This document shows, in pieces, positions 1-64,000 of a DNA stretch of 64,000 nucleotides. The translations under genes were made by a program, and so were the position numbers. The number at the start of each line of letters is the position of its first letter. The first letter of the stretch is position 1. The notes below the pieces were generated by a model. That model searched no databases. It was given only the letters and a program-made list of their open reading frames with translations, and was not told the origin of the DNA. The DNA is from a bacterium (GTDB lineage Bacteria; UBP15; UBA6099; JAJRTR01). The DNA lies in assembly GCA_024278215.1 (NCBI GenBank), contig JAJRTR010000052.1, positions 1 through 64,000 on the forward strand. The letters are read 5' to 3'.

Positions 1-2
1 CA

Positions 3-179
3 ATACAGGATATCATCGACATGCCTGACCGTCTGATCGATTTATTCATCCAGCTGTGCCTGCAGAACAACGGAAGCCTTTCAGCCAGAAAAAGATCTTC
101 TCATTTTGATTTCCTTACTGACGAAGAACTCGCGGCCATGGAGCAAGCTGTTAAAGACGGCTACAACCGACCAACTTAA
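3..179 (+). CDS. Fic family protein, C-terminal fragment (gene starts before the window)
   Basis: Manual translation IQDIIDMPDRLIDLFIQLCLQNNGSLSARKRSSHFDFLTDEELAAMEQAV...* resembles the 'DMPDR..DL......QN.G.LS......F..LTDEE' tail of long Fic proteins; the Fic motif itself is outside the window. Confidence 0.65.
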   Translation: MQDIIDMPDRLIDLFIQLCLQNNGSLSARKRSSHFDFLTDEELAAMEQAVKDGYNRPT

Positions 180-326
180 TAGATAGCCTGAATAGTGTAG
201 AGCTTTGTTCCATATTGTTTCTGGCTGATGGTGACATCGAATTAAGCCTCACGTATGGTTTCAAGGTCGTTGGCAAAGCGCTGGGCAAACTGCCTCGATG
301 AATCCATTTCAAAACGCAATCCAAAA

Positions 327-605
327 TCACGGGGACACACGCTTGAGCGCCACAAACAACTCCCGGGAAAAAACATTCTTCAGGCTGCCGTCATCTTCGA
401 AAATCGAATACCCCTCGACCTCCTTCATACGTCGAATCTCACCAATCTGACTCATTATCAGCATCCCCTTTCGCACCTCCTGACGTTGGTTATTTGACAT
501 AAATAGCTTCCAACATCAGGGGCATAATCATCCCCTCCCGGAAATCGTCTCCAGGGGGGTCAATTTTAACGCCGGTAGGGGGTCATTTTAACGCGCCGTT
601 TGACA
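327..605 (-). mobile_element. IS21-family left end with truncated istA (remnant)
   Basis: Minus strand begins TGTCAAACGGCGCGTTAAAATGACCCCCTACCGGCGTTAAAATTGACCCCCC (5'-TG end, tandem subterminal repeats); then GGAGG and a 45-aa ORF at 464->327 starting MLIMSQIGEIRRMKEVEGYSI, like an IstA N-terminus, which then loses resemblance. Confidence 0.75.
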
Positions 606-621
606 CTTGTAGCCAAATTGA

Positions 622-646
622 AAAAAGCCCGTTGTTATGGACTTTT
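622..646 (-). terminator. Probable intrinsic terminator after tRNA-Ala
   Basis: Minus strand AAAAGTCC-ATAACAAC-GGGCTTTTTT, directly 3' of the tRNA. Confidence 0.55.
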
Positions 647-652
647 CCCTTA

Positions 653-725
653 TGGAGCTAACGGGGATCGAACCCGTGACCTTTTGACTGCCAGTCAAAC
701 GCGCTCCCAGCTGCGCCATAGCCCC
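653..725 (-). tRNA. tRNA-Ala(GGC), CCA not encoded
   Basis: GGGGCTATGGCGCAGCTGGGAGCGCGTTTGACTGGCAGTCAAAAGGTCACGGGTTCGATCCCCGTTAGCTCCA: cloverleaf, anticodon GGC, G3:U70 pair, GTTCGA T-loop. Confidence 0.97.
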
Positions 726-816
726 GAATCACCCAAATTATATGTAAGATGCTGTAAAAGTAAAGGGCTTTGTAAGATTTAGTGGCCGGATTTCTTTGTG
801 AGGAATCCGGGCTATG

Positions 817-863
817 GACAATTGCAGCCGCCCGCAGCGGAATCAGAATTTTGCAATTGGCTC
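817..863. repeat. Repeat family A (MITE-like), right-end fragment
   Basis: GACAATTGCAGCCG...AATCAGAATTTTGCAATTGGCTC matches the right end of the full copy at 41175-41353. Confidence 0.8.
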
Positions 864-894
864 GGTCAACAATATTGTTTTTTCGCGGTATAGG

Positions 895-3255
895 TCAGCG
901 CTTGATGTAGCTTTCCGCTTTTGCGAGGGCTTTTTTTGCGACCTCCAGGTCAGGCACGAGCGCCAGTTCGCTGCGGAAATGTTCCGCGGCCTCCTCGAAA
1001 CGACCTGTTTTCATAAGCATTAAGCCGTACTCGTAGTTCAGCATTTCCGCGCCGGGATTAAGTTTGAGCGCTTTGCGGAAATGTTTTTCGGCATCTTTGA
1101 AGTGGTGTTTGACGGTAAGGTAAACAGCATAGTTCCTGTGATAAACGGCGTCTTTGGGGGCTGATTCGAGGGCGGATTCGAGATATTTTTTCGCGTCGTT
1201 CAAGCGCCTGCCGTTTTTTGCGAACAGGTACCCGATGTAGGAGAGTGTTTCGGGGTCGTCTGCGGCGAGCTGTTCGAGAGGTTCGAGTGTCTGCATGCTG
1301 CGTGTGATGTAGTCGACAAGATTGAGAAACTGCGCGGTTGCCAGGGTCGCGGGGATGCGGAATTGTGATTCCGACTGTAGTATCAGGTAAGAGTCCTCGC
1401 CGAATTTTTCTATGATTTCCGTTTCTGTCGGGGACGGTTTCAAATTCGGGTTTTCGAGTGTTCTCTGGTGGAAACTCTTCAGGATTTCGAGTTCCTCGTC
1501 GGAAGGCATAGCGGCCATGTAATCTTTCAACAGGGCGATGCCGTCCCAGTATCTGCCTGAAAGCCCGAGGGCATTGCCGTAGAAAAAGACAGAGCCGGTG
1601 GTGAGAATGCGAGGGAAGGAAGAGACAAGTTTTTTCTCGCCGCGCGGGTGCAAATCGGGTTTGAGGTCAATCGATTTAAAAAGAGTGATCGCTTCTTTGT
1701 AGCGGCCGAGTTTGCAGAGAAGTTTGCCTCTTATGAGATATGCGATGTCGGAATCGGGGAAAAACCGGATCATTTCTTTGGAGAGGGCAAGGGCATGAGC
1801 GCGGTCGTCGCTCATGTAGAATGCACTGAGCAGCAGCGCGTGCATGTCCGGCCCCATAAACCCGTGATTGAAAGATTCTTTAATCACATCCGCCGCTTTA
1901 TCGAACTCGCGCCTGCCCAGGTAAAGCTCCGCGAGCCCAACGTATGCCATCGCGTTGGTGGGTCTGATTTCCTTGATGCGCTTGTAATACGTAATTATCA
2001 TATCACTCTGTGTTTTCGGGTCGAGCGACATGATCTTGAGGTAGTAGTTACCCGAAAGGTTGGCGATTATATCCGGGTTCCGCGGGTCGATATGCAACGC
2101 AGCCTCGAGTTCGCTGATTGCGTCATCTATGTGTCCGGTGGTCGAGAAGGCCATGCCGAGGAACAGGTGTCCTACGGACGAATCGGGCCACAGGGAAACC
2201 ACCTCTCTCATCCCCGCTATCGCAGCTTTAAAGCTTTTCGTGTCCCAGGCGCTTATCGCTTTTTCGAGCGCCCAGTTCTCCGTACTGTCACTTTCCACGG
2301 GTGTTGTTTCGCCGTCGAGGCTCAACTCCGAGGGGAATAGTTGCAATCCTATTCTGGTAAAATGAGAAGGCCCGGTGATATATGCGTTTCCTTTATATGT
2401 GTACATCACAGCATTATTGTAGTTGTTTATATTCTGCGGCATCTCATCCCAGAAACGCATGTCTATCAGATCGGACATGGGAACCGTTTCGTCTTCCTTG
2501 CCGGTCTTGATGTCGATGACATGCAGCATGGCGTCCGTGGAGACGACCAGGAGCCTGTCCTTGACAACCGAAGCGGTTTCGACCAATTCGCTGCCCACGT
2601 CGCATGTCCATCGAGGTTCGCTTCCGGGGGGCGGCCACACGGGTGCCTGAGGTGCTTCCTTCGGCGGGTAGAACAGGACCTGTGAACCCTTGAATTCGAT
2701 TCTCGAACCTTTGCCGAGAATGTCCGGAGCAAACCCGGCCCTGACTGGTTTATCGAGTTCGTAGAACTCTCCCGGCACGCCGCTGTCGCCGATGGGAAAC
2801 TCTTTTCCACCAAGGGCGTATACTTCATAATCGCCCGCGCTGTATTGTATCGCCAGCTTATCCCCATCCGTCGATGCAAGCACTTTCTCAAAGGAAGGTT
2901 CTTTGAGCCTGATAGACCACTTTCTCTTCTTTTCTTTTATATCCAGCACGTGGAAAATGTTGTCGGAGAACGCGACGATCCGGGTATCGTCCAGAATATA
3001 TAGTTCGACCGGACTGTAGAATTTGAATTTCCAGTAACTTTCACCACTTTCGAGGTCCACAAAATGCAGGGTATTTTCGCTACTCTCCAAAACAGCCATA
3101 TCACCAATGAAAGAAACAGACCCGCGGCGGACATCCGGCTTGATGCGATATGTCCATTCCTTCTTCGGATACACGGCAAGCGCCTGCTGCGCAGACATTG
3201 CCGTAAAAATGAAAATTGACAAAAATAAAAATCTCGGAAAGGCTTTTCTGTTCAT
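895..3255 (-). CDS. Exported protein with PQQ/BamB-like beta-propeller repeats and TPR repeats
   Basis: Signal peptide (...QQALA); 'LHFVDLESGESYWKF' and 'LHVIDIKTGKE' propeller motifs; many TPR helices ('HLFLGMAFSTTGHIDDAISELEAALHIDPRN'). Confidence 0.75.
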   Translation of the reverse strand: MNRKAFPRFLFLSIFIFTAMSAQQALAVYPKKEWTYRIKPDVRRGSVSFIGDMAVLESSENTLHFVDLESGESYWKFKFYSPVELYILDDTRIVAFSDNIFHVLDIKEKKRKWSIRLKEPSFEKVLASTDGDKLAIQYSAGDYEVYALGGKEFPIGDSGVPGEFYELDKPVRAGFAPDILGKGSRIEFKGSQVLFYPPKEAPQAPVWPPPGSEPRWTCDVGSELVETASVVKDRLLVVSTDAMLHVIDIKTGKEDETVPMSDLIDMRFWDEMPQNINNYNNAVMYTYKGNAYITGPSHFTRIGLQLFPSELSLDGETTPVESDSTENWALEKAISAWDTKSFKAAIAGMREVVSLWPDSSVGHLFLGMAFSTTGHIDDAISELEAALHIDPRNPDIIANLSGNYYLKIMSLDPKTQSDMIITYYKRIKEIRPTNAMAYVGLAELYLGRREFDKAADVIKESFNHGFMGPDMHALLLSAFYMSDDRAHALALSKEMIRFFPDSDIAYLIRGKLLCKLGRYKEAITLFKSIDLKPDLHPRGEKKLVSSFPRILTTGSVFFYGNALGLSGRYWDGIALLKDYMAAMPSDEELEILKSFHQRTLENPNLKPSPTETEIIEKFGEDSYLILQSESQFRIPATLATAQFLNLVDYITRSMQTLEPLEQLAADDPETLSYIGYLFAKNGRRLNDAKKYLESALESAPKDAVYHRNYAVYLTVKHHFKDAEKHFRKALKLNPGAEMLNYEYGLMLMKTGRFEEAAEHFRSELALVPDLEVAKKALAKAESYIKR

Positions 3256-3379
3256 ATTCTATCCCGGCAGACATTATTATCGAACGTCATTATCGAATTG
3301 AAGAATAATACCAGAACTGATATGTAACTTCAATCTCTTACGGGTGCATGTCCCGGATGAGGTGTAGCCCCTTTAGTGC

Positions 3380-3500
3380 CAATACCGTTTGCTTCAGCAA
3401 CAATGATGCGCGAAAAACCTGTATTTATCGCGAATATTGATACCCATACCTTCTTGAGTAAACGGTATTGCGTTTAGTGCGCATATTACACCAATGCGGG
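3380..3500. repeat. Repeat family C (~90 bp, terminal inverted repeats) followed by family D hairpin
   Basis: AATACCGTTT...AAACGGTATT ends, close match to 25268-25357; followed by CGCATATTACACCAATGCGGG. Confidence 0.85.
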
Positions 3501-3513
3501 ATAGACACAATGC

Positions 3514-4722
3514 CTACGCGCCGAACTTGAGCAGCTTCAGCGCATTCGCCATCATGACAGGCAGCAGAGAGGTCGAAATCATGCGACCGAGCCCGCCCGC
3601 TGCGCATGCGTGTTCACCGAACTTTCGCACCCCGTCCGGGCGGCAGCAATTCGACCAGAGAAGCAGCGGGAGCGGATGCCAGCTGTGAGATTTCAGAAGC
3701 GCCGGTGTCGAGTGGTCGCCCGTGATGGCCACAACATCGGGTTTCAGGTTCATTATCGTTGGAATTATCGCGTCCGTTTCCTCGATTATGTGAACTTTTG
3801 CGTCGAAGTTTCCATCCTCGCCGTAACTGTCTGTTTTTTTCACATGGAAATAGAAATATTCGTGATTGTCGAAGCACTCTTTCAGCGTTGCGGCTTCGTC
3901 GCTGATGGAAGGACCCGGTTCGAGCACGTTCATGCCGATGAGGCGTGTGATGCCCTTGTAGTCGGGATAAACGGCGATGGAGGCGGCGCGCATTTTTGTG
4001 AAGTCGCCGAACTGCGGAATATCGGGCACATTGTCGAACCCGCGCATCAGTATATAATTCGCGGGCGTTTCGCCTTCGAGCCGTTCGGCGACAATCGAGA
4101 CGAATTTGTTCGCAAGTTGCGCGGTCAGCTCGGCCTCCGGGGCGGCGGCGACTGCTTCGAGCGGCGGTTTGCCCGTCTGTTGCGGATCGGTGTCTTTCAC
4201 CCGGCCGTCGAGCCCCTTGCCCCTGAAGATGACCGCGCAGCGATAGTCCATAACAGGTTTCACGAAAACCTCCACGCCGTCGATTTCTATGCTGCCGAGC
4301 TGTTCGCAGAGTTCGGCGTTTTTACTTGTGGGGATGCGGCCCGCGCGACGGTCGGTGACTATTCCGCCGCCATCAACAGTACAGAAGTTGCCGCGCGCGG
4401 CGACGTCGGTTTTTTCCATCGGGAACCCGATGCCGGCCGATGCGAGCACACCGCGCCCGATAGCATACTTAACAGGATTGTAGCCGAAAAGCGACAGGTG
4501 CGCCGGGCCGCTGCCGGGGGTGAAGCCCGGCGCGATGGGGTCGAGAAGCCCACATGCCGCTTCGGCGGCCAGCGCGTCCATATTCGGGGTTCGCGCCGCC
4601 TCCAGCTCGGTGCCGACGCCGGGTGTCGTTTCCAGTCCTCCCAGACCGTCCATTACCAGCAGGAAGACTTTCTTTTCATTCTCCACCGACAGCTTGTTTA
4701 TCATTTCAATGTAATCCTGCAT
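3514..4722 (-). CDS. apgM: 2,3-bisphosphoglycerate-independent phosphoglycerate mutase, archaeal (ApgM) type
   Basis: MDGLGG, TELEAARTPNMD, TPGSGPAHLSLFGY, DRRAGRI, HVKKTDSYGEDG, TGDHSTP, HSWHPLP; start moved to MQDY behind AAGGG. Confidence 0.9.
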   Translation of the reverse strand: MQDYIEMINKLSVENEKKVFLLVMDGLGGLETTPGVGTELEAARTPNMDALAAEAACGLLDPIAPGFTPGSGPAHLSLFGYNPVKYAIGRGVLASAGIGFPMEKTDVAARGNFCTVDGGGIVTDRRAGRIPTSKNAELCEQLGSIEIDGVEVFVKPVMDYRCAVIFRGKGLDGRVKDTDPQQTGKPPLEAVAAAPEAELTAQLANKFVSIVAERLEGETPANYILMRGFDNVPDIPQFGDFTKMRAASIAVYPDYKGITRLIGMNVLEPGPSISDEAATLKECFDNHEYFYFHVKKTDSYGEDGNFDAKVHIIEETDAIIPTIMNLKPDVVAITGDHSTPALLKSHSWHPLPLLLWSNCCRPDGVRKFGEHACAAGGLGRMISTSLLPVMMANALKLLKFGA

Positions 4723-4817
4723 TTTCATCAACCCTTTCTTTTTGGAGTCGCTTGCAAAACTCTGTTCTGCTGCCGACCTCGCTGCGAACAAACTTTTACA
4801 TGTGGCTCTATAGTATT

Positions 4818-6523
4818 TTAATCTGTATCCGTTTTATTCTTCATGCCATAACCGCCCTGCCCCGCCCTCCGGTATAAAGGGCTGAGGCGCAGAATGCTTT
4901 CCACCGCGCCGACAGGTGGATCGAACATCTTGAGCGGTGTCGAGCGCAGAGTATTGCGGAGCATCGCCACATCATCCGGGCTGAAACCGCCCGCCAGCCC
5001 CAGCAGGAAGAAATACACCGGTGCCGCCGCCAACATCCAGACAAGGAAAACCGGCCCGTCCGCCGGCAAGACACCCACCGCGAAAGCAGAAACAACCGCT
5101 GCCGCTCCCGGCGCGGCGAAGTATGACACTTTGAACTTCAGCCCGGCATCCTTCCTCACATAATACAACAGTATCAACAGTCCGCACAACATTGAAACAT
5201 CGAAACCCGCCGCAACCGCATAAATACTGCCCGTAAACCGCCCGGCCCCGGCGATCAGTCCCGCTTCGAGCACAAGCACAATCATCAACGCCGCCGCGGG
5301 TATCCCGGGCTTATCTATTCCCATCAGCAGGTTGGCGCACAGCATTATCAACATACTCATGCTCATGCCGAATGCGAGAATTACCGTCAGCGTACCAATC
5401 GCATCCGCCGGAAATGCCGGCCCGCTGAAAAACTCGACTATCTGCCCTGAAAACGCCAGATACACAGTTAATATGAAACCTATCACTATCCCCGCGTATT
5501 TAATTGAAAGATCGTAATAATGCTGCATCAGGTTTTTTCTATTCTGTTTATGGGCTTCGGAAATCGCGGGCAACAGCGCGTAAATCATTCCCACGATAAG
5601 CATCGGGGCCATCGCATAAGTGTAGCCGCTGCTGAAGTAGCCTGCCTGGAGGGCGTTTTCATCGGCGGTCTGACCGAAGAAATGAAAAGTGTGGGCCATG
5701 TTGGACACCATCGGCGTCGGGACAAAAGCCATAATCGTTCCGCCCAGCATCGTCACGGCGGCCAGACGACCGAAAGAAAGCAGTCTGCGCATGTTCTCCG
5801 GCCTGCACCGCCGCCATGCGAACAATGTTTTGACCTTGATGTCCGCACGGTTGACGACAGCCAGTGAAAACAGGTACTGCAATATTGCCGCGACAGCGAC
5901 ACCCGCCGCGCCCGCGAGTACTCCCGCGTCGCCGCCCGCGGTTTCAGGATGCGTTCTCACAACATACACCACCAGTAATGTCGACGAAATCAGCATAGCG
6001 GAAGGGAACGCGAGATTGCACACAGCCAGCATGTCCAGCCGCTGCACACCACCCAGGATGCCGAACATCGCAAAATACATCTGGCGTCCCATAACCGCCG
6101 CGACCATCAGCCAGCCGAGCCTCACCGTCAGCGAATCCATTCGCCCACCAAAATCCCGAGACACACAACCGCCACGGCCAGGAAGACGACGCCCAATGTG
6201 AAGTGGAGTCTTGTGCCCTCGGCCATGACAAGCTCCGCCTCGGCGGGAGCCAATTGATGATCCCGCGAGATGAAAGCCGCCATCGCCTGCGGCACACCGA
6301 ATGAAACCGCTGTCGAAAGTATCCAGAAAACGTCGATGAACGGCTTTGCAATGCCGTATCCGCCAGGCCCGAGAAGCCGCTGCATCAGAATCGTCCACAC
6401 GAATGACAACATGCCCGATACGACAGTGGCCATCATTGTCGCCGAACTGCCCGCGACAAATCGACCTACCTTATCTTCGTCGCTATCGCCGCGTTTGAAA
6501 ACTGATGATGATTTTCCGCTCAT
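4818..6523 (-). pseudogene. MATE/Wzx-like polysaccharide flippase, split by a frameshift near 6150 (pseudogene or sequencing error)
   Basis: N-terminal part 6523->6128 (MQRLLGPGGYG...FGVPQAMAAFISR) continues in another frame (...GRMDSLTVRLGW...LLPAISEAH...); junction GGGATTTTGGTGGG. Confidence 0.75.
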
Positions 6524-6692
6524 AATCCGATGTAAAAGGATAACACATCACGGGCAGCTATGGAACAATGCGCACAATGAATGTCTTCAACCGCGCAGTG
6601 TCCGACCGCGCAGAGCACATTTGTTATTCCTCACCGATTTTACTATATTTCTTTGCAGACCCGAGTCGACAGAATCATCCGGAGGCGGCATC

Positions 6693-7283
6693 ATGAAAAG
6701 CGAAGTGGTAATACTTAAAGAAGGATACATCGAGGTTCTCGGTGATGGTCGCCTGCGCGCCGATGCGACAATATCTCTGATAAAAGGTCCGCGGAATATC
6801 GTCGTCGACACCGGCAATCCCGCATCGGGACAGGCACTATCAGCCGCTCTCGGCGACATGCGTCTTGCGCCCGGCGACATCGACTTCGTTGTCTGCACAC
6901 ACGGCCACACAGACCATACCGGCAACAACGGACTCTTTCCACACGCGACATTTATTGTCGGGCGCGACATCTCGAAAGGCGACATTTTCCGGACTCATGA
7001 TTTCGAGTCGAGACCGCTGAAACTGTGCGAATACGTCGAGGTTATACCGACGGCGGGACACACGAAATATGATGTCTCCGTTAAAGTGGAAACAGCGGAA
7101 GGACTTGTTTATATTGTCGGAGACCTGATCTTCACCAGGCCGGGAAGAGCCGGCGACGAACTATGGTGCTCCTTCGCCGAATTCCCCGAAACGCAGGCGG
7201 CGAACCGCAGGGCGGCACTCGCCCGGGCCGACTACATCGTGCCGGGACATGCAGGCATTTTCAAAGTTTCCGGACAGTGCTGA
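6693..7283 (+). CDS. MBL-fold metallo-hydrolase
   Basis: VVDTG, THGHTDHTGN, TAGHT, VGDL, IVPGH; GGAGG upstream of the ATG at 6693. Confidence 0.9.
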   Translation: MKSEVVILKEGYIEVLGDGRLRADATISLIKGPRNIVVDTGNPASGQALSAALGDMRLAPGDIDFVVCTHGHTDHTGNNGLFPHATFIVGRDISKGDIFRTHDFESRPLKLCEYVEVIPTAGHTKYDVSVKVETAEGLVYIVGDLIFTRPGRAGDELWCSFAEFPETQAANRRAALARADYIVPGHAGIFKVSGQC

Positions 7284-7367
7284 GGAAACGTGCTTGTGGT
7301 GGTTCACAGTTTGTAACGGATATTCTCCCCGAACGAACAGGGTGAAATCGGAAATATGCTGATAAAT

Positions 7368-7495
7368 GAGCCAATTGCAAAATTATGTTCGTAGCGAGGT
7401 CGAGCGAGATTGTTCAGAGCAAGGCGGAGGTGTAAAATCCTCGCAGGCGTACTTGTGGTGTACGTCGAGGACGATTTTGCGCCGACAACGCAGCT
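7368..7495. repeat. Repeat family A, left part
   Basis: GAGCCAATTGCAAAATTATGTTCG...GATTTTGCGCCGACAACGC matches 41175 onward. Confidence 0.85.
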
Positions 7496-7708
7496 AAGGT
7501 AGCGGCATGTCAACAAAGAAAAGATGTAAGATGGGGCAGCGTAAAAACAAGGGCGGGGTACGGTGCCCCCGCCCTACACCTTCATGCGACATTACAAGCC
7601 TGACGTGACAGTAGTAGTAGAATTTATGGGGATACGATCCGGAATTAAAGGTTCAAATTTCAGTCATGCCCCCAAAATTCTCACAACATATTGAAAAACA
7701 CACAAGTT
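7496..7708. repeat. Repeat family B (MITE-like), reverse orientation, one end missing
   Basis: Reverse-complement match to 20026-20212 and 27122-27430; ends AAAAACACACAAGTT. Confidence 0.88.
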
Positions 7709-7711
7709 TAG

Positions 7712-10285
7712 TTACAATTTCACGCTTCTGAGACGGAGCGCGTTGCTGATTACGGAAACCGAACTGAAACTCATTGCCGCCGCGGCGATCATGGGGCTCA
7801 GGAGAATTCCGAAGAACGGATAGAGGATCCCGGCTGCAACGGGTACGCCGAGACTGTTGTATGCGAACGCGAAGAAGAGATTTTGCCTGATGTTGCTCAT
7901 CACGGCCCGACTGAGTCGACGCGCTCTGACGATTCCATTGAGATCGCCCTTGACGAGGGTGACGCCTGCGCTTTCCATGGCAACGTCTGTGCCCGTGCCC
8001 ATAGCGATGCCGACATGGGCCTGTGCCAGGGCTGGAGCATCGTTGACGCCGTCGCCGGCCATGGCTACAATGCGGCCTTCATCCTGGAGTTTTTTCACTA
8101 TTTCGCCTTTGTGATCCGGCAGCACGTCGGCCTCGACCCTGTCTATATTCAATTCGCGTGCCACAGCTTCGGCGGTCTTGCGGTTGTCGCCCGTGAGCAT
8201 CACGATTTCAATTCCATAGCTCCGCAGTTTCCCGATGGCCTCCGGCGTCGTTTTTTTAATGGGATCCGATACACTGAGTATACCGCCCAGTTTCCCGTCG
8301 ACTGCAACGAACATCACTGTCCGGCCTTTGCCTCTGAGGGAATCGACTTTCCGGCTGAGTTCGCCGGTATCCACGTTCAGATCGTCCATATATTTGGAAT
8401 TGCCGAGCGCAACGTAGTGGCCGTCCACTCTGCCCGCTACGCCTTTGCCGGTTTCTGATTGAAAATCGAGTGCATCTTCCAGTTTCACGCCTTTTTCTTT
8501 CACGCCTTCTACGATCGCGGCGGCAAGCGGATGCTCGCTGCCTTTTTCGAGACTGGCGGCGAGGCGCATCAGTTTTTCGTCTTCGAAACCTGATACGGGT
8601 ATGACCTCGGTGAGTTTGGGTTTACCCTCCGTAAGCGTGCCTGTCTTGTCCACGACAATCGTATTGACTTTTTCGAGTATCTCCAGGGCTTCGGCATTCT
8701 TTATAAGGACACCGGCTTTTGCCCCGCGGCCTGTGCCGACCATGATGGACATGGGCGTGGCGAGGCCCAGGGCGCAGGGACACGCAATGATAAGAACCGC
8801 CACGGAGTTCACCAGCGCGAACGCGAACGCGGGCGAAGGACCAAAGAACAGCCACACGAAAAATGTGACAACAGATATGGAAATGACAACCGGGACGAAA
8901 TAGCCCGCGACGATGTCCGCGAGTTTCTGGATGGGCGCACGACTGCGCTGGGCTTCAGCCACCATCTTCACGATCTGCGCGAGCAGCGTGTCGCCGCCCA
9001 CACGTTCGGCCTCCATGAGCAGTCCGCCCGTGCCGTTCACTGTGCCGCCGGTTACCTTATCATTTTCCGTTTTTTCGACCGGGATAGGTTCGCCGGACAC
9101 CATGGACTCGTCCACGGAACTCGTCCCCTCGATCACTTTTCCGTCCACCGGTATTTTTTCGCCGGGTCGCACCCGCAACCTGTCGCCGGGCTGGACTACT
9201 TCCAGCGGCACGTCTTCTTCTTCGCCGTTTTCGCCGACACGGCGCGCGGTTTTCGGCGCGAGGCCAAGCAGTTCTTTGATCGCTTTTCCGGTCTGGCTCC
9301 TGGCGCGCAGTTCGAGAACCTGCCCGAGCAGAACGAGCACGATGATAACCGCTACCGCTTCGAAATACACGGCTACCTGGCCGAACTCACCCCTGAATGA
9401 GTCCGGAAATATATGGGGGAACAGAGTCGCCACCAGGCTGTAGATATAAGCGACGCCGGTGCCGATGCCGATGAGAGTGAACATGTTCAGGCTTTTGTTG
9501 ACAACGGACTTCCAGGCGCGCACAAAAAATATCGAGCCGCACCACAACGTCACCGGCGTCGTAAGGACAAGCTGCAGCCAGATCAGTATGTTGATGTTCA
9601 CGTATTTCGTGGGGTTCAACGCCGGTATCATTTCAGCCATCGTAATGTAGAAAACCGGTATTGTCAGCACGGTAGCCACCCAGAAACGTCGCGCCATGTC
9701 GATTAGTTCCAGATTCTTTTCCTCGACTTCCACTTCACGCGCTTCGAGCGCCATGCCGCATTTGGGGCAATCGCCGGGTGCGTCCCGTACGATTTCCGGA
9801 TGCATCGGGCACGTGTATTCCGTTTTTGTGCTCGGGGCCGGAATGGATTCCGGTTCGAGCGCCATGCCGCACTGCGGGCAGTCGCCGGGGCCTTCCTGCC
9901 GCACGTCGAGGTGCATGGGGCATATATAGATCGTTCCGGGAGGCGCTTCTTCATGCCTGTCGCCGCCGCCGGACAGATATTTCTCCGGATCACCTTCGAA
10001 CTTCTCCTTGCACTTCGGGTTGCAGAAATAGTGCGTTTCACCTTTGTACTCGATCACTGCCGCGGCGTCTTCCTTCTTTATCTTCATGCCGCATACTACA
10101 TCTTTGACCTCGGTGCCGCCTTTTGCGGTCTCTTCTTTTCCTGACAGATATTTCCCCGGATCGGCGACGAACTTCTCTTTGCACTTCGGATTGCAGAAGT
10201 AATAAGTTTCTCCCCCGTGCTCTGTTCTCTCCGCCGCACTTTCCGACTCGATATCCATATTGCAAACCACATCTTTGACCTTCAT
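7712..10285 (-). CDS. copA: Cu(I)/Ag(I)-type P1B ATPase with two YHS domains and two CPMH metal-binding domains
   Basis: [35 protein letters not shown] and MSFSS motifs; 2x DVVC.M...YFCNPKC; 2x Y.CPMH...CP.CGMALE; AAGGAGG upstream. Confidence 0.95.
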
Positions 10286-10337
10286 AACAAACACCTCCTT
10301 ATAAACGGCTCCGAGCGTGCCGGGGTCCGTTACACCT

Positions 10338-10598
10338 TCATTTGAGTTCCAACTTCATAGTATCGAATTCAGCTTTTGATATTTCGCCCTTCGCGTAGCG
10401 CTTCTTGAGAATATCAACAGCGTCTTCGTGGACGGATGTTCCATATTTCGACGAATTCTTTACGAGCAAGTATATCACAAAAGCAACAACAATCAGTATC
10501 AGAATCATCATAATGCCACCTCCGTATCCGAACCAGCCGATGTGGTTCATCATTTCTCCCATGCCGTGACAGCTTATAATCCGATCGAAAAAATTCAT
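10338..10598 (-). CDS. SHOCT-domain small membrane protein
   Basis: One hydrophobic segment, then [23 protein letters not shown]; start uncertain. Confidence 0.85.
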
Positions 10599-10629
10599 CT
10601 GCTCTCACACTCCTTTTCTTCAGTCCAGC

Positions 10630-10908
10630 TCATTTTACCACTCTCTGATACACGGAATCCGACGCGGATTTCGAATGAGCGCGCGCGTGAGTTTCAGTTC
10701 CGTGGTCGTGCGCGCGGCACTGTTTCTCATCGCTTTGTCCGTGATCGCCGTGCGCATGGCCGCCCATCATGAATATGTGGCAGGCGAGCATTGCGACGAT
10801 GAAGACGACGAACGTCGTCCCCTGACCGAACCCCAGCACGGGCAACAGGAAGAGCAGCAGAAACGCGCCTCCGCAGCCGAGCAGCATCTTCAGTATATGA
10901 TTCTTCAT
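10630..10908 (-). CDS. Small His-rich membrane protein (DUF2933-like)
   Basis: Two hydrophobic segments, MLACHIFMMGGHAHGDHG; AAAGGAGG upstream; start overlaps the previous stop. Confidence 0.7.
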   Translation of the reverse strand: MKNHILKMLLGCGGAFLLLFLLPVLGFGQGTTFVVFIVAMLACHIFMMGGHAHGDHGQSDEKQCRAHDHGTETHARAHSKSASDSVYQRVVK

Positions 10909-11378
10909 GACGCACCTCCTTTTGACAACGCGGATTTCAACGAACCGGCGGCTTTTGAAACGATCACCGGTGTCAGCGATTTTTCAAAACCCGGGAGGAG
11001 CTTCAACGCGAACATAGGAATGACAAACGAGATTACGCCGAAGAATCCGCCCACGACCAGAGTGCTCGCATTGGCGCTCAGGCCGAAAACCTTCATGGAA
11101 TTTCCAATCAGAGCGCCGGCGATGAAAAAGATGACAGGCACTATATAGACCAGGAATGACGCACCGAGGATCGTTTTGTCCGGTATCTCCACACTTACCA
11201 TGTCGCCGACGTGAGCTTTGATTCTGTTGATCGCATCCATTTCTATAACATTGTTTTCCACGTGTGTCGCGTGGCAGGCCCCCTTGCTTCCGCATGTTTC
11301 GCATGTTTCAAGGCATTTTGCCTGTATAACCGCGTAATTCCCTTTCGTTTCGATAACTACTGCTGTTGTCATAGCCAT
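10905..11378 (-). CDS. RseC/MucC (SoxR reducing system) family protein
   Basis: CETCGSKGAC, NRIKAHVGDMV, ASFLVYIVP, two TM helices. Confidence 0.85.
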   Translation of the reverse strand: MAMTTAVVIETKGNYAVIQAKCLETCETCGSKGACHATHVENNVIEMDAINRIKAHVGDMVSVEIPDKTILGASFLVYIVPVIFFIAGALIGNSMKVFGLSANASTLVVGGFFGVISFVIPMFALKLLPGFEKSLTPVIVSKAAGSLKSALSKGGAS

Positions 11379-11447
11379 TGTAATCACTCCTTTCTCTATC
11401 CATACAGCCTGTCGCCCGCACATCAGCCGGATGATTCTATCTCCCGG

Positions 11448-12515
11448 TCAATGCTTCTGTTTTTTCAGCCCGATCAGGTATCGCCTTGCGGCAAGAGCCG
11501 CTTTCGCGCCTTCACCCGCGGCGATTATGAGCCGCTTGCCCGACGTGTCGGTTACATCGCCAGCCGCGAAGAATCCCTCGCATTTTGTAGAACAGTCGGG
11601 TTTTATAACTATCTCTCGCCTGCTGTTCAGTTCCACCAGACCTCTTGCGGGCAGCGAATTGGGCTTCATCCCGAGCGCTACAAAAACGGCGGACACCGGA
11701 AGGGTTGTCGTGTCAAGCTCGTATTTTTTCTTGAAACGGACATTATCGAGCACTTCTTCTCCCGCAAACCCAAGAACTTCAATATTCTCATGAATCCACA
11801 GTTTATCCGAGGACAATACCTGGTCCCATTCCGTGGAATCCGCGGTCAACTCGGCGTTGCACAGGATATGCACCTGTTTCACAACAGGGAGCACACGTTC
11901 GATGATCTGCAACGCCATATCGCTTCCGCCTATCACCGCCACATCTTTATTGTCAATCAATGAAAGATCGTGGATTCCACCGTAATAAAGACCTTTGCCT
12001 CTAAACCTGTCTTCTCCCGGAACCCGTACCTTCCTTATCGTCATGCCGGGCGCGAAAATCAATGCCCTCGATCTGTACTTTCGCAGATCGGATGTTGTAA
12101 CGGTGAATCCGGCATCTGTCTTTTCCAGTTTCTCGACCTGGCTGACAATATGATCGATATAGTCAGTGCCGACTAGTTGCCGTTTGAACTTTCCCATGAG
12201 TTCCGGACCCGTGATGAAGTCGAAACCCATGTAATTCTGAATCCTCGAACTATCGATGATATGTCCGCCGGTATATCCCGTTATAAGGAATGTGTCCAGG
12301 TTGAGATTGGATGCGTAGACACCGGCGGTGAGCGCCGCCGGCCCGCCCCCGATAATTATCAGGTCGGGATCACTCTTCCCGGCATCACCGGCAGGCCGGG
12401 ATTTGAATTTCTCCAGGCAACCCTCCGAGCAGAAATAGTATGTAACTCCATCGCGCTCGACCGTCAGTTCTGTATTGTCTTCCACAAGCATTTTGCATAT
12501 CGGGTCTGTTCTCAT
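11448..12515 (-). CDS. YHS domain fused to a thioredoxin-reductase-like flavoprotein (no CxxC)
   Basis: TDPICKM...YYFCSEGC; IIGGGPAALTAG; PGEDRFRGKGLYYGGIHD; GFFAAGDVTD; AAGEGAKAA. Confidence 0.85.
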   Translation of the reverse strand: MRTDPICKMLVEDNTELTVERDGVTYYFCSEGCLEKFKSRPAGDAGKSDPDLIIIGGGPAALTAGVYASNLNLDTFLITGYTGGHIIDSSRIQNYMGFDFITGPELMGKFKRQLVGTDYIDHIVSQVEKLEKTDAGFTVTTSDLRKYRSRALIFAPGMTIRKVRVPGEDRFRGKGLYYGGIHDLSLIDNKDVAVIGGSDMALQIIERVLPVVKQVHILCNAELTADSTEWDQVLSSDKLWIHENIEVLGFAGEEVLDNVRFKKKYELDTTTLPVSAVFVALGMKPNSLPARGLVELNSRREIVIKPDCSTKCEGFFAAGDVTDTSGKRLIIAAGEGAKAALAARRYLIGLKKQKH

Positions 12516-12557
12516 GACTTCATCACCCTTTCTGAGTGTTTTCCGGAAGCGGCGTTC

Positions 12558-13019
12558 TTATGCCGCATCCAGGAAGACGGATTCCACCACCGCGAGGAAT
12601 TCATCCGGCTCGATGGGTTTGTCCACAAACCGCTCTGGCCTGGCCACGCCCCCGTCTCGGAAATACTCGACGAGTTTTTCCATCTTTCCGAGCAGCGGCC
12701 CTTTCAGTTCCTCGAATGTAAGATTGTCCGATGTCGTGTTCTTGCCGTCGTCGATAACCTGCTGGATCGATGTAAGCATGATCACAGGTATATCCTTCAC
12801 GCGAGAATCTTTTTTCAACGCTTTGAACGTGCCGATGCCGCTCTTATTGGGCATCATCACATCGAGTACGATCAAATCGGGTTTATGCTCGATAGCTTTA
12901 AACAAGCCCTCTTTACCATCTTCCGCACAAATTGTCTTATACCCGTTCTCCGCGAGCACCGTTGAAAGATATTCGCGTACCGTGTTGTCGTCGTCTACGA
13001 TCAGAATCCTTTTCGACAT
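12558..13019 (-). CDS. Single-domain response regulator
   Basis: ILIVDDD, PDLIVLDVMMP, VIMLTS, FVDKP. Confidence 0.88.
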   Translation of the reverse strand: MSKRILIVDDDNTVREYLSTVLAENGYKTICAEDGKEGLFKAIEHKPDLIVLDVMMPNKSGIGTFKALKKDSRVKDIPVIMLTSIQQVIDDGKNTTSDNLTFEELKGPLLGKMEKLVEYFRDGGVARPERFVDKPIEPDEFLAVVESVFLDAA

Positions 13020-13294
13020 TGAAATCACTCCCCTTCTGTTTTTTATCCCGAGCCGGTCGGTCATATCCTGCTGCGTTCGGCTCTTTTGCCTTTGTATATA
13101 TCAAGAGCTATGCCATCGGTTCATAAAAGCGCAATTATTTTTATGAACGTGGGAATAGCCCGGTATTTAAAGAACAATTTGCATGATACCGATTGCGGGC
13201 ACTCTCGTGATACTGGAATAGTAGAAGAGGAAATATGCTTTTAATGATGACTATTCTGCAAAGGATTGTTGGATATTCGGCAGGTCGCCGGAAT

Positions 13295-14782
13295 CTACCT
13301 GCCGGCGGGATACGGCAGCGTTATTCTGAAAGAACTTCCTTCACCGACTTTCGTATCGACCGACAGTTTCCCGCCGTGTTCCTGAATGGTCTTTGTGGTG
13401 ACGGACAGCCCGAGACCATTGCCTTCGGAATATTTTGTGGAAAAAAACGGTGTGAATATTTTCTCCATGACATCGGCCGGGATACCCGTACCGTTATCTT
13501 CGATTTCGATGAGAATGTCCCGACCGTCTTTTCCCCGGCCGGTTCTTATGCGGACTCTGCCTGATTCACCGTTCGGGTATTCTTTGAAACGGCATGCGTC
13601 AACGGCATTCGAAACGAGATTCATGACCGCCGTATGTATGGCTTTTTCATCAATCATCACATCGGGCAGAGACGCATCCGGCGAGAATTCTATAACGACA
13701 CCTTTACTTATAGAAGAGGCCCTTAAAGATTCGGCTATTTCCTTCACCAACGGATTCACAGAGGTTTTCTTGAGGTCCAGCGCGTTTCCGCGCGAGTAAT
13801 CAAGAATGTCTTTCGAGAGACCGGACATTCGTTCGATGCCCTGCTTCACTATCTTCCAGCCTCTGTCCAGCAGGTCCCTGTCGTCCTTCTTAAGGGCGGT
13901 GTCGACCATATATCTGCCGCCCACAAATGCGTTCAGAATATTTTTTGTGCTGTGGAGAATCTGCGCCGTGGCCTGGCCCACAGCCGCGTGCCGCTCGGCC
14001 TCCACGAGCTTTTCCTGTCGCTCCTTGAGATGGGACGCCATTGTGTTGAACTCCAGGGCGAGTTGCTCGATTTCATCGCCGGTTCTGATGTTCAGCCTGT
14101 AGTCGAGGTCTCCACCACCGATGACGCGGCTTCCCTGCCTGAGCTTGATAAGCGGCGCGAGCACCGTACTCGCCATATACAGGCCGATGATAATCGCCAG
14201 CCCGACACTCAGGGCAATGCCGCCCCAGACCATACGCACGCCCCTGTCATGCACTGCCCGAACACGTGCTTCCGCCGACCGGAGTTCTTTCTTATGCAGA
14301 GCTATCAGTTTATCAATATGAGACAGAAGCGTTGTGTTTTTCGCAATCAGTTTTTCTTTAATAATTATTGTATCTCGCGCAGGTACGTTTTTATTACTCA
14401 TTCCCTCTAACTTTTCATACAATGCGATGATCTCATTTATCTCACCGGCAATATTATGTAAAGACATTTTATCAACGTCCGAATCGTCGATCAGGCGCAG
14501 GAATGCCGAGTGAGTATCCCTGTTGCGCTCGAGTTGCGCGATAGCGGCGGAAGTTTTTTCTGCTGCCCGCCTGTCGCCGGGTTCCATCTCCGCGGCGGCC
14601 GCGAGCTCCTCGAGCGCAATACGTATTTCCATCACAGAAGTCAGGCTGGGGACATACACTTTTTCGAGCTCGAGATATGAGTTCCGCAACTTATGGTATG
14701 TCGAAAGTGAAAAGAGCCCGAGAGAACTGGTTATAAATGCAATAATCGCGAATGCGAGAATGAATCTGCCTTGAAGTTTCAT
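13295..14782 (-). CDS. Membrane sensor histidine kinase (helical sensor, HAMP, HATPase)
   Basis: Two TM helices; DEIEQLALEFNTM; ILHSTKN; NLVSNAVDA; DNGTGI; GNGLGL. Confidence 0.92.
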   Translation of the reverse strand: MKLQGRFILAFAIIAFITSSLGLFSLSTYHKLRNSYLELEKVYVPSLTSVMEIRIALEELAAAAEMEPGDRRAAEKTSAAIAQLERNRDTHSAFLRLIDDSDVDKMSLHNIAGEINEIIALYEKLEGMSNKNVPARDTIIIKEKLIAKNTTLLSHIDKLIALHKKELRSAEARVRAVHDRGVRMVWGGIALSVGLAIIIGLYMASTVLAPLIKLRQGSRVIGGGDLDYRLNIRTGDEIEQLALEFNTMASHLKERQEKLVEAERHAAVGQATAQILHSTKNILNAFVGGRYMVDTALKKDDRDLLDRGWKIVKQGIERMSGLSKDILDYSRGNALDLKKTSVNPLVKEIAESLRASSISKGVVIEFSPDASLPDVMIDEKAIHTAVMNLVSNAVDACRFKEYPNGESGRVRIRTGRGKDGRDILIEIEDNGTGIPADVMEKIFTPFFSTKYSEGNGLGLSVTTKTIQEHGGKLSVDTKVGEGSSFRITLPYPAGR

Positions 14783-14916
14783 TTCGACACCACCTTTGTC
14801 GACGGTGCAATCCATCGTTTTCAGTTACAGCTTTTTTTCATGCGGTGCCTCGAAAGAGGCGTAGCTTCTAACCCTTAATAAACTCAAAATGTGTGCCGGG
14901 AATAAATATTCGTAAT

Positions 14917-14989
14917 TGTTCACGGGGGGTGGCATTGGAAATAATGCGTTAAACACCTGGAGATTCTCCGCTTCGCTCGGAATGACAAC
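14917..14989. repeat. Repeat family E (REP-like)
   Basis: ...AATGCGTTAAACACCTGGAGATTCTCCGCTTCGCTCGGAATGACAAC; reverse-complement match to 34425-34494. Confidence 0.8.
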
Positions 14990-15390
14990 CCGGAAATTTC
15001 AGATGTACTGTTGCGACCGTGGCATAACCGGAATTCTGAGATTGTTCCTGTGGTAAATATTAAGTAGTGCCTGATAACAGCATCCGAAACCTGTGTGTTT
15101 TCAAGCAACGGACTGTCGGTTATCCAACACATTGCTCTTTGTAAGACATATTGATTTCGAGCTGCTTAAAACAGAATAAAGGAAATACTGTTTACAGATG
15201 GCTGGATCAGTAAAAACAGCATGGAATACCTGTAGATTTCTCGCTTTTATTCGTGAATAATCACATGCAGATCAACATTTGTATCGAGCTTTTCCGTCTT
15301 CAGGCATCATTTGCGGCACCTGGTATGATAATTGCAATAAAAAATACAAGTAAGCATTTGTGCAATCAACCTGCGAGGAGGTGAAGGGTC

Positions 15391-15711
15391 ATGAAAAAGA
15401 TAGAAGTGTTCACAGAGTTTCACCACTTCAACGACTTCTGCCATAAGCTGAGAAAGACGGAGGGCGTAACAGGCGTGACAGTAATCAACGCCAGGGGGTT
15501 CGGTCGCGGCAAACCTGAATATGGCGAGCAGATTCTCAAGGACAAGACCAAGATTGAGATATACTGTGCAGACGAAGTTGCGGACAGCATAATTTCCACA
15601 ATACTTGACATGACGAACGCCAGGCAGAAATTCAAAGGCAAGATATATGTCATGCCCGTCGAAGACGCTGTGCGCATAAGCACCGGCGAAAGGGGCGCGG
15701 GCGAGGTATGA
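15391..15711 (+). CDS. P-II family protein (atypical)
   Basis: MKKIE, RGFGR, KTKIEI, GKIYVMPVEDAVRISTGERG; short T-loop; GGAGG upstream. Confidence 0.88.
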   Translation: MKKIEVFTEFHHFNDFCHKLRKTEGVTGVTVINARGFGRGKPEYGEQILKDKTKIEIYCADEVADSIISTILDMTNARQKFKGKIYVMPVEDAVRISTGERGAGEV

Positions 15712-15999
15712 GCGGGAGCGACCTTTCCGGTTTAACAGCAGGTTGTCGTTAATGTGAAGGAATCTCGTCGCGGTTGATGGATGTCGGTCATAATTCAATG
15801 GGTAGTTGCATCAGGCCGATAACTGGACTGCTACGCTTCACATTATCATCGAGCACAGGCGGGAGGTTCTTCGGTGCCGCCCCGGAACGGCGTGTTTCCG
15901 GCAAGAGGCTCAAGAATGATATTGTTGTACTGAACGAAATGATGCAACTCGATTTACGAAACTGCACAAGTTAAATAATAAATGATAAAAGGGTGAATC

Positions 16000-17166
16000 A
16001 TGATAAATGTACTGATTCCAAAAGAAATAATTGCTGATGAGAAACGGGTCGCTGGTGTCCCGGATACAGTAAAGCGAATCGTGAAAGCCGGTGCCGGGGT
16101 TGTTGTCGAATCCGGAGCGGGCAGGGGCGCGTTCATTTCGGACGAGAAATACCGGGAAGCCGGCGCTGTGATCGACTCCGATACGGAAAAGATATGGGCG
16201 GACGCAGACGTGATTCTGAAAGTGCGGCATCCGGTCGCCGACGACGGAACCGGAAAACATGAGACGGAAATGATGAAAGAAGACTCGGTTCTTATAGCAA
16301 CCCTTCTGCCTTATGCAAATCCCGGCGTCGTCAGGAGACTGCTGGGAAACAAGATTACTTCGTTTTCAATGGATTTCATTCCACGCATATCACGGGCGCA
16401 GAAGATGGACTCTTTGAGTTCGCAAAGCAATATCGCTGGTTATAAGGCAGTGCTTATCGCCGCCAACGAACTCGGCAGGTATTTCCCTATGCTGATGACG
16501 GCGGCGGGTACGATCAAGCCGGCGAAGGTGGTCGTGATAGGCGCGGGAGTCGCGGGGCTCCAGGCCGTGGCGACGGCGCGCAGGCTCGGAGCAGTCGTCG
16601 AGGTCTCGGACATAAGGCCCGCGGTGAAGGAACAGGTCCGGAGCCTGGGCGCGAAGTATATCGAAGTCGAGTCCGACGAAAACCTTGAGGGTGCCGGCGG
16701 ATACGCGAAAGAGGCGTCCGCGGATTTTCTCAGGAAGCAGAAGGAACTTCTTCACAAGCACGTGGCGGCGGCTGATGTTGTTATCTGCACGGCACTTGTT
16801 ACCGGGAAGAAAGCCCCCGTCATTATTGATGCCGCCATGGTCAGGGATATGAAACCGGGCTCGGTAGTTGTCGATCTGGCCGCGGAGCAGGGCGGGAACT
16901 GTGAGTTGAGCGAACCCGGCAGGGATATAATTGACGGCGATGTAAAAATAATCGGCAGGTTGAATGTGCCCGGTTCGATGGCGGAACATGCGAGTTTTGT
17001 CTATTCAAAGAATATTCTGAACTTCTTTATGGAGCTGTTGACCGATGGCGAACTCGATATAAACCTCGAAGATGAGGTCATAAGGGGAGCGCTGATTACG
17101 CATAAAGGCGAACTGATGCAGAAAGCGCTTGAAGATGTGATAGAAAGTGGAGGTGGCGACAAATGA
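16000..17166 (+). CDS. pntAa: NAD(P) transhydrogenase alpha subunit, part 1 (domain I)
   Basis: EKRVAGVP, PRISRAQKMDSLSSQSNIAGYKAV, GAGVAGLQA, DLAAEQGGNC. Confidence 0.95.
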   Translation: MINVLIPKEIIADEKRVAGVPDTVKRIVKAGAGVVVESGAGRGAFISDEKYREAGAVIDSDTEKIWADADVILKVRHPVADDGTGKHETEMMKEDSVLIATLLPYANPGVVRRLLGNKITSFSMDFIPRISRAQKMDSLSSQSNIAGYKAVLIAANELGRYFPMLMTAAGTIKPAKVVVIGAGVAGLQAVATARRLGAVVEVSDIRPAVKEQVRSLGAKYIEVESDENLEGAGGYAKEASADFLRKQKELLHKHVAAADVVICTALVTGKKAPVIIDAAMVRDMKPGSVVVDLAAEQGGNCELSEPGRDIIDGDVKIIGRLNVPGSMAEHASFVYSKNILNFFMELLTDGELDINLEDEVIRGALITHKGELMQKALEDVIESGGGDK

Positions 17167-17441
17167 ATGGTCTTTTGATGGGAATATATCTGTTTGTGCT
17201 GGCCCTTCTCCTGGGCTCGGAACTCATCTCGAAGGTGCCGCCGACACTGCATACGCCGCTGATGTCCGGCGCGAACGCGGTCTCGGGAATCACGATAGTC
17301 GGGGCGCTCTGGGCCGCGCATTCAGGTAGCCCGGCAAGCAATATCCTCGGCTTCCTCGCCGTCGTTATGGCCACGATAAATGTGGTGGGCGGCTTTGCTG
17401 TTACAGACAGGATGCTCAAAATGTTTGGAAGAAAGAGGTAG
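17163..17441 (+). CDS. pntAb: NAD(P) transhydrogenase alpha subunit, part 2 (membrane)
   Basis: VPPTLHTPLMSGANAVSG, INVVGGFAVTDRMLKMF. Confidence 0.95.
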   Translation: MNGLLMGIYLFVLALLLGSELISKVPPTLHTPLMSGANAVSGITIVGALWAAHSGSPASNILGFLAVVMATINVVGGFAVTDRMLKMFGRKR

Positions 17442-17445
17442 TCCC

Positions 17446-18873
17446 ATGAAAACGCTGATAACCTTTGCATACCTGGTAGCTGCGATATTCTTCATATACG
17501 GCATTAAGAAACTGTCGTTGGTGCGTACGGCGAGGATCGGCAACGCCTATTCCGCGGCAGGAATGCTGATTGCTGTCGTGGTAACGCTCGTCGATATCGG
17601 CAAAGTGGATTATACATTCATTCTGGCCGGACTGATTGTCGGAAGCGCCATCGGCCTGTATACGGCGATGAAGGTGGAGATGACGGCAATGCCGCAGATG
17701 GTCGCTGTCTTCAACGGGTTCGGCGGCGGCGCCTCGGCGCTCGTTTCGCTCTCGGTTTTCTGGAAATACGTCGTCGACGTGTCGGCTACCGGTGTAGCGG
17801 CGGACATACTCGGCGCGAATACGGCTGTGACGATGGCGCTCGGTATACTGATAGGCGCGGTGACCTTCACCGGCAGTTTCGTAGCGTTCGCCAAATTACA
17901 GGGGTTGATACCGGGGAAACCGATCCTGTTTCCGGGGCGGCACCTGTTGAATCTGTTGTTGCTGCTGGCCGGGATAGCCGCCGGTGTGTATTTCGCTTTC
18001 ATGGCGCCCGCGCCGGGCATATCCACTCTGGCTTTCCTGGCTCTTTTCGTCCTGTCTCTCGCGCTTGGAGTGTTCCTCGTGACCCCGATAGGCGGCGCGG
18101 ACATGCCGGTCGTCATATCACTGCTGAATTCATATTCCGGTATCGCCGCTTCCATGGCCGGGTTTGTGATTGGCAACAACCTGCTGATTATATCCGGCGC
18201 ACTGGTGGGGGCATCCGGGCTGATTCTCACGAATATAATGTGTAAAGCCATGAACAGGTCTCTGGTAAACGTATTGTTCGGCGGGTTCGGGGCGGAAGCT
18301 GAGAAGGATTCGGGAGGCGGTTCATCCGAATATAAAAATGTAAAAGATTACGGCCCTGAAGAAGCGTTTCTGATGTTCGATGCGGCTCAGACCATCGTTA
18401 TCGTCCCCGGCTACGGCCTCGCGGTCGCACAGGCGCAGCACGAGATAAAAGAACTGGCCTCCATCCTTCAGAAACAGGGGAAAGACGTCAAATACGGGAT
18501 TCACCCTGTAGCAGGTCGCATGCCGGGCCACATGAACGTGCTCCTTGCCGAAGCAAATGTGCCTTATGAGCTACTGTACGATATGGAAAGTATAAACCCG
18601 GAATTTCAGAATACGGACCTCGTACTGGTCGTCGGTGCGAACGATGTTGTGAACCCCGCCGCGCAAGACCGGAAGGGCAGCCCCATCTATGGAATGCCGA
18701 TCCTCGAAGTGTTCAAAGCGCAATCAGTGCTCGTGGTCAAAAGAAGCCTCAGTCCGGGTTTCGCGGGAATAAAGAACGAACTTTTTGAAAACGATAACAC
18801 ATTCATGCTTTTCGGAGACGCCAAAAAAGTGTTGAAGGAACTTATCAGCGAAGCCAAAAGCGTAAGCGTGTGA
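17446..18873 (+). CDS. pntB: NAD(P) transhydrogenase beta subunit
   Basis: MTAMPQMVA, IGGADMPVVISLLNSYSG, VPGYGLAVAQAQH, HPVAGRMPGHMNVLLAEA. Confidence 0.96.
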   Translation: MKTLITFAYLVAAIFFIYGIKKLSLVRTARIGNAYSAAGMLIAVVVTLVDIGKVDYTFILAGLIVGSAIGLYTAMKVEMTAMPQMVAVFNGFGGGASALVSLSVFWKYVVDVSATGVAADILGANTAVTMALGILIGAVTFTGSFVAFAKLQGLIPGKPILFPGRHLLNLLLLLAGIAAGVYFAFMAPAPGISTLAFLALFVLSLALGVFLVTPIGGADMPVVISLLNSYSGIAASMAGFVIGNNLLIISGALVGASGLILTNIMCKAMNRSLVNVLFGGFGAEAEKDSGGGSSEYKNVKDYGPEEAFLMFDAAQTIVIVPGYGLAVAQAQHEIKELASILQKQGKDVKYGIHPVAGRMPGHMNVLLAEANVPYELLYDMESINPEFQNTDLVLVVGANDVVNPAAQDRKGSPIYGMPILEVFKAQSVLVVKRSLSPGFAGIKNELFENDNTFMLFGDAKKVLKELISEAKSVSV

Positions 18874-18955
18874 GCCGCTTGCAAAAGTCTGTTCTACCGC
18901 ACCACTCACAGAACCGGTTTACTCCACGCGCTGAACATGTTGTATAATTTACAGC

Positions 18956-19978
18956 ATGTCGGCAAACTGCACTCCTGAAATTACTGTCCTGCTTCCCGTT
19001 TTCAACGCGGAAAGCACGCTGGCCGGCGCGATCAATTCTATAACCGGACAGACATTCAGGGGGTTTGAGTTGCTGATAGTAGACGACGGTTCGCAGGATT
19101 CAAGCGCGCGAATCGCTGAACGCGCGGCAGTTGCGGATGAGAGAATAAAGGTCGTTCGCCTGGAGCATGAGGGTCTTGTCTCCGCGCTTAATGTCGGGCT
19201 TGCCGAGTCGCGCGCGCCGCTTGTGGCACGGATGGACGCCGACGACATATCATATCCGCGCCGCCTCGAACTCCAGGCGAAATACCTGCGGGCACATCCT
19301 GAAATCAGTGTTGTCTCATGTCTCGTCGAAACTTTCCCGCCCGACCGGGTCGGCGAGGGTATGATCCTATATGAAAAATGGCTGAATTCACTCGTTGACG
19401 AGAAAGATATAGTTCGTGATATATTTGTGGAATCGCCGTTTGCGCATCCGTCGGTGATGTTCAGAAAAGATAGAACAATAAGCGCGGGCGGCTATCGAAA
19501 CATGGGCTGGCCGGAAGACTACGAACTGTGGTTGAGGCTTTATGCCGGTGGTGCGAAGTTCGGTAAAGTTGCCGGAACATTACTTCGCTGGCGCGACACA
19601 CCGGGGCGGCTGTCTCGCTGCCACAGTATGTATTCAGACGCTGCGTTCAGGATGACGAAACTGCATTATCTGTTGCAGACACATCTGTCTGAGCGCAGGC
19701 GGGTCACCCTGTGGGGAGCGGGCCGCACAGGTCGCTGGTGGTGCCGGGAGCTGCACATAGCCGGTGTAGATGTCGCGCGATTCATTGACGTGGATGCACA
19801 CAAGATCGGGCGCGCGGTCGGCGACATTCCGATTGTCTCGCCCTTTAACATTTACCGCGGAATGGAAGATGATTTCATACTCGGCTGCGTCGGTTCACGC
19901 GGCGCGCGCGACCGGATCAGAGCTTTTCTTATCGACGCCGGTTACGTCGAGTTGCAGGACTTCATCATGATCGCATGA
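18956..19978 (+). CDS. Glycosyltransferase family 2
   Basis: LPVFNAE, IVDDGSQD, ARMDADD, HPSVMFR, EDYELW; C-terminal WGAGRTG Rossmann-like segment. Confidence 0.9.
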   Translation: MSANCTPEITVLLPVFNAESTLAGAINSITGQTFRGFELLIVDDGSQDSSARIAERAAVADERIKVVRLEHEGLVSALNVGLAESRAPLVARMDADDISYPRRLELQAKYLRAHPEISVVSCLVETFPPDRVGEGMILYEKWLNSLVDEKDIVRDIFVESPFAHPSVMFRKDRTISAGGYRNMGWPEDYELWLRLYAGGAKFGKVAGTLLRWRDTPGRLSRCHSMYSDAAFRMTKLHYLLQTHLSERRRVTLWGAGRTGRWWCRELHIAGVDVARFIDVDAHKIGRAVGDIPIVSPFNIYRGMEDDFILGCVGSRGARDRIRAFLIDAGYVELQDFIMIA

Positions 19979-20025
19979 CACACATAATTGGTACGATCCT
20001 GTGTTCCGGATATAATGAACATAGC

Positions 20026-20212
20026 ATCTTGTGCGTTTTTCCATATATTGTGAGACTTTTGGGAACATGACTGAAATTTGACTTTTAATTCCGGATCGTC
20101 CCCATAAATTCTACTACTGTCACGTCAGGCTTGTAACGTCGTTTTTACGCTACCCCATCTTACATCTTTTCTTTGTTGACATGGTACTACCCCTTATAAA
20201 AACGCACAGGTT
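20026..20212. repeat. Repeat family B, shortest complete copy
   Basis: Ends ATCTTGTGCGTTTTT...AAAAACGCACAGGTT; core TTCTACTACTGTCACGTCAGGCTTGTAA. Confidence 0.9.
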
Positions 20213-20375
20213 CAATTTATATTTGAACATCCGGAACCAAAAAGCCCTTTCGATGTATATGTAATAGTAAGGGAAGTGACAGAGCGGAAGCAGCTTCAAA
20301 GCTGAGTTTGACATTATGCGACCTGCTCGGATATGATTATAGCTTTCGGATGAAAGCACTCTGGTATTATTGATT

Positions 20376-21239
20376 ATGGATAAAAAAACAAAGTTCAAAA
20401 TCGAACAGAATGTTAAGGACCTGCCGACACTGCCTGCGGTGGCGACGAAGATATTCGAGGTCACAAACGACCCGGAAGCATCCGTTGACGACCTGAAAGA
20501 TATTATCGCGATGGACCAGGTTGTGGCGGGCCGGATACTGCGCGCGGTGAACTCCGCGTATTACGGCTATCCGAGGCAGATAAACACACTGTCGCAGGCG
20601 ATAGTGATACTTGGGTTCAACAATGTGCGCAGCCTTGCGCTCTCAGTGTCGATAATGGAGATGTTCTCGGGGCGCGAAGGCGGTTTTGATTTCTCGCAGC
20701 TATGGATACATGCTGTCGGCACAGCATTTTGCGCGCGGGCGCTCGCCAGATTATTCAACCCGAAATCGGTAGAGCAATATTTCGTCGCCGGGCTTCTCCA
20801 CGATATTGGTCTTGTTGCAATGAACCGGTGTTTCCCCGAAAAATTCGCCGAGTGCCTGAGCAGCGTCGGCAAAGACGGCAGGCCACTTTACATACATGAA
20901 AGAGAAACCTTCGAGTTCAATCATGCCGACGTGGGTTGCGTTATGGCAAACACCTGGCTGCTCCCTCAGAATCTTACCGACACAATCACGTTCCACCATG
21001 AGCCGCAGAAGGCCGAAGACAACCGTAATATCGTATATGCGGTGCATGTTGCGGACATCCTGTGCAAGGTTAATAATTTCGGTGACTTCGGCGACAACGA
21101 ATCCTTTGACTACAGCACAATCTATGAAAAAGCCGCTGATATGTACCACATAGGCCCGGACGGGCCGAAAGAGGAAGTCCTCAAAGAGGTCGAAGCCGAC
21201 ATAGAAGAAGCAAGCGGTTTCATCAATATCTTTTCCTGA
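20376..21239 (+). CDS. HDOD domain protein
   Basis: LPTLPAVA, DQVVAGRILRAVNSAYYG, AIVILG, GLLHDIG, HADVG. Confidence 0.92.
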   Translation: MDKKTKFKIEQNVKDLPTLPAVATKIFEVTNDPEASVDDLKDIIAMDQVVAGRILRAVNSAYYGYPRQINTLSQAIVILGFNNVRSLALSVSIMEMFSGREGGFDFSQLWIHAVGTAFCARALARLFNPKSVEQYFVAGLLHDIGLVAMNRCFPEKFAECLSSVGKDGRPLYIHERETFEFNHADVGCVMANTWLLPQNLTDTITFHHEPQKAEDNRNIVYAVHVADILCKVNNFGDFGDNESFDYSTIYEKAADMYHIGPDGPKEEVLKEVEADIEEASGFINIFS

Positions 21240-21418
21240 TCCGAATAATCAACCCGTGTCCGAACGACCGGTCTCCCTCACGCGTCGAGCCTGCGCCCGG
21301 AGGCTGTGAAGCCGGTGAAGATATATTTCATACCCGTTTCAGGCAATCCGGACGCGCGGTATGGATAATATTCGGGTTCACCTGTATAATATTGCCTTAT
21401 TTGAACAGCAGCAAAACG

Positions 21419-22627
21419 ATGATATCGCAATATACTGAAATGAGAGTTCAAAGGCTGAAGGGAGAGCACCGGCGTCTGTTCGGAGATTCCGAATCCGAAC
21501 AGTGCGTTGTGATTGCTCCTTTCAGAATATGCCCTCTCGGTGCACATGTGGATCACCAGTTGGGTCTTGTTTCCGGTATCGCGATCGAGAATTCCATAAT
21601 AATGGTTTTTACGCCGAATCCGGGCGGAAATATAAATCTGTTCAGCGCGAACTTCCCCGACTCGAAATCATTTCCGATAAACGCGGAACATAAGAGAGTG
21701 TTCAACTGGAGCGATTATGCGAGGGGCGCTGTGATGGCGCTGTCGAGAAAGTTCGCGCTTAAGACCGGTATCGACGCGGTGCTCGAGGGGGATATCCCTA
21801 TCGGCGGTCTTAGCTCATCGGCGGCGGTCGGCGTGGCATATCTTCTCGCGCTTCAGTCGGTGAACGGCATCCAGTCGACAAATGATGAGAATGTCGAACT
21901 TGACAGGATTATTGAAAATGATTTTATCGGTCTCAATAACGGTATACTTGATCAGTCGGTAATACTGTTGTCGGAAAGAAACAGGCTTCTTTACCTTGAC
22001 TGTATGCAGGGAACATTCGAGACAATCGAACCGGGCGCGGAGATGCCGCCCTATGAGGTGACTGTCGTCTTCTCGGGTGTCACAAAAAAGCTGATGGACA
22101 CAGACTACAACAACCGCGTGAAGGAATGTGAAGCGGCCGCCGGGCGGCTGATGGAGTTGTCCGGCGCGGCGTGGCCGGCAGGCGAAACACTTAAATTGGG
22201 ACATGTCGATTATGATGTGTTTGAAAACTTCAAGGATTCTCTCGAACCGGTGTCGAGGAAAAGGGCGGAGCATTTCTATTCGGAATGTCGAAGGGTGGCG
22301 GATGGTGTGGAAGCGTGGAGAGAGGGCAACATTGAAAAGATCGGCGCGCTGATGCGCGAGTCGGGAGAAAGTTCGATAATGAATTACGAGTGTGGTTGTC
22401 CGCCGATGATAACGCTCGCGGAAATCATGAATGAAACACCCGGCATACACGGAGCGCGTTTCTCGGGCGCGGGATTCAGGGGTTGCTGCATCGCTTTTTC
22501 CGACCCTGCGCGGCGCGCGGAAATTTCGGAGCGGATCTCCGCGGATTATCCGGCGCGGCATCCTGAATTCGCGGATTCTTTCAGTGTCAATTTCTGCACA
22601 CCGGGAGATGGAGCGGGGGTACTGTGA
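21419..22627 (+). CDS. GHMP sugar-1-kinase, galacturonokinase-like
   Basis: APFRICPLGAHVDHQLG, GLSSSAAVG, GILDQ, YNNRVKEC, GARFSGAGFRGCC. Confidence 0.82.
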   Translation: MISQYTEMRVQRLKGEHRRLFGDSESEQCVVIAPFRICPLGAHVDHQLGLVSGIAIENSIIMVFTPNPGGNINLFSANFPDSKSFPINAEHKRVFNWSDYARGAVMALSRKFALKTGIDAVLEGDIPIGGLSSSAAVGVAYLLALQSVNGIQSTNDENVELDRIIENDFIGLNNGILDQSVILLSERNRLLYLDCMQGTFETIEPGAEMPPYEVTVVFSGVTKKLMDTDYNNRVKECEAAAGRLMELSGAAWPAGETLKLGHVDYDVFENFKDSLEPVSRKRAEHFYSECRRVADGVEAWREGNIEKIGALMRESGESSIMNYECGCPPMITLAEIMNETPGIHGARFSGAGFRGCCIAFSDPARRAEISERISADYPARHPEFADSFSVNFCTPGDGAGVL

Positions 22628-23397
22628 GAGCGCTTATTCTCGCCGCGGGTTTCGGCACACGCATGGGCGAACTTTCCATAACAACAGCGAAACCGCTTTT
22701 GCCTGTCGCCGATAAGCCCATCGCCGAGCATCTCGCCGACGATCTGTTCGCTACCGGTAGAATCTCGGACCTCACGGTGATCACCAACGAATATTACAAT
22801 GAACAGTTCGTCGCATGGGAGAAACGATACGGGCGCGGGTTGCGATTGATAAATGACGGTGTGCTTTCCAATGAAACGCGGCTCGGCGCCATTGCCGACA
22901 TCAGGTATACAACTGATATTATCGGAACCGGCGAAGCCCTGTTTATTATGGCCGGAGATAATCTTTTTGAATTCGATTTTTCCGAAATTATTGATTTTTA
23001 TTTGGAAAAGAAAACAGATGTCGTCGCCGCATACAGGCAGACGGACCCCGTGAGATTGAGAAAGACGGGCGTCGCGAAACTCGACGCCGATAACCGTATC
23101 GTAATGTTCCAGGAGAAACCGCGGGAACCGGCGGGCGAGTACGCCGTACCCTGCATATATATCCTTACTCCCGGCAGCCTGGCGCTGATCAGTGACTATA
23201 TAGATCACGGCGAAAACACCGACGCGCCCGGGCACTTCATAAAATGGCTGTCGTCGCGGAAACCGGTTTATGCGTTTATCTTCGATACATCCATCCATTG
23301 TGTCGGCGACATCGAATCTTACGAACAAACATGCCGGGCGCTCGGCAAACATAAGCAATATGAGAATATAATTGATGAAAGAAGAAAAAATATATAA
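22624..23397 (+). CDS. Sugar-phosphate nucleotidyltransferase
   Basis: LILAAGFGTRM, KPLLPV, MAGDNLF, FQEKP; start overlaps the kinase stop (GTGA). Confidence 0.9.
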   Translation: MRALILAAGFGTRMGELSITTAKPLLPVADKPIAEHLADDLFATGRISDLTVITNEYYNEQFVAWEKRYGRGLRLINDGVLSNETRLGAIADIRYTTDIIGTGEALFIMAGDNLFEFDFSEIIDFYLEKKTDVVAAYRQTDPVRLRKTGVAKLDADNRIVMFQEKPREPAGEYAVPCIYILTPGSLALISDYIDHGENTDAPGHFIKWLSSRKPVYAFIFDTSIHCVGDIESYEQTCRALGKHKQYENIIDERRKNI

Positions 23398-23440
23398 ACT
23401 TATCGTCAATAGAGGTACATGTTGAAAGGAGACGGATTGT

Positions 23441-25171
23441 ATGGGTAAGGTAAAGGTATCAGCAAGTGAAGCACTCGTCGAGACGATGGTGGCTGAAGGT
23501 GTGAAGAATGTATTCGGGATAGTGGGGTCGGCATATATGGATGCGCTGGACCTTTTCCCGGATGCCGGCATCCGGTTCATCTCTGTAGCACACGAACAGG
23601 CGGCCTGCCATGCGGCGGACGGGCTCGCAAGGGTGACGGGCAGGCCCCAGGTCTGCATCGCTCAGAACGGACCCGGCGCGGCGAATTTCGTTTCAGCACT
23701 CACGGCGGCTTTCTGGGCGCATTCGCCTGTCGTCGCCATTACGCCGGAGACAGGCTCCATGGGGATCGGCACGGGCGGATTCCAGGAACTCGACCAGATG
23801 CCGATGTTCGAGCGCAGCATCAAATACGGTGTGCGTGTCAGCAGTCCGCAGCGAATGGCCGAACTGGCAAGACGCTGTTTCTATATGGCAAAGGCCGAAT
23901 GCGGCCCTACACAATTGAATATCCCTAGAGATAACTTCTACGGCATCTGCCACGACGAAATCTATCCGACGCTCGACATCTCGAGAGGCAGCGGTACACG
24001 TGTACAACTCGAAGAGGCGGCGAAACTGCTCGCGGCGGCGAAATATCCGGTTATACTCGCCGGCGGCGGCGTCTCACAGGGCGACGCGCTCGCCGAAACC
24101 AGAGCGCTCGCGGAATATCTCACAGCGCCGGTCTGCAACAGCTATCTGCACAACGATTCTTTCCCGCAATCGCATGAATTGTGTTGCGGCCCCATCGGCT
24201 ACTGCGGCTCCAAGGCTGCCATGCGGACAATCGCCAAGGCCGACGTTGTGCTCGCTCTGGGCAGCCGGCTCGGCCCCTTCGGCACTCTCCCGCAGTACGA
24301 CATCGAATACTGGCCCGAAAACGCAAAAGTTATACAGGTCGATATCGATCACAAAGTTCTGGGGCTCAGCAAAAGAGTCGCACTCGGCATCCTCGCCGAC
24401 GCGAAAGAATTCGCCCGCGAAGTCCTCTCGGCTGTCAAAGCGGTGGACGCAGACCGGGCTGTCGACAAAAAGAGACTTCAGGACGTTAAAAAAGAAAATG
24501 ACACGTGGGCGAAAGAACTTAAAAAATGGTCTTCATCCACAGCCAAACTGATGCATCCGCGCAGGTTCCTCATGGAACTCGCGCAAGCGATCCCCGAAGG
24601 CTCGATCGTCGCCACCGACATAGGCAACAACTCCTCGATGTGCAACAGTTACCTCACATTTACCGATGTCAAGCAGCACATATCGGCGCTAAGCTGGGGC
24701 AACTGCGGTTTCGCTTACGGCGCGGCGATGGGCTCGAAAATAGGATGCCCCGACAAAGCGGTATTCGCTCTCCAGGGCGACGGCGCGTGGGGCATCAGCG
24801 GCCTGTCGGAAGTCATGACGGCCACGCGCGAAAATATCCCCGTAATCGCTGTTATTTTCAATAACTTCGAATGGGGCGCGGAAAAGAAGAACCAGATTGA
24901 CTTCTACAACGACAGATTTGTCGGCACCAACCTCAGGGAGAATCCGAACTATGCGCAACTCGCGAAAGACATGGGCGCAAACGGTTACAGGGTCGAAGAC
25001 TACAAAGATGTGCAGGATGTTGTCGCAGACGCGGTCAAGTCGGGCAAACCCTGTGTCATCGAGGCGATCATAAAGGGCGGAAAGACAGTTCTCGCGGAAC
25101 CATTCCGCCGCGACGCGCTCAAGAAACCCGAGAGGCTGATGAAAAAGTACAAACATCTTTCTGTTAAATAG
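23441..25171 (+). CDS. xsc: Sulfoacetaldehyde acetyltransferase (ThDP-dependent)
   Basis: FGIVGSAYMDALDLFP, AQNGPG, FWAHSPVV, GPIGYCGSKAAM, GDGAWG, WGAEKKNQIDFYNDRFVG, EPFRRDA. Confidence 0.9.
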   Translation: MGKVKVSASEALVETMVAEGVKNVFGIVGSAYMDALDLFPDAGIRFISVAHEQAACHAADGLARVTGRPQVCIAQNGPGAANFVSALTAAFWAHSPVVAITPETGSMGIGTGGFQELDQMPMFERSIKYGVRVSSPQRMAELARRCFYMAKAECGPTQLNIPRDNFYGICHDEIYPTLDISRGSGTRVQLEEAAKLLAAAKYPVILAGGGVSQGDALAETRALAEYLTAPVCNSYLHNDSFPQSHELCCGPIGYCGSKAAMRTIAKADVVLALGSRLGPFGTLPQYDIEYWPENAKVIQVDIDHKVLGLSKRVALGILADAKEFAREVLSAVKAVDADRAVDKKRLQDVKKENDTWAKELKKWSSSTAKLMHPRRFLMELAQAIPEGSIVATDIGNNSSMCNSYLTFTDVKQHISALSWGNCGFAYGAAMGSKIGCPDKAVFALQGDGAWGISGLSEVMTATRENIPVIAVIFNNFEWGAEKKNQIDFYNDRFVGTNLRENPNYAQLAKDMGANGYRVEDYKDVQDVVADAVKSGKPCVIEAIIKGGKTVLAEPFRRDALKKPERLMKKYKHLSVK

Positions 25172-25213
25172 CCGGAAGCTGCCGGACGCGGTAACTCAAC
25201 ATGTTTCAATAAT

Positions 25214-25239
25214 AAAAGGCTCCCGACCGGGGGCTTTTT
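25214..25239 (+). terminator. Intrinsic terminator after xsc
   Basis: AAAAG-GCTCCC-GACC-GGGGGC-TTTTT. Confidence 0.7.
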
Positions 25240-25267
25240 ATGTATTATGCACCTGGTAGTTAACCCT

Positions 25268-25388
25268 AATACCGTTTACTTTAGCAACAATGATGCGTAA
25301 AAAAGCCTGCATTTATCGCGAATATTGATACCCATACCCTCTTAAGCAAACGGTATTGATCTTAACCCGCATATTTCACCAATGCGGG
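25268..25388. repeat. Repeat family C followed by family D hairpin
   Basis: Close match to 3380-3500; D = CCCGCATATTTCACCAATGCGGG. Confidence 0.85.
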
Positions 25389-25399
25389 CCAAATACGGG

Positions 25400-26215
25400 T
25401 TATTCGCCTTTCCTGTCGTCGGGCATCGAGTATGTGCCGGGATCAAGGTGTGCGATGCGCATGGCTTTGATCACGTCCATACCGAGTTCTATGTGAGTGC
25501 TGGTATATTGATCGAAGAGACTGCGCGCGCTTTCCTTAGTTTTTATCCCGCCCTGGCGCAACGGCATATCAGAGATCAGCATGAGCGCGCCGACGGGTAC
25601 ACGGCGCGCATATCCCACAGTGAAGAGCGTCGCACATTCCATGTCGATGGCCTGGCAGCGTTCTTTTTTAAGATTCAACACAAAATCGTTGTCGAATTCC
25701 CAGAACCGCAGGTTCGTTGTGTGGATGACGCCCGAGTGGTAAACAACGCCGCACTCCTCGAGTTTGGAAACGACGAATCTCTGGATGTCGAACGAGCTCA
25801 GCGATGGAACCTGCGGCGGCATGTAGTGAGACGAAGTGCCCTCGTCCCTGACGGCGGCAATGGGATTGAAGTAGTGTCCCTTCTCATAGCCTTTTGAGAG
25901 TCCTCCGCATAGGCCCAGCATGAGCACGACACGTGGCGCCAGGTATGAGAGCAGGTCGATGATGAGCGCGGCCATGGGCGACCCGATGCCGAAGTCTATG
26001 ATGCTGATGTTTTCCTCGGGCCAGTGCGCGGAACGCATCGTGGTCCCTTTTTTCATCTCATGACCGCTCATTTCAGCAAAGTCGTCGATATACGCGCCGA
26101 AATTAGTTAGCAGGATGTAGGGTCTGAACTCGGTGGCGGTGCTGCCTGTGTATCTTTCCAGTGCGCTCAGCGCTATCGCTCTTCTATCCTGTTTTCCGTC
26201 TATCGATTTCGACAT
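25400..26215 (-). CDS. amn: AMP nucleosidase (short PNP/UDP-fold type)
   Basis: LERYTG, YILLTNF, IIDFGIGSPMAALIIDLL, GLCGGL, RDEGTS, IDMECATLF. Confidence 0.85.
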   Translation of the reverse strand: MSKSIDGKQDRRAIALSALERYTGSTATEFRPYILLTNFGAYIDDFAEMSGHEMKKGTTMRSAHWPEENISIIDFGIGSPMAALIIDLLSYLAPRVVLMLGLCGGLSKGYEKGHYFNPIAAVRDEGTSSHYMPPQVPSLSSFDIQRFVVSKLEECGVVYHSGVIHTTNLRFWEFDNDFVLNLKKERCQAIDMECATLFTVGYARRVPVGALMLISDMPLRQGGIKTKESARSLFDQYTSTHIELGMDVIKAMRIAHLDPGTYSMPDDRKGE

Positions 26216-26306
26216 CGCTTATGTACCTCCGGTGCATTTCCTCTTTTTGGTATTATTACAGCACGATAATGTGAACGAACAAAAATGTCCACACCACCGG
26301 CCTCAA

Positions 26307-27053
26307 TCATATTTTTATAACGAGCGAAGCGCCGGCGACAAGCAGCAGGATAAAGACAAACAGGCGAAACTGGAACTCGGGTATGCGCGAGTGCAGCCAC
26401 TCGCCGGCGGCCAGCCCAAGCAGCAGCCCCGGAAGCAACTCGAGGCTTTCAAGTATCGTCGCCCGGTTGACACTGCCCTGAACAGCATAGCTCGCCGTGA
26501 GAAAAATGTTCACAGTCAGCCACAGGCTGGAAAGTGTGCTGCGGAATACACTTTTGTCCTTTAGACGCCTGCTTGCAAAATAGACTACCATCGGTCCGCC
26601 CGACGCGTAAATACCCTGCATGATACCGCCCGAGAACAGCCAGAACATACCCTGGATATTACCGAGCGGCCTTTCCTCACCTTTCCCTTTCCGGCGCAAC
26701 AGGATCGTTATCTCATAAACGGAGAACAGAAGCACAAAGACTCCGAAAATGAATTTGAGCGGGCCGCCGTTGACATAACTAAAAATGATACGTCCGACGA
26801 CGACACCCACGGCAACCTGCGGCAATATGTTGCGCAGCAATACCGTCCTGTCTATCTTTTTCCTGTGCCGGACAACAATGTATGTGCTCAACACGAGATT
26901 CAGGGGCACAAGCACATACAACAAGTGTTTCATGTCATACATGTGCGCCCCGAGCGTAATGGCGATAATTGTGCTGCCGAATCCTGTGACGGCCTCTACT
27001 GCGTTTGCCGAGAGTACTATGAAAAACAAAATCGCGAATTTAGGTTCAATCAT
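26307..27053 (-). CDS. Sulfite exporter TauE/SafE family protein
   Basis: About 8 TM helices; AVTGFGS, GIYASGGPMVV, FRSTL. Confidence 0.85.
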   Translation of the reverse strand: MIEPKFAILFFIVLSANAVEAVTGFGSTIIAITLGAHMYDMKHLLYVLVPLNLVLSTYIVVRHRKKIDRTVLLRNILPQVAVGVVVGRIIFSYVNGGPLKFIFGVFVLLFSVYEITILLRRKGKGEERPLGNIQGMFWLFSGGIMQGIYASGGPMVVYFASRRLKDKSVFRSTLSSLWLTVNIFLTASYAVQGSVNRATILESLELLPGLLLGLAAGEWLHSRIPEFQFRLFVFILLLVAGASLVIKI

Positions 27054-27121
27054 GTATTGTTGTGACCGGAGCGATCCGGCGTCCTGCCTTCATCGAAAAT
27101 TCTCATGATGTCTTCCTGCTG

Positions 27122-27430
27122 AACTTGTGCGTTTTTCAATATATTGTGAGAATTTTGGGGACATGACTGAAATTTGACCTTTAATTCCGGATCGTGTCCC
27201 CATAAATTCTACTACTGTCACGTCAGGCTTGTAATGTCGCAAGAAGGTGTGGGCGGTGGCCCATATACCCTGCCTGCGCGTATTTCTCGCGAAAACGGTT
27301 TGTACAGGCACAAGTCGAGACCGGGGTACGGTGACCACGCCCTGCACTTTCATTGTTTTTACGCGACCCCCATCTTACATCTTTTCTTTGTTAACATGGC
27401 ACTACCTTTTATAAAAACGCAGTTTCAGTT
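27122..27430. repeat. Repeat family B, long copy with an internal REP-like pair
   Basis: AACTTGTGCGTTTTTCAAT...ATAAAAACGCAGTTTCAGTT; extra internal segment at about 27240-27350. Confidence 0.9.
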
Positions 27431-27473
27431 CATGCTTAAATTCCAGCCGACAACTTTTTTCAACGGTAAAAAG

Positions 27474-28547
27474 TTATAAAGAACTGTCCCGCCTTACAAT
27501 GTGCCCGATGAAATTGACTATTGTACCTACGAGCTTGCGGGGAAAAAGAAAAATCGAGACATGTCCGCTATAGAGCCATTCGCATTCGGGATGGTTCCAT
27601 GCTTCCCAGAGCCGCGCGACATTTTCGGCGGGAATAAGCATATCGTAGCGTGCCGGAATAAGCTGTATGCGGTCCGGAGGCAGTTTCGGACGGAAATAAA
27701 CAGGAGAAATAATGCGCCAGTTTTTCTCGACGGTTTCCGGGGCGATGCCCATCCTGTCGAAGTCGCGGACGATCGTTCTGCCGGCTATGCTGTTCCACAT
27801 ACCCTCGATTATATTGCCCGAAGCGATGATAGGGATCGCGAAATCTATCCTGTCGTCCACGCAGGCGGTAAGGAGCGTGATGAAACCGCCGAGGCTGAGC
27901 CCCATCATGCCGACCGGCCCCGTGTACCTTGCCCGCCCCCATGAGATCAACGCGCGGATATCACTTATTGATTGCCTGAAAGCATTTATCGTGCGTTCCA
28001 TGTCGGCGCTCAGCATGAGATCGCCATGCGCACTGCCGGCGGGTTTGCGCGGGCCGTGATATGGCTGTGTAATAAACAGGCAGTTTATCCCGGCCCTGGC
28101 CAGCAGCAGGCCGAGAAGGTAGTAGTAAAAAGTGAAGCAACCTTCCTCGCGCCAGCCGTGCGCTACTATCACACACGGGTTCGACCCGCTTCCTTCCGCC
28201 GTCGATTCGAACATGCGGCCGCGCACAACGTTATTCTCCGGATACGCCGACTCGACCTCGCTGTCATAACTGAAACAGCTCACCTTTACACCGGCGAACG
28301 CATGCCCGAATTCTTCCGTTACATCCGGGACACCGGTGCCGCCGTTGTAGAAAAGTTCAGGGTGCTCGAAGTATTCCGGATAGTTATATTCAGACAAGTC
28401 CATTTTTTCGCTGAAGTGTCTTTTTCTGCCCTTGGTACGGTTCTCCATGCCCACAACAGTCCTGTCGATGAATATGGAAATACCTTTGAGGAAAAAGGCA
28501 GCCGCCCGGCCCGGCGGTTTTTCACATGGATATACGGTTTCTGCCAT
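27474..28547 (-). CDS. Alpha/beta hydrolase family protein
   Basis: VAHGW, QPYHGPRKP, GLSLGG nucleophile elbow, RYD, SGH. Confidence 0.82.
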   Translation of the reverse strand: MAETVYPCEKPPGRAAAFFLKGISIFIDRTVVGMENRTKGRKRHFSEKMDLSEYNYPEYFEHPELFYNGGTGVPDVTEEFGHAFAGVKVSCFSYDSEVESAYPENNVVRGRMFESTAEGSGSNPCVIVAHGWREEGCFTFYYYLLGLLLARAGINCLFITQPYHGPRKPAGSAHGDLMLSADMERTINAFRQSISDIRALISWGRARYTGPVGMMGLSLGGFITLLTACVDDRIDFAIPIIASGNIIEGMWNSIAGRTIVRDFDRMGIAPETVEKNWRIISPVYFRPKLPPDRIQLIPARYDMLIPAENVARLWEAWNHPECEWLYSGHVSIFLFPRKLVGTIVNFIGHIVRRDSSL

Positions 28548-28779
28548 GAAGAACATTATAGCCTCATATAAGCTATTTTGCGACAGCGCGTTGACGCACT
28601 CCAGAGAAGCAGCCACCACATTGCACAGGCAAGTTGAGTATAGTGAACGCCCCATATCCCGAAAACAGGCTGTCGCAAAAACGCTCATTCAAGTACTCAA
28701 TGAAAGAAAATCACATTGTTTGTGTCTCCCGGAGCTGGTCCGACCTGCCATAGGGGGGATACCGGTTGTTCTTGTTGTA

Positions 28780-29574
28780 ATCTGCGGTATACAGGGAAAT
28801 ATTTACAGTTAAGTATGTTCGAGGCCCCCATTCCGAGTTTAGCAAAATATGTAATAACATAATATAAATAAATATCAGACAGTTCCCGATTAGCTGTCTA
28901 TTACAGGAACAGGCCACTCTGAAGACAATATATGCCGAAGCAATGATTTCTATCCGGTTGCCCATTTCATTGGACATGCGTAGTGGACAGCAGAGAAAAC
29001 CACTATATAAAGGGATATTTAGGAATATCCTGTTAAAAAGTATTCTTTTACATATCAGAATATTGGACAGGATACGTTGATTGACATTTTATTAATATGT
29101 TAAATAGACGCGGAATAATTGATATTTTGAGAGAACTGCGTACAGTCACCGGCAGATAATTATCATGTTTTAATAATTAACGACATTATATGATGAAGCT
29201 ATGAATATTTATCTTATTTACAATATCCGAAGGGATTGTAGGTTGATAATAATGACAATAAATGAAGAATATGCAATGGCTGCAATTATGATAAACAAGA
29301 AACGATAATTAAAATATACCGATATATAAAGAATATATTATATTTTATGTAAAACCGAAACATAGTAAATAGGAATAATAAGCAGCCAAAATATGGAATT
29401 GAGATTAGATAGAGATGAGATTTATACAAAAAACATGACAAAGAAAGGGGGTTGCTGAGGGATATTTAAAGATGCGGAAAGATAATACATGTAAAATACA
29501 CGCTAACATAACAGCGTATGGCACACAGAGAAGGGAGAAAGGATAAGAAGATAAATATGTGAAAAGATTTAAAT
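28780..29574. other. Very AT-rich stretch with no credible ORF
   Basis: Visibly far more AT-rich than the flanking genes; no ORF of 60 aa or more between 28978 and 29900 in the track. Confidence 0.6.
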
Positions 29575-29884
29575 AACTTGTGTGTTTTTCAATTTAGCAT
29601 AAGGGTCCTATTCCCCGCCGCTTGCGGCGTGATTAAAACCTTTGTTTTCTGATACCCCGTCCGCTTGCGGCGGGGGAGTTCATTGTGAGACTTTTGGAGA
29701 CATGACTGAAATTTGACCTTTAGTTCCGATCGTATCTACATATATTCTACTACTGTCACGTCAGGCTTGTAATGTCGCGGGAAAGGGCGGGGTCACCGCC
29801 CTATACTTTTATCGTTTTTACGCTACCCCATCTTCATCTTTTCTTTGATGACATGGCGCTACCTTTCATAAAAACACACTAGTT
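29575..29884. repeat. Repeat family B, interrupted by a nested element
   Basis: AACTTGTGTGTTTTTCAAT[insert]ATTGTGAGAC...ATAAAAACACACTAGTT. Confidence 0.88.
29594..29681 (-). mobile_element. IS200/IS605-type non-autonomous miniature element
   Basis: Minus strand GAACTCCCCCGCCGCAAGCGGACGGGGTATC...CACGCCGCAAGCGGCGGGGAAT: two related subterminal hairpins, no terminal inverted repeats, no ORF. Confidence 0.65.
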
Positions 29885-29900
29885 CAGAAATAATAAGAAA

Positions 29901-30452
29901 TTATTTATTGTCTTTATATTGTTTATTGATCCGTTCTATTATTTTGTCGGTAATATTGTCACCACCAAATATCACAGCAACTCTATCGAATACATAATCA
30001 TAGCCCTCGGCTTTGGCAATCTCGGCAGAGAATTTTATGACATCGTCCTCAACCTTTTTGAGTTTTTCGTTGCGGGCAGGGATCATATCCTGGCGAAACT
30101 TTTCATTTTCCATGACGATGATGCGTTGAACTTCGCTTTTCTGTTGATCAGTTAATTGCGACTCTTCTGTTACACCATATTTTTCTTTTATGAGATCGCG
30201 AACTTCTGATTCGCGTTGCGTTTTCAATCTGTCAAGTTCTTTGTCCCATCCAAGACTGATGGGATGGTTGTCAATAATTTTGTTGAGATCGATGGTAGCA
30301 ATTTTCAGAGAAGCTGGAGAGGCGACAGTAGAGGTAGCGGGGGGCACGACTTTTTCCGTGGCCGCAGATTCCTGAGAGAGGGAAGCGACTGGAGTGGTTG
30401 AAATGAGGGCAGCCACGAGGAAGGCGGCAGACGTTTTAAATATGTTTTTCAT
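29901..30452 (-). CDS. OmpH/Skp family periplasmic chaperone
   Basis: Signal peptide; KIATIDLNKI; IAKAEGYDYVFD; GDNITDKII; GGAGG upstream. Confidence 0.85.
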   Translation of the reverse strand: MKNIFKTSAAFLVAALISTTPVASLSQESAATEKVVPPATSTVASPASLKIATIDLNKIIDNHPISLGWDKELDRLKTQRESEVRDLIKEKYGVTEESQLTDQQKSEVQRIIVMENEKFRQDMIPARNEKLKKVEDDVIKFSAEIAKAEGYDYVFDRVAVIFGGDNITDKIIERINKQYKDNK

Positions 30453-30541
30453 AGAAATACCTCCGTATAGTGAATGAAGATGAAACATAATTCTGCAATC
30501 AACTCTTACATTATGTTTTTTTACAGCCAAAAAAACAATAA

Positions 30542-30595
30542 TTTAATCGAAAAGAATTCTCCGATGCCGGTATCGGAGAATTCTTTTCGATTAAA
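30542..30595. terminator. Perfect 24-bp-arm inverted repeat at the end of uppP (terminator/processing hairpin)
   Basis: TTTAATCGAAAAGAATTCTCCGAT-GCCGGT-ATCGGAGAATTCTTTTCGATTAAA. Confidence 0.6.
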
Positions 30596-31412
30596 AAAGG
30601 AACAGGGAACCAAGGATCGACACAGTGCCGAGCGCCCAGCAATAGATAGCAAACCATGTGAGCCTGCCTCGTGTCAGCACAGAGATAAGCCATTTCAGCG
30701 CGATCAGTCCGGAAACGAATGCCATTATTGCGCCCGCCAATACGGGTACGGCATTTTCGATCCCGGCGGATAACATGCTGGTTAGTTCAAATACCGATCC
30801 TGCAAGAATCACCGGAACCGCCAGTATGAAGGAGAACCGCGCGGCCTCTTTTCGGTCGACACCGAGGAAAAGAGCGGCGCAAATAGTAGCGCCGGAGCGT
30901 GATATGCCGGGCATAATCGCAAACGCCTGGGCAGTGCCTACAATAAGCGCCCCCGCGAGCCCGAGCGAAGCTGCCTTGCGGTTCGTTTTTTTTACCCTGT
31001 CTGCAAGAAACAGAAAGACACCTGTGATGAGAAGATCGACGCCCGCGATGGAGGCGGAGCCGAGTGCGGCTTCGAACTGATCTTTGAAAAGCAGGAAAGC
31101 GATTCCGGCAGGTAGTGTGCCGATGATTATCCAGAGTGCGAACTTGCGCCCGTCGGTCGCTGTGCCCGACCACGAATCATCCGACACAACATCCCGGCCG
31201 GCGACGGCCTGCAACAGCCCCGCTATGTCGCGACGGAAGAAAATCAAAAGTGCCAGCAGTGTGCCGAAATGCACCATGACATCGAAAAATACCATTTCTT
31301 CCTTAATATTGAGAATGTTCTGGAAGAGAACAAGATGTCCGGAACTGCTTACGGGAAGGAACTCCGTAAGGCCCTGCACAAGGCCGAGGAAAAGCGTTTC
31401 AATAATATTCAT
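30591..31412 (-). CDS. uppP: Undecaprenyl-diphosphate phosphatase
   Basis: QGLTEFLPVSSSGHL, HFGT, PGISRSGAT, AARFSF. Confidence 0.95.
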   Translation of the reverse strand: MNIIETLFLGLVQGLTEFLPVSSSGHLVLFQNILNIKEEMVFFDVMVHFGTLLALLIFFRRDIAGLLQAVAGRDVVSDDSWSGTATDGRKFALWIIIGTLPAGIAFLLFKDQFEAALGSASIAGVDLLITGVFLFLADRVKKTNRKAASLGLAGALIVGTAQAFAIMPGISRSGATICAALFLGVDRKEAARFSFILAVPVILAGSVFELTSMLSAGIENAVPVLAGAIMAFVSGLIALKWLISVLTRGRLTWFAIYCWALGTVSILGSLFLF

Positions 31413-31918
31413 TTATCTACTTTACCCAGTGACTCGACCGCTTCTTTCGCTGCGTGCCTGACGGTTTCGTCTTCGTCGAGAAGCAACCTGCTGATGGGGT
31501 CTATAGCGCGGGGCTCTCCAAGTGCTTCGAGGCTCTTGATAGCTTTTGTCTTCACCCACCAGCTGGGGTGAGACAGGAAACCCACGAGTTCCACCACTTC
31601 ATCATCGGTAAACGGCTGGTCAATGCCGAGTTTCTTCAAAGATTTCTCCGCTTCGCGCCGGACCCTGTGATTAAAATCAAGCAGAAGGTCCTTCAACTTC
31701 TGAACGGCGAGGTCGTCGCTGATTTTTGCAAACAACTTGCAGACATAAATCTTACCCTGCCAGTCGTTGAGTTTCAACTTGCGCAGGAATTGTACTGCTT
31801 CCTTTGAATCCGCGTGACGCTTCAACACGCGCAGCGCATACTCGCGTGTTTCCTTGTCTCCACGGGCGAGATCGCGAAAGAGGTCGTTTTTATTTTCTAT
31901 GCTCAGGGTCACACCCAT
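31409..31918 (-). CDS. HEAT-repeat protein
   Basis: LLDFNHRVRREAEKSL, LLDEDETVRHAAKEAVESL; GGAGG upstream; stop overlaps the uppP start. Confidence 0.82.
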   Translation of the reverse strand: MGVTLSIENKNDLFRDLARGDKETREYALRVLKRHADSKEAVQFLRKLKLNDWQGKIYVCKLFAKISDDLAVQKLKDLLLDFNHRVRREAEKSLKKLGIDQPFTDDEVVELVGFLSHPSWWVKTKAIKSLEALGEPRAIDPISRLLLDEDETVRHAAKEAVESLGKVDK

Positions 31919-32222
31919 AACTGCCTCCCTCCAGTTGATCCTCATCGGCGGCGCGGCTTGCGCCTACGCAAAAAAACCGACAACATCGTCCGTTTATCAA
32001 GTAGATACCCCGGCACCGCATATTTTAAACTCTATATGTTCGGATTGTCTTTTCCTAACCCGGCTGCGCCGGGTCATGTATGATGCTGACTTTTTGCTGT
32101 GCGGGCTCTTCCTTCCCGGGCGGTCTTTCACCTATAATATCGAAAATCGGTTCCACAGGTTTCGAGCAACCGGCACGCCGGTTTCTCGATGCGGAACTAA
32201 TAGGCAAACAAGAGGACTTACG

Positions 32223-32738
32223 ATGAGATTCAAGATGGACCACATATTCAACTGGCCCGCAGAGACGATAGTGGAGCCGCTCAAGAGGGGCGAGGATATT
32301 GTGCCGATGGACAGGTTGCCGAATGTTTCCGCTCGCAAGGTGCTGAGTACCGAGCGAAAAGGCGACAAAATCTTCAGCCGTGTCGAGTGGTGTGTGCATG
32401 GCCAGATTCCCAGGGTTGCGCAGAGGATTATCCGACCGGAGATGCTTACTTTTATCGAGGAATCCGTCTGGGACGACAACGACTTTTCTTTCACGACGAA
32501 AATTATTCCGCATTACCTGAAGGATAAAATCAGATGCAAGACGACCAGCCGTTATCATGTCGACGGCCCGAAGGTGACGCGACGCAGGTTCCAGGGAGAG
32601 CTGAGAATACTGTTGCCGATTATCAACACAGTGGTCGAAAAAGCGATTATCGAACATCTGAAAAAGAACAACGACGAAAACGCCAGGATGCTGCGCAAGA
32701 TACTCGAGGAGCGACACGGCCCCCCACAGAAGGACTGA
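32223..32738 (+). CDS. START/SRPBCC-like protein (DUF2505-like)
   Basis: MRFKMDHIF, IPRVAQRII, TFIEESVWD, GELRILLPII..VVEKAI pattern; GAGGA upstream. Confidence 0.6.
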   Translation: MRFKMDHIFNWPAETIVEPLKRGEDIVPMDRLPNVSARKVLSTERKGDKIFSRVEWCVHGQIPRVAQRIIRPEMLTFIEESVWDDNDFSFTTKIIPHYLKDKIRCKTTSRYHVDGPKVTRRRFQGELRILLPIINTVVEKAIIEHLKKNNDENARMLRKILEERHGPPQKD

Positions 32739-32743
32739 TTGCG

Positions 32744-33616
32744 CTACCACGGCGGTTTGAAGCTTGTGTCGTACCTGATGTTGTCGAGGATGCTCTGCCC
32801 GATGCCTCTGCCCAGTGCGAAGGGAGTCATGGCGAACATCCGGCTGAGGCCGTCGAAAAGTTCTTCTTTGAAATCTTCCACTTCCGCCACAAAAATATGC
32901 TTGAAACGGCCAAGTTTCTCGCATTGTTTTATCGCTGTCTCGCGGCTGCCGAGCCTGTCCACCAGTCCGAGTTTCTTTGCTTCTTCGCCCAGATACAGTC
33001 GACCGGAGGCGAGAGCAGCGATTTTCTTCTTATCGAGACCCCGGTTTCTTGCGACCGACTCGACGAACTTGTCATGTATCTTATTTATGTGTTCCTGTAT
33101 CTGCTTTTTTTCTTTTTCCGTGGTTTTCCTGAATGGAACGCCCATGTCTTTGAACTCGCCCGACTTGAACCCTTCATAGCCGATACCATGCTTTTTCATC
33201 AACCCGGAAAATTCAAGATGAGTGCTGATTACACCTATGCTGCCGATGCCGCTCATGGGGTCGGCCACGATCCTGTCGCAGGCGCTTGCTATCCAGTAGC
33301 CGCCGGATGCAGCGAGGTCCCGCACCCATGCGACCGTGTGCGCCTCGGACGCTGTGACGGCATCGGCGATCTCTTTGCTCGGCAGCACGGAACCGCCGGG
33401 ACTGTTGATCTCAAAAATAATCGCTTTCACGCCGCGACTGTTCGCCCAGTTTATCTTCTGCACTATCCTGTCGGGGTTCACCGCTTTGAACTGGGGAGAG
33501 CGGCTGCCGCCTGGAATGATCGGGCCGCAGATGCGTATCTTTGCAATAACACGGCCTGCCACAGGGGCTGCCAGCATCTTCTGGAAACTCGATATGCTTT
33601 TGCCTTTTCGCGCCAT
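32744..33616 (-). CDS. sppA: Signal peptide peptidase SppA (S49), short form
   Basis: INSPGGS, AASGGYWIAS, GSIGV, KSGEFKDMG, LGLVDRLG. Confidence 0.92.
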   Translation of the reverse strand: MARKGKSISSFQKMLAAPVAGRVIAKIRICGPIIPGGSRSPQFKAVNPDRIVQKINWANSRGVKAIIFEINSPGGSVLPSKEIADAVTASEAHTVAWVRDLAASGGYWIASACDRIVADPMSGIGSIGVISTHLEFSGLMKKHGIGYEGFKSGEFKDMGVPFRKTTEKEKKQIQEHINKIHDKFVESVARNRGLDKKKIAALASGRLYLGEEAKKLGLVDRLGSRETAIKQCEKLGRFKHIFVAEVEDFKEELFDGLSRMFAMTPFALGRGIGQSILDNIRYDTSFKPPW

Positions 33617-33805
33617 ATTTCCACATCACCTTTCACAAGCAGTTCAAGTGTAACAGAGAGCCGTTTTTAAATCAATTGAATTCCAACGATGAAAATGTAA
33701 TAATTAGATAACGCAATCGGCGAAAAAACATAACTATCATCAACGGCAAGCCGGGCACAGCCACCGGACACCGAAAATATGCAGCGAGAGCGACAGATCC
33801 GGTTC

Positions 33806-34228
33806 ATGAAGATTGAAGAAAACGAAGTTTACACAACAAAAGAAGTTGCGCAGATCCTTAAGATAAGCCTTCCAACAGTGAAACGCATGTTGAAGGACGG
33901 CAGGCTGAAGTCCACACGAATCGGACGCCAGCACAGGTTTCTCGGTCGTGAACTGCTTGATATCCTGCGGACCCGCGAAGACTTGAGAAGGCCGGAAGAA
34001 AGAGGCGGCGATGTCGCTGCACCGCAACTGCCCGCCACAGAACTCTCACCTGTCGAGAAGCGACAGCGCGACTACATGCTTGGTCGCAGAGTTGCAAAAA
34101 CCATCTCCGACGACGACGGCAATGTCCTCTTCCCCTCCGGTATGACAGTCAACGAAGACACCATCATAAAAGCCAAACGCCGCCACAGGATGATGGAGCT
34201 CTTTGCCGCTCTCGAACGCGAATCGTAA
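33806..34228 (+). CDS. Excisionase-like helix-turn-helix DNA-binding protein with a C-terminal extension
   Basis: YTTKEVAQILKISLPTVKRMLKDGRLKSTRIGRQHRF. Confidence 0.82.
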   Translation: MKIEENEVYTTKEVAQILKISLPTVKRMLKDGRLKSTRIGRQHRFLGRELLDILRTREDLRRPEERGGDVAAPQLPATELSPVEKRQRDYMLGRRVAKTISDDDGNVLFPSGMTVNEDTIIKAKRRHRMMELFAALERES

Positions 34229-34424
34229 TCATTCTCCACATTGTTTGTATATGCAATTTTTTATCAGTATCCGTTCGCAGATAAACTGTTCGCAACGGAA
34301 CATCTGAAATTCATGGAATGCAAGGACTGTGTCGTTGCAACTGTAAAGAAGTCGCATTTCGCAAAAACTGACGTTTTTGCATTCCAGGATTTTCTGTTAT
34401 CGCCGTTAAACTCGAAATCCGTGT

Positions 34425-34494
34425 GTTGTCATTCTGGGTGAAGCGAAGAATCTCCAGGTGTTTAACGCATTTTTTTCAATGCCCCCAGTGAACA
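34425..34494. repeat. Repeat family E (REP-like)
   Basis: GTTGTCATTCTGGGTGAAGCGAAGAATCTCCAGGTGTTTAACGCATT...; inverse of 14917-14989. Confidence 0.8.
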
Positions 34495-34555
34495 GTTGCC
34501 TTTTCGAAGAACCCGTTAACGGTATTCGGCTGTGATCGGCTTCCTTTATCAACAT

Positions 34556-34672
34556 CTGCGTTGTCGGCGCAAAATCATCCTATTATACAAGTTGCCTGCG
34601 GGGATTTTGCACCTCTGCCTTGCTTCCGAACAATTTCATTCGACCTCGCTACGAACATAATTTTGCAATTGG
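34556..34672. repeat. Repeat family A, reverse orientation, partial
   Basis: GCGTTGTCGGCGCAAAATC...CGAACATAATTTTGCAATTGG. Confidence 0.85.
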
Positions 34673-34769
34673 TGCCTTTGTATTGATGTGCTCGAGTTGT
34701 GCGTCCCGTCCGGCATGGGAACCCTGCCCCCAATGATCTTTTTGTTCGCCTGAAGGCTCCATAATACAC

Positions 34770-34798
34770 AAAAAAAGCCACCTTTAACAGTGGCTTTT
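34770..34798 (-). terminator. Intrinsic terminator after the short flagellin gene
   Basis: Minus strand AAAAGCCAC-TGTTAAAG-GTGGCTTTTTTT. Confidence 0.75.
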
Positions 34799-34828
34799 AT
34801 CATTTCTGTCGCAGAAGATTACGTTATT

Positions 34829-35671
34829 TTATCCGTTCATTCCGAGAAGTTTCAATACACCAAACCCCTGGGCGTTGGACTGCGATAGTGCGGAAAGGCT
34901 AACCTGGTTGAGCAACTGTGCCCTGACCTGACTGGAAATAGTCAAAGCGAAGTCCGTGTCTGCAATTCTTGAGTTTGCGGCGGCGTTATTGATGCGCTGT
35001 GTGTAGAGATCGTTTGTGGCGTACTGGAGCCTGTTTTCTGTGACTCCCAGATCGACTCTTGCGTTGGAAACCTGTTCGAGCGCCGTGTCGATTTCATCTA
35101 TTGCGTTCTGGGAATTAGTCACATTGGAAACGTCGGAAGCGGCGAGCCCCATCGAGTTGGATGTGCTTTCGTCGAGTGTCACGTCAAGCTGCTGGTCAGG
35201 CGAATTGTCGGGGCCGACCTGGGCCGCCTGGGTACCATAAGTGCCGTTGAGCAGGTCTTTAGTGTTGAATTGTGCGGCGTTGCCGGATCTTGTAAGTTCG
35301 CTTTTCAACGACTGGTATTCAGCATCGAGATTTGCCCTGTCTGCATCCGTGAGTGTTGCTTCATTTGATGATCTTACGGCGAGGTCCCTCATTCTTACGA
35401 GTACATCCTGCTGGTTTGCCAGGGTCGAGTCCGCCGTGCGGGTAAGATTTACCGTGTCCTGGGCGTTGTAAACAGCCTGATCGATGCCGCTGATCTGTGA
35501 GCGGAACATCTGGGAAATTGCAAGACCGCTGGGGTCTATTCCTGCATTGATCAGCCTGTTGCCGGAAGATAGTTGTGCGATGTTTTTGTTTATTAGTAGT
35601 GAGTTCACTCTCATCGCATTCATCGCGAATAGTGATGAGGTATTGCCTACGCTTCCTATTCCTAAAGCCAT
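34829..35671 (-). CDS. fliC: Flagellin, minimal (280 aa, D0/D1 only)
   Basis: QLSSGNRLINAGIDPSGLAIS, RMRDLAVRSSN, QFNTKDLLNG, QVGPD, RVDLGVTENRL, NSRIADTDFA. Confidence 0.9.
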   Translation of the reverse strand: MALGIGSVGNTSSLFAMNAMRVNSLLINKNIAQLSSGNRLINAGIDPSGLAISQMFRSQISGIDQAVYNAQDTVNLTRTADSTLANQQDVLVRMRDLAVRSSNEATLTDADRANLDAEYQSLKSELTRSGNAAQFNTKDLLNGTYGTQAAQVGPDNSPDQQLDVTLDESTSNSMGLAASDVSNVTNSQNAIDEIDTALEQVSNARVDLGVTENRLQYATNDLYTQRINNAAANSRIADTDFALTISSQVRAQLLNQVSLSALSQSNAQGFGVLKLLGMNG

Positions 35672-35731
35672 TTTTACCACCGTCCCTGTGTGTTTTTTTC
35701 TCCTCCTGAGATAGCTTTCGTCCTGATATAT

Positions 35732-35760
35732 ATTAAAACATAATAAATGGAATATGTCAA
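35732..35760 (-). promoter_or_regulatory. Sigma70-like promoter of the short flagellin gene
   Basis: Minus strand TTGACA-17 nt-TTTAAT with a TG extended -10, about 60 nt upstream of the ATG. Confidence 0.6.
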
Positions 35761-35841
35761 CCCCTGGTTCAGCGGTGCGGAATGATGGGGAGGGTGAGTG
35801 AGTAGAGGCGTGCCTTGTGTAGTTAGTGCTTGCACAGATAG

Positions 35842-35864
35842 CCCGCATTGGTGAAATATGCGGG
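35842..35864. repeat. Repeat family D hairpin (reverse)
   Basis: CCCGCATTGGTGAAATATGCGGG. Confidence 0.8.
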
Positions 35865-36016
35865 TTAACAATTTCCGGTGACAACATCCTGTCGCTTACG
35901 ACGCGATTAAGAACCTGCCGTATGCGTCGCGAAAATGTTATCATAAAAACTATCTGCATTATTACCCGGAATAGTGTAGAATATCCGGCAGCAACCAGAC
36001 AGGAGCAACTTGATAG

Positions 36017-37681
36017 ATGGACAGAAGTGAAATTGAAAAACTTTTTCCGGCCCTCATCGAAAACACAAATGATGTGATTACGATTATTTCAATTGGGGGC
36101 GATTTGTTATATATCAATTACACCGACTACGGCAACAAAAAGTTGCTGTATAGTGCAGACGACCTGATGGGAGCTTCATGGAAAAAATATATAAAACCGA
36201 TTGCCGGCGGTGTTTCTCTCGATGAAATATTTGAATCTGTAGCCAGAGGGAATGAATGGTACGGGGAAATACCGATGGCAAACGCGGACGGAAGCGAATT
36301 ATTGATTCAATCCCGCTTTTTCCCTATACGAAACGAGAAGAGAGAGACTACCCATATCGGTGGAATGCACAGGGATATTACAACGATAAAGAAGCAGATG
36401 AAATTCTCGGATTTCAGGGTGAAAACAGAAAAAACCATATCGAGGATATCAAAGAGATTCATACCGCCGTTCGACCTGAATGCGGCAATAGATGAATCAC
36501 TCGAGGACATCGGCAGTCTCTTTCAGGTCGACAGAGCATATATTTTCCGCATCGATAATGACTCCTTCACAGCCAGCAACACAAACGAATGGGTAGCGGA
36601 AGGGATAGAGCCGCAGAAAGACAATCTCCAGGATTTCGACATGCGCATGGTGCCGTGGTGGAATGAGTATATAAAAGAAGGCCGTACGGTGAATATATAT
36701 GACGTGTCAACACTGCCCGAAGAGGCGACCGCCGAAAGAGAAATGCTCGAAGCGCAGGGGATAAAATCAATTATCGTTGTGCACTCCCGGCCCGGAAGCG
36801 CGCTGGCCGGTTTCATGGGTCTGGACAGTGTGAAAAGAAAAAGGTACTGGGCCGCCGAAGACGAGACCATGCTGAAGACGGCATGGGAGATAATATCGAG
36901 AGGGATCGAGCATGACAGGGGCGAGACGGAGCGACGCCTGCTTATAGACCATTTGATCGAAACGAAAAAATACGAGGCTGTAGGCAGGCTCGCGGCCGGT
37001 GTCGCTCACGATTTCAACAATCTTATGGCGGTCATCATGGGAAGTGTGTCGCTACTGCGCAACATCGACCTTGCAGGAGATAAAGTCGCCTCGAGATGCC
37101 TGGACGATATTATGGAAGCCTCGGTTTGTGCAAACAGCCTGACCTCAAGCCTTCTCTCCTTTTCCCGGCAGGACAGCCTTCAGATGTTCGATGTCGACAT
37201 CGCGGCACTGGTGACGGAAACATGCAGGCTGGCACGCAGCAACCTGTCTGAAACGATACGAATCGAAGAAACCTTCGAAGAAAGTCTGGAGCAGATATTT
37301 TGCGACCGGAACAGGATTTTCCAGACTATTGTCGCGATATTGCTGAATGCCGGAGACGCGCTTCCGGATGGCGGTCTCATCAGAATAAATGTTTCACATA
37401 CTAAATATAAAAAGTCGAGATCAAGCCCGCATTTTAAAATATCGAAAGGTGATTATCTCAAAATCTCAATATCAGACAACGGGATCGGGATGGATCGTGA
37501 TGTTGCCGAAAAAATATTCGATCCTTTCTTTACAACCAAGGACCCCGACAGAGGCATCGGCCTGGGCCTGTCTCACGCATACGGCGTGGTCAGCGACCAC
37601 AAAGGCGCTATTTTTATCGAGACCGCACCGGGCAGAGGGTCCACGTTCGATGTCCTGCTGCCTTTCGCGACGGGCTGTTAA
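36017..37681 (+). CDS. Cytoplasmic PAS-GAF sensor histidine kinase
   Basis: PAS (EWYGEI...HRDIT), GAF ([19 protein letters not shown]), [25 protein letters not shown]. Confidence 0.92.
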
Positions 37682-37702
37682 AAGAGATCTCCGTTACGGA
37701 GA

Positions 37703-39130
37703 TTATTCGTGATAAATGAGTACAGCGTTGGCGATGCCGCGCTCGGTGCCGCCGGGCAGCTGGTTTATGATTTTATCGCCGATCACGATTTCGCTGGAGC
37801 CGCCGCCGTCGAGGTTTATCGCCTGTATCGAGCCGAGCGAAAGAAGGAATTTCGCGAGTTCGTTGAGGGTCATACCTGCACTGCGAGTGTTTCGTCCCTC
37901 GATCACCACAAAGATAATATGATTGTTGTTTGTAATGCCGCAGGCGGTGCGCGGGTTGCGGTCTGCCACGATACCGGATGAAATCGTGAAATCCTCGACA
38001 AGTTTGTCCTGTATCACACTGTCGTGAATCAGCAGTGGCCCGGCGGAGAAACCATATTTTATATTTTTAAGGTCGGGATAGGACGCGAGTGTGACGACGG
38101 CTTTGTCACCTTTCTTTATCTTGTCAAGGAATTCTTTGTGCGAATCGCCGCCGGTAAGAACGAATCCGTCGATGGGTATGGCCGTATCTCCTTTAGAGAA
38201 GCCCGTAACGATGCCGTTGCGAACGATAACGGCGCGTCGGTCGGCGGCGGAGCCTGTGGTTTTCCCGAATTCGGGGGTGAAGATGGAAAGTCGGCCGATG
38301 CCGCCGGGCCAGTTGAGCCTGTGCACGTACTGAAGGTGCTGATCGCCGACTTTGATGCTAAGGCTCGCGTTGGGGCGCATCATCACGGGCACGCCGTCGA
38401 AGTTCAGACCGAAAAAACCGCGATACCTGTCGGGCAGCATGAGTACTTTGCCGCGCACGACGAGCATGTCTATCGGCGCGCCGGAACTCATGTTGAAGTA
38501 GCCGCCGTTTATGCCGATGGCCGCGCCTTTGCGTTTCACCAGCGACGACAGCTTCTCTTTGCCGCCGAGGCGATCGTCCCCGATTGTCACCGCCAGTTTT
38601 ATCTCCGGCCTGTTGAGATCGAGGTCCAGCACATGCGCCGTCATCGGGCCCGCCTCCGTCATAAACTGCTTGTACGTATAATTTATACCCGGCAGGACTT
38701 CCGTTTTTTCTTCCCGCTCTTCGACCTTTGTCGGTATGTATATCAACACATCGTTCGTGCCTGCGACAGGTGTGATTTTATAAGGAAGAATGTATTTCAG
38801 GTCGAGCACGACCCTTACAGTGGTCGGCTCGGGGCGGCCCACACGGATGCTTTTCAGAATCAAATCCGAATAATCCTTTTTGTAGGGTACGAGTTTTGTG
38901 TCGGAGTCTTTGAAATCGATCACGAGCCGCGGCGGGTCTTTGAGCGTAAAGGCGGCGGGAGTGACCGGGGCGGACGAGAACCGGCAGAGAACAGACATGC
39001 CTTCCGCAGTCGATTTGTTGATTACTTCCCGTAGCCACGGCGCTGCCGACGCGGCGGTCGGAAAAACAAGTACAACCAAAAGAGCCAATTGCAAAAGAAA
39101 AGTAATTGTCGCGTAAACTTTTTTTATCAT
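37703..39130 (-). CDS. AMIN domain plus phosphodiester glycosidase (NAGPA-like) protein
   Basis: Signal peptide; FTLKDPPRLVIDF, VRVVLDL; GINGGYF, AGPLL, NPRTACG, NLDGGGS. Confidence 0.88.
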   Translation of the reverse strand: MIKKVYATITFLLQLALLVVLVFPTAASAAPWLREVINKSTAEGMSVLCRFSSAPVTPAAFTLKDPPRLVIDFKDSDTKLVPYKKDYSDLILKSIRVGRPEPTTVRVVLDLKYILPYKITPVAGTNDVLIYIPTKVEEREEKTEVLPGINYTYKQFMTEAGPMTAHVLDLDLNRPEIKLAVTIGDDRLGGKEKLSSLVKRKGAAIGINGGYFNMSSGAPIDMLVVRGKVLMLPDRYRGFFGLNFDGVPVMMRPNASLSIKVGDQHLQYVHRLNWPGGIGRLSIFTPEFGKTTGSAADRRAVIVRNGIVTGFSKGDTAIPIDGFVLTGGDSHKEFLDKIKKGDKAVVTLASYPDLKNIKYGFSAGPLLIHDSVIQDKLVEDFTISSGIVADRNPRTACGITNNNHIIFVVIEGRNTRSAGMTLNELAKFLLSLGSIQAINLDGGGSSEIVIGDKIINQLPGGTERGIANAVLIYHE

Positions 39131-39227
39131 GTTATCTCCGTGTGCAGTCGTACATCTTTTCTTTGTAGACACGACACCAGTGGACAGTTATCCATATTAT
39201 ATGTTCCGTCTTTCCGAACGACCGGTT

Positions 39228-41141
39228 CTACCAGAGATAATCCTGCCAGCGTGTGACCCTGGGGCGTTGCCAGACGGATTGCGGGTTACGGATATTGCCG
39301 CTGATGTCGCACCTGGCATCATAAGTCGCGAGCGACGATTTATCGGAAGCCGCGATATAGGGGCTCAGACCTGCGAACTCGCGTGCCCGTTCCGGCGACA
39401 GGCGGCCTCGCGCCACCAGTTGCAACTTCCCGTCGTATCCGATCGAGCCGTTGGCGTTTACATCGAAACCGTTGCCGCTTACCGTAGCGCCGGCCACCCG
39501 GATGTTGTGCCGAGAGAACTCGATGCCGACTTCCGCAATGTCGAAATCAAGTGTCTGGTATGAATAATCCACATGTCCGCCGCTGTATGGGTTCGTGACA
39601 TAACCGGAGCGCAATTTGATATTCGCGGTTCCGCCTGAAATTCCGCTGTCGCCGAACGAACCGTAAAGTTTTATTTCGCTCTCGAGCATACCGCTGATTT
39701 TGTTCCTGAGTGAAGGGAAGTACGCCGCGATGTATGAAGCATCCGCGGCATCGAGTGTCAGGCCGAGAGAGAAATCGTTGTCCCCGTTGAGCCCGTTGGC
39801 AGGCAGAGCGCCGCCGATGTCCGCCCAGCCGCCGGCGGACCAGCGTTCGGCTTCTATACTGATACCGGTCAGCCTCAGTCGTTCCTTTCGCGTTTTCAGC
39901 CTTGCCGTTATGCTTTCCACCGGTATCTCGACAATCGTGCCTCGCAGACCGCTCGCCCGTCCGAGTGCCGGCGCAGGCACTTTAAGCGTAACGTGCTCGA
40001 TGCTGATGTTCCCGCTGTCCACAACAGGCTGTCCGCCCGTCAGGCTGCCGCTTACTTTCGCGTAGCCCGATATCGTTCCTTCCGGTGCATACTGGAATCC
40101 CAGTGCATTCCTGAAAAGCCTCTGCATACTCAGGTCGGAAAGCACAAAAGAAAAGTTGTACGGCATAGCTTCATCGGAAAAATCGACATTGCCCGAGCCC
40201 GTTATTCTCTCCGTTCCGACGCCCGCCTTAATATCGGTTATGGCCATCGTCTTTCCTACAAGCGAGAATCTCACGTCCACGTCGCGTGTCGAAACATCAC
40301 CGGAGACAATCGGCTCCGTGTAAGAACCTTCGATGATAAACGAAAACCTGCCCACACCGCCTGGGAAATTGGGCGGATTCCGCTGCTTGCGAAAAAACAT
40401 ATCCTTCATGACATCGCCGAGCGTTGTGAAATCGAAGTTTTCGGAATGGCCCTTGAAATGAAAGCCTTCATCGACACATGGAGCGATATTGCCCTTGAGA
40501 GAAACACGCGATGAGAATGATGTCAGCTCGAGGTCCGCGCCTATCTCAAGTTCCGGAGTGAGCCCCATGACGCCGTCGATCACGGCGAGTTCGAGCGAGT
40601 CCTTCCACGCGACGCCCGGCGGTGGTTCTACCAGCACACGGCCCTTTTTCACTGTTATTCGCGCGGGGAATGAATCCAGAGGCGTGGAAGGATCGCATCC
40701 GGTCGCTCTGTCGAGCCAGTACGAGATGTTGTAGCTGCCGTCCGGTTCCTCATAAATCGTCAGGCGCGGATTTTCGAGAACCACTTCGCGAAGTTTCATT
40801 TTTCCCGCTATCAGCGAAGGGATGTCCGCGGCAAGCAGCACTTTGTCCACAGTCAGGTCGGGCAGTTTCAGTGCGCTGGCCGGTGAAGTGACGCGCACAC
40901 CTTCAAGCACGATTCTCAGGCCCGGTGTTACCGATATTCTCTTCACGCGCAGGTCGCACTTTAGCGAATCCCTTAAAAAAGACACTGCTTCGTCCTGTAT
41001 CCGGTGTGTCAGCAGCCATAGAGCGCCGTATATTGTAATGAAGATTATAAAAACGGCAATGAAGGGACCGGGGTGGCGCCGCAGCCAGTCATATACGGCG
41101 TATCCCATCGAGTTCGCCGCCTGTTTTGAACCTTCCGCCAT
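39228..41141 (-). CDS. AsmA-like beta-strand-rich envelope protein
   Basis: N-terminal TM helix; LREVVLENPRLTIYEEPDGSYNI; alternating beta pattern; C-terminal GSIGYDG and ISGNIRNP. Confidence 0.7.
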   Translation of the reverse strand: MAEGSKQAANSMGYAVYDWLRRHPGPFIAVFIIFITIYGALWLLTHRIQDEAVSFLRDSLKCDLRVKRISVTPGLRIVLEGVRVTSPASALKLPDLTVDKVLLAADIPSLIAGKMKLREVVLENPRLTIYEEPDGSYNISYWLDRATGCDPSTPLDSFPARITVKKGRVLVEPPPGVAWKDSLELAVIDGVMGLTPELEIGADLELTSFSSRVSLKGNIAPCVDEGFHFKGHSENFDFTTLGDVMKDMFFRKQRNPPNFPGGVGRFSFIIEGSYTEPIVSGDVSTRDVDVRFSLVGKTMAITDIKAGVGTERITGSGNVDFSDEAMPYNFSFVLSDLSMQRLFRNALGFQYAPEGTISGYAKVSGSLTGGQPVVDSGNISIEHVTLKVPAPALGRASGLRGTIVEIPVESITARLKTRKERLRLTGISIEAERWSAGGWADIGGALPANGLNGDNDFSLGLTLDAADASYIAAYFPSLRNKISGMLESEIKLYGSFGDSGISGGTANIKLRSGYVTNPYSGGHVDYSYQTLDFDIAEVGIEFSRHNIRVAGATVSGNGFDVNANGSIGYDGKLQLVARGRLSPERAREFAGLSPYIAASDKSSLATYDARCDISGNIRNPQSVWQRPRVTRWQDYLW

Positions 41142-41174
41142 CTAAAGACTGCCTTTCATTTCTCTCACTCCCCT

Positions 41175-41353
41175 GAGCCAATTGCAAAATTATGTTCGAA
41201 GCGAGGTCGAACGAAATTATTCAGAAGCAAGACGGAGGTGCAAAATCCCCGCAGGCGTACTTGCAGAGTACGTTGAGGAAGATTTTGTGCCGACAACGCT
41301 GCTGTTGACAATTGCAGCCGACCGCAGGCGAATCAGAATTCTGCAATCGGCTT
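41175..41353. repeat. Repeat family A, complete copy (179 bp MITE-like)
   Basis: Imperfect terminal inverted repeats GAGCCAATTGCAAAATT / AATTCTGCAATCGGCTT. Confidence 0.9.
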
Positions 41354-41398
41354 CCCTGTATAAGTCATTTTACCTTCGTCACGACGGCAGCAAGCCAT

Positions 41399-42076
41399 TC
41401 ATACCGAAAACGGCCGACCGTATTTCCCGCGCGACGCAATCTTATCGAGCGGTTTGCGCGGTCTCGCCTTCGGCTCATGGTCGGGCACACCGATAGTCAG
41501 CAGTGCGAGCAGATAGACGTCTTCCGGCAGGCCGAGATCGCTTTTCAACTCGGCGTACAAGTCGCTTTTCTTCTTTGCCGTATCGTTGTTGAACGCCCCG
41601 ACAATCGTCATACCGAGCCCCTGGTTGACCGCCTCGATACCCATGAAACCATAGGCTATGCCGAGTTGCTCGAATGTCCGCGCAAGTATCATCGCAGGCC
41701 CGTTCTCGGCAACGCAGAACAGTGGGTCCTCGAGCATCACCTTGTCGATAATCGCTTCGTTGACCTTCATAACGCCCGCCTCGACAAGTTCCATCAGGGC
41801 TTCCTTGTTTTTCGGTTTGTCCCACGCGCTGATGTCGCCGCATACGCCTATAACGACCGGCGCGGCTCCCACGAACTTCTGCCCTTTCGACAGTTTGACC
41901 AGCTTATCCTTTGTTTCACGGTCTTCGATGACCAGAAAATGCCAGGGCTGCACATTTTCCCACGAAGGCGCGCGCCGACCGGCTTCAAGTATTTTCAGTA
42001 TTTTTTCGTCCGGTACTTTTTCGTCCTTGAACTTCCTGATGCTGCGCCATTTCGCAATAGCTTCCGTCGCTTCCAT
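41399..42076 (-). CDS. Nitroreductase family protein
   Basis: WRSIRKF, APSWENVQPWHF, GLGMTIVG, RPRKPL. Confidence 0.92.
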   Translation of the reverse strand: MEATEAIAKWRSIRKFKDEKVPDEKILKILEAGRRAPSWENVQPWHFLVIEDRETKDKLVKLSKGQKFVGAAPVVIGVCGDISAWDKPKNKEALMELVEAGVMKVNEAIIDKVMLEDPLFCVAENGPAMILARTFEQLGIAYGFMGIEAVNQGLGMTIVGAFNNDTAKKKSDLYAELKSDLGLPEDVYLLALLTIGVPDHEPKARPRKPLDKIASRGKYGRPFSV

Positions 42077-42345
42077 TGTCTACCTCGCCACTCTCCGGTG
42101 TGTCGCGGCCAACGTCGGGCAGGCGCGTGCTCATACTGCGCTTATATATGAAACGTTGCCGGTTGCCGGAATCTTTCGGATGTTAGATTATAAAAAGTAC
42201 TTTTCATCCCGAACATTCTATTTATTAAGCCGGGATATTTCAACGAAGTTGCACAAAAGCAGGAGAAGAAAAGGCCGGGTCGAGTCTTCATTCGAGGCGG
42301 TTTCAGCCGGTCGCGGCGGAACGTGGTGTTACCGTCCGCGCGCGT

Positions 42346-42771
42346 TCAACCCGCGTTTATCTTGCGGGCGATGCGCGAGAGGGGATGCCCTTTGGCCTTG
42401 ATGTCGAGCCGGTTGAACCAGCCGAATGGAGTTCGCACGGAATCAAAACCCTGCTCTTTAAGGTTCGCATTCACGGAATCCATAATTTCTATCGCTTTCG
42501 CGGGCGCGCCGAGTTTTGCGAAAAGATGCGCGAAGGGATGCACGACGATGTTGCCTACTTTCAGCGCGCGCGCGTGAGAGGCGATTTCATCGGCAGCTTT
42601 CCCGGCGATTATTTCAGGGTTCTTTTCATCTTTACGCTCGACACACGTGTATACGATCAGCGCTTCTTCGACGTATGTCTCGCCGTCGCCGGGGTCCTCG
42701 ACAATGCCGCCGCGACCCTTTTCCGTTATCGTACATTTGAATGAATCCACGTGCCATATAAGCATTCTCAT
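42346..42771 (-). CDS. Stand-alone archaeal-type threonyl-tRNA synthetase editing domain (tRNA-Thr_ED, DTD-like fold)
   Basis: MRMLIWHVD, EEALIVYTCVERKDE, HPFAHL, TPFGW, KGHPLS; AGGAG upstream. Confidence 0.9.
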   Translation of the reverse strand: MRMLIWHVDSFKCTITEKGRGGIVEDPGDGETYVEEALIVYTCVERKDEKNPEIIAGKAADEIASHARALKVGNIVVHPFAHLFAKLGAPAKAIEIMDSVNANLKEQGFDSVRTPFGWFNRLDIKAKGHPLSRIARKINAG

Positions 42772-42780
42772 ATTGTTGCT

Positions 42781-42940
42781 CCTGACCCGGCATAGCCGGT
42801 TTTAAACCACGCACACGGACTTCGCGTGTGAAAAGTTCGGATTCTTATTCTGCTTTACCCGATAAAAATTTCCCGGAGACTACTCCGGAGTTGAGATAAA
42901 CCATGTGTGCCGCGCTCAAACCGCTTTTGTCCGGGCACGA
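42781..42940. repeat. Repeat family F, degenerate
   Basis: CCTGACCCGGCATAGCCGG end and GTGCCGCGCTCAAACCGC...GGGCACGA core; another end at about 43635-43660. Confidence 0.6.
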
Positions 42941-43080
42941 GCAGCAATGCTTGCAGAACTGTCCGTGCCGACCGTTTCTGCACATTTCAACAAGCTGTTC
43001 TGCTCCATATCGGCACAGTCGGCTTTATGCCTGTTATGATTTTCATCGTTCCCATGGTCTGCCTTGCTAATGCCGAAGTA

Positions 43081-43626
43081 TTATGAGGGAAACGGCTTAT
43101 TATCTTTTATATCTTCATATAGCGTGCGATATTTGCCGCGAGTGTTTATTTTCGCCAGAATGCCACCTAATATGCGCCCCGGCCAGTACAGCTTCTTCAT
43201 ATCGATAAGCTCTACGAGATTACCATCCGGATCGCGAGTAAATACAAAATCTGTTCCAAGATTATTCTTAACCGGACAGATAAACTCTATTCCTTCTCTT
43301 TTTAAACGCTCCATAACTTTCGGTAGTTTTTTTACATCAAGTGCAAGGTGAGTTATTCCCGGCCTGTTCCAGACAACCTTCTGATGCTCTCCGCCTAAAG
43401 GCTGAAAATGAAAAAGTTCGACAAAACCGCCATTGCCGGTTCTTAACAGAAATAATGTGACCTTCGTGCCGTCCTCCAGCCCATATATGTCTCTTACCTG
43501 ATCCTCGGGTACATCCAGCGCTTCCAACAGAGGTATTCCTAATATCTCATGATAAAAACACAATGATTTTTGAATATCCGAGCAAGTGATTCCAACCTGA
43601 GCAAGCGATCTTACCATAATAATCAC
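43081..43626 (-). CDS. VOC/glyoxalase family protein
   Basis: QVGITCSDIQKSLCFY, VELF, GITHLALDV, TRDPDGNLVEL. Confidence 0.9.
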   Translation of the reverse strand: MIIMVRSLAQVGITCSDIQKSLCFYHEILGIPLLEALDVPEDQVRDIYGLEDGTKVTLFLLRTGNGGFVELFHFQPLGGEHQKVVWNRPGITHLALDVKKLPKVMERLKREGIEFICPVKNNLGTDFVFTRDPDGNLVELIDMKKLYWPGRILGGILAKINTRGKYRTLYEDIKDNKPFPS

Positions 43627-43967
43627 CTTTCTTTCCTATCCCGGCATAGCCGGAACCAAACCGGCTCGTTCGTGACCGAATAAAAGCTGTTTGTACACGA
43701 CACACTGGTAACAGTATTATGCAGCAATCTTTTGCCTTTTACAAAAACGCACAAGTTCGGATATTATATCTTCATACTCACATTAATATCAACCTTCAAT
43801 CGTCGTTGCCGATCAAGAAGCACAAGCTTTTTCGTGACAGTTCGCAGTTGGCTTCGCTTCAGAATTCCCCGCATAGCCCGGCTTTCTCACAAAGAAATCC
43901 GGATCGTGTTCCGGAGTTCAGGCATGGTATTGACTGAATGCTCTACGTTCATTACTCTTGTAAGCAT

Positions 43968-44101
43968 AATACCGGTTACTTAAGTTCATGACCGGCACAG
44001 TCGAGACGCCTGTGCCACTGTGCCACTGTACCTCATAATAATATCGCGGCAGTATGGACCAGGCGTCTCGACTGTCGCAAAAGCGTTAAACAACCGGTAT
44101 T
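43968..44101. repeat. Family C-like ends enclosing a REP-like inverted pair
   Basis: AATACCGGTT...AACCGGTATT; internal ACAGTCGAGACGCCTG...CAGGCGTCTCGACTGT. Confidence 0.7.
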
Positions 44102-44197
44102 GCTTGTAAGCAACAACTTGTGCGGCAACATGTTGAATACAGCGGCGGAGAAAAAGTGCAGCCGAATGTGTATATGCGCAGATGGGAAGGTCTAATT

Positions 44198-44635
44198 ATG
44201 AGTGCGAAGAAATACGAACACTTGATCGTGAGAGAGCCGAAGGCTGTAAGCGAACTCCCGCATCACGAAAACATGCCGCAGGTTAATTACCCGGTGATAA
44301 TGTCCGGAGCACAGGTGCCTGAGGCGAATGTGTGGGCTACGTTGATGTTCATGGAGAATATCCCGGAATTCATCGCGCAGAACATTACACAGTTCGGGAT
44401 GGCGCACAAACACAAACACGATGCGCCGGAGATATACATTTTCATCGGGGAGCAGGACGCGATAGTGGCGGAAGTTACGCTGGGCGACGAGAAATACGAA
44501 GTCGGCTCGCCGGGCTGCGTGTACATTCCGCCGGGATTGCCACACGGCATTCAACCCATAAGAGCAAAGGCCGGCAAGGCGGCCGGTTTCATTCCCATAG
44601 TGCTCGCCGGTGAGTACAATACCGAGGATGTATAA
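44198..44635 (+). CDS. Cupin domain protein
   Basis: HKHDAPEIYIFIG and VYIPPGLPHG motifs. Confidence 0.85.
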   Translation: MSAKKYEHLIVREPKAVSELPHHENMPQVNYPVIMSGAQVPEANVWATLMFMENIPEFIAQNITQFGMAHKHKHDAPEIYIFIGEQDAIVAEVTLGDEKYEVGSPGCVYIPPGLPHGIQPIRAKAGKAAGFIPIVLAGEYNTEDV

Positions 44636-44636
44636 A

Positions 44637-44789
44637 GAGCCAATTGCAAAATTGATTCCGGCGCAAAAAGTCCCAACACGCGAAAAGCAGGTACAGGCAC
44701 CGCGAAAAAACCGCGTTGCCAGTCCCCGTTTTTCGCTGACTGTTTTCCATTTAGACTCAACACGGACTTTTTGCGCCGGACTCAAAATT
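44637..44789. mobile_element. 130-bp MITE-like element (44654-44783) inserted into a family A end
   Basis: Inverted ends GATTCCGGCGCAAAAAGTCC / GGACTTTTTGCGCCGGACTC, flanked on both sides by AAAATT. Confidence 0.75.
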
Positions 44790-45091
44790 ATGCTACTACC
44801 CTTTGCATGTGAATGTGCTTGGAGTATACACGTCCCCTCCGATAAAAGACACGGCATGGGCCTGGTATGACGCCCTGCTCACCCTGTGCGCGGCCTTCGA
44901 CGCCGTCCAGTGAATATCTGCATTATTGAACCTCTTGTATGAATCTGTTTGTAGCGAGACCGGCGGCGAAGCCCCGGCGTAGATGCGGAGCTACAAGAAA
45001 ATCATTCTCCATCTACAAGCTAATCATGTTCACAATGATACCGCGACATTTCGTATGGAACTATTATTTGAACATAAGCTGATTCCGGAGC

Positions 45092-45940
45092 ATGGAAATG
45101 ACGAAAGCGACAACAGCGACATACGAACTAAGGGAAAAAGATTTCAGGGACATCAGTTCTATGGTATACGCTTCCTGCCGGATAAATCTGAAAGAAGGAA
45201 AGGAAAAGCTTGTCACCGCGAGATTGTCAAAGAGAATGCGTTCACTGGGGATTTCCTCATTCAGGGATTATATCGAGCTGGTGAAGGAAAATGATCGCGA
45301 ATACATGAACATGGTGGACAGTTTATCCACGAATCTGACATCTTTTTTCAGGGAATCAAAGCATTTCGATTATCTCCGCACTCAGGTAATCCCGCGTTTT
45401 GTGCAGAATGGAGACGGCAGCTTGAGAATGTGGAGCGCGGGCTGCTCTTCCGGCGAGGAGGCTTATACTCTCGCGATCACCCTCATGGAAAACATTGAGA
45501 ATATTCAGTTCAAGGATTGCAAAATACTTGCGACGGATATTTCCACGAGGATGCTTGATGCGGCCAGAAACGGCGAGTATCCGGCGGACCGTTTCAACAA
45601 TGTGCCGGCGGACATAAAACACAAATATTTCGAGAGAATCCAGCGCGCCGGCAACGATTTTTTCAGGGTCGGACAAAAAGTGAAATGTCTTATCAAGTTT
45701 AATTATCTCAATCTTATGAACCCGTGGCCGATGACGGCGAAATTCGATGTTATCATGTGCCGCAATGTTATGATTTATTTCGATTCGCGGACCCAGCAGG
45801 AACTCGTAAATCGTTTTTCGAGGCAGTTGAAACCGGGGGGCATCCTCATGATCGGCCACTCGGAAAGCCTGCTCAGCATCGACACCGACCTGCAGTTTGT
45901 GGAATCCGCAACCTACAGGAAACCTTACAGGAGTTGTTGA
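45092..45940 (+). CDS. cheR: Chemotaxis protein-glutamate methyltransferase
   Basis: STNLTSFFRESKHF, WSAGCSSGEEAYT, ATDIS, CRNVMIYF, GHSESL. Confidence 0.95.
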   Translation: MEMTKATTATYELREKDFRDISSMVYASCRINLKEGKEKLVTARLSKRMRSLGISSFRDYIELVKENDREYMNMVDSLSTNLTSFFRESKHFDYLRTQVIPRFVQNGDGSLRMWSAGCSSGEEAYTLAITLMENIENIQFKDCKILATDISTRMLDAARNGEYPADRFNNVPADIKHKYFERIQRAGNDFFRVGQKVKCLIKFNYLNLMNPWPMTAKFDVIMCRNVMIYFDSRTQQELVNRFSRQLKPGGILMIGHSESLLSIDTDLQFVESATYRKPYRSC

Positions 45941-46459
45941 ATGAACCACCCGCCGCTCACAAAAACAAATAAAATCGTAGTGGGCATCAGCGATATGAAA
46001 ATTTCCGCGAGGCCGTGCGACATGTTGAAGACCTACGCGCTCGGCACATGTGTCGGCATATCGGCTTACGACCCGGTCAACCGCATAGGCGGTCTTTTGC
46101 ATTTTCAGCTTCCGTATTCAAGAAGTAATCGGAAAAAGGCAAAGTCGAATCCGAATATGTTCGGGGATACGGGCATTGCGGAGTTGTTCAACGCATTGTT
46201 CGAAAAGGGCGCGGCAAAGAAAAATCTCAAGGTTACATTGGCGGGCGGCGCGTGCATCTCAGGCAGCAACAACACGTCAAATCTGGGGAAACGCAATTTA
46301 TTGATAGCGAAGAAAATACTGTGGAAAAACGGAATAGTGATAGACGCGGGTGATGTCGGCGGCTCGAGCTGGAGGAACATGTCGCTGGATATCGGAAGCG
46401 GAAAGTTGACGATTAGAACTGTTGATGGTGAATACGACCTTGTGAAGGCTATCGCTTGA
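45941..46459 (+). CDS. cheD: Chemoreceptor glutamine deamidase
   Basis: TYALGTCVGI, GGLLHFQLP, FGDTGI, AGGA, GKRN, DVGG. Confidence 0.93.
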   Translation: MNHPPLTKTNKIVVGISDMKISARPCDMLKTYALGTCVGISAYDPVNRIGGLLHFQLPYSRSNRKKAKSNPNMFGDTGIAELFNALFEKGAAKKNLKVTLAGGACISGSNNTSNLGKRNLLIAKKILWKNGIVIDAGDVGGSSWRNMSLDIGSGKLTIRTVDGEYDLVKAIA

Positions 46460-46531
46460 ACCGTATATTTCACCAATACGGGTTGAAGAGCCGCTTGCAA
46501 TAGCGGCTCCAGGGGACAACCATTCAAGGAT

Positions 46532-46993
46532 ATGCTTGTCATGAATGATATGATGCTGATAATGGATAAAACCGACGATACAGGATTTAAAAACGATATG
46601 GCGGGATTACCGCAGGATGCGCCCCGGGCGCGGGCGCGTATTTTGTTGGTGGACGATATTGCAGCGATCAGGAAAAGGCTGCGCGAGATACTTGAACCGG
46701 CGGGATATGAGATCGTCGGTGAAGCCGAAGACGGCTACGAAGCTGTAGCTATGGCCGGCGAACTGGTTCCCGATCTCATATTGATGGACATAGTGATGAA
46801 GAGAATGGACGGTCTTGAGGCGACAACGAAGATTTCAAGGTCGGGAGTAAAATCCAAAATAGTGATGTTCACGCAGGAAGCCAGACCTTCTTCCGTCATA
46901 AGGTGCATGAGAACAGGCGCTGTGAATTTCGTGATAAAACCGTCAAACGAAAAACAATTGCTGCGAGTCGTCGAAAACGCCCTGAGACAATAA
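46532..46993 (+). CDS. CheY-like response regulator (start uncertain)
   Basis: LLVDD, VGEAEDG, PDLILMDIVM, FVIKP. Confidence 0.85.
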   Translation: MLVMNDMMLIMDKTDDTGFKNDMAGLPQDAPRARARILLVDDIAAIRKRLREILEPAGYEIVGEAEDGYEAVAMAGELVPDLILMDIVMKRMDGLEATTKISRSGVKSKIVMFTQEARPSSVIRCMRTGAVNFVIKPSNEKQLLRVVENALRQ

Positions 46994-47280
46994 TATAATC
47001 GTGTATAAAGGTACAGAAAACACCCCCGACGAGTTCGCATCTTCCAATTTACTTTCATCATCACCATTTTGTCTTTGCATTGCTGGCCCCGACCGGTGCG
47101 CCGCGGTTTGCGGGTGTTTCCATTATAGTGTTGAATTTACAGAAGATTTACGATCAGATATGCTCTGAAGCGCAGGAGCGAATAAACCATGGATAAGTTG
47201 GACCGATTGCAGGATTTCAGTTCCTCCGTGACCGGCTTTGAACGTGATCCTGCGACAGGCTCAAATGTTGGAGAATAAAT

Positions 47281-49155
47281 ATGCGGGAAGTTGTGGACCT
47301 TGAACTGTTTTTTGATTCCATGCCGGACATGATTGCGATTCTGGACACGGATTTTAAGATTATCCGTGTCAACAGAGCAATGGCCGCCAGGTTGGCGACA
47401 ACGCCGGGAGATTGTGTCGGGCTGACGTGTTACTCGACCGTGCACGGAACGGAGGAGCCGCCGGCCTACTGCCCTTTCAAGAAGTTGTTGGATGATAAGA
47501 AACCACACAACGTGGAGATATCCGAAGAGCGACTTGGCGGCGAAATGGAAGTATCGGTTATCCCGTTGAAGAAGGAATCCGGTGAGTTGTCCGGCTGTAT
47601 CCATATAGCGAAGGATATAACGGAACTGCGCAGAAGCAAGAATGAACTCGAAGCGGCGGAATTACGAATGAGGACCATCATGGAGAATGTGCCGGTGGGT
47701 ATTTTCCGCAATACGCCGGGGAGCAAGGGCAAGTTCCTGATGGCGAATGTCGCGCTGGCGAGAATGTTCGGTTTCGAGACTGTGGACGAGATAATGAGTG
47801 TCCCCGTGGAAAGTCTTTACGCCGAACCCGAAAAACGCAAAGAATTTTCCGATAAGTTGCTTGCCACGGGAGACGTCAACAGAGAAAAGATACTTCTTAA
47901 AAGGCGAGACGGCTCCGAACTGACCGCGCGCATTTCCGCGAAAGCTGTAGCGGGAGAAGATGGGGATATAGAATATTTCGACGGTATAATTGAAGACATA
48001 ACAGTGCAGGAAAGCTTAAGGAAACAGTTGATTCACTCCCAGAAAATGGAATCGGTCGGCCGGCTGGCGGGCGGCATAGCCCATGAATTCAACAATATGC
48101 TCGGAGTTATTATGGGCAACGCCCACCTGGCATTGATGGACCTGAAAAAGGGTGATGCTTTTTATGATGAATTCATTTCAGTGATGAAGGCAGCCGAGCG
48201 CTCGAAAGAGATCACTATGAAGATGCTTGCGTTCGCCCGCAAGGACAAACTGGTCGTTGCCGAAATCAATGTTGTAGACATCATTAAAGACATCACGCTG
48301 ATGCTTGATAGAAGCGTTTCCAAAAAAATCGAGATCACAAGCCGTACGAGCGATGTTTATGTGGAAGTCGATATCAACCAGATTCAACAGGTGTTGCTGA
48401 GCGTGTGCAACAACGCCGTGGACGCCATGCCGGGCGGCGGTCGGCTCGTGATCGAATGTGCCGAGGCCCGTTTCGAGCGGGATGTCCGCATCCACGGCGA
48501 CACGCTCGGCAAAGGCGACTATTGCCGCATAAGGATTTCAGACAACGGGGAAGGGATTCCCGCTGATATTCTGCCCGGGATTTTCGATCCTTTCTACACG
48601 ACAAAAGAGACCGGAGCAGGCACCGGGATGGGGCTTTCGATAGCGCACGGAATTATCGAAAATCATAACGGGCGTATTTTTGTCGACAGTCGTGTGGGGC
48701 ACGGCACGGATGTCGAAATATTTCTGCCCGCGGTCGCCGGACCTTCAAAAGAAGAGGAGTCGCGTAAGAAACAAGAAAACGTAAAACACGGTCTCGAAAC
48801 CATTCTTGTCGTGGATGACGAGATATTTATACTCGAGATGATGGGCAAAATGCTCTTCAGGCTGGGATACACTGTCAAACTCGCCGGTTCCGGGCGGGAA
48901 GCCATAGATATTTACAGGGAATCCCCGGAAAAAATCGATGTGGTAATTCTGGATATGGTTATGCCCGGCATGGGCGGGCCGGAAGTATTCTCTGCGCTGA
49001 AAAAGATCGATCCCGACGTTAGAGTGATAGCAGCATCCGGCTACTGCGTAGGCGACCAGGCGGAAGAACTACCGGCAAACGGCGCGAAAGTATTTATTCA
49101 AAAGCCTTTCGAGATTCAGGAACTTACAAAAGCGATCAGGGAAGTACTGGCGTGA
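47281..49155 (+). CDS. Hybrid histidine kinase (2x PAS, HisKA, HATPase, receiver)
   Basis: QKMESVGRLAGGIAHEFNNML, GTGMGL, LVVDDE, LDMVMP, IQKPF. Confidence 0.93.
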   Translation: MREVVDLELFFDSMPDMIAILDTDFKIIRVNRAMAARLATTPGDCVGLTCYSTVHGTEEPPAYCPFKKLLDDKKPHNVEISEERLGGEMEVSVIPLKKESGELSGCIHIAKDITELRRSKNELEAAELRMRTIMENVPVGIFRNTPGSKGKFLMANVALARMFGFETVDEIMSVPVESLYAEPEKRKEFSDKLLATGDVNREKILLKRRDGSELTARISAKAVAGEDGDIEYFDGIIEDITVQESLRKQLIHSQKMESVGRLAGGIAHEFNNMLGVIMGNAHLALMDLKKGDAFYDEFISVMKAAERSKEITMKMLAFARKDKLVVAEINVVDIIKDITLMLDRSVSKKIEITSRTSDVYVEVDINQIQQVLLSVCNNAVDAMPGGGRLVIECAEARFERDVRIHGDTLGKGDYCRIRISDNGEGIPADILPGIFDPFYTTKETGAGTGMGLSIAHGIIENHNGRIFVDSRVGHGTDVEIFLPAVAGPSKEEESRKKQENVKHGLETILVVDDEIFILEMMGKMLFRLGYTVKLAGSGREAIDIYRESPEKIDVVILDMVMPGMGGPEVFSALKKIDPDVRVIAASGYCVGDQAEELPANGAKVFIQKPFEIQELTKAIREVLA

Positions 49156-52100
49156 GAAAGCCGGACATGGGAAAAAAGACACGCGAAAAACCGGAAACAG
49201 GTGCGCCGGGCGCCGGCGCGTCCTCCGCCGGGAGAGTGCTCCGCCTGAATGTCATGCTGCCGATTATTATCTTTGTCGTCATGGGTATGTCATTTGCTGT
49301 AATAGCGATCTTTCAGGTCGGTACCAATGCGCGACGGGTTTCATTGGATAAACGCATCATCGATGCCGAAACCAACTACAACTATATGCTGGAGAACGAC
49401 ACGAATCGCCTGGGCCAGACTATCGACGCGATTATGCTGAACAAGGACATCAGGGAGGCGCTTATCGCAAAGGACCGCGAAAAGCTTTTAGCTCTTTCCG
49501 CATCCCAGTTTGAAAATTTCAGAGACAAGTACGCGACGACACACTTCTACTACATGCTTCCGGATCGTACAGTGTTGTTGCGTGTCCACAACCCTTCGAG
49601 ATACGGCGATGTCGTGGACAGGCTGACAACGCTCGAGGCCGCTATCACTGGTAAGCCTTCCAGCGGTATCGAGTACGGCCCTTATCACACCTTTACGCTC
49701 CGTGTGGTGCATCCCTGGTATGTCGGTGATGAGTTGATCGGATTCGTGGAACTGGGCGAAGAGATCGGACACATCGCGCCGACCCTGGCGCAATTGCTTG
49801 ATTGCGATTTCATCTTCACGCTTTCCAAAAAGGGGCTGGACCGCGCAAAGTGGGAAGAAGGGCTTCGCATGATCGGCAGAACAGGCGACTGGGACCGTTA
49901 TAAGTCGATTGTAGTCACCGGGCAGACACGAAGAAGCTTTTCCGATGCCGTTCGTGCCAGGATAGAACAATTATCAGGAGTGCACAAGAAAGGGCAGCTC
50001 GGCATTCTGTTCGCAGACGGCAACAAACATTATGGGATAGGCGTTTTCGGAGTTCGGGATATGGAGGAGACCGAAAGAGGACACATGGTTGTCCTGGTGG
50101 ACCTGACCCGTGATGTCGCTTTCGCAAGACGCGTAACCACCATCCTTTTGCACGTGCTGATCGGCTCTTCCCTGCTTCTGCTGCTGCTGCTTTCGCGGTT
50201 CCTGCGAAGCGCGGAAAACACTATTGTAGACTATGAATCGACGTTACAAAGAAACAGCGAGGAACTTGTTTTGCTCAATATGCAGCTTCGTGAAGATATC
50301 GAAGTGCGGAAACGGCTCGAAGAAAAACTTGTCGAACGCTCGACGGAACTGGACCTGATCTTCAACAGCGCGCCTGTAGTGCTCATATTGACAGACGGCA
50401 ACGCACGCATCGAGAAATACAACAAAGCGGGCGCTGTGCTGATGGATTGCTCCCCGGATAATGTCTCCGGGAGGCTCTGCGGCGATGTCTTGAAGTGTGT
50501 GACTACCGCCGACGGCACGGAATGCGGCAGTGGTGAGGCATGCTCGTATTGTCATTTTCGCAATTCCGTCGAGGAAACATACAGGACGGGGAAAAGTATC
50601 GGTCCGATTGAAGTTGAACTCAACATTGACGACGGAGAGGCAAGAAGCGTCCGCTACTATATCATCAACACATCATATATGACATTGGGCGGTGAGGGGA
50701 AAGTCCTTATCTGTCTTTCCGACATAACGGAACAGAAAGCCATACGCGACACGCTGCAAAAGAACGATGAGCTTCTCAGGGATTTCCTGGACAGCGCAAA
50801 CGACATGATTCAAATCGTGGCTCCGGACGGAGGCATACTATACACAAACAACGCATGGCGCGAAACACTCGGATACACAGAGGAAGAGGTAGCCTCCCTG
50901 AATATTCGGGACATAATCCACGCCGACAGCCTGCCCCATTGCATGGAATTGCTGGAAAAAATGTTTTCCGGCGAAAATATTGACTTTATTGATACCGTGT
51001 TTGTTACAAAATACGGCGACAGGATTGATGTCGAGGGGAATATCAACTGCCGTTTTGAAGAGGGCCGCCCCGTGTCCACAAGAGGCATTTTCAGGAATGT
51101 CACAGAACGGAATATGATGCTATCCGAACTAAGGGAGAGTGAATCCAACCTTAATTCGATTATGGAGAATTCTCCCAACATCATTTCCTTGAAAGACATT
51201 ACGGGAAACTATATTTTCGTAAACAGGGTTTTCGAAAAAGTATTCGATATATCACGTGACGACATTGTAAGCGGAAACGATTACAACCTGTTCCCGCCGG
51301 AAATCGCGAGCGTCATCAGGAAGAGCGATATGCAGGTTGTGAAATCCGGAAAGCAGATGGAATTCGAGGAAACTGTTTTCGTGGGCAACAGTCTGCAATC
51401 GTACCTGACAGTAAAATTCCCCATCCTCGACAGTTTGGGAAATTCTGTTGCTATATGCAGCATGGGAACAGATATATCTTCGCGAAAAGAGATCGAAGAC
51501 GCCTTGAAATCCCTCGCCGGGGAAACTGCTTCATACACCGGAGAGATGTTTTTCAAAGTCCTTGCGAAAAGTCTCGCCCGCGTTTTCAGCGCAAGATACG
51601 CGTTCATAGCCAGGTGCGATCCGGACAGGCCGGATAAAATCAGGACGATTGTCTTCTGTGATGACGGCAGGTATGTGGAGAATATCGAGTATGTGCTGGA
51701 AGGAACTCCCTGCGGTGAAGTATGCAAAACGCGCAGAATCGTTCTTTATGCGGAACACGTGCGGAAACACTTTGTAGATGATGAATCACTTGCGGATTTA
51801 AACATTGAAAGCTACCTTGGGGCTCCTGTCCTCGATGCTTCCGGTAACCTGTGCGGTATCATAGCGGTCATGGACGATTCGCCGATGAGGGGTGTCGAAA
51901 GCAAGTTTTCGATCATTGAGGTTTTCGCCATGCGGACCGGTGCCGAGATAGACAGGCTGGACATAGAAAAGGAACTGAGGAACCAGCAGGATATACTCGA
52001 GGAAACTGTCGAAGAGCGCACTGCCGAACTGGCTGTTCTCAACGAGCAGTTGAGCCGGTTCTCCCGGAAATTGATTCGCGCCCAGGAAAAGGAACGCGCT

Positions 52101-52700
52101 AACCTGTCGCGGGAGTTGCACGACCAGATCGGGCAGCTTATTACCGCTCTTTCCATGGGGCTGCAATGGCTCAGGATACAGCCCGGACTGGACCAGAATC
52201 GCGTGACCATGCTGGCCGACATAACTGAAAAGATATCCATTGAAACCCGCCGGATATGCAAGGGGCTGCGGCCTCTGGCGCTCGACCGCCTCGGCTTGCT
52301 GAGAGCAATTGAAGAGCTGACCAGGGAAACTTTTGAACACTCGGGCATCAACCCCAGTGTTTCAATCAGAGGTATCGACGAAGACAAAATACATCCCGAT
52401 GTCGAGATCGACATTTTCAGAATTGTACAGGAAGCCTTTACGAATATAGTCAAGTATTCCGATGCCGACAATGTTTTTCTGAGTTTTTCCATGGAAAATG
52501 AGGAATTGATATTGTGCATCAAAGATGATGGCGTAGGTGCCGGAGATGTTAAGACACATAAGAGAGGTCTGGGCATTATGGGCATGAAGGAACGCGCGGA
52601 AATGTTCGGGGGATCACTGGTGGTAAGTTCCGGTCCGGGGAAAGGAACGGAATTATTACTGCGAATTCCGTTTGATCGCACAACAGACGGGGAATATTAA
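49152..52700 (+). CDS. Large sensor kinase (Cache-like sensor, 3x PAS, GAF, HisKA_3)
   Basis: Two TM helices flanking THFYY...LRVHNP; LEGTPC GAF; QEKERANLSRELHDQIGQ; RIVQEAFTN; GLGIMGMKERA. Confidence 0.92.
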   Translation: MRKPDMGKKTREKPETGAPGAGASSAGRVLRLNVMLPIIIFVVMGMSFAVIAIFQVGTNARRVSLDKRIIDAETNYNYMLENDTNRLGQTIDAIMLNKDIREALIAKDREKLLALSASQFENFRDKYATTHFYYMLPDRTVLLRVHNPSRYGDVVDRLTTLEAAITGKPSSGIEYGPYHTFTLRVVHPWYVGDELIGFVELGEEIGHIAPTLAQLLDCDFIFTLSKKGLDRAKWEEGLRMIGRTGDWDRYKSIVVTGQTRRSFSDAVRARIEQLSGVHKKGQLGILFADGNKHYGIGVFGVRDMEETERGHMVVLVDLTRDVAFARRVTTILLHVLIGSSLLLLLLLSRFLRSAENTIVDYESTLQRNSEELVLLNMQLREDIEVRKRLEEKLVERSTELDLIFNSAPVVLILTDGNARIEKYNKAGAVLMDCSPDNVSGRLCGDVLKCVTTADGTECGSGEACSYCHFRNSVEETYRTGKSIGPIEVELNIDDGEARSVRYYIINTSYMTLGGEGKVLICLSDITEQKAIRDTLQKNDELLRDFLDSANDMIQIVAPDGGILYTNNAWRETLGYTEEEVASLNIRDIIHADSLPHCMELLEKMFSGENIDFIDTVFVTKYGDRIDVEGNINCRFEEGRPVSTRGIFRNVTERNMMLSELRESESNLNSIMENSPNIISLKDITGNYIFVNRVFEKVFDISRDDIVSGNDYNLFPPEIASVIRKSDMQVVKSGKQMEFEETVFVGNSLQSYLTVKFPILDSLGNSVAICSMGTDISSRKEIEDALKSLAGETASYTGEMFFKVLAKSLARVFSARYAFIARCDPDRPDKIRTIVFCDDGRYVENIEYVLEGTPCGEVCKTRRIVLYAEHVRKHFVDDESLADLNIESYLGAPVLDASGNLCGIIAVMDDSPMRGVESKFSIIEVFAMRTGAEIDRLDIEKELRNQQDILEETVEERTAELAVLNEQLSRFSRKLIRAQEKERANLSRELHDQIGQLITALSMGLQWLRIQPGLDQNRVTMLADITEKISIETRRICKGLRPLALDRLGLLRAIEELTRETFEHSGINPSVSIRGIDEDKIHPDVEIDIFRIVQEAFTNIVKYSDADNVFLSFSMENEELILCIKDDGVGAGDVKTHKRGLGIMGMKERAEMFGGSLVVSSGPGKGTELLLRIPFDRTTDGEY

Positions 52701-52727
52701 CATGACGTTATTGGTTTGGAGAAATAT

Positions 52728-53366
52728 ATGATAAAAGTATTAGTGGTCGACGACCATGAGCTTGTAAGGGCGGGCATCACCATGCTGATTGATGCTATAG
52801 ACGACATTCATGCAGTTGCGGAAGCGGGAACCGGCCATGAAGCCGTGCGGCTTTGCGAGAAAGAAAAACCGGATGTTGTCCTTCTCGATCTCGATCTCCC
52901 GGATATCGACGGTTTTGAAGTTACGCAGCAGATTCTCGCGATGAATCCCGATGTGAAGATTCTTGTGCTGACTATGCACGACAGCGAGGAGTTTTCCGAG
53001 CGGATTATGAAAATGGGCGCTGCGGGCTATATTATAAAAGGAATATCTCCCCAGGAATTGCCGAACGCTATAAGGAAGGTCTACAGCGGTGGCAAATACG
53101 TCTCGTCTTCGATAATGGAGAAAATGGCCTTCAGCAAAATTGATAAAGATAAGGAATCGCCTTTGCAGCTATTATCCGACAGGGAACTCCAGGTTCTCAT
53201 CAGACTCGCGAAGGGAGGAGAACAATCGGAGATAGCCGACGAGTTGTGCATCAGCATCAGCACCGTCGGCACTTACAGGCAAAGAATATTCGACAAGCTT
53301 GGTTTCAGAAACATTGCGGAACTGGTTCACTTTTCCATCAGAAACAAAGTGATCGATAACTTTTGA
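52728..53366 (+). CDS. NarL/LuxR family response regulator
   Basis: VDDHELVRAG, LLDLDLP, LSDRELQVL, TVGTYRQRIFDKL. Confidence 0.95.
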   Translation: MIKVLVVDDHELVRAGITMLIDAIDDIHAVAEAGTGHEAVRLCEKEKPDVVLLDLDLPDIDGFEVTQQILAMNPDVKILVLTMHDSEEFSERIMKMGAAGYIIKGISPQELPNAIRKVYSGGKYVSSSIMEKMAFSKIDKDKESPLQLLSDRELQVLIRLAKGGEQSEIADELCISISTVGTYRQRIFDKLGFRNIAELVHFSIRNKVIDNF

Positions 53367-53374
53367 GTTTTATA

Positions 53375-53495
53375 CCTAACGCGGCATGACCGGAACCAAA
53401 AAGGTCGCATTTTCGTGCCCAAACAAATGCGGTTTGAGCACGGCACACGGTCTATAGTTTGAGCACGGCACACAGAGGTTCATCGTTCCTGCCAT
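53375..53495. repeat. Repeat family F
   Basis: CCTAACGCGGCATGACCGGAACC...TTTTCGTGCCCAAACAAATGCGGTTTGAGCACG; inverse of about 61075-61171; internal duplication GTTTGAGCACGGCACAC. Confidence 0.8.
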
Positions 53496-53697
53496 CTATC
53501 TATTTTTCATCGTTCCCAGGGTCTTCATTGGAAACGCCTTTACTGGAAGTTCCAGCTTCCACCAATCTCTTTTTCATCGTTTTTTTACCATCCTGCGTAG
53601 CATTTCATATGTTCAGGCAGGGTACGGTGACCCCGCCTACACTAAAAACGTCAATACAAAGTTGATTCGTGTATAATTATCCGTTTTCAATTCTTAT

Positions 53698-56433
53698 CTA
53701 CTTTTCACCATTTTTCTGCAATTCACTGAGTGTACCGCCGATACCTTGATCGTCCAGCAGTCGCAGGACCCCCTTGCTGATCTGGTCGCCCTGAGCAGCA
53801 ATATAGACATTTGAGTTGATGAGAATGTCTTCCCTTGTCATTTCGGTAAGGTTCCTGGCGAAATCGGCGTCTTCGATGCGACTGTTGGCTGCCATGAGGT
53901 TTATCTTCTCGACGCTGAGTTCGTCCATAACATGATAAAGTTTTCTCTCTTCGATGCCCATCGCCGCCCTGAGGTCGGACACATTATTGATGGCGTCATT
54001 GAATTTTTTGATGGGGTCCATTCCGGTCTGTATCATAAGAGAGTCTATCTGCGGGGAAACCGAAGGGGTATAGCTGTAGACATCGGGAGCCACCACAAGA
54101 TTAGCCGGCGTCGAGACCATAGTGCCGCGCACCTGTACATAAGGTTTCCCGGCGGGTGTCGTGAAGTCTGTCACACCGGAGCCGGCGGTTATAAGCTGGT
54201 CTGTCCAGTTGATGCCGTCGGAGCTTGCCCATACGTCGAATCCTGTTACTGCGTCATTGGTAACGCCGACAATACTTGCATCTATATTATCACCCACATA
54301 AGCGGGGTTGGTTCTGTAGGAACCGTTCGGCAAGTATTCGAAGAACCTGTGGCCGGTAATTTCATTGTTCCAGCCGGGATTGCTGTCAAGACTGTCCGCG
54401 ATCTGGGTTGTACCGTAGAAAATATCCATCTCATTTACGGGGCCGCCGTCTGTCCTGCCGCCGCCCATTACACGTTCGACATTCGACATGCGGAATGACG
54501 CATCCGGCTGTGCATTGAATTTAATAGTGAATCCATCCATCTGTCCGCCGGTTGCCATGTCGCAGTAAACTTCTTCATAAGCGCCGGCCTGCGTTATATC
54601 CGAGTTCGGTATCGAATCATAATTAGTCCTGCTTCCGGTTACTCCATAAACGCCGTCCCGGTATCCGGACAACCCGGCACTTAATGCCGGTTCTCCGACA
54701 CTATCTCCCTGGTCGCCGGTCCAGTCTGTACTGAGCGTGGTTATCTCGTCGATAGTGACAGCGCCGCTGCCGTCGAATACGGAAAAGTATGATTGCCATA
54801 TCACACTGCCCAGCGCGCCCCCGCCCCAGTACCTGACGGAAACTGTATAATCGATCGAACCGTCCGTCTGTGGATTCGCCGTGTTGACACTTATAACAAT
54901 GGAGTGTGTATTCGCTTTATCGGGAGAACTTGTTGTTTTTACATCGGTGCCGAGTTGCAGATATCCAGGGTTTCCGCTTGGATCGACATCGACCATGTTG
55001 TTGAGACTGCTCATCCACTCCTGTTGCGTGTCGATCAGGAGTGCTGCTCCGGTCCGGTCCGTCAGCTTGAGATTCGAGAGCCCCAGTGCATTCGCGTGCA
55101 GATTCAGGGCCGAGAGGTTGTCTCTCCAATTATCGCCGTTATCTGAGCCAATCTGGATCGAACCGGGGTCCGACAACTGGAGTGAAAGGTCGGTGACGGC
55201 CGGTGTGCCGTACTGTACTCCGTTGCTGTTAAGCGTAATCTCGGCCCGCAGGTATCGCTGATTGTAGTCAAAAGTAGCGCCGTTGTCGGTTATGGGAAGG
55301 GCGGTCCAGTCGCCGGGGAAAGCGGGATTGCCCGTCGCGCTTTCGTAAAGAACGATCTGCGCGCCCTGTCCGCCGGTGATAATGGAGTTATAGTTGAGAA
55401 CCGCCTGTCCGCCTGATGTTCTCGTGTCGATAGGGGCGGTGTAATAGGATGCGGGGTTGGCAGCGATGTCTGTGAAATATTGCGAATAGAAAACCGCCGG
55501 TCTGGTGTCGCCAAGGAGCGTGGAGCCGAAATACATTGCTACCGGTTCATTGTTTCTGTTTGTAAGCTGAAGGTCCCATTTCGAGCCGACATCGACCTCT
55601 ATGTCGACAGAAGCGAGTGTGCTGAAACTATTGGTGGCGGTTCTGTCGAAGGTAATTGTATTGCCTGCAATTACACAATTGCTGGCGTTCGAGAGGTTTG
55701 CTCCCGCTTCGAAAGTCAGCGTTCCCTTCAACTGGCCGGTACCACCGACAGTCTCACCACCGATATAGAGTCTTGCGGTATATTTTCCTGTTGTCGGGTC
55801 GTAGCCGCTGCCGGGGGCGCTGCCGTCTACCCATATATCCATCGTGTCGTCATTTATGTCGCCTATCGGATTGTTCCAGTGTGCCTGTGTGTTCCAGTCC
55901 TGATATGCGAGCTGCACATTGCCGGGTGCGCTGTTCAGGTCTATTAAAGACGAGTCGTAAACAGCGTTGGCGGACGCCCAGTCGGCCTGGGAGTCGAAAG
56001 TATATTGTTGGCCTGTCGCTCCGCTCAGCAGTTGTTTGCTGTTGAATGTAACCGTTTCGGAAAGCCTGTCGATTTCGGCGAGGATGGAATCGACTTCGTC
56101 CTGCATGTCCTGTATGTCCGACGAGGATAGAGTGGCTTCGTTGGATGCCCTTACGGCCAGATCGCGGCCCCGCTGCAACAGGCTGTGTATCTCTTTCATG
56201 CCGCCTTCCGCCGTCTGGATCATGGATAAAGCGTCCTGCGTGTTCTGTATCGCTGTGTTTAATCCGCCTATGGTGGCACGCAGATTCGAGGATATGGCTA
56301 TTCCGTGCGGGTCGTCCGCACCGCGGTTTATCCTTAGCCCCGACGAAAGTCTTTCCTTTATCGTTCCTGTTTTAGTGAAATGAGCTCTTCTGTCGTTATT
56401 ATTGACCATGGCCCAAAGACTATTGATTTCCAT
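53698..56433 (-). CDS. Large flagellin (911 aa) with two inserted beta-rich modules
   Basis: ERLSSGLRINRGADDPHGIAIS, IQTAEGG, TFNSKQLLSG; C-terminal LRAAMG, NSRIEDADFA. Confidence 0.9.
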   Translation of the reverse strand: MEINSLWAMVNNNDRRAHFTKTGTIKERLSSGLRINRGADDPHGIAISSNLRATIGGLNTAIQNTQDALSMIQTAEGGMKEIHSLLQRGRDLAVRASNEATLSSSDIQDMQDEVDSILAEIDRLSETVTFNSKQLLSGATGQQYTFDSQADWASANAVYDSSLIDLNSAPGNVQLAYQDWNTQAHWNNPIGDINDDTMDIWVDGSAPGSGYDPTTGKYTARLYIGGETVGGTGQLKGTLTFEAGANLSNASNCVIAGNTITFDRTATNSFSTLASVDIEVDVGSKWDLQLTNRNNEPVAMYFGSTLLGDTRPAVFYSQYFTDIAANPASYYTAPIDTRTSGGQAVLNYNSIITGGQGAQIVLYESATGNPAFPGDWTALPITDNGATFDYNQRYLRAEITLNSNGVQYGTPAVTDLSLQLSDPGSIQIGSDNGDNWRDNLSALNLHANALGLSNLKLTDRTGAALLIDTQQEWMSSLNNMVDVDPSGNPGYLQLGTDVKTTSSPDKANTHSIVISVNTANPQTDGSIDYTVSVRYWGGGALGSVIWQSYFSVFDGSGAVTIDEITTLSTDWTGDQGDSVGEPALSAGLSGYRDGVYGVTGSRTNYDSIPNSDITQAGAYEEVYCDMATGGQMDGFTIKFNAQPDASFRMSNVERVMGGGRTDGGPVNEMDIFYGTTQIADSLDSNPGWNNEITGHRFFEYLPNGSYRTNPAYVGDNIDASIVGVTNDAVTGFDVWASSDGINWTDQLITAGSGVTDFTTPAGKPYVQVRGTMVSTPANLVVAPDVYSYTPSVSPQIDSLMIQTGMDPIKKFNDAINNVSDLRAAMGIEERKLYHVMDELSVEKINLMAANSRIEDADFARNLTEMTREDILINSNVYIAAQGDQISKGVLRLLDDQGIGGTLSELQKNGEK

Positions 56434-56488
56434 AAAGCGCTCTCCCTTACCGTCACGCGACAGGTTCTGTGTTTAGTATTAGTTATTA

Positions 56489-56595
56489 AAACTGTGCGTT
56501 TTTCGATATCGTGTGTAAATTTCGTGGACATGACCGGGATTTGCCCTTATCGTGTCCCCGGAAATACAATTGCCTTTTACAAAAACGCACAAGTT
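56489..56595. repeat. Repeat family B, internally deleted derivative
   Basis: AAACTGTGCGTTTTTC...GGACATGAC...CCTTTTACAAAAACGCACAAGTT; an isolated right end also lies at about 43735-43757. Confidence 0.7.
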
Positions 56596-56843
56596 TCAGT
56601 TAGTTACGCATTACGGTAATACTTTGACATGTGAGCGCCAGCCTGAAAGCAAACTCCTCGGGGTTAGCATACCCCGGAATGCAACACTTTAAACATGACG
56701 GCACAATTAACTAATTGTCAAAACCAACAGCACACTATGTGTACCGTACGCCGCCCAATACATAAATATAGTAGTAGTTTTTTGCTTCAATATATACCAA
56801 TCCACAGACTGCACGTGAACGTTATATAAATCCACTATTCTTT

Positions 56844-56870
56844 ATATCGGAATTATTAAGAAAAAGTTTA
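56844..56870 (-). promoter_or_regulatory. Sigma28 (FliA/SigD)-like promoter facing the large flagellin gene
   Basis: Minus strand TAAA-CTTTTTCTTAATAAT(15 nt)-TCCGATAT. Confidence 0.7.
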
Positions 56871-56898
56871 GTATTTATTTCAAAAAGTGTTGCTTACC

Positions 56899-57028
56899 AG
56901 CCAATTGCAAATTATGTTTGCAGCGAGAGAACGGACGGAATTGCTCCGGGCAAGACGGATGCAAAGAAACGCAATGTCCACGACATGCTCCCGAAAGTGG
57001 CGTGGCCCGCATATTTCATAAATCCGGG
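56899..57028. repeat. Degenerate family A left end plus family D hairpin
   Basis: AGCCAATTGCAAATTATGTT...GCAAGACGGA; CCCGCATATTTCA. Confidence 0.6.
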
Positions 57029-57235
57029 GTACCCCTGGGAGGACGACTTTACGGTAAAGTTTTGTCGCCGATCAGGTTTTTATGGATACGGGAGATCTCA
57101 GCTTGCGTGTTCCGGATGAGAGCCTCGGAACGATGAAAAGCGGGTTCCGGTTCTCATCTCATTTCCAGAGATCGGCAGCGATGTAATAACGGATGAGACT
57201 TTCCCACTCGCCGACAAGCATATATAATCTGCACT

Positions 57236-58867
57236 ATGACAAGACGATATGGTTCCAACAGGAGACCGCCTGCAGGACGAGGCGGCGCTTCGTTTGCCCC
57301 CCGCTACAAAGCGGGCGCGACCAATAAGGACCACCGCGGCGATGAAATCGCAGGCGGGCGCGTTTCCAATGTTACCGAACTGCCGAAGGAAGACGCGGGC
57401 CTGCAAAGCCGCATCGAGCTGTACGAGTTCCAGTTGCGCAACCTCAGGCGCGAACTCGAACAGATAAAAATGCAGTCCATAATTGAAAACCTTGGTGGAG
57501 AAAGCGCCACCTGGCTCACCAGTGACTGCCCGGAGCCCGACTTCGACGACGATCTTTTCGACCGGGTTCTTGACTTCTCTGATCTTGACGGAAATGCTTC
57601 GTACAACGAGATCTGCGAATATGCGGCGCACGGTTACGAGGAAGTCGACGCGCCCGAACCGGCGCTACTGCCCGCGACTACCCGTCGCAATTCCTTCCCC
57701 GGCATGACTCCCGACGCGACCGCCGCTGTTTTTAAATTGTCCGCCATGCTTTCTGAAGCGGAAACAAGGAACCGCGTGCAGGAAATCCTGATCCATCATC
57801 TTTCCGAAAAATTAAAACATACGCTGTCGGACCCGCGACCGGCACTCGCCTGTCATCTCCATGACAGGCTCGAGCCCGCTACTGTGCCGGCGGAAGCGGC
57901 TCCGCCGGAAAACAAACATAATGCCGTCCCCGATGAATTCGACGACATGCGCTTACTGGAACAGAATAATCAGCCTGTATACCTGTTCGAACTCGCTCAT
58001 GCCGCGGAAATAATAATGGAAATGGAACAGCGGACAGCAGACATGCGGGAAGTGATCGAACATTCCGAAGAAGTCTGCACGCGCCTTATGGAAGAAAATG
58101 GCGCACTGGCGGCGTCGAACTCCGATTTGCGTGACCAGCTCGCGGATTTCCACAAACATATTGACCGCCATTTCTCGGAACAGCTGGAATTGATGCGGCA
58201 ACACATGGAAGCGGAGTTCGCGAAAAAACGGGAAAATCTCGAAATGGAATTCGAGAAACTCCTCGACATGGAACGCGACTGGCGCCTTGAAATACAGAAC
58301 CGTGCAGACCTCGCATCCGAAGAAGCGATAAGGTTGAAAACGGAACTTGACGAACAGAATAAACAGGTGGAAAAACTGCTTGATGAAAATGCCTACTTCC
58401 GGGTTCTCGTGCATGAATTGAAAAGGGGTGCAGACAATAGGACCGGCGCGCCGCAGAGGGAAACAGGTGCTATTCGCCCGGAAGAAGTACATGTCGAGGA
58501 GATAGAGAAACTGATCGAAGTGCAGCCCGTGCCGCTCGATGTCTTCAAAAAGCAACTCGAAGAAGTGCTCGACGCGGCGAAGGACAACATCAACCTTGAA
58601 ACGCTACTGAGACTGCGGAAAACAATTATTCATTCGCGAAGAGCCGACGACGGAATAAACGCACTGTTGAGGTTGCTCGAAACAGACGGGAACCACGCGC
58701 TTCTGCCGTCTGTCTGTGTGCTTATCGGCGAACTATACATGACGACCGGCAGGATGGAAGAGGCGGAATATTATCTTTCGCACCCGCTGGCGGGAAACGA
58801 TGCCACGGCACAGGCGCTAATGAAAAATATTCCGATGGACAGGCTGGAGAAGCGCTCCCGACAGTAA
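57236..58867 (+). CDS. Hypothetical coiled-coil protein with a helical (TPR-like) C-terminus
   Basis: 543-aa ORF, E/L/R-rich heptads; LIGELYMTTGRMEEAEYYL. Confidence 0.65.
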   Translation: MTRRYGSNRRPPAGRGGASFAPRYKAGATNKDHRGDEIAGGRVSNVTELPKEDAGLQSRIELYEFQLRNLRRELEQIKMQSIIENLGGESATWLTSDCPEPDFDDDLFDRVLDFSDLDGNASYNEICEYAAHGYEEVDAPEPALLPATTRRNSFPGMTPDATAAVFKLSAMLSEAETRNRVQEILIHHLSEKLKHTLSDPRPALACHLHDRLEPATVPAEAAPPENKHNAVPDEFDDMRLLEQNNQPVYLFELAHAAEIIMEMEQRTADMREVIEHSEEVCTRLMEENGALAASNSDLRDQLADFHKHIDRHFSEQLELMRQHMEAEFAKKRENLEMEFEKLLDMERDWRLEIQNRADLASEEAIRLKTELDEQNKQVEKLLDENAYFRVLVHELKRGADNRTGAPQRETGAIRPEEVHVEEIEKLIEVQPVPLDVFKKQLEEVLDAAKDNINLETLLRLRKTIIHSRRADDGINALLRLLETDGNHALLPSVCVLIGELYMTTGRMEEAEYYLSHPLAGNDATAQALMKNIPMDRLEKRSRQ

Positions 58868-58918
58868 CCTGTGCCACGCGCGATCCCGCCTGCGTCCGGA
58901 CGATAATACATACAAACT

Positions 58919-59929
58919 ATGGCGATCCCCGACACAAAAAACCGAACCGCCGCGATAATACCGAATTATAACGGCGCAAAGTTTTTGCGACCATGCCTCG
59001 ACGCGCTCCTCGCACAGGAGCCTTCACTGCCTGACATTATCGTCGTGGACAACTGCTCGACAGACGATTCCGTGGAGATCGTCAAAAACGAATATCCCGG
59101 AGTTCATCTCATAGCGATGGAAACGAACGCGGGTTTTGCGAAGGCGGTAAACCGCGGCATCAGGGCGTGTGGACATGAATACGTCGCGCTGGTGAACAAC
59201 GACACGGAAGTGTGGCCGGGCTGGCTGGCGGCGCTCGAGAGGTTCCTCGACGAGAATCAGGATGCCGCCGCCTGTGCCCCCAAAGTCATTTTCCATACAG
59301 GTGAAAACAGGCTGGATTCCGCCGGCGACGCTATTACTCCCTATGGTTTTGTATACAAGATCGGGCACTTCGAAATTGACGAAGGCCGGTACGACAGCGT
59401 GCGTGAAGTCTTCGCTGTTTCCGCCGTCGCCACGATTTACCGCAGGTGCATGTTCGATGATGTCGGGTTTTTCGAAGAAGAATTCTTTGCCTATTATGAG
59501 GATGTCGACCTGTGTTTCCGAGCACGGCTCGTCGGAAAGAAATTCTATTACAATCCCGCCGCCGTTACATTTCATCACTATTCGGCGACATCCGGCAGCA
59601 AGATGAAACTCGGCACGGAAGAAGTATACATACACCTGACGGGCACCTGGATAAAAAACGTGCCGCGCAGGATGTTCATAAGGCATTTCCCCTCGATATT
59701 GTTGTTTCACTCTGTGATCTTCGCCGCCGTCGCCACCGCGCGACTCAGAACAAAAGCACGCCTGCCGCGCGTACCGGTTTTTCGCCTGCTGCGCACTATG
59801 CTGCGAAAAAGAAAAACTGTGCAGGCGGCGGCAACAGCGACAACCGCCGAGTTGGAAAAGATCATGTCGCCTGTCTCCGTATGGCAGGCGCTCGGCACCC
59901 GGTTTATGAAAAGCATAGGGAGAAGTTGA
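58919..59929 (+). CDS. Glycosyltransferase family 2
   Basis: IPNYNG, VVDNCSTDDS, NAGFAKAVNRG, VNNDT, FFAYYEDVDLCFR. Confidence 0.92.
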   Translation: MAIPDTKNRTAAIIPNYNGAKFLRPCLDALLAQEPSLPDIIVVDNCSTDDSVEIVKNEYPGVHLIAMETNAGFAKAVNRGIRACGHEYVALVNNDTEVWPGWLAALERFLDENQDAAACAPKVIFHTGENRLDSAGDAITPYGFVYKIGHFEIDEGRYDSVREVFAVSAVATIYRRCMFDDVGFFEEEFFAYYEDVDLCFRARLVGKKFYYNPAAVTFHHYSATSGSKMKLGTEEVYIHLTGTWIKNVPRRMFIRHFPSILLFHSVIFAAVATARLRTKARLPRVPVFRLLRTMLRKRKTVQAAATATTAELEKIMSPVSVWQALGTRFMKSIGRS

Positions 59930-60119
59930 GTAAAGACAACATTGCAGCCATGTGATGCAGGATAGCGGGTTCCTGTTCAGTTCCGGCTATGCCGTGTCGG
60001 GAAGCGCGACCGGGGTTTGCCATTGAATTGCGCATCGTGTCGATTGTTGAAAAACGAAGCTGTGGAAGCGGATAATAACAATACAACAGTAATGTGTCAC
60101 AAGGAAAGGCGACGGGACA

Positions 60120-60935
60120 ATGGATGAAAAGAAAGCCCCCGCAGAAGTAAAGGAAGAAGTTCGCAGGTACTGGGACCGCCGTGCGTGTGGCACGGAACAC
60201 GGCAAATCCGAAAAGTTCAGCCGCGAATATTTCGACGAGATCGAAGAGAAAAGATACTCCATCGAGAAGGAAATCTTTTCGTTTGCGGAGTTTACGAGAT
60301 TTCACGGGAAAAGAGTGCTCGAGGTGGGCGTCGGAGCGGGCAGCGACTTCACGCAGTGGGTGCGGGCAGGCGCTGAAGCATACGGTGTCGATCTGACACA
60401 GGAAGCAGTCGATCATGTGAAACACCGTCTGGCGGTCTATGGCCTCGAAGCCGCGGATTTCAAAGTTTCGGACGCCGAAAACCTGCCGTTCGAGGATAAT
60501 TTCTTCGACCTTGTCTACTCGTGGGGCGTCATCCACCACACACCCGACACGGAAAAGGCATTCTCCGAAATCGTGCGGGTGACAAAACCGGGCGGCAGAA
60601 TAAAACTCATGCTTTATAACCGCCGCTCGCTCTGGGCGTTCTGGCTCTGGGCACAACACGCGCTGCTGAAGGGCAGGCCGTTCCAGAGCTTCGGAAAAGT
60701 TATCTATTACCACATGGAAAGCCTCGGCACAAAGGCATACACACGAAAGGAAGTGCGCGCGATGGCAGCCGCGCACCCTGTCGGAATAACCCGCATCCGC
60801 ACTCCGGTCAACGAATATGAACTTTACAAATACAAACCCGTTTTGAGGACAATCGCATACCTGCTCGCCTGCATATTCGGATTCGAAACCGCCGGCTGGT
60901 TTATGATGATCGACTATGTGAAAGAAAGTGAATAG
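60120..60935 (+). CDS. Class I SAM-dependent methyltransferase
   Basis: VLEVGVGAG, DAENLPFEDNFFDLVYSWGVIHHT, RVTKPGG. Confidence 0.92.
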   Translation: MDEKKAPAEVKEEVRRYWDRRACGTEHGKSEKFSREYFDEIEEKRYSIEKEIFSFAEFTRFHGKRVLEVGVGAGSDFTQWVRAGAEAYGVDLTQEAVDHVKHRLAVYGLEAADFKVSDAENLPFEDNFFDLVYSWGVIHHTPDTEKAFSEIVRVTKPGGRIKLMLYNRRSLWAFWLWAQHALLKGRPFQSFGKVIYYHMESLGTKAYTRKEVRAMAAAHPVGITRIRTPVNEYELYKYKPVLRTIAYLLACIFGFETAGWFMMIDYVKESE

Positions 60936-60958
60936 CAGGCTGAATGAAAGTTATCGTA

Positions 60959-61408
60959 TACCGGGGCCATGACCGGAACCGGTGTGGACGAGTGTGAGTG
61001 CGATGACAGCGGGAACGATGAAACGACCGATGTTTTGTCCCGATTGAAGTGCCCATCAACGAGTGTGAGTGCAATGACAGCTGGAACGATGAAACTGCGT
61101 GTGACGTGCTCAAACCGCATTTGTTTGGGCACGAAAATGCGGCTTTTGGGTTCCGGCTGCGCCGGGTCAGGCTTACCCCGCATATTTCACCAATGCGGGC
61201 TATGTCCAATTGCAGCCGACCGCAGCAGAATCAGACTTTTGCAAATGGCTCTATTGAACGAATGATGAATGCAATCTATAATGTGTTATTATTGAACTTG
61301 TGCGTTCAACATGTTTATTACGCATAAGCAGGAGATTCTTCATGTCCGTCTCGGAATGACACACTTCCATCACGCAGGTGGTAATGCTGAAAGAAGTGAA
61401 GCATCTCG
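60959..61408. repeat. Composite repeat cluster: F (60959-61171), D (61177-61199), A right end (61207-61251), E-like REP (about 61331-61408)
   Basis: Each part matches copies elsewhere in the window; F has a 37-bp internal direct repeat ACGAGTGTGAGTGCRATGACAGCKGGAACGATGAAAC. Confidence 0.8.
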
Positions 61409-61471
61409 CTTTTCAAAAACGTAAAGGTCCGGATTTTGAATGAACCGGTAAAGATCGGGTGGTTCAGGAAA

Positions 61472-61972
61472 GTGAATGAAGATTTTGTATTATGTGTAGT
61501 TCACTGTGTGCGTTTCGATGTTTTCAATAAGGTTCCGGTCGTTCTCCTCAAGGATGTTGAAGGCGACAGGTATCTGCCGATATGGATCGGGATGTTCGAA
61601 GCCACACAGATCGAGATTGCGCTGGAAAAAGTCTCCGTTCCCCGGCCGATGAGCCATGATCTCATGAAATCCATACTGGAAACATTCCACTTGAGCGCGG
61701 AATCGGTGAGGATTCATGATATAATAGATGGAACATTTCACGCGAAGATCATGGTGAAAAACACATCGGGCGCGGACGGCAATGAGCCTGTGGAAGTCGA
61801 CGCGAGGCCAAGTGACGCCATCGCTCTTTCGCTGAGAACCGACACACCGATATATGTCGCGCGAAAAATAATAGACGAAGCGGCGATTGTCGGCAAGGTG
61901 CCGGATGACGATGAAATGCAGAAATTCAAAGAATTCCTTTCCGACATCAAGCCCGGCGACTTCCGGGACTGA
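61472..61972 (+). CDS. Bifunctional nuclease family protein (DUF151)
   Basis: LPIWIGMFEA, RPMSHDL, GTFHA, DARPSDAIAL. Confidence 0.92.
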   Translation: MNEDFVLCVVHCVRFDVFNKVPVVLLKDVEGDRYLPIWIGMFEATQIEIALEKVSVPRPMSHDLMKSILETFHLSAESVRIHDIIDGTFHAKIMVKNTSGADGNEPVEVDARPSDAIALSLRTDTPIYVARKIIDEAAIVGKVPDDDEMQKFKEFLSDIKPGDFRD

Positions 61973-62033
61973 CTAAAGGCAATCCTGGAAATAGAAAGCT
62001 CAAGTGGACGCTATATAACTCAAGGAGTAGACC

Positions 62034-62228
62034 ATGTCTGTACAACCGGCTTCTTCACCAAATGACTATTATGGAGCATGGGGCGCGGCGCTCGCCCAGA
62101 TACTGTTTAATATGAGAGCGACAGCCGAGGTGCTCGCAGGCACTTATGACGAGATGGAAAAACACCAGGCACGCGCTCGCGAGACTTCATGGGAGCAAAA
62201 CATCTACAGAGTTGACATCCGGATTTAA
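62034..62228 (+). CDS. Small hypothetical protein
   Basis: AAGGAG upstream of the ATG; 64 aa; no recognised motif. Confidence 0.5.
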   Translation: MSVQPASSPNDYYGAWGAALAQILFNMRATAEVLAGTYDEMEKHQARARETSWEQNIYRVDIRI

Positions 62229-62770
62229 GGGCCGCGAAGGAATATGACCGGAGTCCCCCTTCGGCTCTTTCCATCTCATGCGGCGGCTCCGCGCGCAACA
62301 CATTTTTCGTTCTCCGTTCATTATCAAATTCGGCGGCAGCACTTCTTTATGTCCCAATTGCTTCAATTAAACAGATAAATGTATTACCATAGTGGCTGAA
62401 CGAAAACCCTAAAAGGACTATGGATAAAGGAATAATTGGCGAAAAGAGCAAACGAAGATCGGCAGAAAATATCAGGTACAAATACGAGGAAGACAGTTGT
62501 AATCGCATGTAAGCGATGTATGGCGTTTGAAAAAACGCAATCTTCGCAATAAAATCTTGAAAAGTGGTTGAGCGAAAAACTGATCCGTTAAGCCGGAATG
62601 TGTGAAAAGTGTTCGATATCGAGGCAGACGAAGGAGGCAATGCAACGCATTGTTGACTGAGGATAACGAAGATAGCGGGCAATTTGCGCACATCCCGGCA
62701 GGAGCAGGTTTCCGTTCAACCACTACCATAAATATCTGGCGACAAAATACAGGATTGCGAAGGCTGAACT

Positions 62771-64000
62771 ATGAGACTTTTGATGATACATTCAAATCCG
62801 TTTTCATTCGAGATTACGGACAAAACAAAGTTCGCGGAAGAGATAGTGCCGCCGGTTGTGGACAGGGCTGAAGTGGATAATGCGCTCGTGGTTTTTGCCG
62901 CTGTCGAGCAGCATGATGCCGTCGAGCAGGAAAAAGTTTGCGGGAAAGCTTTCGCTGAAATAAAAAAGACATACGAGAACGTGGGTGCGTCGATAATCGC
63001 TCTGTATCCATATTCACATCTTTCCAACCGGCTCGCGCCGCCCGAAGTGTCACTGCGCCTGTTGAAAAATCTGCGTGGCCTTCTGGAAGACATGCCGCTG
63101 GTTCAGTGTCCGTTCGGATGGTATAAAAAATTCAGCCTCAACGGGATCGGGCACCCTGTGAGCGAATCGAGCAGGGTGATAGAGATCGACGGTCGCCCGC
63201 GGGAACAGAAAGTTATGGGCCGTGGCCGCGAACATCCTGTCGCCGCCATGAACCAGCAGTTCCGCGAGGTCTTCCTCGAACTCGGCCTCGACGAAATGAT
63301 CAATCCGGCGATTATCGACGACTTCCACATCTACAAACAGTACGGCCCGGAAGCGCCACTTATCCTCGACAGGGTTTTCTATATCGCGGGCCTCGACCGG
63401 GCTGATATCGGACTTGGCAAAAGCAAACTCGCAATAATAAATAAAATAGTCCCCGGATTCGACAAAGAGGAACAACTGCAAGCCCTTATGCGCGAATATA
63501 AGGAAGCTCTGATCGAGGCCGACGATTTTCTCGAAGAATTTGCCCTCAGGCTGAAAATCAGCGGCGAACAGGCCGGCGAAATCCTCGAAAAAGCATTCCC
63601 CGAATTCAGGGAATTGACGCCTGTTCCCATGACGCGCACACTGCGCTCGCACATGACAAGCAACTGGTTTCCCGTGCTCCAGCGCATGAGAACTCGATCA
63701 ACGCTGCCCGTGAAACTCTTCTCCGTGGGGTCCCGTTTCAGACGCGAGCAGCGCCAGGATGCGCAACATCTCTACGAAAGCACATCCGCGTCAATTGTTG
63801 TCATGGACAACAATGTTACGATGGAAGACGGCAAAAAGCTGTCATACGACATCCTGAAAAAAATGGGGTTCAAGCGCTGCAAATTCGTAAAGAAAAAAGT
63901 CGCCAGCCGCTACTACGATCCGGAAACGGACACAGAGATATTCGTAAATTATAAAGGAGCACAGATCGAGGTCGGTAATCTTGGCTTCTACGCGCCGGAA
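62771..64000 (+). CDS. sepS: O-phosphoseryl-tRNA(Cys) synthetase (SepRS) with an N-terminal archaeal ThrRS-type editing domain; 3' end outside the window
   Basis: Manual translation gives 410 codons with no stop. Residues 1 to ~137: MRLLMIHS, LVVFAAVE, YPYSHLS, PFGWYKKF, GHPVSESSR. Then GREHPV, EMINPAII, YKQYGPEAPLILDRVFYIAGL, FPEF, TLRSHMTSNWF, KLFSVGSRFRREQRQDAQHL, SAS, SRYY. Confidence 0.92.
   Translation, partial: MRLLMIHSNPFSFEITDKTKFAEEIVPPVVDRAEVDNALVVFAAVEQHDAVEQEKVCGKAFAEIKKTYENVGASIIALYPYSHLSNRLAPPEVSLRLLKNLRGLLEDMPLVQCPFGWYKKFSLNGIGHPVSESSRVIEIDGRPREQKVMGRGREHPVAAMNQQFREVFLELGLDEMINPAIIDDFHIYKQYGPEAPLILDRVFYIAGLDRADIGLGKSKLAIINKIVPGFDKEEQLQALMREYKEALIEADDFLEEFALRLKISGEQAGEILEKAFPEFRELTPVPMTRTLRSHMTSNWFPVLQRMRTRSTLPVKLFSVGSRFRREQRQDAQHLYESTSASIVVMDNNVTMEDGKKLSYDILKKMGFKRCKFVKKKVASRYYDPETDTEIFVNYKGAQIEVGNLGFYAPE

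Follow-up and report, generated by a model that had tools for sequence, protein, structure and literature searches.

Trans-acting aminoacyl-tRNA deacylases such as DTD, AlaX, YbaK/ProX, ATD and CtdA have each exposed one specific threat to translation. Among the closest described relatives of the protein considered here is the editing domain (NTD) at the N-terminus of threonyl-tRNA synthetase (ThrRS) in archaea, which is classified as PF08915 and has been solved for P. abyssi (Pab; 1Y2Q, 2HL1, 3PD5), M. jannaschii (Mj; 4RRF) and A. pernix (Ap; 4RR6). According to the mechanistic passages of Ahmad et al. 2015 (PMC4491819), E134 from the other monomer holds the alpha-NH2 of the substrate in NTDs, the main-chain nitrogen of the pocket Lys holds its beta-OH, and H83 is required in the Pab domain. 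The same passages report that the PabNTD double mutant Y120A/E134A keeps Ser/Thr discrimination and is just ~1.5-fold slower, and that replacement of Lys by Met is the sole strongly damaging change, with K121M and its equivalents severely compromising three NTDs.

Free-standing and rearranged versions of this domain have also been described. Stand-alone tRNA-Thr-ED homologues were catalogued in 2017 by Mukai et al. (mBio, PMC5424206, Text S1), who inferred that they hydrolyse aminoacyl- or hydroxyacyl-tRNA and whose emphasis was on SepCysS-associated archaeal groups, most similar to ThrRS domains; the portions of that paper dealing with these proteins do not mention an ArsR/DsrE context. SepRS with an N-terminal tRNA-Thr-ED fusion appears in the discussion of the 2017 paper and, in the section concerned, in a 2022 article (Front Genet, PMC8762117, section 3.2.2). 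Crenarchaeal ThrRS-ed (NF011500) is likewise a free-standing protein with the NTD fold, but it has an extra anticodon-binding domain and serves an editing-less ThrRS-cat (Korencic et al. 2004, as cited in PMC5424206). For the family that we describe below, the literature yielded only catalogue mentions, from 2017 and 2022.

We analysed a stretch of 64,000 nucleotides of bacterial DNA (the window), in which an open reading frame at 42346..42771 on the reverse strand starts with ATG and encodes a protein of 141 amino acids with one domain, hereafter the ED protein. The Pfam search matched it to PF08915 (tRNA-Thr_ED) with 124.9 bits against a cut-off of 30.2 (E=3.2e-36), and the match is full length, with residues 1-138 covering positions 1-137 of the 137 in the profile; the preliminary description of the DNA was therefore right to call it a stand-alone tRNA-Thr_ED protein. 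A Shine-Dalgarno-like AGGAG (42779..42783, reverse strand) can be read in the sequence 7 nt 5' of the ATG. The gene is flanked by a VOC/glyoxalase gene and a nitroreductase gene, and between the former, which lies upstream, and the ED gene there is a terminator-like hairpin with a T-run (42872..42889, reverse strand). This hairpin hints that the ED gene may be a separate transcription unit, although the scan used a consensus only and found 5 sites where 2.8 were expected in shuffles. Among RNA data sets none was listed as containing the sequence, and one run shared 5% of the sampled words.

The fold of the protein was modelled with AF2 (pLDDT 95, pTM 0.90) and compared with solved structures using Foldseek. 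The top matches were the Pab, Mj and Ap NTD structures, with TM 0.87-0.95 and rmsd 1.2-1.9; the best fits, to 4RRF and 1Y2Q (TM 0.93-0.95, rmsd 1.2-1.4), establish the same fold as the P. abyssi domain, the comparison that the preliminary description had proposed. DTD (PF02580) is a distant fold relative (TM ~0.65) and a homodimer whose active site spans the subunits; like the ED protein it has, in the relevant part of PMC4491819, a residue other than Lys (Met in DTD) at the K121 position. Unlike DTD, the ED protein has no PF02580 match at E<=1. The homodimer prediction scored 0.89 against 0.00 for the best control, with three runs agreeing in 100% of contacts and a partner pLDDT of at least 94; of proteins solved as same-chain pairs, 20 of 30 reached the mark, and of those solved as single chains 1 of 23 did. 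Because NTD dimers have already been solved, the prediction may reflect likeness alone and we count it only as such. The predicted interface takes in residues 16-17, 19-20, 82-85, 119-130 and 132-135, and the dimer would form through the same beta-strand region as in the archaeal NTD.

The main departure from the known domains is in the pocket. A residue alignment to 1Y2Q places F119, N120 and R133 of the ED protein on Y120, K121 and E134 of P. abyssi ThrRS, so that the Lys to Asn and Glu to Arg replacements had been correctly mapped from the start, and Tyr120 to Phe is a third change. These residues belong to a remodelled pocket strand and loop, residues 115-133 (PFGWFNRLDIKAKGHPLSR; 42373..42429, reverse strand), which we delimited with the 1Y2Q alignment and 21 ThrRS- or SepRS-fused domains and which contributes positions to the predicted dimer interface. 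The quoted strings from which the replacements had been read match letter for letter, PFGWFNRLDIKAKGHPLSR starting at 42429 on the reverse strand in the ED protein and PFGWYKKFSLNGIGHPVSE at 63110 on the forward strand in the SepRS-fusion frame. At residues 119, 120, 122 and 133 the ED protein has F, N, L and R where synthetase-fused domains have Y, K, F and E (Pab Y120, K121, F123 and E134), and the K and E are present in 21 of 21 fused domains. The serine-editing trio Y120/K121/E134 is replaced family-wide: among 919 free-standing homologues at E<=1e-5, the best 120 invariably carry Arg at the Glu site; positions 120/121 are F-N in 118 of these and F-H in the remaining two. We refer to these proteins as the F-N...R family.

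Two further segments distinguish the family. The loop TEKGRG (residues 16-21; 42709..42726, reverse strand), found by aligning the family with the fused domains, contains an inserted Arg in the first hairpin loop; this R20 is invariant in 37 of 37 diverse family members and falls in a gap in 21 of 21 fused domains, and residues 16-17 and 19-20 lie in the predicted interface. The motif HPFA (residues 78-81; 42529..42540, reverse strand) together with H82 corresponds to the segment P80-F81-A82-H83 that adjoins the scissile bond in the Pab domain, as assigned in the structural passages of PMC4491819. The scissile-bond residues P79, F80, A81 and H82 are all present, and H82 is invariant in 37 of 37 members; H78 takes the place of the Tyr of the fused domains (Pab Tyr79). 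There are 25 invariant columns among the 37 members, and H7, E25, E45, D48, H82, L83, PFGW, KGHP and S132 are common to the family and the fused domains; R113 is also kept from the archaeal NTD. Eight positions in the pocket and interface are fixed to different residues in the family and in the 21 fused domains. Judged from these alignments, the pocket changes are not chance drift. The window protein and its family share with the stand-alone proteins of Mukai et al. a single domain without an anticodon-binding domain, a wide prokaryotic range, a changed residue at the Glu135(Mj) position and retained aminoacyl-adenosine contacts.

With the adenosine pocket and the scissile-ester residues (P-F-A-H, K-G-H-P) kept, binding and hydrolysis of a 3'-acyl-adenosine are most likely retained: the 3'-terminal adenosine with its acyl ester would still be bound, and hydrolysis promoted, as in NTDs. 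The acyl pocket, for its part, has been rebuilt through F119, N120, L122, H78, the cross-subunit R133 and the inserted R20. Because the residue that holds the alpha-NH3+ is now a cation (R133), its favoured acyl group is probably, rather than L-Ser, an anionic one or one with no free alpha-ammonium. On these sequence grounds, the ED protein is most likely a trans-acting deacylase for a non-Ser acyl group on the tRNA 3' end. The preliminary description had also proposed a trans-acting deacylase of changed specificity; the single-domain editing fold and the conserved pocket change are supported, while the shift in specificity, possibly towards an anionic substrate, can reasonably be inferred. 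Its premise that the side chains of K121 and E134 determine specificity is weakened by the mutants reported in those passages of PMC4491819. Since PabNTD can do without the side chains of Y120 and E134 for its specificity, a changed pocket need not mean a changed substrate, and since K121M cripples NTDs, the Asn could mean a weak or non-catalytic protein.

The second of these points leads to one alternative, in which deacylation was lost along with the pocket Lys and the protein is a non-catalytic binder of the tRNA 3' end or of adenosine, acting as a regulator or chaperone. The severe effect of K121M and its equivalents on three NTDs, as given in PMC4491819, would fit the Asn of the family, and so would the frequent position of the ED gene after a regulator gene (ArsR is adjacent in 18 of 161 loci). 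However, His82 and the whole PFAH/KGHP framework are invariant, DTD is active with a natural Met at the Lys position according to the same part of that study, and the new pocket residues are strictly conserved, which suggests that the ligand is a defined one. We consider a non-catalytic role decidedly unlikely.

The first point favours a different alternative, that the protein is an ordinary back-up trans-editing factor for Ser-tRNA(Thr), like crenarchaeal ThrRS-ed minus its anticodon-binding domain. It has the same fold and the same adenosine and scissile-bond residues, and NTDs discriminate Ser from Thr by main-chain atoms, Y120A/E134A being still active in the experiments covered by those passages of PMC4491819. 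Against this, the eight differently fixed positions argue for a different selective constraint from that on all 21 fused domains, and the NCBIfam model for Ser-tRNA(Thr) hydrolase, NF011500, gives the ED protein 72.4 bits against a cut-off of 362. Holders of the family, moreover, already have an editing-competent ThrRS. In bacterial holders the bacterial ThrRS is full length, with 38 hits over model positions 1 to ~562-564 and one over 1-559 (G004); it is partial or split in G029, G033, G042 and G049, which could be contig breaks, and G014 and G047 gave no match at E<=1e-60. Archaeal holders have a ThrRS with its own K/E editing domain, as does the sole ThrRS of the window's genome, which sets the ED protein further apart from ThrRS-ed. 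Serine back-up is thus quite unlikely, and compensation for an editing-less ThrRS was ruled out on the full-length bacterial enzymes.

The distribution of the family bears on the other editing systems as well. Its members are always stand-alone and never synthetase-fused, occur in many bacterial and several archaeal phyla, though mostly in bacteria with a bacterial-type ThrRS, and are 55-60% identical across these phyla; its confirmed hits number 164. The family is monophyletic (support 0.82) and apart from ThrRS-fused domains, and in the same tree it is apart from SepRS-fused domains too (0.965); the window protein is 33% identical to the ThrRS domain of its own genome and 30% to the SepRS domain. 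No other PF08915 copy over the cut-off was found in 43 of 50 holder genomes, the 7 with one being 7 archaeal records, which rules out dependence on archaeal-type ThrRS. A canonical DTD gene lies elsewhere in the window's genome (contig C71, 187.7 bits), and replacement of DTD is ruled out for that genome. The F-N...R family thus depends neither on SepRS nor on archaeal-type ThrRS nor, going by the window's genome, on DTD.

Independence from SepRS runs counter to the preliminary description, in which the ED protein and the SepRS fusion were the two parts of one editing system, the former acting in trans to clear Sep, Asp or Glu from non-cognate tRNA. The facts behind that proposal are correct: both genes are on one contig, and the SepRS-fusion frame starts at 62771, exactly 20,000 nt from the start of the ED gene, in agreement with the 20 kb first given. 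It continues for 637 aa on the contig, and its match to TIGR00470 reaches 440.7 bits against a cut-off of 380.65. An Arg for Glu would also suit an anionic acyl group, and one archaeal locus (L037) has tRNA-Cys and CysRS genes directly upstream of the ED gene, with SepRS in the genome. The two window genes, however, differ in strand and are separated by unrelated genes. The SepCysS homologues of the genome are on other contigs (C65 and C121), none adjoining the ED gene; with its nitroreductase and VOC/glyoxalase neighbours, the window lacks the SepCysS-associated (clade VII) context.

SepRS is present in just 4 of 79 genomes holding the F-N...R variant, and all four are archaea. Conversely, 8 of 12 same-order relatives of the window's genome have SepRS, six of them with SepRS and the editing domain in one frame of 647-695 aa and two with SepRS frames of 530-531 aa and an editing-domain fragment beside; no F-N...R protein was found in any of these 8 (completeness 73-97%). 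G054, the only other same-order holder, is the reverse case, with no SepRS found in a genome that is 78% complete. The variant is thus widespread without SepRS, the result that the preliminary description had itself named as contradicting the link. SepRS-fused domains share the fold but group in a separate clade, and 6 of 6 that were examined have the serine-type Y-K...E motif. On this distribution the SepRS partnership was ruled out and the two-part system is largely refuted; we judge it extremely improbable. The window ED gene is solitary between its VOC/glyoxalase and nitroreductase neighbours, and would be no partner of the SepRS fusion.

In other lineages the ED gene has other neighbours. 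About one fifth of loci show clusters of the type ArsR - ED - DsrE/YchN-like, to which genes for thioredoxin and OsmC and sulfide-oxidoreductase-like genes also belong. Besides the 18 loci with ArsR adjacent upstream, a DsrE/YchN-like gene is adjacent in 22 of 161 loci, and 48 of 161 have some gene of the sulfur/redox set within 2.5 kb; at 75% identity, this context is found in 12 of 56 ED clusters. It is absent from the window, and the window's genome has no DsrE homologue of the cluster type. AhpC and rhodanese genes also occur in the ArsR - ED - DsrE/YchN-like operons, and one homologue of the operon type (L048) comes from the cultured Desulfocucumis palustris NAW-5. At locus L070 a YbaK-family editing gene lies beside the ED gene, in divergent orientation. 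The closest solved relatives of the neighbouring ArsR include BigR (3PQJ) and the SqrR-like 6O8K group. Comparison of the query Cys sites, 'eiCktl' and 'naCdii', in the SqrR-group alignment (u1067; entries 13ct and 6o8l-6o8o) placed the query Cys opposite non-Cys residues, which does not support reading the neighbour as a SqrR/BigR-type persulfide sensor.

These ArsR-headed thiol/sulfur-stress clusters point to a stress-linked quality-control role. A more specific reading is that the family strips an anionic sulfur-modified aminoacyl group from tRNA(Cys) under sulfide, persulfide or oxidative stress. Candidate groups would be the persulfide or polysulfide of cysteine, its oxidised form, S-sulfocysteine, or selenocysteine that CysRS had loaded in error, and the cross-subunit Arg133, together with Arg20, would hold the anion in place of the alpha-amine-binding Glu. 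This fits the operons, the tRNA-Cys - CysRS - ED order at L037, the YbaK gene at L070 and a report, in the relevant part of PMC5660078, that in E. coli tRNA(Cys) is charged by CysRS with cysteine per-/polysulfides that reach nascent proteins. We regard this reading as unlikely. No riboswitch or T-box leader naming the amino acid was found, an Rfam scan of 13 loci (128,663 nt) giving 0 matches at gathering score; near the window ED gene there was none above gathering score, only a sub-threshold chance miRNA hit. A consistently linked tRNA gene was ruled out: in the tRNA scan, which covered the first 60 genome loci and none of the 80 metagenome loci, 11 carried some flanking tRNA gene, the types being mixed, and only L037 had one close by (tRNA-Cys).

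A second set of neighbours raises the alternative of a non-tRNA or CoA-linked substrate, with the adenosine pocket binding an adenosine-containing cofactor as its acyl ester or thioester and the new Arg residues its phosphates. In 23 of 161 loci, CoA-linked genes on the same strand come within 2.5 kb, and they fall into four kinds. One is a small CoA_binding_2 protein encoded directly downstream of ED (L020, L023, L076 and L148; records of Chloroflexota type and of Bathyarchaeia); another pairs an ADP-forming acyl-CoA synthetase with a DRTGG protein (a set of Bacillota records); the other two are AMP-binding ligases (L046, L060, L078, L142 and L151) and subunits of CoA-transferase (a set of Binatia-like records). 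R20 and R133 are indeed cationic residues new in the family. But the context is confined to 7 of 56 ED clusters at 75% identity, none of these genes is near the window copy, and these organisms have abundant families of CoA ligase and transferase genes; an acyl-CoA, unlike an aminoacyl-A76, also has its acyl group far from the adenosine. A cofactor substrate is accordingly unlikely. The explanation that we favour overall, with moderate confidence, is that of a predicted-homodimeric single-domain protein of the NTD fold, acting as a trans-acting acyl-tRNA deacylase with a rebuilt pocket, independent of SepRS.

For work on SepRS, these results remove a tempting but wrong partner and leave the fused K/E-type domain as the lineage-specific companion of bacterial SepRS. 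The F-N...R family has kept the scaffold with which the archaeal ThrRS editing domain carries out RNA-assisted hydrolysis, and its pocket has been fixed to other residues; identity of 55-60% across bacterial and archaeal phyla argues for strong selection for function. The recurrent ArsR and DsrE/YchN-like, thioredoxin, OsmC and sulfide-oxidoreductase-like neighbours are a new lead that gives a concrete, testable direction. If the reading as a sulfur-stress deacylase of tRNA(Cys) were true, the family would represent a proofreading activity without a described counterpart.

The gene at 42346..42771 on the minus strand is an ATG-started ORF of 141 aa, with AGGAG 7 nt 5' of the ATG on inspection of the sequence, and Pfam places PF08915 (tRNA-Thr_ED) over the entire protein (124.9 bits; cut-off 30.2). 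NCBIfam models for archaeal ThrRS (full-length) and Ser-tRNA(Thr) hydrolase give partial, sub-threshold matches, because the N-terminal domain alone is present. The preliminary description of a free-standing ThrRS-type editing domain is correct, and the peptide strings that it quoted for the stand-alone and fused copies are both present in the window. Aligned to 1Y2Q, F119, N120 and R133 of the query occupy the positions of Y120, K121 and E134 in the P. abyssi (Pab) N-terminal editing domain (NTD), and H82 and H129 those of Pab H83 and H130; the Lys to Asn and Glu to Arg changes are thus genuine, and Tyr120 is changed too. A 2017 catalogue (PMC5424206) already lists single-domain, stand-alone homologues in which the Glu is changed, and the protein is a new member of that family.

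A search limited to proteins of 77-247 aa returned 919 homologues at E<=1e-5. Arg stands at the E134 position in all 120 of the 120 best, and F-N at 120/121 in 118 of them, with F-H in two; these counts are free of the circularity that partly affects motif counts on loci from our pattern scan, for which PFGWFNxL served as one of two search patterns. In 37 diverse members of this F-N...R family, 25 columns are invariant. Compared with 21 ThrRS- or SepRS-fused domains from archaea holding the gene and from relatives of the window's genome, the family has eight positions fixed differently: R20 is inserted, and H78 (Y in the fused domains), F80 (Y), F119 (Y), N120 (K), L122 (F), R133 (E) and A135 (S) are substituted. 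Both groups share H7, E25, E45, D48, H82, L83, P90, R113, PFGW115-118, KGHP127-130 and S132. FastTree places the family on a long stem as one monophyletic group (support 0.82), and the six SepRS-fused domains in a separate clade (0.965). Beside the family branches a stand-alone variant (L117, G085:C34:66336-66734, 183-aa frame) with PFGYFLDLDISAPGISRAR instead of KGHP.

Of 1.84 billion cluster representatives, a profile search matched 1056 at E<=1e-3, of which 29 reached E<=1e-30. In the top 150, 15 have F-x...R/K motifs, every one a short protein, and Y-K...E is carried by 46 long proteins and 51 short ones, some of the latter possibly fragments. The pattern scan confirmed 164 loci, at one genome per species, of which 80 were kept. 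Their bacterial titles are Chloroflexota/Anaerolineae, Binatia, Bacillota (including cultured Desulfocucumis palustris), Nitrospinota, Tectomicrobia, Phycisphaerae, Acidobacteria and Actinomycetota; the archaeal ones are Bathyarchaeia, Thermoproteota, Aenigmatarchaeota, Freyarchaeota and Heimdallarchaeota.

The NTD fold family is well studied, and an AF2 model built on the family alignment (pLDDT 95, pTM 0.90) is predicted to keep that fold, with TM 0.87-0.95 and rmsd 1.2-1.9 A to the M. jannaschii, P. abyssi and A. pernix NTDs; DTD is the next-best likeness (TM ~0.65). The two-copy prediction scored 0.89 against 0.00 for the best control. Among proteins solved as same-chain pairs, 20 of 30 attain the mark, as does 1 of 23 solved as single chains. 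With NTD dimers in the PDB, the prediction indicates likeness, not proof. Between runs, agreement in contacts is at least 100%, and partner pLDDT is at least 94. The confident predicted interface comprises residues 2, 4, 16-17, 19-20, 82-85, 119-130, 132-135 and 137. NTDs build their active site at the subunit interface, and it is there that most family-specific residues (R20, F84, F119, N120, L122, R133, A135) are predicted to lie.

Ahmad et al. 2015 (PMC4491819) list seven side chains within 6 A of the scissile bond in PabNTD: P80, F81, A82, H83, Y120 and K121 from one monomer, and E134 from the other. There, E134 holds the substrate alpha-NH2 and the K121 main-chain N fixes the Ser beta-OH; H83A is inactive, and K121M and its equivalents are severely compromised, yet Met is natural at that position in DTD. 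The F-N...R family keeps the first four of these residues (P, F, A, H) and changes the last three in concert. A guanidinium in place of the carboxylate that binds the alpha-ammonium, together with R20, is predicted to make the pocket more cationic. Such a scaffold would still hydrolyse an ester on the terminal adenosine, and would favour an acyl group that is anionic or has no free alpha-NH3+. For the stand-alone homologues of the 2017 catalogue, Mukai et al. likewise proposed hydrolysis of aminoacyl- or hydroxyacyl-tRNAs. By analogy with PabNTD, the protein may instead retain Ser-tRNA(Thr) activity, because NTD side chains are partly dispensable: the same paper reports that Y120A/E134A still discriminates between Ser and Thr, with about a 1.5-fold loss of speed.

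The preliminary description also suggested a different specificity, perhaps for an anionic substrate, within a two-part system with the SepRS fusion; the pocket change holds family-wide, and the pairing with SepRS fails. The fusion itself, with its N-terminal K/E-type (Y-K...E) domain, does start 20,000 nt from the start of the stand-alone gene: its 637-aa ORF covers 62771-64000 in the window, continues on the contig to 64681, and scores 440.7 bits with SepRS TIGR00470 (cut-off 380.65). Such fusions were already described in 2017 and 2022 (PMC5424206, PMC8762117). However, SepRS, scored at E<=1e-30, occurs in 4 of 79 genomes holding the variant (4 of the first 50, none of a further 29; many are incomplete MAGs, several are closed chromosomes), the four being titled Aenigmatarchaeota, Bathyarchaeota, Bathyarchaeia and Freyarchaeota. 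Conversely, in 40 relatives of the window's genome, SepRS exceeds the cut-off in 8 of 12 from the same order; six of the eight carry SepRS and the editing domain in one frame of 647-695 aa, and two have an editing-domain fragment next to SepRS frames of 530-531 aa, so the fusion is a lineage trait. Just two genomes give an F-N...R-type match (>200 bits on the family profile): the window's own and that of relative G054 (78% complete), which yielded no SepRS; the eight SepRS-bearing relatives (73-97% complete) have none. The variant is therefore widespread in genomes without SepRS, the outcome that the preliminary description itself had said would refute the link; judged by distribution across holders and same-order relatives, the proposed tie is wrong, and the story specific to this window falls.

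The assembly (4.55 Mb, 207 contigs, 95% complete) encodes three PF08915 domains: the stand-alone protein, the SepRS fusion and the N-terminus of the sole ThrRS (C196:16830-18653, minus strand, outside the window), which is archaeal-type with its own Y-K...E domain. Identity of 33% to this ThrRS domain and 30% to the SepRS domain shows that the stand-alone protein is no recent copy of either. No bacterial-type ThrRS was found in this genome, although the organism is otherwise bacterial-looking (DTD, CheR/CheD and YhdP-like genes). CysRS (411 bits), SepRS and two SepCysS homologues (517 and 339 bits; on contigs other than the window's) coexist (contigs C16, C65, C121), so direct and indirect Cys-tRNA routes are both encoded.

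Could the protein replace a missing ThrRS editing site? No second PF08915 domain exceeds the cut-off in 43 of 50 holder genomes; the other seven are the seven archaeal records, whose second copy is the ThrRS N-terminus. In bacterial holders, 38 ThrRS matches span TIGR00418 positions 1 to ~562-564 and that of G004 covers 1-559; matches are partial or split in G029, G033, G042 and G049, possibly at contig breaks, and two holder genomes have none at E<=1e-60. Because bacterial holders keep full-length bacterial ThrRS, a stand-in for lost ThrRS editing is ruled out. For the window's genome a simple DTD explanation fails as well, since a canonical DTD gene is present there.

In the window, the stand-alone gene lies between minus-strand genes for a VOC/glyoxalase protein (43081..43626, gap 309 nt) and a nitroreductase (41399..42076, gap 269 nt), with a terminator-like hairpin on the upstream side and, downstream, a site resembling a promoter of the nitroreductase gene (both consensus matches only). 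A 171-aa ORF without a Pfam match at E<=1e-5 (44120-44635, plus strand) separates the VOC gene from a CheR-CheD-response-regulator cluster (45092-46993).

For the family we pooled 161 loci (80 genome, 80 metagenome and the window, with a few contigs in both sets), which fall into 121 clusters at 90% ED identity and 56 at 75%. Genes up to 2.5 kb away were grouped by BLAST and representatives named by Pfam. No partner gene is universal across the 161 loci. Two neighbours are commonest, each at 30 loci. One, an ArsR-family regulator, is the next gene upstream in the same orientation in 18; the other, a DsrE-family protein whose nearest relative is E. coli YchN (1JX7, E=7e-25), is adjacent and co-oriented in 22. 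One or the other is adjacent in 7 of 56 clusters, and titled records with either nearby are Anaerolineae, Bacillota, Bathyarchaeia and Heimdallarchaeota. Next come SHOCT membrane proteins (9 loci), a cluster mixing thioredoxin and OsmC (9), SAM methyltransferases (8) and Pyr_redox_2/FCSD-type sulfide-oxidoreductase-like proteins (7), with rhodanese, CGGC, ThiF, cysteine dioxygenase and AhpC among single cases. At least one gene of the ArsR, DsrE, Trx, SQR-like or SHOCT clusters is present at 48 of 161 loci (12 of 56 clusters). DsrE lies directly downstream of the ED gene in a same-order relative (L019); the window's own genome has no operon-type DsrE homologue and only distant ArsR relatives on other contigs, so this context bears on the family and not directly on the window's copy.

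CoA-linked genes are a second recurrent theme (23 loci, 7 of 56 clusters). In Binatia-like records, a conserved ~102-aa protein without a Pfam match is encoded between the ED gene and two CoA-transferase subunit genes; it is directly downstream of ED in L031, L035, L036, L042, L059, L066, L153, L164, L170 and L182. Translation-linked neighbours are rare: ArgRS in L067 and L179 (one lineage), a YbaK-family gene in L070, a PP-loop ATPase in five related Bacillota records, ribosomal protein L17 in L120 and L121, and a tandem tRNA-Thr_ED paralogue in L081 (5460-6411, titled Chloroflexia), whose genome has one more copy on another contig (L088). At L037 (4499-6408, titled Aenigmatarchaeota), tRNA-Cys, CysRS and an F-N...R ED gene follow on the same strand, the end of the CysRS ORF being the ED start, in a genome with SepRS.

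A full-text search found the term 'tRNA-Thr-ED' only in PMC5424206 and PMC8762117, and nothing combining DsrE, ArsR and threonyl-tRNA synthetase; no biochemical study of a bacterial stand-alone member was found in the literature. The boldest reading, in which the enzyme would proofread modified Cys-tRNA(Cys) under sulfur stress, is improbable. We lean, by a little, towards a trans-acting deacylase with an acyl specificity other than serine, and the F-N...R family would merit a first biochemical assay.

Follow-up and report, generated by a model that had tools for sequence, protein, structure and literature searches.

A bacterial phosphoseryl-tRNA synthetase with a tethered archaeal-type editing domain: a further member of a published family that probably proofreads Ser-tRNA(Cys)

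Introduction

Why should a bacterial phosphoseryl-tRNA synthetase (SepRS) carry at its N-terminus an editing domain (ED) of the archaeal ThrRS type, and on which aminoacyl-tRNA would such a domain act? The question is raised by an open reading frame at the very end of a 64,000-nucleotide stretch of bacterial DNA, the whole of which is called the window here, and part of the answer is already in print. A fusion of the same kind was described in bacterium ADurb.Bin236, together with SepCysS partner genes, and serine editing in cis or in trans was proposed for it, with dephosphorylated Sep-tRNA(Cys) giving rise to Ser-tRNA(Cys) (Mukai et al., 2017; mBio, PMC5424206). The same editing idea returns in the abstract and section 3.2.2 of a later study, which names 'Desantisbacteria-like' bacteria and HyVt-268 as carriers, counts three variants, models the fusion, invokes U73, makes the tethering argument for tRNA-Gly and asks where Ser-tRNA(Cys) comes from (Mukai et al., 2022; Front Genet, PMC8762117). 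The missing canonical N-terminal extension of SepRS is likewise a known trait of the fused subgroup published there.

The fusion architecture and the proofreading hypothesis have thus been known since 2017, and because the idea has been in print for that long, the window adds only one more member to the family. The novelty of the fusion that was implied in a preliminary description of this DNA falls away, the same fusion and the same hypothesis being present in both papers and the fusion being common besides. A full-text search for SepRS together with tRNA-Thr-ED returned no reports beyond these two, and a literature search that took in work on Ser-tRNA(Cys) editing since 2018 found no biochemical test of an ED-SepRS.

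Gene and domain organisation

The source genome (4.55 Mb in 207 contigs, 95% complete) contains the window as positions 1-64000 of a contig of 66302 bp (G000:C22). The ATG at 62771 opens a stop-free frame that reaches the window edge and encodes 410 aa inside the window; followed along the contig, the frame closes with a stop at position 64684, which gives a full product of 637 aa. The preliminary description, which had traced the frame to the window edge and remarked on its absence from the ORF track, is borne out by the translation and by an ORF listing in which the 62771 frame appears only if open-ended ORFs are permitted, which would explain the absence. The start at 62771 is sound, given that the MRLLxIHS N-terminus is kept in 39 homologues of the fusion. 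The features of the gene are as follows.

62759..62763, + strand: GAAGG, a possible Shine-Dalgarno sequence, read from the sequence 7 nt 5' of the ATG
62771..63181, + strand: archaeal-ThrRS-type ED, residues 1-137, putative DTD-like fold (PF08915, PDB matches, AlphaFold2)
63182..63223, + strand: linker, residues 138-151, bounded by the ED profile match (last residue 137) and the sepS match (first residue 151)
63224..64000 (gene end 64684), + strand: SepRS proper, residues 152-410 in the window and on to residue 637 (TIGR00470)

Residues 1-137 match the Pfam family tRNA-Thr_ED (PF08915) over the full profile (positions 1-137 of 137) with an E-value of 6e-37 and a score of 127.1 bits against a gathering cut-off of 30.2, and the same segment matches the ThrRS EDs of M. 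jannaschii (PDB 4RRF, E 9e-25) and P. abyssi (PDB 1Y2Q, E 5e-23). Beyond the linker, residues 151-636 correspond to positions 43-531 of the 533 in the NCBIfam model sepS (TIGR00470), at 440.2 bits against an equivalog cut-off of 380.65, and residues 152-633 align with M. jannaschii SepRS (PDB 2DU7) at an E-value of 2e-109. The PheRS-type class II core, tRNA-synt_2d in Pfam, is found at residues 239-450 (E 1e-41), and the rival models pheS and PylS_Cterm score 84.6 and 38.1 bits on the same protein. Judged by profile score, the C-terminal part is a true SepRS, comprising a class II catalytic core, an insertion domain and a C-terminal anticodon-binding domain. The Pfam model SepRS_C taken alone is weak (22.9 bits, under its cut-off of 26.9); the presence of the anticodon-binding domain follows from the reach of the two longer matches, which extend to residue 544 in the 549-residue chain of 2DU7 and to position 531 of 533 in the sepS profile. 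These E-values, together with the 39 full-length homologues of the same architecture, exclude a chance match.

The assignments of the preliminary description hold up against these data: its tRNA-Thr_ED at residues 1 to about 137 is a full-length PF08915 match, its SepRS catalytic domain after a short linker scores above the sepS cut-off with every quoted motif found (TLRSHMTS and FRREQR among them), and the possibility that the C-terminal part groups with PheRS-alpha instead is answered by the pheS score, far below that of sepS. It had also placed the ED where the N-terminal segment of SepRS would be, and indeed sepS positions 1-42, the canonical N-terminal extension, are unmatched and the ED occupies that place; in the comparison with 2DU7, residues 1-53 of M. 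jannaschii SepRS have no counterpart in the fusion.

The protein can be set against two known systems. With canonical archaeal SepRS (2DU7, A. fulgidus 2DU3 and M. maripaludis 2ODR) it shares the Asn-X-Gly, TLRSHMTS and FRREQR motifs and the anticodon-binding domain, whereas it is without their first ~42-53 residues, has the ED in addition, belongs to a bacterial host and faces a tRNA-Cys with A37 rather than G37. With the archaeal ThrRS EDs of P. abyssi, M. jannaschii and A. pernix (1Y2Q, 4RRF, 4RR6) it shares length and the predicted alpha/beta fold, and with these and the stand-alone ThrRS-ED, a Ser-tRNA(Thr) hydrolase, the full-length PF08915 match and five of seven site residues. It differs from the archaeal ThrRS EDs in being attached to SepRS and not to a catalytic or anticodon-binding domain of ThrRS, in two site residues (F81 to Y and A82 to S), and in its presumed tRNA, which is tRNA-Cys and not tRNA-Thr.

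An AlphaFold2 model of the fusion, built on 39 homologues, has a mean pLDDT of 82.7 and a pTM of 0.46. Its ED is predicted at a pLDDT of 90-95 over residues 1-120 and of 80-82 over residues 121-140, and in this monomer model, confident for residues 1-120, strands of the ED alternate with helices. Linker residues 141-150 are disordered in the model of the fusion (pLDDT below 50), and across the 39 fusions the linker measures 10-16 aa and varies in sequence. As modelled, the protein is a pair of well-folded parts on a flexible tether, their mutual orientation being predicted without confidence.

Active-site conservation

Studies on the P. abyssi ED have established that Pro80, Phe81, Ala82, His83, Tyr120, Lys121 and Glu134 lie within 6 Å of the scissile bond, that the mutants H83A and K121M lose activity while Y120A and E134A are still active, and that the pocket keeps out even threonine (Ahmad et al., 2015; PMC4491819). 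By alignment, these seven residues become P80, Y81, S82, H83, Y118, K119 and E132 in the fused ED, and five of them (P80, H83, Y118, K119 and E132) are identical to P. abyssi; the by-eye mapping of Y120, K121 and E134 given earlier was correct, and H83 corresponds to H83.

Conservation was counted over 39 full-length fusions, whose identity to the fusion of this genome ranges from 39 to 81%. All 39 keep H83, 38 keep K119, 37 keep Y118 and 34 keep E132. In the SepRS half, the Asn-X-Gly motif is N423-I-G425, of which N423 and G425 are invariant (39/39), and Mukai et al. (2022; PMC8762117) describe this motif of the Sep pocket as "perfectly conserved" among SepRS enzymes. Conservation of this extent shows that both catalytic sites are under purifying selection, although that of Y118 and E132 says less than it seems to, since the equivalent P. 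abyssi mutants stay active. The lysine equivalent to K119 is missing in 2 of 42 fused EDs examined, and three fusion-like singletons have degenerate sites.

Position 82 sets the fused EDs apart from those of ThrRS, being Ala or Val in 54/54 ThrRS EDs and Ser or Thr in 24/42 fused EDs, the present one included, in a count drawn from related and non-independent sequences. As position 82 is among the seven residues within 6 Å of the scissile bond, the pocket of the fused ED may have been retuned.

Distribution and origin of the fusion

A homologue search gave 178 matches at E <=0.001, taken as 90%-identity clusters, and the best 120 of the 178 were examined. Forty of these 120 join an ED to a SepRS core, the query counted (39 of them full-length, at 634-682 aa, and the other partial), which sets a lower bound on the number of same-architecture proteins that the preliminary description had left to be counted. 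The nearest cluster, among the matches listed, is 81% identical to the fusion. Genomes chosen as GTDB species representatives hold 453 stretches that code for a SepRS relative; of these 453 loci, 12 of the best 80 have a fused SepRS, 10 of them whole and the other two truncated at a contig end.

The published carriers are readily recognised. The fusion of bacterium ADurb.Bin236 (locus L015), from the same GTDB order, is 64% identical over residues 1-637, and that of Nitrospirae bacterium HyVt-268 (L021) is 44% identical over the full length; in both, too, tRNA-Thr_ED comes first and is joined by a short linker to a SepRS devoid of the N-extension, and both belong to one SepRS clade with the present protein. 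ADurb.Bin236 further resembles this genome in its SepCysS partner (PMC5424206), and the function proposed is the same. Within the GTDB phylum of the source bacterium, represented by 13 species genomes that all fall in one order, the fusion occurs in nine (seven whole, two cut by contig ends), ADurb.Bin236 among them; the four genomes without it are 67, 78, 88 and 94% complete.

In a tree of 120 SepRS cores, all 40 ED-bearing proteins fall in a single clade (SH-aLRT 100). The same clade, of 51 members, holds 11 proteins of 480-509 aa, one of them annotated as partial, that are without any N-terminal domain. No PF08915 domain was found in five of five whole genomes that encode such an ED-less SepRS, for which completeness is not given. 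A tblastn search of 90 loci with three ED queries found no separate ED gene within ~6 kb of the ED-less SepRS loci L023-L026 and L039, and the sole ED match beside an ED-less SepRS was at an archaeal locus (L050). With all five genomes devoid of any ED, editing appears to be an accessory of this SepRS lineage and not a necessity, and on the evidence of gene content the ED is dispensable for the clade.

A tree of 184 ED domains is poorly resolved and needs three label changes for the fused EDs, and a single clade of fused EDs is not rejected by the AU test (p 0.49). The fused ED is 35% identical to the ThrRS ED of the same genome. In all four fused genomes outside the phylum it is the only PF08915 domain, and descent from the ThrRS of the host was rejected as a general explanation of the ED, these four genomes having no other ED. 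The P0122 search of the phylum for a degenerate ED-SepRS-like paralogue returned normal fusion loci only, and Rfam at gathering thresholds gave no match on loci L001 and L011.

Genome context

Of the genes that the preliminary description had named as ones to look for, the genome encodes a SepCysS (516.8 bits against a cut-off of 365.25), a CysRS (411 bits) and a pair of tRNA-Cys(GCA) genes, each of which has U73 and A37. A further gene resembling SepCysS scores 338.6 bits, which passes the subfamily cut-off, and next after it comes a TusA/YedF-like sulfur carrier. Of the 13 genomes of the phylum, 10 encode SepCysS and 12 encode CysRS; eight genomes hold the fusion and SepCysS together, and the 94%-complete G002 holds neither. 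The two are mismatched in G006 (73% complete), which has only the fusion, and in G001 and G012 (78% and 88% complete), which have only SepCysS.

U73 extends beyond tRNA-Cys to 3/3 tRNA-Thr, 4/4 tRNA-Gly, tRNA-Ser(UGA) and two tRNA-Arg(CCG), so that 12 of the 47 tRNAs of the genome carry it. Other proofreading is already covered in this genome by a single archaeal-type ThrRS with an intact ED of its own and by a bacterial DTD. The genome also encodes, at positions 42346-42771 of the window, a stand-alone ED paralogue of 141 aa that is without the key, water-positioning lysine; beyond sequence divergence, this additional gene may set the present case apart from the published fusions.

In the window, the fusion is flanked by a bifunctional-nuclease domain protein, a GT2 glycosyltransferase and unknowns, none of them a recognised cysteine-pathway gene, and no recurrence of these neighbours was found beside other fusions. 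The fusion gene looks monocistronic.

Proposed function and alternatives

On these grounds, the protein is an ED-SepRS of the family described by Mukai and colleagues, in which a tethered ED replaces the N-terminal extension and probably hydrolyses Ser-tRNA(Cys) in cis. The SepRS part would load phosphoserine on tRNA-Cys, and SepCysS would turn the Sep-tRNA(Cys) into Cys-tRNA(Cys). Ser-tRNA(Cys) could arise on the way by loss of phosphate from Sep-tRNA(Cys) or by mischarging with serine, whereupon its CCA end would move across from the site of synthesis to the ED on its tether, where the Ser-tRNA(Cys) would be hydrolysed in cis. Hydrolysis of Ser-tRNA(Cys) from either source is plausible and fits the conservation of the ED site. 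The tether would also restrict a U73-dependent serine deacylase to tRNA-Cys and spare the other U73 tRNAs, those for Gly and Thr and tRNA-Ser(UGA); such tethering makes sense in this bacterium because its Gly, Thr and one of its Ser tRNAs carry U73 as well.

An origin of the fusion in misassembly, a frameshift or a chimeric contig of two separate genes is hardly credible, given that independent assemblies yield the same in-frame junction in 39 full-length proteins, with linkers of 10-16 aa, and that the fusion recurs as a whole locus 10 times in genomes of other species and seven times in the phylum, this genome counted. A more serious alternative holds that the ED is a structural or tRNA-binding module, substituting for the N-extension, mediating oligomerisation or reading the acceptor end and U73, and is no hydrolase in vivo. 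The ED fills precisely the place of the lost canonical N-terminal extension, and EDs are dimers, those of archaeal ThrRS being homodimers with a Glu that reaches across the subunits. Members of the clade that have neither an ED nor the N-extension mark the region as evolutionarily plastic, and the loss of the lysine in 2/42 fused EDs and the degenerate sites of the three fusion-like singletons also fit a non-catalytic role, as does the ability of the ED alone to tell tRNAs apart via U73 (work cited in Mukai et al., 2022; PMC8762117). However, retention of H83 in 39/39 and of K119 in 38/39 fusions, down to 39% identity, is unexpected for a mere scaffold, and these are the very residues whose mutation abolishes deacylation in P. 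abyssi (PMC4491819). On balance, we regard a purely structural ED as rather unlikely.

It is also possible, and to our mind rather unlikely as well, that the ED is active on another target: Ser-tRNA(Thr) in trans, Gly or Ala on tRNA-Cys, or Sep-tRNA(Cys) itself under sulfur scarcity. The shift at position 82, with Ser or Thr in 24/42 fused EDs against 0/54 ThrRS EDs, would suit a changed specificity, and the tRNA-Thr of this genome is likewise U73. The sequences behind that shift are related and not independent, however, and the serine-recognition motif is described as completely conserved in the fusion section of Mukai et al. (2022; PMC8762117). As to tRNA-Thr, the single ThrRS of this genome has an intact ED of its own, and the four fused genomes outside the phylum have no archaeal-type ThrRS; the SepRS copy being their only PF08915 domain, the ED there cannot be working for an archaeal-type ThrRS, and tRNA-Cys is the tRNA that it most likely serves. 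As to Sep-tRNA(Cys), a phosphoseryl group is far larger than a pocket that excludes even threonine (PMC4491819).

A serine-sized pocket that also accepted cysteine might make the ED a hazard to the product of its own pathway. We entertain, as a quite doubtful extension of the reading that the ED edits Ser-tRNA(Cys), that it has been retuned by the change of A82 to Ser or Thr, so that it edits Ser-tRNA(Cys) and spares the near-isosteric Cys-tRNA(Cys), and that the paralogue without the lysine is a non-hydrolytic binder of aminoacyl-tRNA. To our knowledge, Ser/Cys discrimination of that kind is found in no described editing domain, and if this were true, the fusion would be the first synthetase of indirect aminoacylation with a working proofreading site of its own.

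Conclusions and outlook

With at least 40 clusters at 90% identity and at least 12 species-representative genomes, the family of ED-SepRS fusions goes well beyond the 'three variants' counted in 2022. Further additions are the placement of all fusions in one SepRS clade that includes ED-less members, clear purifying selection on the editing site, and four lineages in which the fused ED is the sole ED. Measured against the two papers of Mukai and colleagues, as far as their treatment of the fusion goes, these additions are modest: the census and the conservation make a bench test better motivated, and do not make the finding new. Editing of Ser-tRNA(Cys) by the fused ED, if real, would give the SepRS/SepCysS route to Cys-tRNA its first known proofreading step, and these proteins would then offer a natural template for cleaner incorporation of phosphoserine in genetic-code expansion.

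Editing domains in the source genome

The source genome has only one ThrRS gene, and it encodes an archaeal-type enzyme with its own N-terminal editing domain (tRNA-Thr_ED; ED hereafter). The ED fused to SepRS is another, and a stand-alone copy is the third. The relevant positions, with G000 denoting the source genome and L002 the ThrRS locus, are as follows.

G000:C196:16758-18653 (L002 34-1929), minus strand: ThrRS, archaeal type with N-terminal ED (NF003068, 601.8 bits)
Window 63014-63016: codon for ED position 82 in the fusion gene, the equivalent of P. abyssi Ala82
Window 42346-42771, minus strand: stand-alone tRNA-Thr_ED paralogue, 141 aa (PF08915, E 3e-36)

All three tRNA-Thr genes of the genome (contigs C193 and C199) carry U73, which is described as the archaeal tRNA-Thr discriminator (Mukai et al., 2022; PMC8762117). 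Of the other genomes in the phylum, which has 13, most likewise contain a second ED-bearing frame of ~640 aa in addition to the fusion.

Within the editing site, Ala82 of the P. abyssi domain is reported to lie within 6 Å of the scissile bond (Ahmad et al., 2015; PMC4491819). At the equivalent position, 24 of the 42 SepRS-fused EDs have Ser or Thr, all 54 ThrRS EDs examined have Ala or Val, and just 3 of the 88 EDs that belong to neither class have Ser; these counts span kin sequences and are hence not independent.

The stand-alone paralogue shares 29% identity with the fused ED versus 35% with the ThrRS ED. It retains H83, while F-N replaces the Y-K of the other EDs and R replaces their E. 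Since the Lys thus lost is kept in 179 of the 184 ED domains examined, and K121M inactivates the P. abyssi ED (Ahmad et al., 2015; PMC4491819), the paralogue may lack hydrolytic activity or have been retargeted. The genes next to it, a nitroreductase and a glyoxalase-family gene, do not belong to the cysteine pathway.

Divergent relatives of the fusion

Three metagenome singletons absent from the source genome (P0122, P0123 and P0144; 636-638 aa) resemble ED-SepRS and show 40-52% identity to normal fusions, with P0122 and P0123 each representing one cluster from one contig. Their frames are still full-length, and the SepRS motifs TLRSHMTS, FRREQR and Asn-X-Gly are each altered; the ED site of P0123 and P0144 has also degenerated, with the His and GHP gone. 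These are possibly neofunctionalised or decaying copies, and no such degenerate paralogue was found among the 13 genomes of the phylum. In another metagenome protein not in the source genome, P0137 (840 aa), MBG_2 and Cadherin-like domains come after a full-length tRNA-Thr_ED in place of any synthetase core; the gene call is chimeric or else the architecture is an unusual one.

Genomic surroundings and a second SepCysS-like gene

G000:C22:65085-65214 (L001, the fusion locus, 3815-3944), ~1.1 kb past the window end: dispersed repeat, 130 bp
G000:C121:15424-16944 (L005), minus strand: second SepCysS-like gene (338.6 bits)

The repeat, located downstream of the fusion gene at a distance of 400 bp, appears to be an element of the MITE or REP type. 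It gives 163 blastn matches over 77 contigs of the source genome, 38 of them near full length. In a different genome (L011), a site with 84% identity to the repeat lies immediately upstream of the fusion gene. Rfam gave no match for the repeat, and its predicted fold comprises several hairpins (-38.5 kcal/mol, the energy of the native sequence alone).

The second SepCysS-like gene scores below the equivalog cut-off and above the subfamily cut-off, and a TusA/YedF-like sulfur-carrier gene (92 aa) follows 48 bp downstream. Together, the two could possibly serve the tRNA-dependent Cys route as a sulfur-relay pair.

Follow-up and report, generated by a model that had tools for sequence, protein, structure and literature searches.

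A predicted bacterial SepRS with a fused putative proofreading domain in a diderm, flagellated host

The closest described systems and the SepRS gene

The closest described counterpart of the gene studied here is found in bacterium ADurb.Bin236, for which the discussion section of Mukai 2017 (PMC5424206) describes a non-canonical SepRS fused to an editing domain and suggests cis or trans editing of Ser-tRNA-Cys arising from dephosphorylation. Mukai 2022 (PMC8762117, sections 3.1 and 3.2) later described SepRS from ‘Desantisbacteria-like bacteria’ and from a Nitrospirae MAG; three fused variants were counted there, and the fused domain was modelled as a homodimer near the active sites. In the portions of the two papers that deal with the fusion, the enzyme is modelled only and hydrolysis of Ser-tRNA-Cys is put forward as a hypothesis (PMC5424206, PMC8762117). 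The initial annotation of this DNA had named bacterial SepRS from Parcubacteria and Chloroflexi only, and had read the present gene as SepRS in an additional bacterial lineage. The first statement is outdated in view of the cases of 2017 and 2022 (PMC8762117), and the second does not stand, given that ADurb.Bin236 belongs to the same GTDB order as the host and was reported with such a SepRS in 2017 (PMC5424206). ADurb.Bin236 corresponds to genome G014 of our set (its locus L017, MWCD01000035.1, contains locus L056, G014:C35) and falls within family f4 of the order, with the host in family f1.

The window, a stretch of 64,000 nt, contains the first 410 codons of the SepRS gene (62771–64000), with the remaining 684 nt lying past the window end. 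The complete open reading frame encodes 637 aa and extends from an ATG at 62771 to base 64684 of the contig (C22, 66,302 nt), with a GAAGG stretch 8–12 nt 5’ of the start codon. Within the window, 63221–64000 was matched to positions 43–305 of TIGR00470 (sepS) with 266 bits (E 4e-79), and over the contig (C22:63221-64678) the match extended to positions 43–531 of 533 with 440.7 bits (E 5.5e-132), which passes the curated whole-protein cut-off of 380.65 bits for this SepRS equivalog model. The SepRS previously placed at 63220–64000 is thus upheld by the model, although the gene is larger than these coordinates and its most unusual feature, an editing domain fused at residues 1–137, was absent from the initial annotation.

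A class II PheRS-alpha-like core (PF01409, E 4.5e-27) and a C-terminal anticodon-binding domain were both found in the protein, the latter by alignment to the M. jannaschii SepRS structure 2du7, which was the best PDB match to the core (residues 54–544, E 2.9e-109). The core, insertion and anticodon-binding domains align with those of the archaeal SepRS enzymes from M. jannaschii (2du7/5x6c), A. fulgidus (2du3) and M. maripaludis (2odr) with E values of 1e-94 to 1e-109; unlike these, the host enzyme is without their first 40–55 residues and has the editing domain instead. Within the HMMER alignment to 2du7, the TLRSHMTS and SAS stretches are identical to those of M. jannaschii SepRS, and we take their role to be phosphoserine binding. 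An Rfam scan of 61721–66178 at E up to 0.1 gave no match, and a scan for promoters and terminators gave no excess over shuffled sequence (3 vs 3.1 and 3 vs 4.2). Judged from its sequence, the gene is a genuine, intact and host-integrated SepRS with a fused, predicted proofreading domain.

In its arrangement the gene resembles that of ADurb.Bin236 (OQA87054.1), in which tRNA-Thr_ED is likewise followed by a short linker and the SepRS core, and SepCysSn and SepCysS form a separate operon. The host differs in belonging to another family of the order, in having a protein only 64% identical, and in also possessing a free-standing paralogue of the editing domain along with a second gene resembling SepCysS. 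The fusion is therefore already in print for a close relative, and the present gene adds a further example from a different family.

The fused editing domain

At the N-terminus of the SepRS open reading frame, residues 1–137 (62771–63181, plus strand) constitute an editing domain of the kind found in archaeal ThrRS, tRNA-Thr_ED (PF08915), matched over positions 1–137 of 137 with 128 bits against a cut-off of 30.2 (E 3.1e-37). The domain replaces the canonical SepRS extension and is joined to the core, which starts at residue 151, by a short linker of about 13–14 residues (63182–63220, plus strand) that spans the gap between the PF08915 and TIGR00470 matches and is variable in alignment A1. The window part of the SepRS catalytic core (TIGR00470) follows at 63221–64000 on the plus strand, and the anticodon-binding part continues to contig base 64684. 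The same substitution of an N-terminal serine-editing domain for the canonical extension, with a conserved editing motif, is described in section 3.2.2 of Mukai 2022 (PMC8762117), and the host protein differs from the fused SepRS of HyVt-268 in sharing 44% identity with it and in belonging to another clade.

The best PDB match to the fused domain was an editing domain, that of M. jannaschii ThrRS (4rrf, E 8.8e-25), and end-to-end alignments were obtained with 4rrf, 2hl1 and 1y2q (M. jannaschii and P. abyssi ThrRS) at E values of 1e-23 to 1e-25, with the YPYxHLS, PFGWYK and GHPxSE motifs the same in all. Fold family and motifs are thus shared with the archaeal ThrRS editing domain, and also with the stand-alone tRNA-Thr-ED genes found beside clade VII SepCysS in Euryarchaeota; unlike in archaeal ThrRS, the host domain is attached to SepRS. 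Conservation by position was counted in 40 fused homologues, 7 of 47 rows having been dropped for short domain envelopes. W117 is kept in all 40 proteins, H83 and H128 in 39 each, and Y118, K119 and E132 in 38 each. In line with published structural work on the P. abyssi ThrRS, we take these six to be editing-site positions. The constraint on them speaks for an active hydrolase rather than a module of structural function only, and cis-editing of Ser-tRNA-Cys by the fused domain, an idea of Mukai et al. 2017 and 2022, is on balance the role that we would assign to it.

A different reading would make the fused domain a non-hydrolytic module for tRNA docking or oligomerisation, which reads the U73 acceptor end or dimerises and has replaced the N-terminal extension in that capacity. 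In methanogens, the N-terminal extension of SepRS binds SepCysE. Consistent with a docking module, the editing domain sits exactly at the missing extension (the core is aligned from model position 43, or 2du7 residue 54), and the same N-terminal site is occupied by SepCysS in two database relatives, P0044 and P0064, and by nothing in several clusters, suggesting a general docking port. Mukai 2022 adds, in the part concerned with the isolated editing domain, that this domain can tell tRNAs apart through U73 (PMC8762117). A purely structural role, however, needs none of the editing-site positions, whereas these are kept in 38–40 of the 40 fused proteins across clades at 40–48% identity, and a module without hydrolytic activity consequently appears unlikely.

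In this genome SepRS would not be the sole source of serine editing on tRNA, as a ThrRS of the archaeal type that has an editing domain of its own, and a free-standing paralogue, are also encoded. The three editing domains share 29–32% identity among themselves, the SepRS-fused domain being 31.5% identical to that of ThrRS and 29.5% identical to the free-standing protein. The latter is a 141-aa tRNA-Thr_ED paralogue encoded apart from the SepRS gene (42346–42771, minus strand; PF08915 E 3.2e-36). All four tRNA-Gly genes of the genome carry U73, and stand-alone editing-domain proteins are common in bacteria with U73 tRNA-Gly, a point of relevance to the reason put forward in 2022 for the SepRS fusion in bacteria.

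The free-standing protein belongs to a large bacterial family, in which 919 of 949 candidate clusters matched at E ≤ 1e-5, with names that include Chloroflexota, Bacillota, Binatia and others. Among the top 120 clusters of this family, F and N stand in place of Y and K (in 120 and 118 of 120, respectively) and R in place of E (120 of 120), and the family looks like one of distinct, probably uncharacterised specificity. The archaeal-type ThrRS with an N-terminal editing domain lies on another contig of the host genome, designated G000 (G000:C196:16758-18653, minus strand; NF003068, 601.8 bits), and the three tRNA-Thr genes found (C193, C199) all have U73. ThrRS-sized frames carrying tRNA-Thr_ED are present in most genomes of the host phylum.

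Partner genes and proposed function

The companion genes to which the initial annotation had drawn attention were searched for in the whole genome. SepCysS is present on contig C65 with 516.8 bits against a cut-off of 365.25, and its start is overlapped by a candidate SepCysSn of 65 aa with 54% identity to the sequence that lies upstream of the ADurb.Bin236 SepCysS, the location at which SepCysSn was reported in that bacterium (PMC5424206). Two tRNA-Cys(GCA) genes were found, on contigs C6 and C135, both with U73 and A37; archaeal SepRS systems differ in having G37. SepRS, SepCysS and tRNA-Cys with a GCA anticodon and U73 are therefore all encoded in the same genome. CysRS (G000:C16:13333-14715; TIGR00435, 411 bits) and CysK (C136, 480 bits, with a CysE-like neighbour at 165 bits, below cut-off) were also found, and no match to SelA was obtained in the host genome, nor was tRNA-Sec among the 47 tRNAs found there. 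Given the presence of CysRS and CysK, the tRNA-dependent pathway is a second and not the sole route to cysteine.

On TIGR00435, the host CysRS falls about 100 bits short of the CysRS of relatives in the phylum (484–533 bits, full-length matches) and may be a divergent or replaced copy. A 94-nt call of tRNA-Arg(CCG) near SepCysS (C65:11822-11915) contains many mismatched pairs and was set aside as a probable false call.

The whole explanation that we consider probable is that of a working, vertically inherited SepRS whose N-terminal extension has been swapped for an archaeal ThrRS-type serine-editing domain. Its SepRS core would charge tRNA-Cys (GCA, U73) with phosphoserine, and the SepCysSn-SepCysS pair encoded on another contig would turn the resulting Sep-tRNA-Cys into Cys-tRNA-Cys. 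The fused domain would act as a proofreading hydrolase in cis, clearing Ser-tRNA-Cys, whether it stems from mis-charging or from a lost phosphate, before serine enters cysteine codons. Charging of tRNA-Cys with phosphoserine is the step predicted with most assurance and very probably takes place. What was observed directly is the domain architecture, the partner genes and tRNAs, the conservation of residues and the distribution among genomes.

The alternative that substrate or role has changed, such that the enzyme charges something other than phosphoserine or that SepRS and SepCysS mainly make free or protein-bound sulfur compounds rather than supplying translation, draws on the redundancy of the system with CysRS and CysK and on its loss in the nearest relative, genome G007. 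Degenerate SepRS-like proteins from other sources are moreover described in Mukai 2022 (PMC8762117). A second SepCysS-like gene of 397 aa on contig C121 (367.7 bits on the subfamily model; 338.6 bits on the equivalog model, below cut-off) points in the same direction, lying as it does in a sulfur-relay cluster with ThrC-, TusA- and ThiF-like genes. The SepRS equivalog cut-off is passed, however, and the whole core aligns with solved SepRS structures. A full-scoring SepCysS is also present together with SepCysSn, as are tRNA-Cys genes with the expected anticodon and discriminator base, and a changed substrate or role is accordingly regarded as quite improbable.

The cluster on contig C121 (C121:14269-18405, L004) comprises the SepCysS-like gene, a ThrC-like gene, a TusA/YedF-like sulfur carrier, a 252-aa protein and a ThiF/MoeB-like gene, and may represent a sulfur-relay or thio-amino-acid pathway.

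Host continuity, descent and meaning

The host assembly comprises 4.55 Mb in 207 contigs, and is 95% complete with 1.3% contamination. The window encodes OmpH/Skp (29901–30530), BacA/UppP (30591–31412), flagellins (34829–35959 and 53698–56433) and an AMIN-domain protein (37703–39172), together with weakly matched AsmA/YhdP-like (39228–41141) and BamB-like/TPR (895–3255) proteins, and CheR and CheD are encoded in the window as well. A single frame on another contig was matched as a BamA-like gene (208 and 82 bits), and control matches to the model were confined to diderms. The host is a diderm, flagellated bacterium, as the initial annotation had concluded from the window genes.

Continuity of the contig around the SepRS gene was assessed from dispersed repeats and base composition. 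A dense repeat block lies upstream at 60977–61272 (up to 285 overlapping matches on many contigs by blastn against the whole genome), and a further repeat stretch directly upstream at 62388–62726 (up to 18 overlapping blastn matches, on other contigs) stops 45 nt before the SepRS start codon. Repeats resume downstream at C22:65058-65226 (up to 126 blastn matches) and in the contig tail at C22:65534-66302 (blastn against the whole genome). The presence of host repeats reported earlier was thereby borne out, whereas their reach, given previously as about 61.4 kb, is in fact to 62726 and again at 65058–65226. The GC content of the SepRS gene is 0.515 against 0.514 for the genome, and the correlation between its tetranucleotide profile and the genome mean (r = 0.903) is above that of 99.5% of 1500 random segments of equal size. 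With genome-typical repeats on both sides and host-like tetranucleotides, the gene is not a chimeric insert, and the fully host-like composition implies that any transfer was ancient. Both agree with the earlier view of a gene settled into the genome and with the lack of a chimeric join upstream of 62771. Although the SepRS gene lies 1.6 kb from the contig end and is preceded by an 800-nt non-coding stretch of lower GC, a mis-joined contig, or contamination by archaeal or other bacterial DNA, is highly improbable given the repeats common to many contigs on both sides, the genome-matched composition, the resemblance of the GC drop at 62.0–62.8 kb to other intergenic dips of the window, and the grouping of the protein with those of eight other genomes of the phylum.

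When the flanking GT2, methyltransferase and bifunctional nuclease genes were searched by tblastn against the SepRS loci of relatives, only two weak, paralogue-level matches were returned. The SepRS neighbourhood is therefore not conserved in relatives, and synteny is no evidence for or against continuity. The host genome is full of short dispersed repeats, about 90–130 nt long, with more than 100 copies on many contigs and no Rfam match, and the repeat family at 65085–65214 also occurs just 5’ of SepRS in a genome from a different family of the order (L013:5717-5871).

The GTDB phylum of the host consists of 13 species, all of one order, and SepRS scores above cut-off in 9 of the 13. SepCysS-type genes are present in 10 of the 13 genomes and in eight of the nine SepRS-positive ones, the exception being G011 (73% complete), and two genomes (G006 and G017) have SepCysS without SepRS. 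CysRS and the editing-domain family are each found in 12 of 13. G007 (94% complete), the closest relative of the host and the sole other member of its family, lacks both SepRS and SepCysS, which together with the near-universal CysRS indicates that the SepRS system is dispensable and can be lost.

A scan of one genome per species returned 30 related loci, and the best relatives of the host SepRS were those of AMR_MDS_2097 (68% identity) and ADurb.Bin236 (64%). A SepRS-core tree was built with FastTree from 99 rows after removal of the editing domain, leaving out every second unfused database row and the locus L040, which holds a core fragment only. Within this tree, the host SepRS falls in a clade of 26 rows with a support of 100, all of them fused, that includes every SepRS of the phylum, among them that of ADurb.Bin236; amino-acid identity is 58–81% inside the clade and at most 48% outside it. 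An RpoB tree of 10 of the 13 genomes, in which f3 (G008 and G009) stands apart, the host pairs with G007 and f4 holds together, is consistent with the SepRS tree and thus supports vertical descent. Inheritance of SepRS from the ancestor of the order fits these phylogenies, and a recent transfer into the host genome does not.

Beyond the host phylum the picture is more mixed. The editing domain is present in 42 of the nearest 120 clusters at 90% identity, compared with the three variants counted in 2022. Fused forms are interleaved with forms without an N-terminal addition and with two SepCysS-SepRS clusters, and the SepRS-core tree requires at least four changes of the label ‘fused’ on well-supported branches. 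One origin followed by losses, or several origins, are both possible histories on this topology.

The two SepCysS-SepRS clusters are represented by P0044 (903 aa) and P0064 (911 aa), database relatives of the host SepRS in which both enzymes form a single chain. Their halves pass the curated cut-offs for SepCysS (404.8 and 383.6 bits) and SepRS (489.5 and 446.6 bits), and both nest among editing-domain-fused clades in the SepRS-core tree. No description of a single-chain SepCysS-SepRS was found in the literature searched, the matching phrases in two Mukai papers concerning other fusions. The locus L040 (CP070770.1, Deltaproteobacteria bacterium bin23), at 5896–9366, has tRNA-Thr_ED, about 100 residues of SepRS core and a PilY1-like propeller in one frame, and represents one of two things, a SepRS gene that has been truncated and rearranged or a misassembly, the record being labelled as a chromosome.

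A broader and more tentative proposal is that the N-terminus of bacterial SepRS serves as a modular port. The editing-domain form would be ancestral and vertically inherited in the whole candidate phylum and would extend to about a third of the nearest clusters, and P0044 and P0064, with a complete SepCysS at the same site, would provide a single chain for both steps. Editing domain and SepCysS might then be alternative ways of handling the labile Sep-tRNA-Cys end, with the fused domain proofreading Ser-tRNA-Cys.

SepRS is a tool for putting phosphoserine into proteins, and a natural SepRS with a built-in serine-clearing domain could be of interest to the field of phosphoserine incorporation, if the activity is real. 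For the biology of the family, the finding of SepRS in a new bacterial lineage would by itself add little, with both the lineage and the fusion in print. What the genome gives is context for the idea that SepRS may carry a proofreading domain of its own: the fusion is maintained throughout a candidate phylum and occurs in several other clades, with clearly constrained editing-site residues, and the fused SepRS is found alongside CysRS and CysK and is open to loss. In addition, the SepCysSn-SepCysS partner and the two tRNA-Cys genes are available from the same genome, which is 95% complete.

Follow-up and report, generated by a model that had tools for sequence, protein, structure and literature searches.

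To our knowledge, no synthetase other than O-phosphoseryl-tRNA(Cys) synthetase (SepRS) charges a canonical tRNA with a non-canonical amino acid, and we know of no characterised SepRS that proofreads. Phosphoserine genetic-code expansion relies mainly on this enzyme. Its pathway partner SepCysS is a PLP enzyme with a dehydroalanyl intermediate. The N-terminal editing domain (ED) found in the threonyl-tRNA synthetase (ThrRS; solved chains 1y2q and 4rrf) of archaea has a DTD-like fold. A bacterial SepRS homolog with an N-terminal ThrRS serine-editing domain was reported in the Discussion of Mukai 2017 (mBio, PMC5424206), which proposed that Ser-tRNA(Cys) arising when Sep-tRNA(Cys) is dephosphorylated is edited in cis or in trans. 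Three ED-SepRS variants are described and the fusion is modelled in Mukai 2022 (Front Genet, PMC8762117, section 3.2.2 and Fig. 5 legend), which also raises the origin of Ser-tRNA-Cys as a question. No biochemical test of the fusion was found in the literature, and the passages of Mukai 2017 and 2022 that deal with it report no activity. The sequence-only reading of our locus had implied that the architecture was novel while conceding that an earlier report could not be ruled out. Such reports indeed exist: both the fusion and the idea of Ser-tRNA(Cys) editing have been in print since 2017 and 2022 (Mukai), and the concept itself is not added by the present window.

The window, i.e., the whole 64,000-nucleotide stretch of DNA that was analysed, ends within a gene that is a real further member of this already described, uncharacterised class (Table 1). 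Translation from the ATG at 62771 to the window edge (forward strand) gave 410 residues and zero stops, as first read, and extension into the rest of the contig gave a complete ORF of 637 amino acids (C22:62771-64684). The gene is missing from the ORF track because such a frame is reported only with open ends allowed. The host is a bacterium, as indicated by a flagellin gene in the window (Flagellin_N and Flagellin_C), a tRNA-Gly with U73 and the title 'bacterium' of the relatives' records.

Table 1. Features of the ED-SepRS gene and its start region (window coordinates)
Feature	Position	Strand	Basis or remark
Shine-Dalgarno-like GAAGG	62759..62763	+	7 nt before ATG; consensus resemblance only, by direct reading
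ED-SepRS gene, in-window part (residues 1-410 of 637)	62771..64000	+	stop-free; full-length matches in relatives
tRNA-Thr_ED domain, N-terminal (residues 1-137), archaeal ThrRS serine-editing type	62771..63181	+	PF08915
Flexible linker (about residues 138-152)	63182..63226	+	AF2 pLDDT; family alignment
SepRS body, in-window residues 151-410	63221..64000	+	TIGR00470, solved SepRS alignment

The window neighbours of the gene (a GT2 glycosyltransferase, a methyltransferase and a BFN nuclease) look unrelated. An operon link to SepCysS or tRNA-Cys was considered and dropped, as these were unlinked in all 10 relatives' loci examined, where neither SepCysS, a tRNA nor the window's neighbour genes adjoined the fusion gene. 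An Rfam scan of 61900-62900 for a leader RNA upstream of the gene returned a chance-level snoRNA match alone (E 0.59), and promoter-like and terminator-like sites near the gene were not more frequent than in shuffles.

The ED matches the Pfam tRNA-Thr_ED profile from end to end (residues 1-137 against positions 1-137 of 137, E 6.4e-37, 127.1 bits, gathering score 30.2 bits) and aligns with the solved chains 4rrf (E 8e-25) and 1y2q (E 4.5e-23). It is thus a full-length match to the archaeal ThrRS ED (Pyrococcus abyssi 1y2q, M. jannaschii 4rrf), but it is joined to SepRS instead of ThrRS, so its presumed tRNA is tRNA-Cys. The signature noticed by eye in residues 1 to ~137 is present with all its named motifs (MRLLMIH, YPYSHLS, PFGWYK and GHPVSESSR). 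The by-eye mapping of P. abyssi Y120/K121/E134 was likewise upheld by a phmmer alignment to 1y2q, which places these residues at Y118/K119/E132 and H83 at H83. In the P. abyssi ED, seven side chains lie within 6 Å of the scissile bond: P80, F81, A82, H83, Y120, K121 and E134 (Ahmad 2015, PMC4491819). The corresponding pocket positions in our protein are P80, Y81, S82, H83, Y118, K119 and E132; five of the seven side chains are identical and two are conservative changes. We note that the Y120A and E134A mutants of the ED remain active (Ahmad 2015, PMC4491819), so that side-chain conservation is weaker evidence of ED function than usual.

AF2 modelled the protein as two well-folded modules joined by a low-confidence linker. 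The pLDDT is mostly ≥90 over the ED as far as about residue 120, 79-83 at residues 121-140, and under 50 at residues 141-152 alone. An ED homodimer model scored 0.87 against 0.00 for the best control, which may reflect only its likeness to similar dimers already solved (1y2q, 4rrf); solved homo-pairs attained this mark in 20 of 30 cases and solved single chains in 1 of 23. The homodimer runs gave ≥96% contact agreement and pLDDT ≥94. In the modelled interface, H83 would lie against residues 132-134 of the second copy. E132 of the predicted homodimer would reach across the subunit interface near H83, a possible likeness to the archaeal ThrRS ED.

The linker between ED and SepRS, first read as ~12 residues, was found to span 12-14, and across 42 family members it varies in sequence and measures 10-16 residues. 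The NCBIfam model sepS (TIGR00470; 533 positions) covered residues 151-636 with its positions 43-531 and scored 440.2 bits (cut-off 380.65 bits). The solved SepRS chains 2du7, 2odr and 2du3 matched over residues 143-636 (E 1e-95 to 1e-110, compared with 1e-13 for PheRS-alpha). Two PheS models scored 84.6 and 84.8 bits, their matches confined to the class II core (residues 288-445), and PylS scored 38 bits. An identity as PheRS alpha was rejected because both PheS scores are under their cut-offs (237 and 350 bits), so the assignment of the C-terminal part to SepRS stands.

All the catalytic-domain motifs that had been named for the SepRS body were located (GREHPV, KQYGPEAPLILDRVFY, TLRSHMTSNWF and FRREQ). 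The catalytic domain starts at G152-R-E-H-P-V; TLRSHMTS (290-297), FRREQ (323-327) and N423-I-G425-F-G-V-E-R align to their counterparts in 2du7 and 2odr. Asn-X-Gly is described as the Sep-pocket motif of SepRS (Mukai 2022, PMC8762117, section 3.3.1) and is N423-I-G425 in our protein. Across the aligned family, S341 and G427 never vary, and conservation reaches ≥90% at each of H294, T296, N423 and G425. The Sep-contacting role of individual residues in the SepRS body is presumed here. The remaining catalytic domain and the anticodon-binding domain are encoded beyond the window (C22:64001-64684). The alignment takes in the latter domain, reaching model position 531 of 533 as well as the ends of the solved chains; the Pfam SepRS_C match is weak (22.9 bits, under the cut-off of 26.9).

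The catalytic, insertion and anticodon-binding domains can be aligned over their whole length with those of archaeal SepRS (M. jannaschii 2du7/5x6c, M. maripaludis 2odr, A. fulgidus 2du3), and the TLRSHMTS, FRREQ and NxGxGVER motifs are common to both. A difference lies at the N-terminus, where the solved archaeal enzymes lack an editing domain and have a short extension of ~42-54 residues. Our protein leaves SepRS model positions 1-42 without a match, and the ED (residues 1-137) occupies the place of the canonical extension, in line with the earlier claim that it replaces the usual N-terminal segment. With the bacterial fusions described by Mukai et al. our protein has in common the N-terminal ED in place of the canonical extension, the short linker, the bacterial host, the retained serine-recognition residues, a SepCysS at another locus that follows a small SepCysSn-like ORF, and the proposed role in Ser-tRNA-Cys editing. 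It comes from a different genome, and the published accessions are absent from the 10 clusters looked up. Its linker is 12-14 residues by the boundaries used here, as against the '20-amino-acid linker' of Mukai et al. The archaeal free-standing tRNA-Thr-ED genes beside clade VII SepCysS (Mukai 2017) also tie an ED-type protein to the SepRS/SepCysS pathway; those are separate, SepCysS-linked genes, whereas here the ED is covalently attached to SepRS.

SepCysS, cysS and tRNA-Cys, which the sequence-only reading suggested looking for, were all found in the genome. SepCysS is encoded on another contig (C65; 516.8 bits, cut-off 365.25). In seven of the nine loci examined, a conserved ORF of 65 amino acids lies directly upstream of SepCysS. 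This ORF has no Pfam family and a best PDB match of E 0.36; we label it SepCysSn-like from its position and conservation. Two tRNA-Cys(GCA) genes are present, both with U73 and with A37, in contrast to the G37 of archaeal SepRS systems. The same genome encodes CysRS and cysK with a cysE-like gene, so the indirect Cys route is not essential here. In a genome of the same family (G001, 94% complete) both SepRS and SepCysS are missing; the two thus come and go together.

In summary of the observations, both modules are full length with their family-defining residues, the fusion is kept over a wide family, and the genome has SepCysS and tRNA-Cys(GCA, U73). The explanation that we favor, with moderate confidence, is that the gene product is a functional O-phosphoseryl-tRNA(Cys) synthetase, made by an uncultured, flagellated bacterium, and that its tethered ThrRS-type ED hydrolyses Ser-tRNA-Cys. 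Judged from sequence, removal of Ser-tRNA(Cys) by the ED is plausible and fits the findings. SepRS would load phosphoserine on tRNA-Cys, and SepCysS would then convert it to Cys-tRNA-Cys. The ED, on its ~12-residue flexible tether, would dimerise on the SepRS oligomer and sample the flexible CCA end, and by hydrolysing Ser-tRNA-Cys it would keep serine out of Cys codons. Ser-tRNA-Cys might arise by phosphate loss from Sep-tRNA-Cys, as suggested in Mukai 2017, by rare activation of Ser by SepRS or, as we infer, by addition of water instead of sulfur to the dehydroalanyl intermediate of SepCysS. The fusion would also confine a U73-reading deacylase to tRNA-Cys; tRNA-Thr and tRNA-Gly of this genome have U73 as well.

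It is unlikely that the ED is a non-catalytic stand-in for the lost N-terminal extension, serving in dimerisation, tRNA-acceptor binding or SepCysS docking. This reading draws on the position of the ED at the exact site of the missing extension (SepRS model positions 1-42), on its predicted dimerisation, and on the sister proteins P0045 and P0065, which have SepCysS at the same position and so point to the N-terminus as a general attachment point. A few family members have also lost pocket residues (E132 in 6 of 42 fused proteins, Y118 or K119 in 2-3). However, 36-42 of the 42, down to 40% overall identity, retain the residues that serve the editing pocket alone (H83, the PFGWYK loop and GHPxSE). 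The pocket counts are P80 in 41, H83 in 40, G116 and W117 in 42, Y118 in 39, K119 in 40 and E132 in 36. A purely structural role would not preserve editing-pocket residues and is thus disfavored.

It is improbable, too, that SepRS is a mere carrier for an ED that acts in trans on other Ser-mischarged U73 tRNAs, chiefly Ser-tRNA-Thr. In favor of this are the ThrRS type of the domain, the U73 present in each of the genome's three tRNA-Thr genes, and the archaeal precedent of free-standing EDs that edit in trans (Mukai 2022, PMC8762117). On the other hand, the genome's only ThrRS is of the archaeal type and has its own ED with an intact Y-K...E pocket (34% identity to the ED of ED-SepRS), so that a SepRS-borne ED is unneeded for tRNA-Thr. 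A ThrRS-length match is found in all 12 same-order genomes but G009 (67% complete), and the tether to SepRS favors tRNA-Cys. A paralogous ED that stands alone and has an altered pocket is also encoded in the window. We considered whether it contradicts the published rationale, in which fusion keeps the bacterial ED in check, and rejected this, as the paralog is of a different-pocket subfamily.

Cysteine is nearly isosteric with serine. The ED could therefore be imagined to release product by deacylating Cys-tRNA-Cys (or both Ser- and Cys-tRNA-Cys), so that SepRS and SepCysS would run a tRNA-dependent cycle yielding free cysteine and CysRS would serve translation. With CysRS covering translation, the indirect route may be mainly biosynthetic, and if this were true, the sister SepCysS-SepRS proteins would form the complementary part of a single channelled machine. 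We regard this as very unlikely: cysK and a cysE-like gene are already present, such an activity would also drain the Cys-tRNA-Cys made by CysRS, and the pocket, which holds the Ser beta-OH through hydrogen bonding to the main chain, leaves no room for added bulk (Ahmad 2015, PMC4491819). The source is a fragmented MAG (207 contigs), but a faulty joining of two separate genes, through misassembly or a frameshift, can practically be dismissed, as the same in-frame junction occurs in at least 41 other clusters from several sources, in 8 of 12 same-order genomes and in five named 'bacterium' MAG records.

The fusion proved common when proteins of the same architecture were sought. Among the best 120 of 910 SepRS hits, grouped as 90%-identity clusters, 42 (query counted) carry it, a family far larger than the three variants drawn in Mukai 2022, whose supplementary tables may list more. 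Relatives at 58-81% identity match ED-SepRS along the full length. In a FastTree phylogeny of SepRS, ED-less proteins are interspersed with fused ones, and at least eight changes of ED state are needed (six forced by starred branches), a count that includes partial, possibly mis-started proteins. For the ED tree (FastTree) the SepRS-fused label needs at least six changes, three of them forced, with the same kinds of proteins included. Unless it reflects truncated gene calls, the interspersion in the SepRS tree suggests that editing is dispensable in close relatives. Two proteins, P0045 and P0065, are single-chain SepCysS-SepRS fusions with SepCysS at the N-terminal position.

What is added here is that the fused form is a large, diverse bacterial family with a conserved editing pocket, and that ED-SepRS coexists with CysRS and the cysK route. 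If the Ser-tRNA-Cys editing reading is true, the natural union of SepRS and a Ser-tRNA deacylase in one protein would reveal how Cys codons are protected in cells with the two-step pathway, and a proofreading SepRS could lower the Ser background in engineered phosphoserine systems. The protein is a well-defined target for biochemistry.

We also considered a second type of tRNA-Cys as one dedicated to SepRS and saw no clear link. It is absent from G001, which is without SepRS, and was not found in G002 and G005, both SepRS carriers; in G004 and G010 it lies near cysS.

Translation of positions 62771-64000 of the window (forward strand) gave 410 codons without a stop, starting at an ATG; the frame enters the list of open reading frames only if open-ended frames are permitted. 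It runs to the window edge, as the sequence-only reading had proposed, and continues in the parent contig C22 (66,302 bases; its first 64,000 form the window) to a stop at position 64684, giving a 637-aa protein (P0002). The contig belongs to a genome (G000) of 4.55 Mb in 207 contigs, with 95% completeness. The start codon is well placed because the first methionine pairs with residue 1 of the Pfam tRNA-Thr_ED model and of the solved threonyl-tRNA synthetase (ThrRS) domains. A GAAGG lies 7 nt upstream.

Residues 1-137 of P0002 match the Pfam tRNA-Thr_ED profile, the serine-editing domain (ED) of the archaeal ThrRS type, over 137 of 137 positions (E 6.4e-37), and the solved ThrRS editing domains of M. 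jannaschii (4rrf, E 8e-25) and P. abyssi (1y2q, E 4.5e-23). In the same frame, residues 151-636 match positions 43-531 of the 533 in the NCBIfam sepS model TIGR00470 with 440.2 bits (curated cut-off 380.65 bits), as against about 85 bits for PheS and 38 bits for PylS. The solved SepRS of M. jannaschii, M. maripaludis and A. fulgidus align end to end (E 1e-95 to 1e-110), far better than PheRS-alpha (about 1e-13), so a grouping with PheRS-alpha, which the sequence-only reading had raised against itself, does not apply. That reading was also right that the ED replaces an N-terminal segment: the SepRS N-terminal extension, roughly the first 42 model positions, is absent and the ED occupies its place. 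Three motifs, TLRSHMTS (290-297), FRREQ (323-327) and N423-I-G425-F-G-V-E-R, pair with the same motifs of solved SepRS. Asn-X-Gly, which section 3.3.1 of Mukai 2022 (PMC8762117) describes as invariant in true SepRS but changed in SepRS-like proteins, is kept in P0002 and across an alignment of 42 fused proteins that includes it. An AlphaFold2 model from 42 family members (mean pLDDT 83.4, pTM 0.43) has pLDDT of at least 90 along most of the ED and below 50 at the junction, in residues 141-152 only. The ED is thus predicted to be a module on a flexible tether. The linker spans 10-16 residues across the 42 proteins and its sequence is not conserved.

The architecture itself is not new, since it is already in print in Mukai 2017 (PMC5424206) and Mukai 2022 (PMC8762117). 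The latter draws three fusion variants, models the fusion, notes the serine motif as conserved and argues that, as the tRNA-Gly of bacteria carries U73, fusion serves to keep the ED in check. Our full-text searches of a literature library, one of them confined to 2021 onwards, turned up these papers and one review only, and no biochemical test of the fusion. The G000 protein is a new representative of a described, biochemically uncharacterised fusion.

In the P. abyssi domain, seven side chains lie within 6 Å of the scissile bond (P80, F81, A82, H83, Y120, K121 and E134, the last contributed by the other subunit; PMC4491819). Their equivalents in a phmmer alignment are P80, Y81, S82, H83, Y118, K119 and E132 of P0002, and the earlier by-eye mapping of Y120, K121 and E134 was correct. 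Among the 42 fused proteins, which are 40-81% identical to the query, G116 and W117 are kept in all, P80 and Y81 in 41, H83, K119 and H128 in 40, Y118 in 39 and E132 in 36. This conservation is supportive and not decisive, because Y120A and E134A mutants retain activity and catalysis depends largely on the tRNA 2'-OH (Ahmad 2015, PMC4491819). A two-copy model of residues 1-140 scored 0.87 against 0.00 for the best control; among solved structures, 20 of 30 homo-pairs and 1 of 23 single chains attain that mark. The score may only reflect likeness to ThrRS ED dimers that are already solved. Agreement between runs was at least 96% of contacts (pLDDT at least 94), and H83 contacts residues 132-134 of the partner copy. 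With such a pocket kept across the family, it is unlikely that the ED is a structural module.

Best supported is the reading already published, in which the tethered ED edits Ser-tRNA-Cys; its parts list is observed and its chemistry is reasonably inferred. SepRS would form Sep-tRNA-Cys, and EDs tethered to the SepRS oligomer and paired there would hydrolyse Ser-tRNA-Cys. The next enzyme, SepCysS, is a PLP enzyme with a dehydroalanyl-tRNA intermediate. The error source proposed in Mukai 2017 (PMC5424206) is dephosphorylation of Sep-tRNA-Cys. Alternatively, Ser-tRNA-Cys might arise if water, not sulfur, added to the SepCysS intermediate, and this would account for archaeal free-standing EDs that adjoin SepCysS and not SepRS.

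Features of the window and of other contigs of genome G000 (window positions unless a contig is named)
Feature	Location	Strand	Details
Free-standing tRNA-Thr_ED paralog, 141 aa	42346-42771	-	Pfam E 3e-36
Nitroreductase gene	41399-42076		flanks the free ED
Glyoxalase/VOC gene	43081-43626		flanks the free ED
Flagellin, 911 aa, unusually long	53698-56433	-	Flagellin_N and Flagellin_C ends
SepCysS	G000:C65:4198-5316		516.8 bits, cut-off 365
65-aa ORF	G000:C65:4004-4201 (L004:1286-1483)	+	immediately 5' of SepCysS, 4-nt overlap
Second, divergent SepCysS-like gene cluster	G000:C121:14145-17677	-	SepCysS-like gene 338.6 bits, below cut-off
tRNA-Cys(GCA), first gene	G000:C6:58203-58275		differs from the second
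tRNA-Cys(GCA), second gene	G000:C135:8112-8185		differs from the first
ThrRS, archaeal type, with its own N-terminal ED	G000:C196:16758-18653	-	NF003068 601.8 bits, cut-off 484

Pathway genes elsewhere in G000 are SepCysS, CysRS (411 bits, cut-off 340), a cysE-like gene, which adjoins cysK, and two tRNA-Cys genes, both with A37 and U73. Within the order (13 genomes), SepRS and SepCysS largely co-occur (G001 is without either). Because CysRS is present in 12 of the 13, the indirect route supplements the direct one and does not replace it. It is quite improbable that the ED is a trans-editor for tRNA-Thr: the only ThrRS in G000 carries an ED of its own, although all three tRNA-Thr genes (C193, C199) have the archaeal-style U73 discriminator that would suit such an activity. 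ThrRS-length matches occur in 11 of the 12 other genomes of the order. Still less probable is that the ED is a cysteine-releasing deacylase.

The 65-aa ORF, a candidate SepCysSn adapter peptide, is conserved (48-65% identity) and immediately precedes SepCysS in 7 of the 9 loci examined. The arrangement fits the 'SepCysSn-SepCysS operon' of a fused-SepRS bacterium in Mukai 2017 (PMC5424206), and no Pfam or PDB match was found to prove the label. The divergent cluster on C121 encodes a DUF169 protein, a SepCysS-like protein, TusA and a PALP (threonine-synthase-like) enzyme with a Cys-rich N-terminal segment, and may be a separate sulfur-transfer pathway. The C135-type tRNA-Cys is 92-96% conserved in 9 of the 12 relatives, including a SepRS-less one, and 84% in a tenth (G011). 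Identity is 81-86% for the C6 type, which occurs in families f3 and f4 only and lies near cysS in G004 and G010. We saw no clear link between tRNA-Cys type and SepRS presence across these relatives.

The host is a bacterium, as the flagellin and a tRNA-Gly with U73 attest. The central ~670 residues of the flagellin match no family. The fusion gene adjoins genes for a GT2 glycosyltransferase, a methyltransferase and a BFN nuclease, which look unrelated to it, and this neighbourhood is not common to the 10 relatives' loci examined.

The free-standing ED belongs to a large bacterial subfamily (919 matches of 77-247 aa, with names from Chloroflexi, Anaerolineae, Bacillota and Binatia). Its pocket is changed: in the best 120 of the 919, Y79 is replaced by H in 120, Y118 by F in 120, K119 by N in 118 and E132 by R in 120. 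Of 44 metagenome loci of at least 3 kb, 14 have an ArsR-family regulator as a neighbour and 11 a DsrE-like protein; no link to an aminoacyl-tRNA synthetase was seen. The free ED is probably not a serine editor.

Among 5.8 billion proteins searched, architecture was read for the best 120 SepRS matches. PF08915 and PF01409 occurred together in 42 of them (query included; 605-682 aa), plus one 530-aa partial protein, with identities from 81% down to 40% and sources in NCBI, JGI, ENA and Logan assemblies; five MAG records titled 'bacterium' carry the fusion. It is also present in 8 of the 12 same-order genomes (G002, G003, G005, G006, G007, G008, G010 and G011; contig ends cut two), and was not found in G001 (94% complete), G004 (78%), G009 (67%), G012 (88%) or 28 more distant genomes sampled. 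The fusion is real, and an artefact is scarcely conceivable. What we add is modest: a family far larger and more varied than the three drawn variants, the conservation of its pocket, and the presence of the fused SepRS alongside CysRS and the canonical route to cysteine.

In a FastTree phylogeny of the SepRS body (best 120), fused proteins fall in three bacterial groups, making up 23 of 24 rows (the remaining row is a partial protein), 14 of 16 and 5 of 21. The tree requires at least 8 ED state changes, of which starred branches force 6, and a tree of 210 ED domains, where fused EDs are mostly together, gives the SepRS-fused label 6 changes (3 forced); both trees are quick and built on short or partial rows, and we do not claim these counts as numbers of fusion events. 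The SepRS-borne, ThrRS-borne and free EDs of G000 fall in three separate groups with mutual identity of 29-34%, so the SepRS-borne ED is not a recent copy of the host ThrRS domain.

Two proteins within the clade of ED-fused SepRS, P0045 (903 aa) and P0065 (911 aa), carry an N-terminal SepSecS/Aminotran_5-type (SepCysS-type) PLP domain followed by a complete SepRS in a single chain. The N-terminus of bacterial SepRS therefore bears either an editor or the next pathway enzyme. A phrase search of the literature found no paper naming a single-chain SepCysS-SepRS fusion. Another protein, P0357 (272 aa), combines tRNA-Thr_ED with a YbaK-type aminoacyl-tRNA editing domain (PF04073) and so has two editing modules in a single chain.
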